This document shows, piece by piece, positions 1 through 11,867 of a stretch of 11,867 nucleotides of DNA. Made by a program: the position numbers and the translations under genes. The notes under the pieces were generated by a model that was given only the letters and a program-made list of their open reading frames with translations, did no database searches and was not told the origin of the DNA. Numbering within the stretch: the stretch's first letter is position 1; every line of letters begins with the position of its first letter. The DNA comes from a virus. Taxonomy: Duplodnaviria; Heunggongvirae; Uroviricota; Caudoviricetes. The stretch is from the IMG/VR virus record IMGVR_UViG_2740892230_000035; one strand, 5' to 3'.

Positions 1-334
1 ATGTCCCACGCTGTGGACGGTACTTACATTAAGGCACAACAGGACAAAATGGTCAATTCTTCGTTATGTAAAAAAGCGTCAGTGGATACATATTTTAATG
101 TTATGGAAGTTAATTTAATTATTTACAATGATGATGTAATAATGATGAATTAACATGATAAACGTAATAATTCATTAATCAGGGTTATTTTGTTTGATAT
201 ATATCAATTGGAACTTTCATATGACACTTAGAATCAATGCTCTCTATAGTGATGAATAATCATCATTCGAAGTCAGGTGGGATGCCTGTCTGAATACACC
301 TCCTTCAGGATGTGGGGGATTCTGCTGAGCATCT

Positions 335-676
335 ATGAAACTGAATGCAACTTATCTAAAAATACGTGATAAATGGTGGGGGCTTCCGCTGTTCCTGCCT
401 TCTTTAATCTTGCCCATTTTCGCCCACATTAATACTTTCGCGCATATTTCTTCCGGTGAGGTTTTTCTCTTTTATCTGCCTTTGGCACTGATGATCAGCA
501 TGATGATGTTTTTCAGCTGGGCGGCATTGCCAGGGATCACCTTAGGGATTTTTGTCCGCAAATATGCAGAGCTGGGTTTTTACGAAACGCTCTCATTAAC
601 GGCTAATTTTATTATCATTATCATTCTCTGTTGGGGCGGTTACAGGGTCTNNNNNNNNNNAACAGCTAACTCATAG
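335..676 (+). CDS. Putative multi-pass membrane protein (unrecognised family); 3' end interrupted by the 10-nt N-run at 651-660
   Basis: ORF with long hydrophobic stretches (LPLFLPSLILPIFA, FLFYLPLALMISMMMFFSWAALPGITLGIF, FIIIIILCWGG) followed by a terminator hairpin. True length is uncertain because of the gap. Confidence 0.4.
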   Translation: MKLNATYLKIRDKWWGLPLFLPSLILPIFAHINTFAHISSGEVFLFYLPLALMISMMMFFSWAALPGITLGIFVRKYAELGFYETLSLTANFIIIIILCWGGYRVXXXXTANS

Positions 677-704
677 CAAGTCATTCCTATTCAGATACTA
701 ACTC

Positions 705-737
705 AACCCTCTGTTTTTACAGAGGGTTTTTGTTTTT
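705..737 (+). terminator. Rho-independent terminator downstream of the membrane-protein ORF
   Basis: Inverted repeat CCCTCTG (707-713) / CAGAGGG (720-726) followed by TTTTTGTTTTT. Confidence 0.6.
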
Positions 738-793
738 ATGTATTCATTTCTATTCACTCTACACCATATTTTTCGGCGGTACAGGTGACGGTA

Positions 794-808
794 TTACCTT
801 AAAGGTAT
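794..808. promoter_or_regulatory. Operator-like dyad TTACCTTAAAGGTAT upstream of int, overlapping a candidate -10 (TATACT 806-811)
   Basis: Matches the TTACC-N5-GGTAA motif family; shares the 12-mer ACCTTAAAGGTA with the site at 6975-6989. Flanked by the 8-bp inverted repeat GACGGTAT (788-795) / ATACCGTC (815-822). Confidence 0.45.
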
Positions 809-850
809 ACTCTCATACCGTCATGAAAATGGTTTCTATACGGGTGAATT

Positions 851-2098
851 GTGCTTACCGATACAAAATTAAAAAACCTCAAGCCGCAGGACAAACTGTA
901 CAAGGTCTCCGATCGTGACGGGCTGTATGTAGCTGTGCTTACGTCAGGCACGGTCTCGTTTCGCTATGACTACCGTATCAACGGTCGCCGCGAAACACTG
1001 GTAATCGGGCAGTATGGGCGTGACGGTATCAGCCTGGCAGAAGCGCGAGAAGAACTGATTGCTGCAAAGAAGCTGCTTAAAGCAGGCCAGTCACCGGCTG
1101 CGGCTAAACGTGACGGTATCAAAAAGATTCGTGGTGCCGAGACGTTTGCGGTACATACCGACAGTTATATGAAACATGTCATCCTGGCTGACAGTACCCG
1201 CGCAATGAAGCAGGCGGTGATCGACCGTGACATACTTCCGGTTCTTGGCAACAAAATGATGACTGAAATTACCACATCGATGGTTCGTGATTTGTGTGAC
1301 CGGATTGTCGAACGCGGTGGTCGGGCAACAGCAGTGCAGGCCAGGGAGATCATCAGCAGCGTATACCGTCACGCCAATGACCGTGGTCATGGTTTGTTTA
1401 ATCCTGCGGCTGACATTAAACCTTCGTCTATCGCCATATTTAAACCACGAGAGCGAACACTGACACCAGAAGAAATTGGCCTGTTCTTCCGCACGCTGGA
1501 TGCCATTGGTGCTATGGGCACTATGAAAATGGCTTTAAAGCTGGTGCTTATCACTATGGTTCGTAAAGGCGAATTCACCAATGCAACGTGGGACGAAATA
1601 GATTTTAAAAAATGGACATGGACAATTCCTTCAGACCGCATGAAGGGAAGCCGGGCGCATGTTATTTACCTGCCTAAACAGGCACAGGATATATTGGTCG
1701 GGTTGCAGATGTACGCTGGTGGAAGTGAATATCTGGTTCCTGGTCGTTACAACTTCCGGAAGCCATTATCTAATGCCGCGCTGAACTCTCTGATCGACAG
1801 AACGGTGAAAATAATAAATGAAGATGGTGAGCATATTCAGGACTTCACCGTACATGATATGCGCCGTACAGCCAGTACGTTGTTGCATGAGGCTGGTTAT
1901 CCTTCAGACTGGATTGAAAAGGCTCTGGCACATGAGCAGAAAGGTGTGCGCGCCGTATATAACAAAGCGGAATACGCCAGACAGCGCGCCTACATGTTGC
2001 AGCAGTGGGCCGATATGATTGATTCCTGGATTGACGGGGAGCATACGGATCTGATTCCGTTCTCCCCGTCGAAGTTTGAGAAGTGGATGGCGGGATAA
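851..2098 (+). CDS. int: Phage tyrosine integrase, P4-type (site-specific recombinase)
   Basis: 415-aa ORF with GTG start. N-terminus MLTDTKLKNLKP...YKVSDRDGLY is typical of P4-family integrases. C-terminal catalytic signatures are visible (HDMRRTAST, ALAHEQKG, VYNKAEY), consistent with the R-H-R-Y active site. Confidence 0.92.
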   Translation: MLTDTKLKNLKPQDKLYKVSDRDGLYVAVLTSGTVSFRYDYRINGRRETLVIGQYGRDGISLAEAREELIAAKKLLKAGQSPAAAKRDGIKKIRGAETFAVHTDSYMKHVILADSTRAMKQAVIDRDILPVLGNKMMTEITTSMVRDLCDRIVERGGRATAVQAREIISSVYRHANDRGHGLFNPAADIKPSSIAIFKPRERTLTPEEIGLFFRTLDAIGAMGTMKMALKLVLITMVRKGEFTNATWDEIDFKKWTWTIPSDRMKGSRAHVIYLPKQAQDILVGLQMYAGGSEYLVPGRYNFRKPLSNAALNSLIDRTVKIINEDGEHIQDFTVHDMRRTASTLLHEAGYPSDWIEKALAHEQKGVRAVYNKAEYARQRAYMLQQWADMIDSWIDGEHTDLIPFSPSKFEKWMAG

Positions 2099-2104
2099 TA
2101 ACGT

Positions 2105-2299
2105 TTAATAGTTCTGCTGATTTTCTTCCATCTCGGCTTCTGCTGCCAGTGATTCAATTTTGTCTGCGAATATTGCTGACAGCGTTGCAAATTCAGCATC
2201 AGTGACAGCGGGAATTGGAACAAACCTGATCCCGCTGTGTGCAAGCATGTTTGCAGTTTCAAGGCATTTCCTTAAATCTGCTGGTGATGCCCTGTTCAT
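2105..2299 (-). CDS. Hypothetical small protein (64 aa) translationally coupled to the methyltransferase
   Basis: ATG at 2299..2297 overlaps the methyltransferase TGA stop (2298..2296) as ATGA. Product MNRASPADLRKCLETANMLAHSGIRF... No recognised family. Confidence 0.35.
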   Translation of the reverse strand: MNRASPADLRKCLETANMLAHSGIRFVPIPAVTDAEFATLSAIFADKIESLAAEAEMEENQQNY

Positions 2300-2946
2300 G
2301 CTGCACGCTCCCGCCCCTGGTTGTCTGTTGGTGACAGCGGAGCATTGCTGAATGCATTTGTTAATCCGGCAATATCCAACGCGTATCCAGGGTGTAGTTG
2401 CACTGCCGGGTCTTCGCACTGATTACCCCAAACATCGAAGCCATGAGACGTCTGGCGGGCGAATAGTTCAATGCGAGAAACATCGCCTAACAATTGCACA
2501 AGTTTTTCACGAACAATATCTGGTTTTCTTGAATGCTCAAGCCGCGGTGCGGTAAATGACTGAACGATCCCTGCATTAATGCGCGTAGGTAGTTTTCCCT
2601 TTACTGCAAACAGGCAATCTTCACTATTGGCGCGAGTCATGTGACCCATACCCATAACCAGTTTATCTGGTTGTCGACTACCACATTTTATCCACGTGAA
2701 TCCCTTCATGGTCATCAGACGGAATCCCCAGGCTTCAACAACTTTTAGTGCTTCGAGTGGTTGTGTTGGCACCCACCACATGGCCAACAGACAGTTTTCA
2801 TCGGCCAAATCCCACACAGGAAGGCGGCAGATATCCAGCACACTCATAACTGGATATTTAAAACCGGCACCGCGATTACCATCTGCGGCTTTGTCCCGGT
2901 ATGCCCAGGGTGGATCTGCATAGATTAGTGTGTATTTCTTAGTCAT
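2296..2946 (-). CDS. DNA N6-adenine methyltransferase, MT-A70 family (orphan, no cognate restriction enzyme seen)
   Basis: Product starts MTKKYTLIYADPPWAY; the DPPW motif is the catalytic motif IV of N6-adenine MTases. ATG at 2946 is preceded by GGGGTGG; a GTG at 2958 is an alternative start. Confidence 0.85.
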   Translation of the reverse strand: MTKKYTLIYADPPWAYRDKAADGNRGAGFKYPVMSVLDICRLPVWDLADENCLLAMWWVPTQPLEALKVVEAWGFRLMTMKGFTWIKCGSRQPDKLVMGMGHMTRANSEDCLFAVKGKLPTRINAGIVQSFTAPRLEHSRKPDIVREKLVQLLGDVSRIELFARQTSHGFDVWGNQCEDPAVQLHPGYALDIAGLTNAFSNAPLSPTDNQGRERAA

Positions 2947-3238
2947 AAACCACCCCACAACATCCTATGCCGCTATAGTCGCCACGGCGAAGGCCGTTAC
3001 CTTTTGTGATACATTGGTCCCTGCGAACCGCGATCCTTGCACGCTCAACATCACCAGAAGCAACATCCATACACTGAAGCCAAAGGTGAGCGGCAATGCG
3101 GAACTGCCCTTTTTTCTCTCTTTCAATCGCGCGTTTTTCGATCTCTATCGCCGCAGGAGTAACGGCGACAATCTTTGACGGACTGCGCATTGAAACCTTG
3201 TTCATGTGATATTTTTCAAGTCGGCTTAACTTTCTCAC
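2939..3238 (-). CDS. Hypothetical protein (99 aa), first gene of the methyltransferase cassette
   Basis: GTG start at 3238 preceded by AGAGGG. Stop codon (2941..2939) overlaps the methyltransferase start by 8 nt. No family recognised. Confidence 0.5.
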   Translation of the reverse strand: MRKLSRLEKYHMNKVSMRSPSKIVAVTPAAIEIEKRAIEREKKGQFRIAAHLWLQCMDVASGDVERARIAVRRDQCITKGNGLRRGDYSGIGCCGVVYD

Positions 3239-3347
3239 TTAATCCAACCCTCTCTGAAAATTAATGCCAGCAGATAAAGCCATGCTGAAACAGAGGCCAG
3301 GAATAAGTACCATCCTGACCATTTGCTCCAGTGCCTTAGCAGCGCAC

Positions 3348-3596
3348 TCATGCAGCGTTGCTCACAGGACGATATACACGTTGCTGAACAGGAGGTTTTT
3401 TACCCTGGAACTCTGCCGGGCTTGCTGCCTGACGTTCATCAAGCCAACGCTCAACTTCATCACGGTTCCATGCGCAGCGTTTATCGGTGATATACCAGCG
3501 TTTAGGAAATTCCCCTGCGCGCTCCATACGGTCGATAGTGCTCCATGACAGTGGCACCACCGCCAGGAGTTCCTTCTTACCTAATGCACCTTTCAT
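3348..3596 (-). CDS. AlpA-family excisionase / prophage transcriptional regulator (Xis-like)
   Basis: 82-aa product with LLAVVPLSWSTIDRMERAGEFPKRWYI...WNRDEVERWLDE, a winged-helix pattern typical of AlpA/Xis proteins. RBS GAGAGG 6 nt upstream of ATG. Confidence 0.8.
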   Translation of the reverse strand: MKGALGKKELLAVVPLSWSTIDRMERAGEFPKRWYITDKRCAWNRDEVERWLDERQAASPAEFQGKKPPVQQRVYRPVSNAA

Positions 3597-3645
3597 AAAT
3601 ACCTCTCTTGGTTGCAGTGCGGCGCGCGTGGCGCCGCGGTGGTGG

Positions 3646-4527
3646 TTACATAGATGTTTCGTTTAATTCTTCCCGACGAACGCTGTAAACGTCGGTGGCT
3701 TTTGCCAGCAGTTCGTCATCATCTGAAAGTTTTTGTGCAATGTATTTGTAAGCCTTATCCAGTTCGGAGACAGTGCTGTAATTCATCGCTGCGCTGGTAA
3801 AGGCCATCAGCATTTCTTCTGGCTCACGGCTATCCGCTTTACGCGTTTGCTCATCAGGCTTTTTCACTGATTTAGCGTTGATCAGACTGTTCATTCCCGC
3901 AGCCGTAGTCATTTGCGGAGTAATGTCTCGCTCAACGCGCGGTGCCGTTTCCTGTAATTCGTCAGGGGTGTAAACACCGAGAAGTACATCAGGAGCGTGC
4001 AGGCGAGCCCATCGTTTCGTGCAAAGATAGGCGAGCTGCTGGCGCGGATCCTGTTCCCACAATGGAGAGTTACGCACTCCGGCTTGCGCCATACTGATGG
4101 TAAGCTCACGTGGTTCTGCTTCTCCTTTAAGAACTGCTGACACAGTTACCGTCAGATTCGGTGATTTATCTGTTTTGCCGTTAACATTCGACCAGTCACC
4201 GCTCCAGCGATAATTCAGGCGTGTCGCCAGCAGGCTGGAAGAGGATACGACCGCGTTTACCAACTGTGCTTCGTAGCCTAACGTTCCGTTTACCACATGC
4301 GTTTTCTGCGCCACGGCGAACGGGTTCATTCCCCACTGTGCCGCCTGCATGGTCACCGCCAGGCAATCGGCAGGTTTGCCTTCAAGATGTTTCGGTACAG
4401 TCGCTTTGCTTTGTGACATCAACTCCGCGAAACGCACCAGTTGATTCATGCCCTCGGGGCTGAAGATTGCCGCAGCAGTGCCTACAGTTGCGCCTGGTTG
4501 TGATGTGATTGCGATATCATTGCTCAT
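3646..4527 (-). CDS. RecT/Bet-family single-strand annealing recombinase
   Basis: 293-aa product; GMNPFAVAQKTHVV...GYEAQL and the C-terminal ERDITP segment resemble lambda Bet/RecT as I recall them. ATG overlaps the upstream exonuclease stop as ATGA (4527..4524). Confidence 0.8.
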   Translation of the reverse strand: MSNDIAITSQPGATVGTAAAIFSPEGMNQLVRFAELMSQSKATVPKHLEGKPADCLAVTMQAAQWGMNPFAVAQKTHVVNGTLGYEAQLVNAVVSSSSLLATRLNYRWSGDWSNVNGKTDKSPNLTVTVSAVLKGEAEPRELTISMAQAGVRNSPLWEQDPRQQLAYLCTKRWARLHAPDVLLGVYTPDELQETAPRVERDITPQMTTAAGMNSLINAKSVKKPDEQTRKADSREPEEMLMAFTSAAMNYSTVSELDKAYKYIAQKLSDDDELLAKATDVYSVRREELNETSM

Positions 4528-5345
4528 ACATACATATCCTGTTTACGTGCCCAGTCAGGACGTTTAATAATTTCCACTCCGCCCCATTCATCGTTGATGC
4601 GGCATTCGTGATAGGTATTCAGATCCCGGCGGAACAGAGCGTGCCCGGCATCGACATCCGGCACATCCAGCTCGAACACGCGTACCGGATACCGACCACA
4701 ATCAATGCTTTCGCTCACGGCAAGAAAGAAAAAACCATGCGGCTGACCAGTAACCCTCATTGCGCCTTCGCGGTACATTGCGTCCTGCACGTGGTAGCGG
4801 AATTCCTCGATGTGACGTGCAAAACGCTCCATATCTGCAACCTTTTTCACGTCGACGATCACGTTGTGCTCGTTCAGCCATTTGTCTGGACGAATTCGGC
4901 ACAACTCACCAGTCTCTTCATCGTTCCAGTACATTGACGCTTCGCAGTAACCAGGTGCTTCCAGCATCCAGCGTGCCGCCGGGTGAGCCATTGCGCTATC
5001 ACGCATCAGCTCCAGTTTCCGCCACTGCTCGGCATCAAGTACCGTAATCCCCATATCCGCCACATCACGAAGAAATGCCTCTTCGTCAGCTTTACCTTGT
5101 TTCGTCCGACGATCGAATTTCGGTGAAACAATGAAGCGTTTGTCGAACTCTCCAGGCTCCAGAAGCAGACAGTGCAATGCGGTTCCCATATCCAGTGCAG
5201 ACTTTTTCTCTTCGTCTTCTGGTGCTGCCTGAACCCATTTAAGAAGCGCCGGATTCTTGGCAACCATGTCAAGTTGCGACTTACTCACGCCGTCACCGGC
5301 GTGGTAGTCTTCGTTGCTGATGTCGAAATAAATTCCCGGTTTCAT
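4524..5345 (-). CDS. RecE-like (exonuclease VIII catalytic domain type) PD-(D/E)XK exonuclease
   Basis: 273-aa product with N-terminus MKPGIYFDISNEDYHAGDGVSKSQL and a candidate active-site segment RIRPDKW...VIVDVKKV. Paired with the RecT-like gene. ATGA overlap with the upstream ORF at 5345..5342. Confidence 0.75.
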   Translation of the reverse strand: MKPGIYFDISNEDYHAGDGVSKSQLDMVAKNPALLKWVQAAPEDEEKKSALDMGTALHCLLLEPGEFDKRFIVSPKFDRRTKQGKADEEAFLRDVADMGITVLDAEQWRKLELMRDSAMAHPAARWMLEAPGYCEASMYWNDEETGELCRIRPDKWLNEHNVIVDVKKVADMERFARHIEEFRYHVQDAMYREGAMRVTGQPHGFFFLAVSESIDCGRYPVRVFELDVPDVDAGHALFRRDLNTYHECRINDEWGGVEIIKRPDWARKQDMYV

Positions 5346-5641
5346 GCCGCGTCCTTCTGTCCATCAAGCTGATCCGCCAGATCCCAGCGGGCGATAATTG
5401 CCATTGCCTCTCGCCGATAGGCATCCATCAGTTCTTCGAACTCAGGGCTGTCTTTAGCAGCCTCCAGTACTTCCTGACGAACGCCTTTGCCTGTTACAAC
5501 GTCGAAAGTTGAGGACAGTTGATGAAGTCGGATGCTCTCAATCAGTTCAACTTGTCGGTCATATAGCTGTTCTGACAGGCGGTAGTCCTTGTCGAATGCC
5601 AGCATGATTTTTTGAAGATTTTTCTGCTGATTAACGTTCAT
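5342..5641 (-). CDS. Hypothetical early protein (99 aa) upstream of the exonuclease
   Basis: ATG at 5641 preceded by GGAGGG (8-nt spacing). Product MNVNQQKNLQKIMLAFDKDYRLSEQLYDRQVELIES...; acidic C-terminus; no recognised family. Confidence 0.55.
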   Translation of the reverse strand: MNVNQQKNLQKIMLAFDKDYRLSEQLYDRQVELIESIRLHQLSSTFDVVTGKGVRQEVLEAAKDSPEFEELMDAYRREAMAIIARWDLADQLDGQKDAA

Positions 5642-5643
5642 TA

Positions 5644-5796
5644 TCAGCCCTCCCATATCTCGTTATCGTTGGCCACATCGCGAGCTTCTTTGCTGACGAA
5701 AGCCCACTTAATGCCTTCCTGTAAGGTGCGGAACTTCCAGCTCATGAATCCGCATGCAGTAACGCAGTACCAACCGTTGATGATTTTCCACTGCAT
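5644..5796 (-). CDS. Small hypothetical protein (50 aa), first ORF of the leftward early operon; below the supplied ORF-track length cutoff
   Basis: ATG at 5796..5794 with GAGG 9 nt upstream. Product MQWKIINGWYCVTACGFMSWKFRTLQEGIKWAFVSKEARDVANDNEIWEG. TGA stop sits 2 nt before the next ATG. Confidence 0.4.
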   Translation of the reverse strand: MQWKIINGWYCVTACGFMSWKFRTLQEGIKWAFVSKEARDVANDNEIWEG

Positions 5797-5815
5797 AACT
5801 TGTTACCTCGGCTTG

Positions 5816-5892
5816 TTACCGTTTAGGTAATGATTATGCGTATCTGGTTTGATGTCAATAGATATGAGTTAAAAAAATTACCTGTAAGGTAA
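5816..5892 (-). promoter_or_regulatory. Left operator/promoter region (OL/pL analogue): two 15-bp dyads flanking a candidate leftward promoter
   Basis: TTACCGTTTAGGTAA (5816-5830) and TTACCTGTAAGGTAA (5878-5892). On the minus strand a consensus TTGACA (-35; complement of 5854-5859) lies between them, with a CATAAT-like -10 at roughly 15-bp spacing. Confidence 0.55.
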
Positions 5893-5902
5893 TTGTGCGG
5901 GC

Positions 5903-5929
5903 AATAAAAAAGCCGCCATGAGGCGGCTT
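5903..5929 (-). terminator. Rho-independent terminator downstream of the repressor gene
   Basis: Minus-strand hairpin AAGCCGCC-TCAT-GGCGGCTT followed by TTTTTTATT; 21 nt after the repressor stop codon. Confidence 0.65.
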
Positions 5930-5949
5930 ACTTACTGAAAACTATAGTT

Positions 5950-6534
5950 TTATTGTTTGCTTTTTTCGTTCTGGCTGATGACAAATTCAATGTAACTTTC
6001 GATCTTTGCCTTCTCTGTTTCAGGTAACAATGCGTAGCGCGAGCGGTCATAGTTGATAGTTGCAGGGTCATGCGGGTGAATCAGTAGTTCATATCCGTGA
6101 CGCCCGAATGCTGATGCAACATTCTCCAGGGTGGAAATGGAAACGCTGACCTCATTGTTTAACAGGCGGCTAATTGTCACCTGGGCGACGCCGGATGCGC
6201 GGTGAAGTTTTCCCTGTGTTGAAAGGTCGCGGCTTTCGCTCATCCAGCGTTCCAGGTTGTGAGCCGCCAGCTGACCAATGTCGCTTGGTCCGACAGGCTG
6301 AACCCCCTCCTGAGAAAGCGAGCGATCGATATCAAGCCAGTTACGGGGTTTATTGGCGGCAGCTTCAATTTTTCGCGCAACCTGGTCGCCGATAACCTTC
6401 TTGCCAAGAGCCCAGCGGTTTACCAGATTTGCCTGAGTTCCAAGTTTTTCTGCCATCCGCGTCTGAACACCATTGAATTCACGGTCGATCAAGTCGTTGA
6501 GATTTTGCCTGCGGACGTCCTGGATACTTTTCAT
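5950..6534 (-). CDS. Prophage repressor (CI-like) with two HTH-like segments and no recognisable S24 autocleavage domain
   Basis: 194 aa. N-terminal HTH-like segment (QTRMAEKLGTQANLVNRWALGKK) and a second (LHRASGVAQVTISRLLNNE). Divergent from a Cro-like gene across an operator cluster. No obvious RBS; possibly leaderless or weakly initiated. Confidence 0.8.
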   Translation of the reverse strand: MKSIQDVRRQNLNDLIDREFNGVQTRMAEKLGTQANLVNRWALGKKVIGDQVARKIEAAANKPRNWLDIDRSLSQEGVQPVGPSDIGQLAAHNLERWMSESRDLSTQGKLHRASGVAQVTISRLLNNEVSVSISTLENVASAFGRHGYELLIHPHDPATINYDRSRYALLPETEKAKIESYIEFVISQNEKSKQ

Positions 6535-6589
6535 TTTCTGGAGAATCGCCTCATATATGAATCAGTAGATGATTCAATTTAAAGCAATA

Positions 6590-6652
6590 TTACCCAACAG
6601 GTAAATGCACCCCATAGGTAACTATCCTTGATTTTTGTTACCTTATGGGTGA
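6590..6652. promoter_or_regulatory. Right operator region (OR analogue) with three 15-bp dyad sites and divergent promoters
   Basis: TTACCCAACAGGTAA (6590-6604), GCACCCCATAGGTAA (6607-6621), TTACCTTATGGGTGA (6638-6652). Candidate rightward promoter: -35 TTGTTA (6635-6640), 17-bp spacer, -10 TATTAT (6658-6663), overlapped by the third site. Confidence 0.6.
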
Positions 6653-6688
6653 ATATTTATTATCTGAAATAAATATCAGGCAATAGCT

Positions 6689-6919
6689 ATGAGCGATAAC
6701 GGACATTTCGATTTCAAAAAGCACTGGCTTGCACTTACTCCGGATGAGCGTGAAGCCTTCGCACAGGAAGCCGGAACGACGAGTCACTATATCCAGACTC
6801 ACTTAACAGGTAAGCGCAAAATGCCAGGTAAAGTATTGATGAATGGGCTTTTTAAAGCCTGTAAAACAAGACAATGGCTGCGCTCAAAAGCAGAACTGGC
6901 ATACTTCTTCTACTCATGA
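6689..6919 (+). CDS. Cro-like small HTH DNA-binding regulator
   Basis: 76-aa ORF divergent from the repressor. HTH-like segment EAFAQEAGTTSHYIQTHLTGKRK. Followed by a terminator. Confidence 0.7.
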   Translation: MSDNGHFDFKKHWLALTPDEREAFAQEAGTTSHYIQTHLTGKRKMPGKVLMNGLFKACKTRQWLRSKAELAYFFYS

Positions 6920-6940
6920 TATCCAGCCACAAACCTCTGT

Positions 6941-6965
6941 AGACCGCCATCCGGCGGTCTTTTCA
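6941..6965 (+). terminator. Rho-independent terminator after the cro-like gene (tR1 analogue)
   Basis: Hairpin GACCGCC-ATCC-GGCGGTC followed by TTTT. Confidence 0.6.
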
Positions 6966-6974
6966 TATCTATTC

Positions 6975-6989
6975 GCACCTTAAAGGTAA
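6975..6989. promoter_or_regulatory. Operator-like dyad GCACCTTAAAGGTAA between the terminator and the replication genes
   Basis: Motif-family member; shares ACCTTAAAGGTA with the site upstream of int. A TTGATC -35-like hexamer lies at 7007-7012. Confidence 0.4.
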
Positions 6990-7067
6990 TAAAAAACCAA
7001 ATCTGGTTGATCAAATTTTCCAATTGTGCAAAATAGCCAATATCAATAACAAAAAGGGGCGGAAAAA

Positions 7068-7280
7068 TTGAAGATAGTAACCAGAATGGAGGCCGCAAAA
7101 GCCGGGTTAAATCGCTATTTCACAGGAAAGCGGTGCCGTCACGGCCATCTCTCTGAAAGGTATGTTCTGAACGGAACATGTGTTGAATGTGCAATGAATA
7201 GCGCCAACCGCCATCGTAATGAATTTGCTTGTGCACTAAAGAGTGCAAGAGGGGAAACCTATGGCAAGCAGCTGGATTAA
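7068..7280 (+). CDS. Small putative zinc-binding protein (C-x-H-x-H ... C-x2-C) in the position lambda cII occupies
   Basis: TTG start at 7068 with AGGGG 8 nt upstream (in-frame ATG alternative at 7086). Product contains GKRCRHGHLSERYVLNGTCVEC. Overlaps the next gene start by 20 nt. Confidence 0.5.
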   Translation: MKIVTRMEAAKAGLNRYFTGKRCRHGHLSERYVLNGTCVECAMNSANRHRNEFACALKSARGETYGKQLD

Positions 7281-8085
7281 GGTTGAAGTTATCACTCCTG
7301 ATAAACCTGAAATTTTTCAGATAGCAGAAATTCTGGGTATTGATCCAGATGCTGTTCTTGGAAAGCTGGTTCGTATATGGGCATGGGCTGACCAGCAAAC
7401 AATAGACGGTAACGCTGGCAGCGTTACAAAAGGAGTACTTGATAGACTCGCTTTTATTACAGGATTTGCTGACGCCCTCATTAGCGTCGGATGGCTTGCT
7501 TATCATGACGGCAAACTAATTCTTCCAAACTTTGAGCGACACAATGGAGAATCATCGAAAAAACGTGCACTTACGAATAGAAGAGTGGCAGAGCATCGAA
7601 AACGAGTAACGCAAAAAGTAACGCCAACAGCGTTACAAAAGGAGTTACCAGAGGAAGAGGAAGATATATATAAAACCCCACACATAGCACACGCGCGCGA
7701 GAGTGATCCGACCAGTGAAGCGAACGGTACGCCGTTGCAGGTGGCAGAACCTGCATTTCTGGATGGCCTGAGTGAACCTATTGGGAAATTTCCGATGACC
7801 GATGGCTGGCATCCATCGCCGGATTTTCGACGGCGTGCTGCGCTGTGGGGAACGGCCCTGCCGGAACCGGAATTTACACCTGCTGAACTTGCTGCATTCC
7901 GGGATTACTGGATGGCTGAGGGCAAAGTGTTCACGCAGGTTCAGTGGGAACAAAAATTCGCCAGGCACGTAAATCATATCAGGGGAAAATCAAAAAACGT
8001 CGGGAAAAGCGATGAGCTTGACTGGAATAACACTGACTGGATAGAAGGGGTGTGGGATGAAATCAACTCCAGAACTTCTCAATGA
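7261..8085 (+). CDS. Phage replication initiation protein / replisome organizer (O analogue), probably with a DnaT-like C-terminal domain
   Basis: ATG at 7261 with AGAGGGG RBS. Sits immediately upstream of, and overlapping, the P-like gene. Contains an internal iteron cluster and an acidic linker (EEEED). Family assignment is from recall. Confidence 0.75.
   Translation: MASSWIKVEVITPDKPEIFQIAEILGIDPDAVLGKLVRIWAWADQQTIDGNAGSVTKGVLDRLAFITGFADALISVGWLAYHDGKLILPNFERHNGESSKKRALTNRRVAEHRKRVTQKVTPTALQKELPEEEEDIYKTPHIAHARESDPTSEANGTPLQVAEPAFLDGLSEPIGKFPMTDGWHPSPDFRRRAALWGTALPEPEFTPAELAAFRDYWMAEGKVFTQVQWEQKFARHVNHIRGKSKNVGKSDELDWNNTDWIEGVWDEINSRTSQ
7406..7680. repeat. Candidate replication origin inside the organizer gene: iteron-like repeats plus an AT-rich tract
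   Basis: Perfect 19-bp palindrome GTAACGCTGGCAGCGTTAC (7409-7427). 18-bp direct repeat CAGCGTTACAAAAGGAGT at 7419-7436 and 7628-7645, in different reading frames. Further GTAACGC copies at 7606-7612 and 7618-7624 and GCGTTAC at 7630-7636. AT-rich GAAGATATATATAAAA at 7661-7676. Confidence 0.5.
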
Positions 8086-8833
8086 GTACGATCGCTTACG
8101 TGAGCATGGTGTTGCTGTGCATGAAGAGCGGCGTGACAGCAATGGCAAAAAGGAGCAGGTCGCTAGAATTTTCAATGAACTATTTGTCCAGTTACAGGCT
8201 GCATTTCCTGCAAGCGTTTCGACCATAAGGGAGCAGAACAAACTTAATGAATTCCGTAAGCAATGGATGCTTGCGTTTCTGGAGAATGGGATCACTACAA
8301 TGGAACAGGTTAACGCTGGTATGCGCCACGCCCGCGCCAGTGAATCTCCGTTCTGGCCGTCGCCTGGGCAATTTATCAAGTGGTGCAAAGACAGCAAGAT
8401 GGTTCTTGGTGTCACCATTGACGATGTGATGGCGGAGTTTCACCGGTACAGCAAGGAAAAAAGTTTATATCCTGGCGGTCCCGAAAGATTCCCGTGGCGG
8501 CATCCGGTTATGTACTGGGTTGTATGTGATACCCGCCGCGCAATGTATCAGCGCCAGCTTAGCGAGATTGAGGTTGAGAAACACGCGCGCAGGTTGCTCG
8601 ATGATTGGGCGAAAAAGGTGGCTTCCGGACAGCAGATACCCGATCCGGTGATCAGCATACAGGCAAAGCCAGAACCCATGAGTACACCTCCGGACACAGG
8701 GAGAGACGTTTACCATCCACCAGGGCGAAGTTTCGGGTGCATGCCTAACGCCGCCACCCTGGGGGGAATAACACCGGCGCAGTGGCTGATGGAGGAATAC
8801 AGGCGGGGAAAGGCGGCAGGATTTATCAAGTAA
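8057..8833 (+). CDS. P: Lambda P-like replication protein (helicase loader)
   Basis: Central region (AFPASVSTIREQNKLNEFRKQWMLAFLENGITTMEQVNAGMRHARASESPFWPSPGQFIKWC) closely parallels lambda P as I recall it. ATG at 8057 with GAAGGGG RBS; overlaps the upstream gene by 29 nt. Confidence 0.85.
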   Translation: MKSTPELLNEYDRLREHGVAVHEERRDSNGKKEQVARIFNELFVQLQAAFPASVSTIREQNKLNEFRKQWMLAFLENGITTMEQVNAGMRHARASESPFWPSPGQFIKWCKDSKMVLGVTIDDVMAEFHRYSKEKSLYPGGPERFPWRHPVMYWVVCDTRRAMYQRQLSEIEVEKHARRLLDDWAKKVASGQQIPDPVISIQAKPEPMSTPPDTGRDVYHPPGRSFGCMPNAATLGGITPAQWLMEEYRRGKAAGFIK

Positions 8834-8837
8834 TACC

Positions 8838-8858
8838 AGCGCGATAGCGCATTTTTTT
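8838..8858 (+). terminator. Possible weak intrinsic terminator after the P-like gene
   Basis: Short GC stem GCGC-GATA-GCGC followed by a run of seven T. The stem is only 4 bp. Confidence 0.35.
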
Positions 8859-8870
8859 ACGCCTATATAA

Positions 8871-8947
8871 TTACCTGATGGGTAACAAAATATTCTTATA
8901 TCTATTGATTTTGTGCCTTATGTGGTTTTTAATTACCTTAGAGGTAA
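8871..8947 (+). promoter_or_regulatory. Internal operator-flanked promoter upstream of the DUF1064-like gene
   Basis: TTACCTGATGGGTAA (8871-8885) and TTACCTTAGAGGTAA (8933-8947) bracket -35 TTGATT (8905-8910), a 17-bp spacer, and -10 TTTAAT (8928-8933). The second dyad overlaps the -10 and the RBS of the downstream gene. Confidence 0.55.
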
Positions 8948-8950
8948 ATC

Positions 8951-9295
8951 ATGAGAAAACAGATACAGGCTCTTGGTCGACTCAAAACAGGCCAGATGAA
9001 CAAAACAGAATCTGCGTATTGCCAGTACCTTGAGCAGCGTAAACGTGCAGGGGAAGTCGCCTGGTATCGGTTCGAGGGTATCAAGCTGCGGCTGGCTGAC
9101 AACACGTTCTATACGCCCGATTTTGCTGTGATGCTCGCCACCGGCGAGATGGAACTGCACGAAGTGAAAGGTTTCTGGACCGACGACGCCAGGGTGAAAA
9201 CCAAAGTCGCCGCAGATCAGTATCCGTTCCGAATCATCGGGGTAACGGTTAAGCCAAAGAAAGCAGGTGGTGGCTGGAACATCGAAGAGTTCTGA
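8951..9295 (+). CDS. Phage protein, DUF1064-like (assignment from recall)
   Basis: 114-aa ORF with GAGGT RBS 6 nt upstream. Contains ...YTPDFAVM...ELHEVKG..., a pattern I associate with DUF1064. Confidence 0.6.
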   Translation: MRKQIQALGRLKTGQMNKTESAYCQYLEQRKRAGEVAWYRFEGIKLRLADNTFYTPDFAVMLATGEMELHEVKGFWTDDARVKTKVAADQYPFRIIGVTVKPKKAGGGWNIEEF

Positions 9296-9335
9296 ATCGA
9301 CGATCTTTTTAGTTATCAATGTAATCAATAAGTTA

Positions 9336-9344
9336 TGTGGATAA
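9336..9344 (-). promoter_or_regulatory. Consensus DnaA box (TTATCCACA on the minus strand) just upstream of the Ea22-like gene
   Basis: Plus strand reads TGTGGATAA at 9336-9344. A degenerate TTATCAATG lies at 9313-9321. A single 9-mer could be chance. Confidence 0.3.
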
Positions 9345-9356
9345 GCGAGGGTAAAG

Positions 9357-9963
9357 ATGGACGGTAATATCAAAGGGTTAGTTTCCGCCGGGCATGAGAT
9401 GGCTTCGGAACTGAAAGCTGAATGTGGTGCCGTTGATATGCGCAGCGTGGCAAAGCTGATCAGCGATTTGGCAACGCAACTGGAAGTGCAACTGGCGCGT
9501 GCTAATGCGCTGGCCGAAGACCAGCAGAAAGCGATTGAGTCAATTAAGCAGGCTGATGCGGCTGTTAAGTTGGCACACGAGAAGTTTTCGGCTCTGGCGG
9601 CGGAGAATGCGGGGCTGAATAAATTTATCGCACAGAGTTGCTACGTGTTTGATGGCGAGCAGGATGAGCTATCTGATGCGTATATCTGCGCAACAGATGG
9701 AGGGATGCCGCAAATTCCAGCCACCGATGCTTTTCTGGCTGAAATTCGTGCGGAGGCTCGCAACGAGGGGATTAACTATACCGCAAGCCGTCTTGCTGCT
9801 GCTTNNNNNNNNNNCACCAGCCACCGATGCTTTCCTGGCTGAAGTCCGGGCGCAGGGTGTGGAGATGTTCTCAGAAAAATTCGGAGGTGGCACTCCGCTA
9901 TCCAATATGGTCAAAGAGGTTGCTGCTGATTTTGCGGCGAAGCTTCGCAAAGGAGGTGAGTAG
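9357..9963 (+). CDS. ead/Ea22-like family protein with coiled-coil N-terminus; interrupted by the N-run at 9805-9814 (apparent frame shift across the gap)
   Basis: Two ORF-track pieces (9357-9842 and 9649-9963) share the repeat PATDAFLAEIRAE / PATDAFLAEVRAQ on either side of the gap. Ends ...AAKLRKGGE. Confidence 0.65.
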
Positions 9964-10173
9964 TGCGTGTGGCATGTATCGGCTTGTTNNNNNNNNNNCC
10001 ACGGATTTATCAATAAGTCTTTACGTGAAGTTTTCGACGTTACGCGCATGATTCTGTCAGCAAAAGAAGAGTTAGCTAATGAATCGCATCCGATTGATGG
10101 CCTGTCCGGTGAATATGCAGAGAAATCCCTTGAAGAATGGGCGGAACGGCTTCGCAAAGGAGGCAACCAGTGA
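9963..10173 (+). CDS. Small Ea22-region ORF (about 68 aa) interrupted by the N-run at 9989-9998; start uncertain
   Basis: GTG at 9963 preceded by AGGAGG; ends ...WAERLRKGGNQ, echoing the upstream gene end. Frame across the gap cannot be verified. Confidence 0.35.
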
Positions 10174-10577
10174 GCAAGATTGACTATCAGGCACTGCGTG
10201 AAGCGGCAGAGAAAGCCGGTGAAGATAAGTGGCAGGCTAAAAAAATAAATGGTGATTTTTTCGTTATTCGTCACGGTAGTTATACAAGACAGCATGGCTA
10301 CACATCGTATCAACCCATTGCGGAGATTGATTGTAAGCCAGTCCGGGATTTTGTTGCCAAGGCTAATCCGGCTACCGTGCTGGAATTACTGGATGAACTG
10401 GAAGCAGCAAAAAAGCGCATTGCAGAACTGGAAGCGCGGGAAATACTGCTCCCGGAACGTAGCAGCATGCTTCATCGAACAGATTTTCACGATGATTACC
10501 AAACGGTAATGGCATACAAAGTTTCTGAAGTCATCGATGCAATCCGCGCTACTGGCATTCGCATCAAAGGAGAGTGA
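10170..10577 (+). CDS. ead/Ea22-like family protein
   Basis: GTG start at 10170 with AGGAGG 7 nt upstream. Product MSKIDYQALREAAEKAGEDKW...ANPATVLELLDELEAAKKRIAELEA matches the conserved Ea22-like pattern as I recall it. Confidence 0.65.
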   Translation: MSKIDYQALREAAEKAGEDKWQAKKINGDFFVIRHGSYTRQHGYTSYQPIAEIDCKPVRDFVAKANPATVLELLDELEAAKKRIAELEAREILLPERSSMLHRTDFHDDYQTVMAYKVSEVIDAIRATGIRIKGE

Positions 10578-10614
10578 GATGAACGNNNNNNNNNNAACGC
10601 AGGAGAACAAAACG

Positions 10615-10791
10615 ATGAAAAACCGTAAAGCAAAACGACTTTTTTTACAGCGACCTGTGCGTGTGGTGGAGCTGGTTATCAGCAACCATAAGATAGCGGT
10701 ACTCCATCCATTTGGTCAGGTGGCTTTTGCCGCAAAGCGTAAGCCTAGCGCGTCACAGAACAGGCGGAAGAAAGGGTACGCAGTAAGATGA
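10615..10791 (+). CDS. Small basic hypothetical protein (58 aa), paralog A
   Basis: ATG with AGGAG 9 nt upstream. Product MKNRKAKRLFLQRPVRVVELVISNHKIAVLHPFGQVAFAAKRKPSASQNRRKKGYAVR. Confidence 0.45.
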   Translation: MKNRKAKRLFLQRPVRVVELVISNHKIAVLHPFGQVAFAAKRKPSASQNRRKKGYAVR

Positions 10792-10979
10792 AAAACCGTA
10801 AAGCTAAGATGCTTATCTCCCGTGTATACAGACTTTGCTATCCCAGCCAGTGGTTGAGAGTTAGCAATCGCCGTGTGGTGTTGTTTTCATTTTCTGGAAT
10901 TGCCAGAGAGGGAATCAAAGATAAGCGCAGCGCGGCGCAAAACCGCTGGAAAAACCACTTGCGCACTAAAGGAGAGTGA
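10788..10979 (+). CDS. Small basic hypothetical protein (63 aa), paralog B
   Basis: ATG overlaps paralog A stop as ATGA. Product begins MKNRKAK, like paralog A. Overlaps an out-of-frame N-terminal extension of the next ORF, so one of the two readings is spurious. Confidence 0.4.
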   Translation: MKNRKAKMLISRVYRLCYPSQWLRVSNRRVVLFSFSGIAREGIKDKRSAAQNRWKNHLRTKGE

Positions 10980-10980
10980 T

Positions 10981-11496
10981 ATGGCGTTAACACACCGCGA
11001 ACTCTGTCAGATTGCGTATAAGTTCCTTAAGCGCAACGGGTTCAAGGTTTGTTTTCATGACCGCTTTATAGCTGTAACCAGTACCGGAGAACAGCCAGAT
11101 GCTATGGGATTCAGAAATTCAGCATCATGCCTGATAGAGGCGAAGTGTTCTCGTGCTGACTTGTTGGCAGATAGAAAAAAGCGTTTTCGTAAAAATCCAT
11201 CTCTTGGAATGGGCGACTGGCGATTCTTTATTAGTGAGCCGGGAATTATTTCAGTTGAGGATTTACCACCTGGCTGGGGATTACTTCACGTTGTTAACGG
11301 AAGAGTACGGAAAGTACATGGGTGGCCCAAGGGTAATTGCTGTTGGGGTAATCCTGACGATAAGCCATTTACTGGAAATAAGCAGGTTGAATGCGATTAC
11401 ATGTTATCTGCATTAAGGCGCATGGAGTTGAGAGGGCACCTTAATGAAATATATGACGGTGTAATTGTTAATAAGAAAGAAGGAAACGCGGCATGA
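10981..11496 (+). CDS. Hypothetical protein (172 aa), possible PD-(D/E)XK-type nuclease fold
   Basis: ATG at 10981 with AGGAG RBS. Segment EQPDAMGF...CLIEAKCSRAD fits a D...E-x-K motif. Fold assignment is tentative. Confidence 0.65.
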   Translation: MALTHRELCQIAYKFLKRNGFKVCFHDRFIAVTSTGEQPDAMGFRNSASCLIEAKCSRADLLADRKKRFRKNPSLGMGDWRFFISEPGIISVEDLPPGWGLLHVVNGRVRKVHGWPKGNCCWGNPDDKPFTGNKQVECDYMLSALRRMELRGHLNEIYDGVIVNKKEGNAA

Positions 11497-11867
11497 TCAC
11501 TATTACCAAAGAGCGACTGCTGACAATCAAGCAGTGGCGCGAAACATACGGACCGGGTAGCAACGTTGTACTGCCAGCAGAAGAAGCGGAAGAACTGGCA
11601 CGAATTGCTCTGGCATCGCTGGAAGCAGAGCCTGTAAACCAAACTTACAACTTACCAGAATTAATCGAAGGCATGGAAGTTTCCATTGATGTAAGCACTT
11701 GTGATGCTGATTTAGGTAATCGCTATTTCGGCACCGTCACCGAGGCGTTAGAACTTGATACGGCCAAGAATGGTTACATCCTCCTAGTTCAGGACGCAGA
11801 GCCAAACTTCGATGTAAATGGCAACTCTCCGGGAACTCCGGATAGTTGGATAAGCTGTAGTGAGCGA
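11493..11867 (+). CDS. Hypothetical phage protein, 5' partial (runs off the window end); possibly the N-terminal part of a DUF551-type protein
   Basis: ATG at 11493 overlaps the upstream stop as ATGA. Open frame of 125 codons to the window edge: MITITKERLLTIKQWRETYGPGSNVVLPAEEAEELARIALASLEAEPV... Not in the ORF track because it has no stop in the window. Confidence 0.6.
   Translation, partial: MITITKERLLTIKQWRETYGPGSNVVLPAEEAEELARIALASLEAEPVNQTYNLPELIEGMEVSIDVSTCDADLGNRYFGTVTEALELDTAKNGYILLVQDAEPNFDVNGNSPGTPDSWISCSER

What the first reader, a model, noticed from the sequence alone, without database searches (positions are those of the whole stretch)
794..8947. Nine copies of a 15-bp dyad (TTACC-N5-GGTAA) confined to five control regions
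Sites at 794-808, 5816-5830, 5878-5892, 6590-6604, 6607-6621, 6638-6652, 6975-6989, 8871-8885 and 8933-8947 all fit TTACC-N5-GGTAA or a one-half-site variant (GCACC, GGTGA, GGTAT). Every one is intergenic and next to a promoter-like element; my scan found no 15-bp (N5-spaced) match inside coding sequence. This looks like the operator set of the tandem-HTH repressor and/or Cro. It reaches beyond the classical OL/OR pair to the int upstream region, the post-terminator region before the replication genes, and an internal promoter. That implies direct multi-promoter repression rather than a lambda-style antitermination cascade.
Basis: partly seen in the sequence, partly recalled or inferred. Interest (0 to 1): 0.72.

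Follow-up and report, generated by a model that had tools for sequence, protein, structure and literature searches.

The report
Repressor operators of an epsilon15-like prophage
The nine repeated 15-bp palindromes are real and are almost certainly the binding sites through which this E. coli prophage's repressor shuts off each of its early promoters, but the same sites were already recognised in its close relatives epsilon15 and SPC32H, so the finding is correct but ordinary.

Summary
Exact TTACC-N5-GGTAA occurs 5 times against 0.00 expected, and 7 times at one mismatch or fewer against 0.23 expected. Only the 5-bp spacer is enriched. 100 kb of E. coli chromosome holds no exact copy. The two GCACC variants are not significant on sequence alone, but they align with sites in related phages.

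The window is an epsilon15/phiV10-like prophage, 100% identical to phage TL-2011b over the control region. The epsilon15 GenBank record already annotates this motif as 'repressor' binding sites. SPC32H, Tyrion and a Klebsiella phage carry it at the same positions. The 194-aa repressor is a full-length homologue of the crystallised SPC32H Rep, a tetramer that is inactivated by a LexA-controlled antirepressor rather than by self-cleavage.

Two promoters (PL and the one at 8905-8933) share one layout. A distal operator lies 19 nt upstream of the -35 hexamer. A proximal operator starts at the last base of the -10 hexamer. The two operator centres are 62 bp apart, a spacing kept in 9 of 10 operator pairs in five phages. 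In the whole TL-2011b genome all 14 good sites lie in non-coding DNA, including upstream of late genes.

This is a new member of a known kind, and interest is low.

The parts
794..808 (.). Dyad upstream of int (TTACCTTAAAGGTAT, one mismatch). Probable operator, but it overlaps another repeat system and an RNA hairpin.
   Evidence: Weight-matrix score 17.0, above the host maximum of 12.8. The same site, including the GGTAT variant, lies upstream of int in epsilon15, SPC32H and Tyrion. The whole int-upstream region is conserved, so this conservation is weak evidence. The site is embedded in a GTGACGGTAT inverted repeat (785-794 / 815-824) and a stable hairpin (z = -3.9).
5816..5830 (.). OL proximal operator. 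It starts at the last base of the PL -10 hexamer and covers the likely transcription start.
   Evidence: Exact match. PL has -35 TTGACA at 5858-5853 and -10 AATCAT at 5835-5830 on the minus strand. The half-site columns are invariant in a 5-phage alignment.
5830..5858 (-). PL promoter (TTGACA, 17-nt spacer, AATCAT) driving the leftward recombination/excision operon.
   Evidence: Best sigma-70-like match in the region, 10 of 12. CTATTGAC is invariant in 5 phages.
5878..5892 (.). OL distal operator, 19 nt upstream of the PL -35 hexamer. Its centre is 62 bp from the centre of the proximal operator.
   Evidence: Exact match with the highest weight-matrix score, 26.2. Same geometry as the 8871/8933 pair. 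Invariant half-sites.
5910..5929 (-). Rho-independent terminator ending the repressor transcript.
   Evidence: 8-bp stem with 6 G-C pairs plus a T-run. Annotated as a terminator in phiV10.
5950..6534 (-). Rep, a 194-aa immunity repressor. It has an N-terminal HTH DNA-binding domain followed by dimerisation and tetramerisation/Ant-binding regions, and no S24 peptidase domain.
   Evidence: Pfam finds HTH families only. Full-length match to SPC32H Rep, PDB 5D50/5D4Z, E = 6.6e-42. NLVNRW in the HTH is invariant in 5 phages. The protein is 98.5% identical to the ZX5 repressor, which was shown to repress.
6590..6604 (.). OR3-like operator, nearest to rep. It overlaps the candidate rep promoter (-35 TTTACC = reverse complement of 6600-6605; -10 TTAAAT = reverse complement of 6577-6582).
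   Evidence: Exact match. Both candidate hexamers fall in columns invariant across the 5 phages. The promoter assignment is my inference.
6607..6621 (.). OR2-like weak operator (GCACCCCATAGGTAA).
   Evidence: Two mismatches and weight-matrix score 6.9, so not significant alone. It aligns column for column with exact TTACC-N5-GGTAA sites in epsilon15 and SPC32H. The GCACC variant is shared with phiV10 and Tyrion.
6638..6652 (.). OR1-like operator, lying in the spacer and -10 region of the rightward promoter PR (-35 TTGATT at 6628-6633).
   Evidence: One mismatch, score 15.5. TTGATT is invariant in 5 phages. The promoter scan gives an alternative reading, TTGTTA-17-TATTAT at 6635-6663, which also overlaps the site.
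6689..6919 (+). Cro-like 76-aa HTH protein (epsilon15 gp39 homologue), a candidate second binder of the same sites.
   Evidence: phrog_35 'transcriptional repressor', E = 5.6e-13. Weak HTH similarity to the Rep N-terminal domain. AGTTSHYIQ.HLT is invariant in 5 phages. No Pfam or PDB hit.
6941..6960 (+). Terminator after the cro-like gene.
   Evidence: 8-bp stem with 6 G-C pairs plus a T-run. Annotated in phiV10.
6975..6989 (.). Weak operator after the cro terminator (GCACCTTAAAGGTAA), 17 nt upstream of a conserved TTGATC (7007-7012) that could be the -35 of the replication-gene promoter.
   Evidence: Score 10.8, within the background range. The same position holds GTACC-N5-GGTAA in phiV10 and Tyrion and ACACC-N5-GGTAA in epsilon15 and SPC32H, followed in all by a conserved GGTTGATC.
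8871..8885 (.). Distal operator of the promoter in front of the DUF1064 gene.
   Evidence: Exact match. Invariant half-sites in a 5-phage alignment, preceded by a conserved terminator-like GCGC stem plus T7 run.
8905..8933 (+). Promoter (TTGATT, 17-nt spacer, TTTAAT) built like PL.
   Evidence: Read from the sequence. Aligning it with PL gives the same 19-nt gap, CTATTGA, 17-nt spacer and -10/operator junction. TATTGA is invariant. It fell below the scan's threshold because position 2 of the -10 hexamer is T.
8933..8947 (.). Proximal operator. It starts at the last base of the -10 hexamer, and its right half overlaps the Shine-Dalgarno sequence (GAGGT) of the gene that starts at 8951.
   Evidence: Exact match, score 24.0. 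Its centre is 62 bp from the centre of the 8871 site. Invariant columns.

Best explanation
The nine dyads are the operators of the immunity module of an epsilon15/phiV10-like temperate podovirus (here about 99-100% identical to phage TL-2011b).

The 194-aa Rep recognises each TTACC/GGTAA dyad with a pair of N-terminal HTH domains. Rep is a homologue of the tetrameric SPC32H Rep.

Site by site:
- At PR (6638) the operator lies between the -35 and -10 hexamers, so bound Rep excludes RNA polymerase.
- At PL (5816/5878) and at the promoter before the DUF1064 gene (8871/8933), one operator abuts the -10 and start site. A second lies 19 nt upstream of the -35, with the two centres 62 bp apart (about 6 helical turns, same face). 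One tetramer, which has two DNA-binding pairs, could therefore hold both operators and trap the promoter between them.
- The sites at 6590 and 6607 sit over and just upstream of the probable rep promoter, which would give autoregulation as at lambda OR3/OR2.
- Weaker single sites guard the promoter after the cro terminator (6975) and probably int (794).

The Cro-like protein (6689-6919) probably uses some of the same sites during lytic growth. Because Rep has no self-cleavage domain, induction goes through a small LexA-controlled antirepressor, Ant, encoded outside the window.

Shown here: the sites, their enrichment, their conservation and geometry, and the homologies. Inferred: who binds, promoter assignments other than PL, bridging of paired sites, and autoregulation.
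For: - Enrichment and spacer specificity of the motif.
- The window is 100% identical to TL-2011b over 5600-9000 and 99.4% over 661-9756.
- The epsilon15 record AY150271.2 annotates seven 'protein_bind: repressor; lysogeny' features that are this 15-bp core plus or minus 1 nt.
- The same motif lies at the same positions in SPC32H, Tyrion and Klebsiella phage ST512-KPC3phi13.3. Alignments of the OR, PL and 8871-8947 regions show half-sites, -35 hexamers and terminators invariant while spacers and flanks vary.
- Rep is a full-length homologue of SPC32H Rep, PDB 5D50, E = 6.6e-42. The literature describes that protein as a tetramer binding palindromic sites, with an N-terminal DNA-binding domain, and disassembled by Ant (PMC9638917; PMC9986798).
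- The ZX5 repressor is 98.5% identical. When overexpressed it cut lysis-gene transcripts by more than 99.9% (PMC9782041).
- The Rep HTH motif NLVNRW is invariant although the proteins are only 42-45% identical overall.
- In whole TL-2011b, 14 of 14 sites with one mismatch or fewer are non-coding.
- The Ant homologue is 88% identical to SPC32H Ant and has a perfect LexA box upstream.
- A Pseudomonas phage has a homologous repressor N-terminal domain and a homologous Cro-like ORF, but an S24-type C-terminus. It carries TTACC-N4-GGTAA sites in the equivalent OR and OL positions.
- The 62-bp spacing holds in 9 of 10 operator pairs across five phages.
Against: - No binding data for this phage were available. 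The primary papers on epsilon15 and SPC32H could not be read, so I could not confirm that the SPC32H Rep footprint is this exact dyad.
- Rep and the Cro-like protein are both conserved wherever the motif occurs, so comparison cannot say which of them binds which site.
- Sites 6607 and 6975 are within the background score range.
- Site 794 overlaps a different repeat and a hairpin.
- The promoters other than PL are weak matches assigned by conservation and analogy.
- A 62-bp loop is short and would need DNA bending. Bridging of the paired sites is untested.
Confidence: 0.85

Rival explanations
1. The dyads are bound only by the Cro-like protein or another phage regulator (the PerC-like activator at 2939-3238, the AlpA-like protein at 3348-3596, or the regulator encoded before terS), not by Rep.
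For: The Cro-like protein is more conserved than Rep (76% against 43% identity between TL-2011b and epsilon15) and co-occurs with the motif in every phage examined, including the Pseudomonas phage. No binding data were accessible.
Against: - The epsilon15 annotators assigned the sites to the repressor.
- Sites overlap core promoter elements of every early unit, including PR, which drives the cro-like gene itself. That is the pattern expected of a maintenance repressor.
- The Rep HTH recognition stretch is invariant although the rest of the protein has diverged.
- Paired sites fit a tetramer with two DNA-binding pairs.
- PerC-like and AlpA-like genes are not adjacent to the sites.
Confidence: 0.07
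2. For the int-upstream site only (794-808), the dyad is a by-product of another element rather than a Rep operator. That element could be integrase arm-type sites (GTGACGGTAT repeats) or an RNA hairpin in the int leader that affects processing or translation.
For: GTGACGGTAT occurs 5 times, at 785, 815(-), 1020, 1110 and 1363(-), against 0.56 expected. Epsilon15 annotates the equivalents as integrase sites and the surrounding stretch as an RNase III site. RNA 780-830 folds at -16.1 kcal/mol, z = -3.9. The whole region is conserved, so conservation of the site is not specific to it.
Against: The site scores 17.0 on a matrix trained elsewhere, above anything in 100 kb of host DNA. Its dyad centre (801) is offset from the centre of the outer inverted repeat (804.5). 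The spacer varies (CTAAA/TTAAA) while both half-sites are kept. The two roles are not mutually exclusive.
Confidence: 0.3
3. The palindromes act at the RNA level (short 5-bp hairpins at mRNA 5' ends), are host-factor sites, or are a chance or recombination-junction feature.
For: Proximal sites lie at or just after likely transcription starts. Promoter cassettes are typical mosaic joints in phage genomes (general knowledge).
Against: - Across the roughly 50 sites listed at one mismatch or fewer in the relatives, the half-sites keep their sequence and show no compensatory changes. The variants (GCACC, GGTGA, GGTAT) break pairing rather than preserve it.
- Distal sites lie upstream of the -35 hexamers and would not be in the transcript.
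- 100 kb of host DNA has no exact copy, so this is not a common host regulon motif.
- Chance is excluded.
Confidence: 0.03

Closest known systems
Putative repressor-binding sites of Salmonella phage epsilon15 (GenBank AY150271.2; Kropinski et al. 2007, Virology 369:234. From memory, that paper gives a 17-bp hyphenated inverted-repeat consensus, ATTACCWDWWNGGTAAT; I could not read it here)
   Same: - The TTACC-N5-GGTAA core is identical.
- The positions match: sites after the repressor terminator flanking PL, a pair 62 bp apart before the gene that follows the replication genes, and a site upstream of int.
- The repressor family is the same.
- The sites are likewise scattered over many transcription units.
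   Different: - The epsilon15 record annotates only strict 17-mers (7 sites). It leaves out the three OR sites, the int site and the proximal site of the 35907/35969 pair, which the relaxed 15-bp definition finds.
- This phage has two OL sites, not three.
- Its OR2 and post-cro sites have a degenerate left half, GCACC.
- Repressor identity is only 43%.
Rep-Ant lysis-lysogeny switch of Salmonella phage SPC32H (Kim & Ryu 2013, J Virol; Kim et al. 2016, PNAS; PDB 5D50, 5D4Z)
   Same: - The repressor is a full-length homologue (E = 6.6e-42).
- TL-2011b encodes an Ant that is 88% identical, with a LexA box upstream.
- SPC32H carries the same dyads at the same places.
- Rep is described as binding palindromic sites as a tetramer.
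   Different: - Rep is 42% identical overall, 53% in the DNA-binding domain.
- TL-2011b additionally carries P22-type Ant/Arc-like and Bro-N genes.
- I could not verify from the primary papers which operators were tested.
Lambda CI/Cro with tripartite OR and OL
   Same: - The repressor and cro-like genes are divergent, with three dyads between them.
- One dyad lies over PR, one next to the probable rep promoter -35, and one over that promoter.
- A second operator cluster lies at PL.
- Sites that can be held together by a repressor oligomer.
   Different: - The repressor has no S24 self-cleavage domain. Induction is by an antirepressor.
- The operators are 15-bp dyads with a 5-bp spacer.
- Operators also sit at int, at the replication-gene unit, at a further early unit and, in the whole genome, at late units.
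- No N- or Q-like genes were detected.
Pseudomonas phage PseuP_224 cI module (found here, not from the literature)
   Same: - The repressor N-terminal HTH domain is homologous (39% identity over residues 4-68), and there is a homologous Cro-like ORF.
- The half-sites TTACC/GGTAA are the same.
- There are three sites between cI and cro and two after the cI terminator.
   Different: - The spacer is 4 bp, not 5.
- The repressor C-terminus is LexA/S24-like (GNSMEP motif), so it presumably self-cleaves.
DNA-looping tetrameric repressors such as Rco of plasmid pLS20
   Same: The architecture is an N-terminal HTH plus a C-terminal tetramerisation domain. That domain was noted to be shared with SPC32H Rep (PMC9986798). 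Paired operators here suggest bridging.
   Different: Looping has not been shown for Rep. The operator spacing here is only 62 bp.

Membership tests
epsilon15/SPC32H-type Rep operator set (Uetakevirus immunity module) | Hyphenated inverted repeat TTACC-N5-GGTAA, the core of the sites annotated as repressor-binding in epsilon15 | tested here: met
   5 exact and 2 one-mismatch sites in the window. The epsilon15 annotated features are this core plus or minus 1 nt.
epsilon15/SPC32H-type Rep operator set (Uetakevirus immunity module) | The cognate repressor is a Rep/gp38 homologue: N-terminal HTH, dimerisation and tetramerisation/Ant-binding regions, no S24 peptidase domain | tested here: met
   PDB 5D50 match over residues 1-190, E = 6.6e-42. 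Pfam finds HTH families only. Alignment with epsilon15 and SPC32H Rep.
epsilon15/SPC32H-type Rep operator set (Uetakevirus immunity module) | Matching placement: three sites between rep and the divergent gp39-like gene; sites after the rep terminator flanking PL; a pair before the gene that follows the replication genes | tested here: met
   Alignments A1, A5 and A4. Spacings of 17/30-31 bp and 62 bp are shared.
epsilon15/SPC32H-type Rep operator set (Uetakevirus immunity module) | A small antirepressor (Ant) under LexA control elsewhere in the phage genome | tested here: met
   TL-2011b gp47 is 88% identical to SPC32H Ant. CTGTATAAATATACAG lies upstream of it. Both are outside the window.
epsilon15/SPC32H-type Rep operator set (Uetakevirus immunity module) | Physical binding of Rep to the dyads and repression of the adjacent promoters | not testable with these tools
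   There is only indirect support. Overexpression of the ZX5 repressor shuts off lytic genes. Rep is described as binding palindromic sites. The primary papers are not held.
Lambda-type CI/Cro switch with antitermination cascade | Three operators between divergent repressor and cro genes | tested here: met
   Sites at 6590, 6607 and 6638 lie between rep (start at 6534) and the cro-like gene (start at 6689).
Lambda-type CI/Cro switch with antitermination cascade | Repressor with a C-terminal LexA-like (S24) self-cleavage domain | tested here: not met
   No Peptidase_S24 hit. The C-terminal half matches the SPC32H Rep oligomerisation/Ant-binding part.
Lambda-type CI/Cro switch with antitermination cascade | N- and Q-type antiterminators that carry transcription through terminators into delayed-early and late genes | tested here: inconclusive
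   No such family was found among the window's ORFs in Pfam or PHROGs. Small N-like proteins are easily missed. An uncharacterised regulator precedes terS.
Lambda-type CI/Cro switch with antitermination cascade | Operators confined to OL and OR | tested here: not met
   Additional sites lie at int, after the cro terminator and before the DUF1064 gene. In the whole genome they also lie before terS, the portal module and tailspike/ant.
Integrase arm-type site / int-leader hairpin (site 794 only) | Member of the repeated GTGACGGTAT family, or part of a stable leader structure | tested here: inconclusive
   The dyad shares one base with the 785-794 copy and lies inside the 785-824 hairpin. It also scores as a strong operator. 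The two roles may coexist.

The most novel reading that the evidence does not exclude
Two linked ideas make up the most novel reading that my evidence does not exclude.

First, one Rep tetramer clamps two operators whose centres are exactly 62 bp apart, enclosing the whole -35/-10 region in a tight micro-loop. This promoter-bracketing layout (distal operator, 19 nt, -35, 17 nt, -10, proximal operator) would be the physical counterpart of the unusual 'trans' pairing of DNA-binding domains seen in the SPC32H Rep structure.

Second, a single repressor using this layout, plus single sites, would directly silence every transcription unit of the phage (early, replication, int and late) with no regulatory cascade. 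It would do so with an operator specificity that stays unchanged across E. coli, Salmonella, Enterobacter and Klebsiella phages whose repressors are only about 42% identical.
Probability: 0.3. Interest if true: 0.45.

Novelty: new member of a known kind. Interest (0 to 1): 0.2.

Why it matters
The finding gives a complete operator and promoter map for the early region of a prophage type present in about 12% of complete E. coli genomes (672 of 5426). That group includes the phiV10 relatives used as O157 reporter phages. Neither the TL-2011b nor the phiV10 record annotates any operator.

The conserved 62-bp operator pairs are a ready-made test bed for how the tetrameric SPC32H-type Rep represses. 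A 2023 paper states that this "has not been extensively characterized" (PMC9986798).

It does not change the current understanding of phage regulation. The motif, the repressor family and the antirepressor route of induction were already described in close relatives.

Tried and rejected
- Primary literature. I tried to read the epsilon15 genome paper (PMC2698709, PubMed 17825342) and the two SPC32H papers (PMC3807360, PMC4983836). None is held. Searches for the consensus string and for TTACC/GGTAA with operator and antirepressor found nothing relevant. The statement that epsilon15's authors proposed a 17-bp consensus therefore rests on the GenBank features and my memory.
- Covariation test. 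I looked for relatives whose repressor has a different recognition helix and a different dyad, to separate Rep from Cro as the binder. All full-length Rep homologues in the phage collection (42-78% identical) use the same half-site. The distant Pseudomonas phage keeps the half-site and has homologues of both proteins. The test therefore cannot discriminate.
- Other repeats in the Klebsiella phage. A generic inverted-repeat search of its intergenic regions returned nothing beyond what the pattern search gave.
- Rep promoter. The consensus scan found no minus-strand promoter in 6535-6688. The TTTACC-17-TTAAAT candidate is based only on invariant alignment columns.
- RNA-level explanation. Rejected because the half-sites are kept by sequence, not by pairing.
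- Host regulon motif. Rejected because 100 kb of host DNA holds no exact copy. A whole-genome scan was not possible, because collection scans need at least 14 specified bases.
- Structure prediction and the large protein searches were not used. The PDB sequence match already settled the repressor's family.

Full report

Yes. All nine 15-mers are at the stated coordinates. Exact TTACC-N5-GGTAA occurs 5 times against 0.00 expected from 200 shuffles. At one mismatch or fewer there are 7 against 0.23 expected. At two mismatches or fewer there are 16 against 3.3 +/- 1.6. The other seven all lie inside ORFs, a count at the upper end of the chance range (largest shuffle total 8).

Changing the spacer from 0 to 12 bp shows that only N5 is enriched. 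Two 50-kb pieces of an E. coli chromosome hold no exact copy and four one-mismatch copies. Seven score 15.5-26.2, while the best score in 100 kb of host DNA is 12.8.

The two GCACC sites (6607 and 6975) score 6.9 and 10.8 and are not significant on sequence alone. 'No match in coding sequence' holds at one mismatch or fewer, but not at the tolerance used to admit those two sites.

**2. What is the locus?**

The gene map from ORFs and Pfam/PHROGs:

| Coordinates | Strand | Product |
|---|---|---|
| 851-2098 | + | P4-type integrase |
| 2296-2958 | - | MT-A70 methylase |
| 2939-3238 | - | PerC-like activator |
| 3348-3596 | - | AlpA-like protein |
| 3646-4527 | - | RecT |
| 4524-5345 | - | PDDEXK exonuclease |
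| 5342-5656, 5644-5796 | - | two small unknown proteins |
| 5950-6534 | - | HTH repressor |
| 6689-6919 | + | 76-aa Cro-like HTH protein |
| 7086-7280 | + | small protein |
| 7261-8085 | + | DnaT-like replication protein |
| 8057-8833 | + | lambda-P-like protein |
| 8951-9295 | + | DUF1064 protein |

Accessory genes follow. The leftward genes from 2296 to 5796 form one operon.

Window 5600-9000 is 100% identical to Escherichia phage TL-2011b, and 661-9756 is 99.4% identical. TL-2011b is an epsilon15/phiV10-like podovirus. 672 of 5426 complete E. coli genomes have a match.

**3. The motif is shared and already annotated.**

The epsilon15 GenBank record carries seven 'protein_bind: repressor; lysogeny' features. 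A pattern search shows that each is this 15-bp core plus or minus 1 nt. Epsilon15 has 11 exact and 4 one-mismatch copies against 0.61 expected. They include three between the repressor gene and gp39 (33341, 33358, 33388; spacing 17 and 30 bp, against 17 and 31 bp here). One lies upstream of int (TTACCCTAAAGGTAT). A pair lies 62 bp apart before gene 43.

SPC32H, Enterobacter phage Tyrion and a Klebsiella phage show the same pattern.

Alignments of the OR region (A1), of the 8834-8953 region (A4) and of the PL region (A5) have invariant columns at the half-sites, at the -35 hexamers (CTATTGA), at the -10/operator junctions and at the terminators. The 5-bp spacers and the sequence between elements vary. 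This is the footprint of protein recognition. The half-sites never show compensatory changes, which argues against an RNA-structure role.

From memory (marked as such), Kropinski et al. 2007 proposed a 17-bp hyphenated inverted repeat as the epsilon15 operator. The paper is not held.

**4. Who binds?**

The window's repressor matches SPC32H Rep (PDB 5D50) over residues 1-190 with E = 6.6e-42. Secondary literature describes that protein as follows:
- It has an N-terminal DNA-binding domain, a middle dimerisation domain and a C-terminal tetramerisation/Ant-binding domain.
- It binds palindromic sites as a tetramer in which each DNA-binding pair comes from different dimers.
- It is taken apart by a tetrameric antirepressor (PMC9638917; PMC9986798).

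The second Pfam HTH hit (residues 106-147) falls in the part that is not the DNA-binding domain in the solved homologue. 'Tandem HTH' should therefore not be read as two DNA-reading heads.

The repressor of phage ZX5 is 98.5% identical. When overexpressed it abolished free phage and cut lysis-gene transcripts by more than 99.9% (PMC9782041).

The Rep DNA-binding domain is more conserved than the rest of the protein (53% against 38% identity to SPC32H), and NLVNRW is invariant. The Cro-like protein is also conserved, with an invariant AGTTSHYIQ.HLT. It matches phrog_35 and is weakly similar to the Rep HTH. Comparison alone therefore cannot say which sites each protein uses.

A distant check points the same way. 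Pseudomonas phage PseuP_224 has a cI with a homologous N-terminal domain but a LexA-like C-terminus, plus an unannotated Cro-like ORF. It has TTACC-N4-GGTAA sites between the two genes and after the cI terminator. The half-site therefore travels with this HTH family.

**5. Architecture and likely mechanism.**

- PL is the best promoter match in the region: TTGACA at 5858-5853, a 17-nt spacer, and AATCAT at 5835-5830 on the minus strand. The proximal operator (5816-5830) starts at the last base of the -10 hexamer. The distal operator (5878-5892) ends 19 nt upstream of the -35.
- The 8871-8947 region is the same layout on the plus strand: distal operator, 19 nt, TTGATT (8905-8910), 17 nt, TTTAAT (8928-8933), then the proximal operator, whose right half overlaps the Shine-Dalgarno sequence of the 8951 gene.
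- The centre-to-centre distance is 62 bp in both. The same is true in 9 of 10 such pairs in five phages; the tenth is 63 bp. The 19-nt gap is not dictated by promoter geometry. Its conservation suggests that the two operators must face the same side of the helix, as expected if one tetramer holds both. That step is inferred.
- At OR, the invariant TTGATT (6628-6633) is the likely PR -35, and the 6638 site fills the spacer and -10 region. On the other strand, TTTACC (reverse complement of 6600-6605), a 17-nt spacer and TTAAAT (reverse complement of 6577-6582) lie in invariant columns. This makes a candidate rep promoter, overlapped by the 6590 site and abutted by the weak 6607 site, an arrangement like lambda OR3/OR2 (inference).
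- The 6975 site follows the cro terminator (6941-6960) and lies 17 nt before a conserved TTGATC (7007-7012). The equivalent sites in relatives keep a perfect right half and a degenerate left half.
- The 794 site is a strong match, but it lies inside a GTGACGGTAT inverted repeat. That repeat has three more copies in or near int and is annotated in epsilon15 as integrase sites. The 794 site also lies inside a stable hairpin.

**6. Beyond the window.**

In complete TL-2011b there are 10 exact and 4 one-mismatch sites, and all 14 are in the 17% of the genome that is not annotated as coding. The extra sites lie:
- just before terS (two, 18 bp apart, after a terminator);
- before the portal module;
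- between the ant-like gene and the tailspike gene;
- in the accessory region around 33.3-34.5 kb.

TL-2011b gp47 is 88% identical to SPC32H Ant. A perfect LexA box, CTGTATAAATATACAG, lies upstream of it. This fits SOS induction through an antirepressor rather than through repressor cleavage.

**7.

The operator assignment and the claim that control reaches beyond OL/OR are supported. The conclusion 'direct multi-promoter repression rather than an antitermination cascade' fits the repeated terminator-promoter-operator units. No N- or Q-like family was detected. It remains an inference, and an uncharacterised regulator gene precedes terS.

**8. Novelty.**

The motif, the repressor family, the dispersed distribution of the sites and the antirepressor route are all on record for epsilon15 and SPC32H. 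Neither the TL-2011b nor the phiV10 record annotates operators. I found no paper that describes them for this phage group beyond promoter prediction in ZX5.

This is therefore a new member of a known kind. The relaxed 15-bp definition recovers the OR sites that the epsilon15 annotation omits. The conserved 62-bp layout is a small addition that could be tested.

Noticed in passing
window 7409-7427 and 7618-7636: Two near-identical hairpin-forming inverted repeats lie inside the DnaT-like replication gene: GTAACGCTGGCAGCGTTAC and GTAACGCCAACAGCGTTAC. Each is followed by AAAAGGAGT. They may be origin or iteron elements, as with lambda ori inside gene O.
   Followed up: no
window 785-794, 815-824 (-), 1020-1029, 1110-1119, 1363-1372 (-): There are five copies of GTGACGGTAT (one with a mismatch) against 0.56 expected. 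Two form an inverted repeat around the 794 dyad and three lie inside the int gene. Epsilon15's record calls the equivalents integrase-binding sites.
   Followed up: partly
window 8920-8930; L003 14878-14888 and 35644-35654: ATGTGGTT followed by three A/T bases occurs three times in TL-2011b against 0.22 expected. Each copy is at the -10 region of a promoter that also carries a TTACC or GGTAA element: before the DUF1064 gene, the portal module and the tailspike gene. It could be a shared promoter element or the site of a second regulator.
   Followed up: partly
window 10495-10510: ATTACCAAACGGTAAT is a perfect 6+6 palindrome with a 4-bp spacer, inside the Ead/Ea22-like gene. It is the only exact non-N5 hit in the window. 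N4 is the spacing used by the Pseudomonas phage PseuP_224 operators. It may be chance or a site for a different repressor of the same family.
   Followed up: no
L003 (TL-2011b) 35542-35557: A perfect LexA box, CTGTATAAATATACAG, lies upstream of gp47, which is 88% identical to the SPC32H antirepressor Ant. A one-mismatch Rep-type dyad (35597) lies between it and the tailspike gene.
   Followed up: yes
window 6995-7008: A second small palindrome, AACCAAATCTGGTT, lies directly after the 6975 site and runs into the conserved TTGATC. It is kept in phiV10, Tyrion, epsilon15 and SPC32H (ACCA.AT..GGTTGATC). Its function is unknown.
   Followed up: no
L003 34385-34399 and 34478-34492; 33333-33347: Three exact dyads lie in the accessory region of TL-2011b. 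Two of them fall inside a stretch annotated only as 'similar to hypothetical protein'. The third lies between a small hypothetical-protein gene (next to the YafO-family toxin gene) and a Bro-N gene. This suggests that Rep also controls cargo genes.
   Followed up: no
L009 (PseuP_224) 2161-2391 (-), 2422-2475, 3296-3337: There is an unannotated 76-aa Cro-like ORF divergent from an S24-type cI whose N-terminal domain is homologous to Rep. TTACC-N4-GGTAA sites lie between the two genes (three) and after the cI terminator (two).
   Followed up: partly
window 10615-10791 and 10788-10979: Two adjacent small ORFs both begin MKNRKAK and look like a tandem duplication.
   Followed up: no
window 1-660, 9805-9814, 9989-9998, 10586-10595: Four runs of 10 N mark scaffold joins. 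Window 1-650 carries a MASE1-domain gene fragment and matches TL-2011b 42953-43596, not the sequence next to int in that record. The prophage-host junction is therefore not resolved in this window.
   Followed up: partly

Follow-up and report, generated by a model that had tools for sequence, protein, structure and literature searches.

Gene content of the locus

The window, an 11,867-nt stretch of a Caudoviricetes genome (IMG/VR record IMGVR_UViG_2740892230_000035), contains at 2105–3238 three overlapping minus-strand genes, a region that sequence comparison places next to int, where the early-left (pL) operon of temperate podophages of the phiV10/epsilon15 type (genus Uetakevirus) ends. In the order of transcription these encode a 99-aa PerC-family regulator with a GTG start (2939–3238), a 216-aa MT-A70 methyltransferase with an ATG start (2296–2946; PF05063, 1.4e-22; phrog_359, 1.8e-120) and a 64-aa DUF1382 protein that also starts with ATG (2105–2299; PF07131, 1.3e-30; phrog_292). 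Upstream in the same operon, again on the minus strand, are a PD-(D/E)XK exonuclease (4524–5345; Pfam DUF3799, 7.2e-22), RecT (3646–4527; Pfam RecT, 1.4e-31), an AlpA-family regulator that is a candidate excisionase (3348–3596; phrog_66 ‘excisionase and transcriptional regulator’) and a 38-aa membrane protein (3235–3351), taken from the list of open reading frames and equivalent to phiV10p35 and epsilon15 gp32. A double-HTH prophage repressor (Pfam HTH_3; equivalent to phiV10p40) is encoded at 5950–6534 on the same strand, and a P4-type tyrosine integrase on the plus strand (851–2098; Pfam Arm-DNA-bind_3, Phage_int_M and Phage_integrase; equivalent to phiV10p31) converges on the operon, with its stop codon 6 nt from that of the DUF1382 gene.

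On rechecking, the coordinates of the three genes in the original prediction, both of their overlaps and their placement between int and the excisionase candidate all proved exact. The 8-nt overlap at 2939–2946 comprises the PerC stop codon TAA (2941–2939) and the methyltransferase ATG (2946–2944), and the plus-strand tcat at 2296–2299 reads as ATGA on the minus strand, joining the methyltransferase stop to the DUF1382 start. The 38-aa ORF, overlooked in that prediction, shares 4 nt with the AlpA stop and another 4 nt with the PerC GTG start (GTGA), which extends the chain of overlaps to five genes: AlpA, which heads it with a Shine-Dalgarno sequence of its own (GAGAGG), the 38-aa membrane ORF, PerC, the methyltransferase and DUF1382. 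Because the coupling chain spans five genes, the excisionase candidate among them, the boundary drawn around three of them is arbitrary. Six of the eight junctions in the operon overlap, the others being a 2-nt gap and the 49-nt RecT–AlpA spacer; overlapping junctions are thus usual throughout the operon and single out no three-gene unit, and they probably represent ordinary translational coupling along its whole length.

Over bases 2000–3700, nucleotide identity is 98.2% with phiV10 and 99.9% with E. coli Z142-1, and at least 80% of this interval is contained in 537 of 5,426 complete E. coli genomes (~10%); in a 99%-identical complete genome, the prophage adjoins guaA. The phiV10 genes p32–p36 (NC_007804) match the window in order, overlaps and families (int, DUF1382, methyltransferase, PerC, 38-aa membrane protein, AlpA), with 97% identity for the methyltransferase and 98% for DUF1382, but phiV10 has a RecE–RecT fusion where the window has two genes, and its PerC is annotated with 88 aa, whereas conservation favors 99 aa. 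The region of Salmonella phage epsilon15 equivalent to the window’s five genes (gp28–gp33) differs in that a membrane protein, listed in the annotation as a serotype-conversion factor, occupies the position of DUF1382 and an extra small gene separates PerC from the methyltransferase. The phiV10 and RefSeq annotations give the same family names to all three genes, and with the same order already annotated in phiV10 (DQ126339, a GenBank accession of the 2005 series) and found in about a tenth of complete E. coli genomes, the locus is already known and its novelty is low.

An orphan MT-A70 methyltransferase with intact motifs

The methyltransferase covers the entire PF05063 profile (residues 5–176 against positions 1–172 of 172; 80.9 bits vs a cut-off of 23.9) and is also matched by the PADLOC model MTase_II (1.3e-77). 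Its catalytic motif IV, DPPW (11–14), and the motifs SRKPD (139–143), ELFAR (160–164) and GNQ (174–176) align with MTA1, and in two alignments DPPW, SxKP, ELFxR and GN(Q/E) vary hardly or not at all among homologs down to 47% identity; the SxKP, ELFxR and GNQ positions correspond to the AdoMet-binding residues of METTL3. The gene is under strong purifying selection (dN/dS 0.06–0.08). In an AlphaFold2 model (pLDDT 73, pTM 0.74), the low-confidence parts are the loops 18–29 and 98–105 and the C-terminal tail, and the best Foldseek matches of this model are METTL3 and MTA1 (probability 1.00, TM 0.60–0.68). By sequence, the enzyme is an orphan class-beta MT-A70 N6-adenine methyltransferase with intact catalytic motifs, predicted to act on DNA or RNA. 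Searches of the literature (MT-A70, prophage, methylome, phiV10, Uetakevirus) returned no experiment on it or a close homolog, and its activity, its substrate (DNA or RNA) and its motif are therefore all predictions.

Full-length Pfam MT-A70 coverage, shared motifs and the predicted fold liken the protein to the catalytic subunits of METTL3–METTL14 and of the ciliate MTA1 complex (MTA1c). These eukaryotic enzymes are hetero-oligomeric and carry extra nucleic-acid-binding parts, whereas the window protein is a bare 216-aa domain and its homologs are single-domain proteins of 188–216 aa. All solved MT-A70 relatives found by sequence and fold searches act in hetero-oligomers (METTL3–METTL14; MTA1–MTA9–p1–p2), and no solved bacterial or phage member was among the matches; nor did the literature and PDB searches return enzymology, a methylome or a structure for any bacterial or phage MT-A70. 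Since the solved relatives need partners and no DNA-recognition domain is obvious here, the phage enzyme may also require one.

The claim that the enzyme has no restriction endonuclease partner holds for the window, whose remaining ORFs yielded none when scanned with Pfam and PADLOC, and for the annotation of the complete phiV10 genome, which lists none. The PADLOC scan likewise assigned no defense-system partner to the small proteins. In being a prophage-borne orphan class-beta adenine methyltransferase, the enzyme resembles M.EcoGI and M.EcoGII, which are silent in lysogens and presumed to counter restriction during lytic growth (PMC5778455). M.EcoGII is a 349-aa enzyme with a DPPY motif, a central target-recognition domain and proven non-specific activity (PMC5778455), whereas the window enzyme is an MT-A70 protein with DPPW, no target-recognition domain and an activity that is predicted. 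We rejected kinship between them, as the 349-aa DPPY enzymes with their target-recognition domain are not homologous to it at the family level.

PerC-family and Orf63-like neighbors

Both small proteins, listed as unknowns in the original prediction, belong to named families. The 99-aa protein is a PerC-family transcriptional regulator: it scores 30.1 bits against PF06069 (cut-off 22.6), phrog_868 ‘transcriptional activator’ covers all 99 residues (5.7e-62), and RefSeq names the gene ‘PerC family transcriptional regulator’. Like PerC of EPEC and the Pch proteins of EHEC prophages, it is small, prophage-borne and above the curated Pfam cut-off, but it matches the profile only in residues 35–80 (profile positions 5–50 of 90); its score against ANR (NCBIfam NF033650), 23.6 bits, is below the cut-off of 32. 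Elsewhere the protein is annotated with 83 aa (PGAP) or 88 aa (phiV10), and the N-terminal RLEKYH.N.VS kept in epsilon15, SPN1S, Tyrion and BUCT711 favors the 99-aa start. Its dN/dS is 0.11–0.125. The adjacent 38-aa protein shares 82% identity with its counterparts in Tyrion, SPN1S and epsilon15 (dN/dS 0.11–0.16), and AlpA scores 24.2 bits against PF05930 (cut-off 21; dN/dS 0.04–0.06).

The 64-aa protein, product of the last gene of the operon, whose ATG is preceded at 8 nt by the Shine-Dalgarno sequence GGGAG, is a homolog of lambda Orf63. It matches PF07131 over positions 1–60 of 60 (105.7 bits vs a cut-off of 27), is 50% identical to lambda Orf63, itself annotated as DUF1382, and aligns through residues 2–62 with the solved NMR structure of Orf63 (PDB 8dsb, E = 6e-13); pN is 0.30–0.37 vs a pS of 0.77–0.83. 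Deletion of orf63 from lambda or phage 24B makes prophage induction later and weaker and raises host survival (PMC5575149, PMC10869804), and by analogy the DUF1382 protein may be a small dimeric factor that favors lytic development. As with orf63 in the lambda exo–xis region, its gene is part of a mosaic, non-essential set of small early-left genes close to those for recombination and excision, and DUF1317 (lambda orf60a) is found in the same block in relatives of the window. In lambda, however, orf63 is flanked by orf60a and orf61 and a methyltransferase gene is absent, whereas here the DUF1382 gene closes the operon behind that of the methyltransferase. All three ORFs are thus real genes, each with a Pfam match above the gathering score and under purifying selection, including the two small ones whose conservation had been in question.

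Predicted transcription of the early-left operon

Promoters and terminators were sought by a consensus scan only, and the promoter and operator calls lean additionally on the annotation of a relative. On the minus strand, the scan found zero promoter-like or terminator-like sites in 1900–5800, and the sole promoter-like site of 1900–6800 (TTGACA and AATCAT, 17 nt apart; 5858 to 5830) lies in a candidate pL region at 5816–5893. Operator-like palindromes of the form TTACC-N6-GGTAA flank this site at 5816–5831 and 5878–5893, half-sites related to them occur at 6592–6654, and the epsilon15 annotation places repressor-binding sites at the position equivalent to the candidate pL region. A terminator-like site (5929–5910) follows the repressor gene, and the pL-like site lies beyond that terminator. 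We infer that transcription of the operon starts at a promoter near 5858–5830 under the control of the repressor; the lysogen would therefore keep the operon silent, and infection or induction would turn it on. The 49-nt RecT–AlpA spacer contains, on the minus strand, an all-GC 7-bp hairpin (3619–3637; RNA fold −17.3 kcal/mol, z = −1.9), which we rejected as an intrinsic terminator because it has no U-tract and its fold z is only −1.9; the equivalent epsilon15 site is annotated ‘stem-loop; transcriptional pausing’. An Rfam scan of 1–6800 found no structured RNA.

As the three genes lie downstream of the operator-flanked promoter-like site, and the consensus scan assigns them neither a promoter nor a terminator, they do not look like a classic moron. 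The methyltransferase and PerC are present in all six Uetakevirus genomes inspected, with variation in the DUF1382 slot only, and GC content is unremarkable (0.45–0.49 for the genes vs 0.48 for the window); neither observation lends support to the proposal of an inserted moron.

The same arrangement bears on whether the enzyme could be a lysogenic-conversion or epigenetic factor that methylates the host chromosome to change host or prophage expression; epigenetic regulation was among the roles offered in the original prediction. Dam and CcrM, for instance, are orphan adenine methyltransferases that regulate genes (PMC7544214), E. coli genomes carry this prophage very often, and the neighboring gene belongs to the PerC family, members of which are reported to govern virulence regulons (PMC4764244, PMC5293775). 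We nevertheless consider this role unlikely: such a factor would have to be expressed from the penultimate position of an operon of ~3.7 kb behind an operator-flanked promoter-like site, the scan gives the gene no promoter-like site of its own, M.EcoGI and M.EcoGII are silent in the lysogen (PMC5778455), and the literature searches returned no extra m6A motif assigned to this methyltransferase gene.

Neighborhoods of related methyltransferase genes

In the six Uetakevirus genomes (phiV10, epsilon15, SPN1S, Tyrion, BUCT711 and PAS61), the MT-A70 gene always adjoins int at the end of the operon, int and AlpA are always kept apart and PerC is always present; the only variable slot is that of DUF1382, which in PAS61 holds a NinI phosphatase. 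PerC keeps company with AlpA and the 38-aa gene rather than with the methyltransferase, and one to three genes stand between it and the latter in Tyrion, SPN1S, epsilon15 and BUCT711. More widely, neither PerC nor DUF1382 lies within 3 kb at 40 of 80 related viral methyltransferase loci, at least five unrelated families occupy the slot directly downstream of the methyltransferase among relatives, and in lambda, 434 and BP-4795 the DUF1382 gene stands beside DUF1317-type genes and not beside a methyltransferase. In comparison with Stx2a phages, identity is 84% for the methyltransferase but only ~53% for DUF1382, so the two have separate histories.

These neighborhoods count against the original model, in which the three genes were acquired together as one functional unit and the methyltransferase is modulated or targeted by the two small proteins. 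The overlaps between start and stop codons would fit such a unit, as would the dependence of the solved MT-A70 relatives on non-catalytic or DNA-binding partners and the adjacency of DUF1382 and the methyltransferase in 22 of 22 loci. Yet the many loci without either small protein, the genes intervening between PerC and the methyltransferase in four phages, the variable downstream slot, the other pairing of DUF1382 in lambda, 434 and BP-4795, the unequal divergence from Stx2a phages, the scan that assigns the cassette neither a promoter nor a terminator and an overlap chain that reaches AlpA all speak against it, and we regard a shared unit as very unlikely.

Simple independence of DUF1382 and the methyltransferase does not explain one observation, namely that wherever DUF1382 occurs within 3 kb it directly adjoins the methyltransferase (22 of 22 loci), on either side and in three arrangements: it is downstream in the window and in Stx2a phages and upstream in four other loci (L032, L033, L054 and L057). 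This adjacency and the hydrophobic cleft by which lambda Orf63 binds amphipathic helices would fit a reading in which the bare MT-A70 domain, like METTL3 and MTA1, is not self-sufficient and a dimer of the Orf63-like DUF1382 protein serves as a facultative subunit that recruits or regulates the methyltransferase, a reading that we rate as very improbable.

In Tyrion, SPN1S, epsilon15, BUCT711, Vibrio phage douglas and SopranoGao, the proteins encoded after the methyltransferase were considered as hidden DUF1382 homologs and rejected; among them, only those of SPN1S and BUCT711 resemble each other. We likewise rejected a natural PerC–methyltransferase fusion, which would have pointed to a functional link: the two candidates, P0005 (297 aa) and P0002 (263 aa), have only three and two member sequences and seem to stem from deletions at the overlap, one of 1 nt and one internal, rather than from a conserved architecture.

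Proposed role of the methyltransferase

The reading that we consider probable is that of a phiV10-type early operon with functionally independent neighbors, in which the methyltransferase protects lytic progeny DNA from restriction. Under this model, the operon would be off in the lysogen and switched on upon infection or induction, the methyltransferase would then N6-methylate adenines of the replicating phage DNA, and progeny genomes would leave partly shielded from the restriction systems of the current or next host, while PerC, as a transcription regulator, and the Orf63-like protein would act independently of it. An enzyme that is expressed early could shield only the progeny; it cannot protect the incoming genome. 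Anti-restriction had been offered in the original prediction as one possible role, and for an orphan MT-A70 enzyme with intact motifs it is the most reasonable one.

Another possibility is that the methyltransferase serves phage DNA metabolism, for example as a packaging mark or in replication timing, or that it methylates RNA. Cleavage at the P1 pac site requires adenine methylation, the annotation of phiV10 likens its large terminase to P1 PacB, and the gene is kept in every Uetakevirus genome inspected. For RNA as the substrate, the closest solved relatives include RNA m6A writers, and homologs are labeled ‘N6-adenosine-specific RNA methylase IME4’, a label that is merely a COG name transfer. 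Against these roles, the gene lies in the accessory, mosaic part of the genome and not among the packaging genes, the copies of some Stx2a phages are truncated (only residues 94–187 are matched), and the annotated product of Stx2a_F451 has no DPPW N-terminus, which suggests that the gene is dispensable there. We see this group of roles as quite improbable and retain the protection of progeny DNA as our working model.

With all three genes already deposited and named, the discovery value of the locus is small, but it offers two corrections to annotation, the start codon of PerC and a conserved 38-aa gene left unannotated. If the DUF1382 protein were indeed a subunit of the methyltransferase, orf63, a gene of the lambdoid exo–xis region, would gain a connection with adenine methylation of DNA or RNA, and this would be the first prokaryotic case of partner-dependent MT-A70 activity. 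Thousands of MT-A70 homologs are prokaryotic relatives of the eukaryotic m6A writers, and the target motif of an enzyme carried by such a common prophage would be useful both for reading E. coli methylomes and for predicting phage host range.

Five overlapping genes at the end of an operon

The three minus-strand open reading frames of the original prediction were confirmed at exactly their coordinates, and scans of Pfam, PHROGs and NCBIfam assigned each protein to a family. The 216-aa protein (2296–2946, ATG start, ADPPW at residues 10–14) matches the whole MT-A70 domain (PF05063, 1.4e-22) as well as phrog_359. The two small proteins, previously held to be unknowns, also proved recognizable: the 99-aa protein (2939–3238, GTG start) belongs to the PerC family (PF06069, 30.1 bits, cut-off 22.6) and matches phrog_868 (‘transcriptional activator’) over its full length at 5.7e-62, and the 64-aa protein (2105–2299, ATG start) is a full-length DUF1382 member (PF07131, 1.3e-30). 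RefSeq names the three genes accordingly, as ‘MT-A70 family methyltransferase’, ‘PerC family transcriptional regulator’ and ‘DUF1382 family protein’. The lambda record labels orf63 (31005–31196) as DUF1382, which makes this the lambda Orf63 family, and the 64-aa protein matches the NMR structure of lambda Orf63 (8dsb) at E = 6e-13 over residues 2–62. Orf63 is a folded dimer whose hydrophobic cleft binds an amphipathic helix, and deletion of Orf63 makes prophage induction later and weaker and raises host survival (PMC5575149, PMC10869804).

The methyltransferase and DUF1382 genes overlap at 2296–2299 (tcat on the plus strand, ATGA on the minus strand), and the methyltransferase frame opens with the ATG at 2946–2944, the PerC-like stop codon TAA (2941–2939) falling 8 nt inside it. 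These overlaps had been taken to delimit a three-gene unit, but the chain has five members, running from AlpA through a 38-aa protein, PerC and the methyltransferase to DUF1382. The 38-aa ORF (3235–3351, minus strand, ATG start), which the prediction did not include, overlaps the PerC start (GTG) by 4 nt at its stop, and at its own ATG overlaps by 4 nt the stop of the AlpA-family gene (3348–3596, minus strand), the excisionase candidate. The exo and RecT genes, farther upstream in this operon, likewise share 4 nt. Starting with the promoter-proximal gene there are eight junctions, of which six overlap; the remaining two are a 2-nt gap and a 49-nt spacer between RecT and AlpA. Gene overlap is therefore a character of the whole operon rather than of a three-gene unit. 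At the far end, the convergent stops of int (851–2098, plus strand) and DUF1382 (2105) are separated by just 6 nt and by no terminator (2096–2107), so that early-left read-through would produce RNA antisense to int, which could regulate it.

Annotated lengths of the PerC gene disagree (83 aa in PGAP, 88 aa in phiV10, 99 aa in epsilon15 and PAS61), the disputed start region being 3190–3238 on the minus strand. The first eleven residues of the 99-aa form (RLEKYH.N.VS) are kept in four divergent relatives, which start with ATG, and this favors the 99-aa call with its GTG at 3238 over the shorter annotations. The 38-aa gene encodes a conserved membrane protein equivalent to phiV10p35 and epsilon15 gp32, and carries no PGAP annotation in RefSeq E. 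coli genomes. Public assemblies also contain rare PerC–methyltransferase fusions, homologous to 2296–3238, of 297 aa (P0005, three member sequences) and 263 aa (P0002, two); the former looks like the loss of one T within the GGTTTATGA overlap. Because a slippery heptamer is absent, both probably reflect sequencing error or sporadic mutation.

A known Uetakevirus element under predicted early-left control

The element is already known by sequence and annotation. Bases 2000–3700 share 98.2% identity with Escherichia phage phiV10 (genus Uetakevirus) and 97.7–98.8% with some fifteen further phage records, at least 80% of this segment is found in 537 of 5,426 complete E. coli genomes (best match 99.9%), and the annotated phiV10 order is the same: int, DUF1382, methyltransferase, PerC, 38-aa membrane protein, AlpA, RecT. 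Bases 661–7012 match, at 99.1%, a prophage that adjoins guaA in strain Z142-1. Bases 1–650, by contrast, are from the E. coli core gene pdeF (100% identity to strain 55989), and four runs of exactly ten N interrupt the sequence (651–660, 9805–9814, 9989–9998 and 10586–10595), indicating together with the guaA-adjacent match that the window is a scaffold or otherwise stitched from non-contiguous DNA. The right-hand N gaps fall within a region encoding the repeated peptide motif PATDAFLAE-RA.

The genes had been read as a moron inserted between int and the excisionase gene. Several observations speak against this: in each of the six Uetakevirus genomes inspected, an MT-A70 gene sits at the int-proximal end of the operon and int lies apart from AlpA, and a consensus scan of minus-strand bases 1900–5800 found no promoter-like or terminator-like site that the cassette could call its own. 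GC content of the genes is 0.45–0.49, against a window mean of 0.48. The sole minus-strand promoter-like site (TTGACA, 17-nt spacer, AATCAT at 5858–5830), the candidate pL, lies just past the repressor-gene terminator and has a palindrome on either side (TTACCGTTTAGGTAA and TTACCTGTAAGGTAA). Half-sites resembling these recur at 6592–6654, in the divergent control region, and repressor sites are annotated at the equivalent position in epsilon15. Between RecT and AlpA lies a 7-bp all-GC hairpin (GCGGCGC/GCGCCGC, 3619–3637, minus strand) without a U-tract, whose epsilon15 equivalent is annotated as a transcriptional pause site. We infer that the genes belong to the distal part of an early-left operon under repressor control; in a lysogen they would then be silent, and infection or induction would switch them on. 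An epigenetic role of the methyltransferase in the lysogen, set beside this predicted silence, appears unlikely.

An orphan methyltransferase with intact motifs

The sequence gives no support to an inactive enzyme. D11-P-P-W14, S139-x-K-P, E160-L-F-x-R164 and G174-N-Q are fully or almost fully conserved in alignments that extend down to 47% identity and align with ciliate MTA1, and an AlphaFold2 model (pLDDT 73, pTM 0.74) resembles the catalytic subunits of METTL3 and MTA1 (TM 0.60–0.68). We take the motif residues to be the METTL3 catalytic and AdoMet-binding residues. Compared with Tyrion, SPN1S and epsilon15, dN/dS is 0.06–0.08 for the methyltransferase, 0.11–0.125 for PerC, 0.11–0.16 for the 38-aa gene and 0.04–0.06 for AlpA; for DUF1382 it is 0.066 against phiV10, and against lambda and Stx2a_F451, where synonymous sites are saturated, pN is 0.30–0.37 and pS 0.77–0.83. 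All of these genes are under purifying selection. A protein database search returned 3,086 methyltransferase homologues at E ≤ 1e-10, with an MT-A70 domain in all 120 listed.

PADLOC places the enzyme among Type II methyltransferases. Its orphan status stands: Pfam and PADLOC scans of the window's remaining ORFs detected no endonuclease or other defence partner, and no endonuclease is annotated across the complete phiV10 genome. In Stx2a_F451 (locus L005, 2219–2857) the annotated MT-A70 product lacks the DPPW N-terminus, and several Stx2a phages (hits H121–H124) match residues 94–187 only, which suggests that the gene is decaying in part of this lineage.

Exchange of genes on both sides of the methyltransferase

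Comparison of genomes speaks against the original suggestion that the small proteins might be partners that modulate or target the methyltransferase, whose neighbors differ among relatives. After PerC come DUF1317, a wHTH protein, the methyltransferase and a 68-aa protein in Tyrion; DUF1317, a DndB-like protein, the methyltransferase and a 59-aa protein in SPN1S; DUF1317, the methyltransferase and a 63-aa protein in BUCT711; gp30, the methyltransferase and a membrane protein in epsilon15; and the methyltransferase and a NinI phosphatase in PAS61. Among the small proteins encoded downstream of the methyltransferase, at least five unrelated families are represented. Among IMG/VR loci that encode a methyltransferase homologue, we surveyed the best 80 together with 3 kb of flanking sequence in each direction: 14 share the window's arrangement, 10 have PerC adjacent without DUF1382, 8 have PerC further upstream without DUF1382, 4 have PerC further upstream and DUF1382 immediately upstream of the methyltransferase, 4 show the Stx-phage arrangement (methyltransferase then DUF1382, without PerC) and 40 have neither small gene. 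Vibrio and Klebsiella phages likewise carry the methyltransferase without either. In these loci PerC always accompanies AlpA, usually with the 38-aa gene, as part of the Uetakevirus backbone.

A three-part functional unit could still be argued from DUF1382, which directly adjoins the methyltransferase, on either side, in all 22 of these loci that have it within 3 kb. The copies immediately upstream (L032, L033, L054 and L057, about 2735–3001) overlap it by 4 nt and are 61–76% identical to the window copy (75–76% in L032 and L033). However, with half of the best loci lacking both small genes and the flanking families swapping among relatives, such a unit is very unlikely. In lambda, 434 and BP-4795, DUF1382 adjoins DUF1317-type genes and not a methyltransferase; identity between the window prophage and Stx2a phages is about 84% for the methyltransferase but only about 53% for DUF1382, so the two genes have recombined independently. 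A functional link between these two genes alone is, in our estimate, likewise very unlikely. The simplest reading is that both methyltransferase flanks are recombination hot spots for accessory genes.

Two neighbors deserve mention. Directly upstream of the SPN1S MT-A70 gene, and overlapping it, is a gene for a 331-aa DndB-like DGQHR-domain protein (locus L007, 2509–3504; DndB by Pfam, 1.3e-42, and PADLOC, 2.4e-33); a phosphorothioation-associated protein is an unusual companion for an adenine methyltransferase. An ASCH-domain protein occurs in both phiV10 (L093, 38492–38773) and Stx2a_F451 (L005, 5292–5576); any link to the phage methyltransferase is speculative.

Discussion

The best-supported reading of our analysis is that the methyltransferase would be expressed after infection or induction and would protect phage DNA from restriction by N6-methylation. 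A pL transcript would carry the recombination genes, AlpA, the 38-aa gene, PerC, the methyltransferase and DUF1382, with ordinary translational coupling moving ribosomes along the operon; the enzyme would then N6-methylate adenines of replicating phage DNA and so may shield progeny from restriction. What the parts are and how the operon is laid out are shown by the analysis; when the genes are expressed, DNA as the substrate and the anti-restriction role are predictions. A part in the phage's own DNA metabolism, or methylation of RNA, is an alternative that we regard as quite improbable. Anti-restriction is the role usually assumed for phage orphan methyltransferases, and M.EcoGI and M.EcoGII are silent in the lysogen (PMC5778455), as predicted here; they belong to another family than MT-A70. 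In our literature searches, no publication dealt with the specificity of an MT-A70 enzyme from bacteria or phages, and searches of the PDB gave no solved structure of one. The enzymology of MT-A70 proteins in bacteria and phages, though no surprise, is a gap worth filling.

Follow-up and report, generated by a model that had tools for sequence, protein, structure and literature searches.

When a temperate phage carries a repressor with no visible means of cutting itself, how is the prophage induced? The gene rep raises this question. It lies on a viral stretch of 11,867 nucleotides, called the window, and it encodes a helix-turn-helix (HTH) protein of 194 residues (Table 1). On the sequence evidence set out below, we put at about 0.88 the probability that this gene, F365_gp10, is the immunity or lysogeny repressor Rep of an epsilon15/phiV10-like prophage, an orthologue of the Rep of Salmonella phage SPC32H, and that it is switched by an antirepressor, Ant, under the control of LexA.

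The source of the window could be established directly. Positions 5700-7300 are 100% identical to Escherichia phage TL-2011b (NC_019445), a temperate podovirus of the phiV10/epsilon15 type (Uetakevirus) with a 44.8-kb genome, derived from an EHEC O103:H25 outbreak strain. A window coordinate equals the TL-2011b record coordinate plus 644, and F365_gp10 is the name of rep in that record. The window is a scaffold with four joins of 10 N (651-660, 9805-9814, 9989-9998 and 10586-10595). Its positions 1-650 correspond to 42953-43596, at the far end of the TL-2011b record, and the stretch 9757-10595 was assembled from short fragments, so open reading frames there are unreliable.

What kind of protein is Rep? 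With phmmer, residues 1-190 of its 194 align with PDB chain 5D50_A, named 'Repressor' (E 6.6e-42), and residues 89-190 with 5D4Z (E 3.7e-20), whose construct is Rep(92-198). By their entry titles, 5D4Z and 5D50 hold SPC32H Rep alone and with its antirepressor. The window protein and SPC32H Rep (KC911856) are equal in length and 42% identical from end to end (BLASTP, E 5e-53); identity is 54% in the N-terminal module, 31% in the middle and 50% at the C-terminus. An AF2 model built with 25 homologues (pLDDT 77) consists of a four-helix N-terminal domain (pLDDT 81-90), a disordered linker at 74-83, a five-helix second domain at 83-151 and a C-terminal helix at 172-193. Foldseek searches with this model placed 5d50 and 5d4z on top, followed by generic XRE HTH proteins. 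The label 'VapI' in one record, which would make Rep the antidote of a toxin-antitoxin pair, is ruled out by synteny, operators and PDB homology.

The first-pass annotation, which gave no strand for the gene, had described two HTH-like segments, and both are present. Pfam HTH_3 matches Rep in two stretches, best at 106-147 (E 1.2e-9, 38.5 bits against a gathering cutoff of 23), a Cro/YdaS-type HTH matches residues 21-61 (Pfam, E 3e-4), and 1-84 and 92-152 each have matches of their own among PHROG repressor families. The second segment nevertheless corresponds to a dimerisation domain in the solved homologue, and a third, C-terminal module had been missed. According to a re-analysis citing Kim 2016, SPC32H Rep begins with an N-terminal DNA-binding domain, continues with a middle dimerisation domain (MDD) and closes with the CAD, through which it tetramerises and is bound by Ant. 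We assign the second segment of the window protein to the MDD because the SPC32H structure places DNA binding at the N-terminus and dimerisation in the middle. In the C-terminal module Y162, L170 and F184 are invariant across the 25 homologues; the AF2 monomer models this module with only partial confidence. No similarity between the N-terminal and middle halves of Rep is detectable, so we reject a recent internal duplication of the HTH.

Could both segments bind DNA all the same, each Rep chain reading two motifs? The second segment keeps the strong canonical HTH_3 signature just described, and Gln118 and Arg123 of its would-be recognition helix are invariant. We nonetheless consider this very unlikely: besides the assignment of the equivalent SPC32H domain to dimerisation, only one type of palindrome is enriched in these phages, and the remaining conserved blocks in the spacer between rep and the neighbouring cro-like gene coincide with promoter-like elements. 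Rep is better read as a protein with one DNA-binding domain, at its N-terminus.

The first-pass annotation had also remarked that Rep lacks the cleavage site and S24 region of LexA-like repressors, and had proposed profile searches for HTH_XRE and Peptidase_S24 domains; these bear it out. Against the clear HTH_3 match, Peptidase_S24 gives none even at E<=1 (Pfam), and among the 194 residues of Rep there is no cysteine and neither an Ala-Gly nor a Cys-Gly. An S24 domain is likewise found in 0 of 86 database homologues of Rep, nearly all of about 194 residues and from Enterobacteriaceae. The idea that Rep is inactivated through a cryptic site by RecA-stimulated self-cleavage, as lambda CI and LexA are, draws on the general expectation for lambdoid repressors and on nothing else. 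It is contradicted by the Pfam scan and the dipeptide count, and the C-terminal part of Rep fits a helical structure for dimerisation and tetramerisation, not the beta-rich S24 fold. A review, moreover, states that repressors of this class are inhibited by Ant through protein-protein interaction. We therefore reject self-cleavage as wholly improbable.

If Rep is an immunity repressor, the surrounding DNA should hold its operators. A scan for TTACC-N5-GGTAA, with one mismatch allowed, yields 7 sites in the window where 0.23 would be expected; TL-2011b has 14 (0.82 expected) and SPC32H has 18 (0.65 expected). The epsilon15 record already marks many such palindromes, as ATTACC-N5-GGTAAT, as repressor-binding. 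Three sites, one of them degenerate, lie in the rep-cro spacer, and two bracket a candidate leftward promoter (Table 1). The positions of the spacer sites are kept in TL-2011b, Tyrion, a Klebsiella phage, epsilon15 and SPC32H, and the sites equivalent to O_L carry the feature 'protein_bind repressor, lysogeny' in the epsilon15 record. The cro-like gene corresponds in position to SPC32H_042 and to epsilon15 gp39.

Table 1. Features of the rep locus and its partner gene; coordinates are those of the window unless a record is named.
Feature	Position	Strand	Basis
rep, 194-aa lysogeny repressor	5950..6534	-	ORF with ATG start; 100% identity to TL-2011b; PDB, BLASTP and Foldseek matches
Rep residues 1-70, N-terminal Cro/CI-type HTH, DNA-binding domain by homology	6325..6534	-	Pfam, PHROG, AF2, 54% identity
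Rep residues ~84-150, five-helix domain with the second HTH_3-like segment, equivalent to the MDD of SPC32H Rep	6085..6285	-	Pfam, 5D4Z alignment, AF2, 31% identity
Rep residues ~151-194, C-terminal module (CAD), tetramerisation and Ant binding by homology	5953..6084	-	5D4Z/5D50 alignment, 50% identity
Intrinsic terminator directly after rep	5910..5929	-	Eight-pair GC-rich stem, then T run
Candidate operator O_L, TTACCTGTAAGGTAA, on the upstream side of candidate P_L	5878..5892		Palindrome scan
Candidate P_L, TTGACA-17-AATCAT	5858-5830	-	Consensus scan; would drive the exo/recT operon
Candidate operator O_L, TTACCGTTTAGGTAA, over the -10/start of candidate P_L	5816..5830		Palindrome scan; 62 bp from the other O_L
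Candidate operator O_R1, TTACCCAACAGGTAA, nearest rep	6590..6604		Palindrome scan; position kept in five phages
Candidate operator O_R2, GCACCCCATAGGTAA, degenerate left half-site	6607..6621		Palindrome perfect at the aligned position in epsilon15, SPC32H and the Klebsiella phage
Candidate operator O_R3, TTACCTTATGGGTGA	6638..6652		Palindrome scan; overlaps the promoter-like site 6635-6663
Candidate P_R, TTGTTA-17-TATTAT, ahead of the cro-like gene	6635..6663	+	Consensus scan alone
cro-like 76-aa regulator, divergent from rep	6689..6919	+	phrog_35 'transcriptional repressor', E 5.6e-13
Rep-type palindrome pair, 62 bp apart, 3' of the replication genes	8871-8885, 8933-8947		Palindrome scan
Rep-type palindrome with a single mismatch, immediately 5' of the integrase gene	794..808		Palindrome scan
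Ant homologue gp47, 85 aa	TL-2011b record 35263-35520	-	88% identity to SPC32H Ant

In TL-2011b and SPC32H alike, two pairs of sites are spaced by exactly 62 bp, which would fit a tetramer bound to two sites at once. The pair beyond the replication genes recurs in SPC32H at 35972/36034, and epsilon15 has an annotated site at 35906-35922. The palindrome just ahead of the integrase gene, TTACCTTAAAGGTAT, has an identical counterpart upstream of SPC32H int. Further palindromes of this type occur in the TL-2011b record at 11590, 11608, 14819, 33333, 34385, 34478 and 35597. The TL-2011b sites thus spread beyond the immunity region: they also precede int and the genes for terminase and head, and adjoin the ant promoter.

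One more reading frame of this region deserves mention. Between the terminator of the cro-like gene (6941-6960) and the replication genes, about where lambda has cII, a 70-residue frame on the plus strand (7068-7280) matches phrog_1081, a family of unknown function; its CxH...CxxC pattern suggests a zinc ribbon.

How is Rep itself expressed? Its start codon is correctly placed, because M1-K2-S3-I4 is invariant across the 25 homologues and the crystallised homologue begins at the same point. That the gene has no obvious Shine-Dalgarno (SD) sequence, as noted in the first pass, holds: in the 25 nucleotides preceding the ATG, CATATATGAGGCGATTCTCCAGAAA, the sole SD-like element is a GAGG 14 nucleotides from the start, and an SD at canonical spacing is absent from all five aligned phages, TL-2011b and its four relatives. 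It is missing from all five though the sequence just 5' of the ATG is not conserved. Selection for a repressor that is translated weakly or without an SD may explain this conserved absence.

It does not follow that the messenger begins at the A of the ATG, as that of lambda cI does from P_RM, and the earlier proposal of leaderless translation is weakly disfavoured. Apart from the shared lack of a well-spaced SD, what speaks for it is a TACAAT hexamer ending 4 nucleotides ahead of the ATG in epsilon15 and SPC32H, and because of it a leaderless or near-leaderless transcript is conceivable in those two phages. The equivalent positions in TL-2011b and Tyrion, however, read CTCCAG, so that TL-2011b has no -10-like hexamer placed for a start at the ATG. 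A standard scan of the rep-cro spacer finds no promoter on the rep strand. The hexamer pairs found on that strand are weak, and the best -10/-35-like ones end 15-41 nucleotides 5' of the ATG; the sequence blocks that all five phages share (TTTACC ... TTTAAATT) are at least 40 nucleotides upstream. A leaderless rep messenger is thus unlikely.

If Rep is removed by a partner, where is the partner encoded? Neither an Ant homologue (tblastn) nor a LexA box is found in the window, and a switch contained within it is rejected. The first-pass annotation had suspected an antirepressor, or another mechanism, encoded elsewhere and had suggested searching the remaining prophage for it, a suspicion that proved sound: the TL-2011b protein gp47 matches 5D50_E, 'Anti-repressor protein', with E 1.3e-47 (Table 1). 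Its gene lies about 29 kb from rep. In SPC32H, ant (86 residues) is divergent from the tailspike gene, and gp47 holds the same place in TL-2011b. About 20 nucleotides 5' of the ant ATG stands a LexA-box-like sequence, TACTGTATATTTATACAGTT, which departs from the 20-mer consensus at two positions. No other such site occurs in the 44.8-kb TL-2011b genome, and an equivalent box is present in SPC32H and epsilon15. The two genes also travel together: a full-length Rep is present in 36 phage records and Ant in 35 of these, and no record has Ant without Rep.

How would these parts work as a switch? In a lysogen, a Rep tetramer would sit on the palindromes through its N-terminal HTH and hold off the lytic promoters. 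On DNA damage LexA would leave the ant promoter, and the small tetrameric Ant would then bind the C-terminal part of Rep, split the tetramer into dimers and free Rep from DNA, so that induction would be SOS-dependent and reversible and would involve no proteolysis of the repressor. Kim & Ryu (2013, J Virol) and Kim et al. (2016, PNAS) are reported to have found SPC32H Rep uncleaved during SOS; a point mutation in the LexA box reportedly makes ant constitutive in SPC32N and gives clear plaques.

In secondary literature, this family of repressors is inactivated by the binding of Ant after LexA has been cleaved, and not by cleavage of the repressor. A review has Ant made after LexA self-cleavage and inhibiting the repressor by protein-protein interaction. 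Citing papers describe SPC32H Rep as binding DNA as a tetramer and Ant as a tetramer; Ant is said there to induce a conformational trap, with the DNA-binding surface of Rep not occluded.

Is the small Ant the sole inactivator? Perhaps not, since TL-2011b encodes two further proteins with an Ant-like module. One, gp42 (TL-2011b record 31300-32244, plus strand), follows an Arc-like gene and joins a P22_AR_N domain to an Ant-like C-terminus; the other, gp46 (TL-2011b record 33420-34115, minus strand), joins the same kind of C-terminus to a Bro-N domain. Over their C-terminal ~80 residues they are 44% (gp42) and 40% (gp46) identical to the small Ant, and these C-termini match phrog_450, the Ant family, at E 1e-35 and 1e-36 respectively. 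Pfam finds no match to P22_AR_C in gp42. Fusions of the module to Bro-N or P22_AR_N recur in many E. coli, Enterobacter and Klebsiella phages of the group.

It is a tentative possibility that gp42 and gp46 inactivate Rep through these C-termini, beside the small Ant or instead of it, giving SOS-independent or feed-forward induction. Their likeness to Ant and the nature of their N-terminal domains argue for it, as do the Rep-type palindromes that flank gp46. Their exclusive association with Rep-encoding genomes suggests that the fused modules target Rep: tblastn with the gp42 module (E<=1e-3) hits only 34 of 50,697 phage records, all 34 of which encode Rep, and in this collection neither the free nor the fused form of the module is seen outside genomes with Rep. 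On the other hand, Salmonella members of the group, SPC32H included, lack the fusions yet are inducible. The phiV10 counterpart of gp46 (record 3071-3750) looks split into PhiV10p23 and PhiV10p22, and this copy may be frameshifted and decaying. Since the small Ant is a tetramer, the fused module could also serve oligomerisation alone. That Rep is a hub for several antirepressor inputs, the small LexA-controlled Ant plus the fused modules, is accordingly put forward here with reserve.

Were the fused modules to bind the C-terminus of Rep, induction could proceed without SOS, in a form controlled by Arc or as a feed-forward loop controlled by Rep, and cross-induction between related prophages would be possible. 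On that view the small Ant would represent, in free-standing form, the domain by which large modular antirepressors recognise their target.

The established route, from LexA through a small Ant to Rep, is already known from SPC32H, where it has been studied genetically and structurally. The practical value of the present identification therefore lies in annotation and little in discovery, the Rep/Ant switch of epsilon15-like phages having been characterised before and the present orthologue showing all the features that go with it. RefSeq and the TL-2011b record call Rep a 'helix-turn-helix domain-containing protein'; the records of TL-2011b, phiV10 and epsilon15 enter the Ant orthologue as a 'hypothetical protein', and phrog_450 is labelled 'unknown function' in PHROGs despite the crystal structure of 5D50 chain E. 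This type of prophage is common: the rep region is present in 561 of 5426 complete E. coli genomes (~10%), those of EHEC and APEC strains included, and the ant region in 531. From the route that runs from LexA through Ant to Rep, one would expect these prophages to be SOS-inducible, and related ones may engage in cross-talk.

How does the system compare with others? Its nearest relative is the SPC32H switch (PDB 5D4Z, 5D50), which it resembles in the length of Rep, the order of its modules and homology over the full protein. The same small Ant (88% identity) lies beside the tailspike gene, behind the same LexA box; the operator half-sites TTACC/GGTAA are the same, and so is the gene order, with a leftward exo-recT operon, rep, the cro-like gene and the replication genes. 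The hosts differ, Salmonella for SPC32H and E. coli for TL-2011b, and the two Rep proteins diverge most in the middle domain (31%). Unlike in SPC32H, O_R2 is degenerate in TL-2011b, and TL-2011b has the two Ant-module fusions and the Arc-like gene that SPC32H lacks. Within the epsilon15-like group, the repressor of phiV10 is 98.5% and that of epsilon15 43% identical to TL-2011b Rep. The epsilon15 protein (AAO06101.1) is labelled 'repressor' in AY150271.2, with a note that cites HHpred 5d50_A; the same record leaves the three sites in the rep-cro spacer unmarked and its Ant homologue, gp19, hypothetical.

The same logic, a non-cleavable repressor and a LexA-repressed antirepressor, is attributed in a review to the Gifsy antirepressors (Lemire et al. 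2011) and to Tum of phage 186 (Shearwin et al. 1998), where induction likewise proceeds by protein-protein sequestration. Those phages are siphoviruses and myoviruses, other phage types, and are likened to ours by logic. A 2013 paper on SPC32H reportedly describes its Ant as structurally distinct from the Gifsy and Tum antirepressors.

The immI region of P22 (Ant, Arc, Mnt) offers a different parallel. In TL-2011b, too, an Arc-like gene precedes one for an Ant carrying a P22_AR_N domain, and the P22 antirepressor acts by binding the repressor, as in Rep/Ant. The P22 repressor C2 has an S24 domain and is cleavable with RecA. A P22 ant mutant, according to a review, is still SOS-inducible. TL-2011b Rep, unlike C2, has no S24 domain, and the C-terminus of gp42 is a module like SPC32H Ant.

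With lambda CI and LexA, finally, Rep has in common an N-terminal HTH and a C-terminal oligomerisation region, and its locus shares with that of lambda a divergent immunity region of the P_L/P_R type, three operators in the right-hand spacer and the SOS response. It differs from them in having neither an S24 domain, nor a cleavage dipeptide, nor a Ser/Lys dyad region. The SOS signal that CI and LexA receive through their own cleavage would reach Rep indirectly, through the control of ant by LexA.

Follow-up and report, generated by a model that had tools for sequence, protein, structure and literature searches.

The segment at positions 7409-7675 of the window, which is the whole 11,867-nt stretch of viral DNA analyzed here, is quite probably the replication origin of the temperate Escherichia phage TL-2011b, and it would lie within the coding sequence of the phage's own initiator gene, a reading that draws on sequence comparison and on analogy with other replicons. 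Judged by the loci aligned below, the DNA layout and this initiator domain have been kept together in several bacterial phyla. The initial annotation had proposed a lambda-style origin embedded in the initiator gene, and the comparative evidence supports that proposal, in that the sites are conserved beyond what the protein would demand; the placement of the elements also speaks for it, with the sites in a loop and a linker, a purine and A/T tract on their 3′ side, and a gene for a P-like loader next to the initiator gene. The window is 100% identical over 7000-8900 to the record of TL-2011b (NC_019445), the source of which was an EHEC O103:H25 outbreak strain. The features on which the argument is built are collected in Table 1.

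Table 1. Features of the initiator gene region of TL-2011b, in window coordinates
Feature	Position	Strand	Basis or detail
Initiator gene gp12, 274 aa	7261-8085	+	100% match to NC_019445, annotated "replication initiation protein"; PHROG 2509 at 4e-75
N-terminal domain coding region, aa 1-119	7261-7617	+	predicted helices, beta-hairpin wing, basic helix 99-119
Site cluster 1, inverted half-site pair	7409-7427	.	GTAACGC 7409-7415 and GCGTTAC 7421-7427; conserved gene offset in 76/82 loci
28-nt repeat unit, copy 1 (palindrome plus AAAAGGAGT)	7409-7436	+	repeat search, 25/28 identical to 7618-7645
Site cluster 2	7606-7648	.	half-sites 7606-7612 (+), 7618-7624 (+), 7630-7636 (-), 7642-7648 (-)
28-nt repeat unit, copy 2	7618-7645	+	repeat search, same family as copy 1
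Polypurine tract AGAGGAAGAGGAAGA, 15 nt, encodes EEEED	7650-7664	+	TL-2011b form of the (AGAGA)n tract shared by the family, next to the last half-site
Pure A/T run ATATATATAAAA, 12 nt; candidate unwinding site, mosaic junction	7664-7675	.	sequence; megablast match ends
DnaT-like ssDNA-binding domain of gp12, aa 177-245	7789-7995	+	PF17948 at 1.1e-18; PDB 6aep/4ou6/9zbt at 1e-20
Lambda P-like helicase loader gene gp13	8057-8833	+	PF06992 at 1.7e-55; PHROG 109 "P-like helicase loader"

The initiator gp12 consists of an N-terminal putative origin-binding domain, a linker, and a C-terminal DnaT-like domain. Its N-terminal 135 residues match the "replication initiation protein" family PHROG 2509, and no Pfam family matched the N-terminal domain when gp12 and 30 relatives were searched; the sole Pfam family in gp12 is the DnaT domain PF17948 in the C-terminal part. 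Against the NCBIfam DnaT equivalog NF002770, gp12 scores 94.1 bits where the cutoff is 201, and only profile positions 81-161 match. The N-terminal domain is predicted to adopt a winged-helix-like fold: an AlphaFold2 model of residues 1-135 (pLDDT 74.6) contains helices (16-25, 29-46, 57-64, 69-76), then a beta-hairpin (80-87) and a basic helix (99-119), and is disordered from residue 120 on. A search of solved structures returned generic winged-helix similarities and no close match. The gp13 gene as annotated overlaps the end of gp12 by 29 nt (8057-8085), compared with an overlap of 4 nt for O and P in lambda. This part of the window is a fine-scale mosaic whose junctions coincide with domain borders. 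The part encoding the DnaT domain (7666-7984) is matched at 84.5% by an Actinobacillus phage, phiV10-type phages are 96-97% identical over just the last two thirds of the P-like gene (8303-8898), and gp12 and the start of the P-like gene have an origin other than those phages.

On the 5′ side of the initiator gene, 340 bp (6920-7260) are unannotated in the TL-2011b record. A strong terminator-like hairpin at 6941-6960 on the plus strand, AGACCGCC-ATCC-GGCGGTCT followed by TTTCATATCT, is located in the gap that separates the small cro-side gene (6689-6919) from the initiator gene, which is the position of tR1 in lambda. Just upstream of the initiator ribosome-binding site there is an imperfect 22-nt direct repeat (7183-7204 and 7225-7246), and a small inverted repeat surrounds GTGCACTAAAGAGTGCAAG within 7183-7254; the repeats in this interval could function as an operator or in the control of translation.

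The repeated unit in both site clusters is the 7-bp half-site GTAACGC/GCGTTAC. In cluster 1 it forms the 19-bp palindrome described in the initial annotation (GTAACGCTGgCAGCGTTAC), which has perfect 9-nt arms around one central base (GTAACGCTG-G-CAGCGTTAC). The 18-nt exact direct repeat CAGCGTTACAAAAGGAGT is present, as had been described, at both 7419-7436 and 7628-7645, and extends into the 28-nt unit of Table 1; the two copies are offset by 209 nt (3 × 69 + 2) and are therefore read in different frames, again as originally noted. Three further half-sites, reported at 7606 (+), 7618 (+), and 7630 (-), are likewise there, and a sixth site with one mismatch, GAGTTAC on the minus strand at 7642-7648, continues the 12-bp register, such that neighboring half-sites within each cluster are all exactly 12 bp apart. 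Exact copies of the half-site number 6 in the 11.9-kb window, where 1.18 are expected, and 5 of them fall within 228 bp. The half-sites in the initiator gene are 150-390 bp inside its coding region: cluster 1 encodes the loop G-N-A-G-S-V-T, within the predicted loop of residues 47-56, and cluster 2 encodes VTQKVTPTALQKEL in a frame unlike that of cluster 1 and, together with the purine/AT tract, specifies the disordered linker of residues 116-138. Elsewhere, a single extra GTAACGC occurs at 5759-5765 in the leftward operon, 1.5 kb upstream, and is kept in near-identical E. coli relatives; other relatives have additional copies at other places upstream, and in L054, L062, L066, and others one of these (locus position 2441) precedes the initiator start codon by about 60 bp. 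These upstream copies are a possible autoregulatory site.

An AT-rich tract had been placed at 7661-7676. The tract is present, with 14 of 16 positions A or T, but it is short, the pure A/T run being confined to 7664-7675 and sharing one base with the polypurine run that precedes it, and the peptide encoded there (...LPEEEEDIYK) is the acidic linker that the initial annotation had remarked on. The regional GC content is not depressed, but the AT skew peaks at 0.44 in 7500-7699; it is a point against an origin that the A/T-rich stretch in TL-2011b is just 12-16 bp long and that the regional GC is not lowered. In most of the family, C(T/A)A(G/A)AGAAGAGAAGAGAAGA comes 1-2 nt after the last half-site. 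Across the family the longest purine run has a median length of 17 nt, versus 7 nt in control windows, and TL-2011b has a shorter form of the tract, AGAGGAAGAGGAAGA, plus the extension ATATATATAAAA. The arginine codons in the purine tract are AGA, a codon that accounts for 4-6% of arginine codons elsewhere in the same genes, though this comparison is an illustration only and circular in part, a purine run having been the criterion by which the tract was chosen. The tract is kept in most half-site classes, the exceptions being Vibrio phage 1.211.A, L120, and L156, with runs of 10-13 nt. In Vibrio phage 1.211.A (L169), a tandem AGAGTAGA-type repeat at about +395 to +420 of the initiator gene, 3′ of the TGTCACA sites, replaces (AGAGA)n and encodes DKSRVDKSRVD, a tract variant that is no longer all-purine. 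The conserved candidate for unwinding would be chiefly the polypurine tract rather than a simple AT block.

Relatives of the locus were compared in sets of 80 IMG/VR loci with N-terminal domains 88-100% identical, 80 loci taken from a single genome of each species (44-83% identity, GC 0.41-0.68), and 14 annotated phage records. Site densities were counted in 82 non-redundant loci (44-83% protein identity, GC 0.41-0.68) that span the Enterobacterales, Pseudomonas, Burkholderiales, Planctomycetota, Verrucomicrobiota, and others, and the counts from these loci are not independent events because the loci are phylogenetically related. The initial annotation had asked whether the repeats are lost in relatives while the protein stays, and GTAACG/CGTTAC was found at the same two gene positions in almost all loci. 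The hexamer has a density of 30/kb in the cluster 1 window and 26/kb in the cluster 2 window, as against 0.2/kb between the clusters and 0.36/kb in 242 kb of flanks, which is an enrichment of about 80-fold over the flanks at the two cluster positions. Two or more sites are present in cluster 2 in 77 of the 82 loci, and the last cluster 2 site in one relative (L088) is a perfect CGTTAC. The orientation of the sites is nearly always convergent, with plus sites followed by minus sites, and the half-site centers are spaced by 12 bp (++), 12 bp (+-), and 11 bp (--), about one helical turn. The clusters themselves are about 200 bp apart, 198-237 bp across the family with modes at 198, 207, 219, and 231, and no conclusion on helical phasing between the clusters is drawn from these distances because they are confounded by codon triplets.

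Diverged subfamilies carry another motif, which has changed in both clusters together: GTCCGCA/TGCGGAC in epsilon15, BUCT711, RPZH6, and phiPSA1, GTAGACG in the Ralstonia phage Raharianne, TGTCACA in Vibrio phage 1.211.A, GCGCAAC in the Planctomycetales contig L127, and GCGTGAC in L120. Since the motif changes in both clusters at once, one specificity determinant would read both clusters and evolve with the gene. The N-terminal domain is the one component that accompanies the sites throughout: among relatives the C-terminal domain can be DnaT-like, K-12-YdaU-like, or of another kind, the DnaT domain is absent from most family members that keep the sites, and the neighboring gene may be P-like, DnaC-like, DnaB-like, or missing. 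Comparison of these classes shows that the half-site motif changes together with the N-terminal domain. Other phages give megablast matches that stop at 7664 or start at 7666, and the junctions at these positions thus make the N-terminal domain and the sites one mosaic unit.

Most relatives encode a similar peptide in the same frame in both clusters, with cluster 2 read as GNAxSVT in the frame of cluster 1, and one could suppose from this that the repetition is of a peptide required by the protein, or else that it arose by chance. We give almost no credence to either supposition, and the codon and frame data exclude them. In TL-2011b and a minority of relatives cluster 2 is read in the other frame, as VTQKVTPTAL, and sites 11 bp apart shift the frame inside a single cluster. 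The cluster 1 half-site overlaps G-N-A, where the glycine codon is GGT in 75 of 76 loci versus 20% elsewhere in the same genes (49 of 50 versus 18% in loci with a GC content of at least 0.55) and the asparagine codon is AAC in 75 of 76 loci, so that both codons are fixed at 99%; this codon test is free of circularity. In a set of 46 distinct close relatives, 2 of 28 columns are variable in the four core half-sites versus 150 of 355 outside them, and the third codon positions are likewise frozen in the core half-sites, with 1 of 8 variable as opposed to 102 of 120 outside (p = 3.5e-5). In Rac-type genes a loop insertion of four residues (GNAECNARGVT) corresponds to exactly one extra 12-bp half-site unit. 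The enrichment of the hexamer relative to the flanks stands against a chance repeat. Taken with the co-variation of motif and domain, the codon and frame data uphold the earlier view that the repetition is at the level of the DNA and not a protein repeat, and they show, from the aligned sequences, that the half-sites are under DNA-level selection; by the same comparison, conservation of the repeats in related prophages exceeds what the protein demands. In the AlphaFold2 model of gp12 the sites map to a predicted surface loop and to the disordered linker, suggesting that they are placed where the protein tolerates sequence imposed by the DNA.

A rival reading is that the half-sites bind the initiator or some other regulator for gene regulation or copy control, by autorepression, a transcriptional roadblock, or handcuffing, with the origin located elsewhere, and this we consider distinctly unlikely. 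The iteron clusters of plasmids P1 and F have established control roles, the copy of GTAACGC located 60 bp before the initiator start codon in some relatives would fit such a role, and two separate clusters could split initiation and control between them. Against it, the sites are found deep in the coding region rather than at the promoter, cluster 2 adjoins a purine/A-rich tract at a set offset in most members, as in lambda ori, and no other repeat cluster was noticed in the parts of the window examined. For cluster 1 in particular a regulatory or copy-control reading is possible, and the role of this cluster may be control, by handcuffing or autoregulation, instead of initiation. Half-sites in such convergent arrays might also fold into an extended hairpin or cruciform, and it is conceivable, if highly improbable, that the palindromes act as secondary structure, whether as an mRNA hairpin affecting translation or stability, as an antisense terminator, or as a hairpin or cruciform in single-stranded DNA such as a primosome assembly site. 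The convergent + + - - order can be drawn as a long interrupted hairpin, a consensus scan flags the minus-strand segments 7636-7618 and 7427-7409 as terminator-like, and the DnaT-like domain recalls primosomes of the PriA type, which use hairpin sites. However, one 7-mer occupies every stem in both clusters and across phyla, where structure alone would permit free covariation, the numbers of plus and minus sites are often unequal, an Rfam search of 6500-8500 gave no match, and the members that keep the sites mostly lack the DnaT domain. The T-run after the minus-strand hairpin is missing in most relatives, and an antisense terminator was rejected as a feature, the two hits of the scan being the palindromes themselves and the T-run not being conserved.

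If the segment acts as an origin, as we favor, the N-terminal domain, with its predicted winged-helix-like fold, would recognize the 7-bp half-site GTAACGC, copies of which are arrayed convergently at one per helical turn (11-12 bp) in the two clusters. Proteins bound to both clusters, about 200 bp apart, would interact, and the DNA may thereby be wrapped or looped, with the resulting stress opening the adjoining polypurine/A-T tract (7650-7675). The DnaT-like C-terminal domain and the P-like protein would then bring the host DnaB helicase to the opened DNA. Binding by the N-terminal domain, looping, melting, and helicase loading are all inferred from the parallels with lambda O/P and iteron replicons.

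Like the TL-2011b element, lambda ori lies inside the initiator gene, between a DNA-binding N-terminal domain and a recruiting C-terminal domain, and consists of repeated sites with dyad symmetry; in both phages a P-like loader gene is next to the initiator gene, and the N-terminal domain and the origin move as one mosaic unit. Read directly, lambda ori has its iterons followed by an 18-nt purine run, AAAAGAAAAAAGAAAAGA, inside gene O, which is the same order as in TL-2011b. The likeness does not extend to the format of the sites, and here the initial annotation needs amending: lambda has a single block of four iterons, each of 18-19 bp and set 20-24 bp apart, whereas the half-sites of TL-2011b are 7 bp long, recur every 11-12 bp in convergent orientation, and are split between two blocks (198-237 bp apart across the family), and one of these clusters is inside the coding region of the DNA-binding domain itself. 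The view of the initiator as a homologue of lambda O also falls away, since neither gp12 nor its 30 relatives match the Pfam O family (PF04492) or HTH_36, hhalign gives a probability of 0.4%, and the C-terminal domain is DnaT-like, unlike that of O. Sequence comparison thus supports reading the TL-2011b element as a lambda-type origin within an initiator gene, one whose initiator is not homologous to O and whose sites are arranged differently.

Two separated clusters of one short repeat are also found in satellite phage P4, which has a bipartite origin, ori and crr, bound by its own initiator, the alpha primase-helicase. In P4, unlike in TL-2011b, the clusters are kilobases apart, the initiator is a primase-helicase, and there is no tie to a P-like loader. 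The E. coli oriC has opposed arrays of DnaA boxes, and DnaA-trios have been described in other bacterial origins; there, as in TL-2011b, two opposed arrays have about one site per helical turn, and a short repeated motif beside the last site is the start of unwinding, with the purine repeat of TL-2011b being placed alike, although DnaA is an AAA+ protein and belongs to a different protein family. E. coli DnaT (primosomal protein I) resembles the C-terminal domain of gp12, as seen from PF17948 and the structures 6aep, 4ou6, and 9zbt, but is unrelated to the N-terminal two thirds of gp12. The gene architecture recurs in DopC/DopE, a domesticated O-like plus P-like pair of the Cellvibrionales and Oceanospirillales, in which the gene for an initiator-like protein with a DnaT motif at its C-terminus immediately precedes that of a PF06992 P-like protein (Brezellec et al. 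2017, PMC5509034). No iteron-like sequences were found in dopC, and the authors concluded that dopC no longer marks the origin (PMC5509034). In contrast to the chromosomal DopC/DopE, the TL-2011b pair is phage-borne and its initiator gene carries the site clusters.

The Rac prophage was considered as a precedent, and the literature searched mentions its oriJ without a structure and calls ydaUVW uncharacterised. YdaU of E. coli K-12 matches PF07120 (DUF1376 N-domain), whereas gp12 does not, and BLASTP and hhalign detected no similarity between K-12 YdaU and the N-terminal domain of the TL-2011b initiator. With the N-terminal domain of K-12 YdaU unrelated, oriJ therefore says nothing direct on the TL-2011b element, and Rac oriJ was rejected as a precedent. 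The "Rac" variant MN652886 carries an N-terminal domain of the TL-2011b family that is 66% identical. The ydaU genes of E. coli K-12 Rac (L168) and of MN652886 (L082) share a common C-terminal half and have unrelated N-terminal domains, and the K-12 oriJ and the MN652886 origin are therefore probably of different types.

A more far-reaching proposal, which we advance tentatively and think rather unlikely to hold as a whole, is that this is a distinct, widespread, and undescribed origin design. One half of the origin would be written into the coding sequence of the DNA-binding domain itself, and the initiator would bridge the two cluster halves in the manner of P4 ori and crr. The near-invariant (AGAGA)n tract, at its set offset from the last half-site irrespective of the motif of that site, would act in single-stranded form and in a sequence-specific way, with the initiator's conserved basic helix reading it, as a phage counterpart of DnaA-trios. 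Because the family comprises at least 7207 clusters at 50% identity and extends over several phyla, its origins and their specificity classes could, under this proposal, be predictable from sequence alone. A literature search for a description of the origin of this initiator family found none, a full-text search for the purine-tract sequence gave no match, and the 15 highest-ranked of 2,665 papers that contain GTAACGC were all on unrelated work.

The layout offers a sequence-level rule for locating the origins of an initiator family that lacks Pfam coverage (at least 7207 clusters at 50% identity) and whose known hosts, for phages and prophages alike, include E. coli, Salmonella, Klebsiella, Pseudomonas, Xanthomonas, Ralstonia, and more distant phyla. 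It is also a case of overlapping codes, in which glycine, asparagine, and arginine codons, and even insertions of four amino acids, are set by putative DNA-binding sites. The half-site classes that co-vary with the N-terminal domain provide a system in which to follow the evolution of initiator-origin specificity, and they could yield compatible phage-derived replicons. Finally, TL-2011b represents a phage-borne counterpart, with its sites intact, of the domesticated DopC/DopE pair, for which the iterons are reported to have been lost.

Follow-up and report, generated by a model that had tools for sequence, protein, structure and literature searches.

Positions 8839-8950 of the window (the whole stretch of viral DNA analysed, 11,867 nucleotides) look like an insulated promoter cassette of an epsilon15-like prophage, gated by the immunity repressor Rep. 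We put the probability of this reading at about two in three, and infer both Rep binding and promoter activity from the sequence. A weak intrinsic terminator at the upstream end of the cassette would presumably end the replication-gene transcript, and a sigma-70-type promoter with a TTGATT -35 and a weak -10 would restart transcription into the block that runs from a DUF1064 gene to a late regulator. In the lysogen, Rep bound to both flanking TTACC-N5-GGTAA operators would shut this promoter; all three promoters, PL, PR and the internal one, would open together once Rep is inactivated. The rightward early region would be cut by terminators into units, each terminator being followed by Rep-type dyads.

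Prophage identity and gene content

Between positions 5700 and 9400 the window is 100% identical to Escherichia phage TL-2011b and ~97% identical to phages phiV10, ZX5 and HEMP4; it is an epsilon15-like (TL-2011b-type) podovirus prophage (Uetakevirus) and not a lambda relative. Positions 1-645 are core E. coli chromosome (the end of pdeF), present in 5424 of 5426 genomes and 100% identical in strain 55989, so that the window is the integrase-side end of the prophage. The TL-2011b record has a 98%-identical copy of these 645 positions near its own right end (42953-43591), and therefore includes host flank. The interval 8700-9100 was found in 530 of the 5426 complete E. coli genomes (~10%). The window is also interrupted by four runs, each of exactly 10 N: the first is at the host/prophage junction (651-660) and the other three are in accessory genes (9805-9814, 9989-9998 and 10586-10595). 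They break several ORFs downstream of the cassette.

Table 1. Coordinates of the features discussed, in window positions.
Feature	Position	Strand	Details
Integrase gene	851-2098
PL cassette: TTGACA-17-AATCAT (5858 to 5830) between dyads 5878-5892 (distal) and 5816-5830 (proximal)	5816-5892	-	Promoter scan 10/12; perfect dyads
Terminator after rep, ahead of the PL cassette	5910-5929	-	8-bp stem with 6 GC pairs, plus T-run; -17.4 kcal/mol
Immunity repressor gene rep (SPC32H/epsilon15 type)	5950-6534	-	194-aa product
OR region, three dyads between rep and the cro-like gene	6590-6652	.	6590 perfect; 6607, 2 mismatches; 6638, 1 mismatch
cro-like gene	6689-6919
Terminator after the cro-like gene, with imperfect dyad GCACCTTAAAGGTAA (6975-6989)	6941-6989	+	Terminator 6941-6960; -15.0 kcal/mol
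DnaT-domain initiator gene	7243-8085
Replication protein P-like gene	8057-8833	+	Pfam Phage_lambda_P PF06992, 1.7e-55; phrog_109 P-like helicase loader
Terminator-like element, GCGC-GATA-GCGC + A + T7	8839-8858	+	Stem G8839-C8842 with G8847-C8850, loop GATA, T7 8852-8858
Distal putative operator, dyad 1, TTACCTGATGGGTAA	8871-8885	.	Perfect TTACC-N5-GGTAA
-35-like hexamer TTGATT (4/6), within ATATCTATTGA common to PL	8905-8910	+	Same register to both dyads as TTGACA of PL
-10-like hexamer TTTAAT (5/6, T at -11)	8928-8933	+	17 bp from the -35; register as for AATCAT in PL
Proximal putative operator, dyad 2, TTACCTTAGAGGTAA	8933-8947	.	Perfect dyad, 62 bp from dyad 1
DUF1064/resolvase-like nuclease gene, first gene of the downstream unit	8951-9295	+	PF06356, 2.3e-07; phrog_190 Holliday junction resolvase, 2e-42

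The leftward early operon carries RecT/exonuclease genes. Alongside the cro-like gene, the initiator and the P-like loader, the prophage has a gene for a small Cys/His protein, and the P-like gene is the final gene in the upstream (replication) transcription unit. The downstream block consists of the DUF1064 gene and accessory genes, up to a phrog_536 regulator gene at the right window edge. The intact DUF1064 ORF has 114 codons, with its ATG directly 3' of dyad 2, and is annotated so in phiV10, ZX5 and BUCT554; the TL-2011b RefSeq record annotates just a 54-codon 3' fragment of it (8488-8652). Within the initiator gene are two 28-nt direct repeats (7409-7436 and 7618-7645; 89% identical, 209 bp apart), each holding the palindrome GTAACGC-N5-GCGTTAC; these repeats are candidate origin iterons.

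Operator-like dyads

Five perfect copies of TTACC-N5-GGTAA occur in the window, against 0.00 expected from 200 shuffles; allowing up to two mismatches, the count is 16 against 3.3 in shuffles. Two of the perfect copies are dyads 1 and 2, two flank PL (5816 and 5878), and the fifth (6590) lies in the rep/cro intergenic region. Dyads 1 and 2 are therefore of the same family as the immunity operators, which supports the prediction that Rep binds them. Dyad 1 would lie upstream of the -35, and dyad 2 would overlie the tail of the -10 together with the start point and SD: dyad 2 shares T8933 with the -10 hexamer and has both the SD GAGG (8941-8944) and the predicted start inside it, with the ATG at 8951. 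From 8947 to the window end, the dyad search and the terminator scan found no further dyads and no plus-strand terminators; the cassette would therefore serve the whole block from the DUF1064 gene to the regulator.

The integrase start lies ~40 bp downstream of a one-mismatch dyad, TTACCTTAAAGGTAT (794-808). This dyad is kept in epsilon15 (L003, 883) and also in prophages of Raoultella/E. coli (L093, L094), so the integrase, too, may be Rep-controlled.

Paralogy with the PL cassette and the promoter-like element

By its anatomy, the cassette at 8839-8947 is a paralogue of the PL cassette. The two have in common the order of their elements (a terminator hairpin with T-run, a short variable stretch, the distal dyad, an A/T run, ATATCTATTGA, a 17-bp spacer and the -10) and a dyad start-to-start distance of 62 bp. 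In both, the proximal dyad begins with the last T of the -10, and the -35 is in identical register. It is mainly this identity of geometry with PL, a good promoter, that leads us to read the interval as a promoter, and not the hexamers as such. The hexamer pair is at chance level, the window having 20 sites that score at least 9/12 compared with 27.9 +/- 5 in shuffles. An A at -11 is near-essential in the sigma-70 -10 element. The promoter scan left the element out because TTTAAT has no A at position 2, and no register of the E. coli version combines A at -11 with T at -7 in its -10. In relatives the -10 region reads TTAAAT/TAAATT or TATAAA, the Salmonella, Enterobacter and Klebsiella versions being nearer consensus. 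Transcription starting ~7 nt after the -10, as predicted, would put the mRNA 5' end ~1 nt before the SD, which is an unusually short leader.

The first-pass annotation had placed here a T7 tract with a short hairpin after the P-like gene, then a promoter (TTGATT, 17 bp, TTTAAT) bracketed by two perfect-family dyads, the second of which was said to overlap both the -10 and the RBS of the next gene. The hairpin and tract, the hexamers, the bracketing dyads and the overlap are all present in the DNA. The promoter call stands in part: the hexamers and a PL-like arrangement are there, while activity is a prediction from architecture and conservation, the -10 departs from the canonical form (T at -11) and the SD all but abuts the predicted start. 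Other choices of -10 and -35 in the interval, and a minus-strand promoter, were judged by eye, and none was conserved across genera.

The same weaknesses give some standing to an alternative in which the dyads are Rep sites with no working promoter between them. They would then be roadblocks or auxiliary operators that stop replication-operon read-through in the lysogen, and after induction the downstream genes would depend entirely on transcription that passes the weak 4-bp terminator. A -10 without A at -11, hexamers at chance level, a start that leaves almost no leader before the SD and a weak terminator would all be expected under this alternative, as would the dyads before terS (see below), which follow a terminator with no obvious promoter between and suggest that roadblock-type use of dyads may exist in the epsilon15-like family. 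We nevertheless judge it unlikely, on the pattern of conservation. The -35 block ATATCTATTGA is common to PL in the same register and is kept in at least 90% of 97 distinct cassettes, as is CTATTGA; diversity at the -35 is ~0 among 65 distinct E. coli versions. The -10 region, for its part, is invariant in those 65 versions and is nearer consensus in relatives (TAAATT or TATAAA), and a Serratia variant of the cassette also puts its dyads over promoter-like hexamers. A spacer motif, TRTGG (8921-8925), is likewise found in at least 90% of the 97 versions; it is absent from the PL cassette and does not fit an extended -10.

Terminator-operator boundaries

The hairpin at 8839-8850 has four GC pairs and an RNA fold of -7.4 kcal/mol (z = -3.0), and the other two terminators, after rep and after the cro-like gene, fold more strongly (Table 1). 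It falls below the five-pair threshold of the terminator scan. Because the stem has only four pairs, read-through from upstream may be considerable. Nucleotide diversity in the hairpin and T-tract is ~0 among the 65 distinct E. coli versions; across genera the stem is constant and the loop varies, with no compensatory change seen. The phiV10 record labels the hairpin a putative rho-independent terminator and annotates nothing else of the cassette. In a Serratia relative, a different 6-bp hairpin with a T-run occupies the equivalent position. An Rfam scan of 8500-9300 gave one sub-threshold chance match only.

Boundaries made of a terminator and operators are the norm in the epsilon15-like family: they occur after the cro-like gene, after P and before terS. 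At the first of these (6941-7035), which is conserved in phiV10, Tyrion, epsilon15 and prophage loci, the dyad is followed by TTGATC (7007-7012) and, 16-17 bp further, by CAAAAT/AAAATA; the replication genes may have a promoter of their own here. The boundary before terS lies outside the window and consists of the phrog_536 regulator gene, then a terminator, then one or two Rep-type dyads just before terS. It is seen in TL-2011b (L001, 11548-11622), phiV10, epsilon15 and Serratia, with loci L007 (12-44), L008 (87-119) and L091 (reverse strand, 15245) among the instances. In Serratia, the centre of the pre-terS dyad is the terS SD.

Conservation and variable positions

A 62-bp dyad pair stands directly before the first post-replication gene in TL-2011b, phiV10, epsilon15, SPN1S, Tyrion, BUCT554, two Klebsiella phages and Raoultella/E. 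coli prophages. In all, the cassette is kept in about ten named phages, and its 97 distinct versions precede at least three different first genes. Its neighbours are swapped while it stays: the upstream gene encodes P or a DnaT-type protein, and the downstream gene encodes DUF1064, a RuvC-type resolvase or another product, with the RuvC-type resolvase holding the place of DUF1064 behind the same cassette in epsilon15 and Tyrion. Among viral contigs, at least 120 stretches have the 62-bp pair; most of those listed come from contigs of ~40 kb, and in many a second pair lies ~3 kb from the first. In a Serratia prophage whose Rep is 54% identical, the same boundary has two adjacent dyads that overlap TTGCAA-17-AATGAT, so that function appears to be conserved there despite the altered layout.

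A diversity footprint was taken from 65 distinct E. coli versions, obtained by a BLAST extraction that was blind to the dyads. Diversity at all 20 arm positions was 0-0.009, and at four consecutive positions of the dyad-1 centre it was 0.49-0.66, with peaks of 0.58-0.66. The arms are also invariant across genera. Invariant arms around a variable centre are what is classically seen where half-sites are contacted and the centre is left free. Dyad 1 has 27 distinct centres, and the dyad-2 centre is limited to SD-compatible variants. It is vanishingly improbable that the dyads and hexamers are a functionless chance resemblance. The hexamer statistic is all that speaks for chance, and the idea is already refuted by the dyad statistics (five perfect copies where 0.00 are expected), by the invariant arms with variable centres in the 65 versions and by conservation across genera at exactly 62-bp spacing.

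Among near-identical prophages, the positions of high diversity (0.4-0.66) are 8862-8870, 8877-8880, 8886, 8899-8900, 8939 and 8942 and, in the PL cassette, which shows the same hypervariable pattern, 5883-5886 and 5895-5900. Third codon positions of the flanking genes have diversities of 0.04-0.065, which is ~tenfold below those of the dyad centres and outside positions. Between two loci that agree at all of 535 other positions, 9 of 17 hypervariable sites are different. Flank and centre variants of PL appear, as judged by eye, to travel together as haplotypes. A rule matching the dyad-1 centre to the centre of the distal PL dyad within a genome was considered and rejected, the two being equal in only 2 of 59 cases.

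The repressor

The Rep encoded in the window matches the crystallised Repressor of Salmonella phage SPC32H (PDB 5d50; E = 6.6e-42, residues 1-190), with a well conserved N-terminal domain. The Rep of SPN1S, which has the same cassette, is essentially that of SPC32H (1.2e-130). SPC32H Rep is described as a tetramer, which is also its DNA-binding form, and an antirepressor is said to remove it (PMC9638917). A second source gives its order of domains as DNA-binding (N-terminal), dimerisation and looping-type tetramerisation, with domain pairs ~100 A apart and octamer contacts in crystals (PMC9986798). Overexpression of the phiV10/ZX5 Rep orthologue blocked lytic growth and lowered lysis-gene transcripts by >99%, in a paper that defines no operators (PMC9782041). 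Rep homologues down to 54% identity (Serratia, Raoultella, E. coli) all go with the same half-site, TTACC-N5-GGTAA, and Klebsiella phages with a diverged immunity region likewise use it.

A spacing of 62 bp corresponds to about 5.9 helical turns, which places the dyads on nearly the same face of the DNA and suits bridging by one tetramer. One Rep tetramer would probably clamp both dyads and bend the promoter between them, because the tetramer has two separated pairs of DNA-binding domains and the operators are always 62 bp apart.

The same tetramerisation domain and octamer contacts (PMC9986798) could instead be put to use over longer distances. The dyad pair would then be mainly a distant looping partner for OL/OR that stabilises repression of PL and PR via higher-order Rep complexes, as OL-OR looping does in lambda, rather than a site of local control. 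The dyad clusters, 0.7 kb and 2.3 kb apart, are compatible with such contacts. As the chief role of the pair we find this decidedly improbable, since it accounts neither for the promoter geometry that the cassette has in common with PL and the constant 62-bp spacing, nor for the place directly between a terminator and a start codon, nor for the way the cassette stays while its flanking genes are exchanged. Looping of this kind and the roadblock function could both coexist with local gating of a promoter by Rep, which we continue to prefer.

A broader model can be proposed from the duplication and the diversity footprint together, although we regard it as speculative and rather doubtful. A portable terminator-operator-promoter-operator unit would have been duplicated to PL and to the site after the replication genes, and a single Rep tetramer would close a microloop of ~6 turns (62 bp) on it. 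Positions that Rep does not contact (the dyad centres, and 6-8 bp outside the distal dyad) would change ~tenfold faster than neighbouring synonymous sites, possibly through hypermutation linked to repressor occupancy or through diversifying selection on operator strength, and not by neutral drift.

Antitermination and the late regulator

No arginine-rich, N-like ORF was found at the head of either early operon, where the first ORFs have at most three R per 12 residues, and Pfam and phrog searches of the early-operon ORFs gave no match to an antiterminator family. The boxA motif CGCTCTTTA with up to one mismatch had three matches against 2.6 expected, all of them on the minus strand inside rightward operons. 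Neither Pfam nor PDB sequence searches gave a match for the phrog_536 late regulator, whose gene precedes terS and is for the most part beyond the window edge; this regulator could be an antiterminator.

These searches bear out the statement in the first-pass annotation that no N-like antiterminator is apparent at either early operon head. Its further claim, that the internal promoter replaces an antitermination architecture, fares less well: an N-like protein and boxA were indeed not found, and this negative evidence agrees with direct repression in the place of antitermination, but the claim wrongly assumed a lambda-like ancestry. Its suggestion that the downstream genes are controlled directly by the immunity repressor is, on the operator-family dyads, the PL arrangement and the conservation of the whole cassette across the phage family, still the best reading.

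Discussion

If the preferred reading of a Rep-gated promoter is right, epsilon15-like prophages would do without a lambda-style antitermination cascade for their delayed-early genes, and their early region would be a set of terminator-insulated units, each gated directly by one tetrameric repressor. It would explain the silencing of the block with the presumed late regulator, and it predicts that removal of Rep opens all units at once. The cassette would also offer a compact, natural and repressible unit whose fixed operator spacing lends itself to tests of looping by SPC32H-type repressors. The gain is mainly a better annotation and a clear experimental target.

The repressor-gated design is typical of the epsilon15-like family rather than new, and is partly annotated in epsilon15 itself. 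In the record of Salmonella phage epsilon15 (GenBank NC_004775), ATTACCAAAAGGGTAAT (35906-35922), between the replication and resolvase genes, is a protein_bind feature labelled 'repressor' and is the homologue of dyad 1; three repressor sites at OL and one before terS are also marked. These sites are predictions, in a phage of the same family, with the same half-sites and in the same position. The record does not have the second dyad, the promoter-like hexamers, the 62-bp rule or the PL paralogy; the second dyad is probably unmarked because its 17-mer is imperfect. The window differs from epsilon15 in being of the E. coli TL-2011b type: its cassette follows a P-like gene and precedes DUF1064. 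As for the SPC32H Rep/Ant switch (PDB 5d50, 5d4z), in which a tetrameric repressor is removed by an antirepressor, the Rep of the window is a homologue of that repressor. The secondary sources consulted on SPC32H Rep/Ant make no mention of an internal promoter after the replication genes.

The N/nut system of lambda (tR1 and the nin terminators) addresses the same problem, namely delayed-early genes that lie behind terminators downstream of O/P-type replication genes. Unlike those of lambda, the terminators of this prophage each precede repressor dyads and, at 8839-8950, a promoter-like element. In phage P1 (C1) and mycobacteriophage L5 (gp71), one immunity repressor acts directly at many dispersed operators, and the L5 stoperators are orientation-dependent elongation blocks. 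The prophage would resemble these systems in that one repressor serves several transcription units and not just a divergent PL/PR pair. It differs from them in having a repressor of an unrelated family, and a candidate promoter bracketed by two dyads at fixed spacing.
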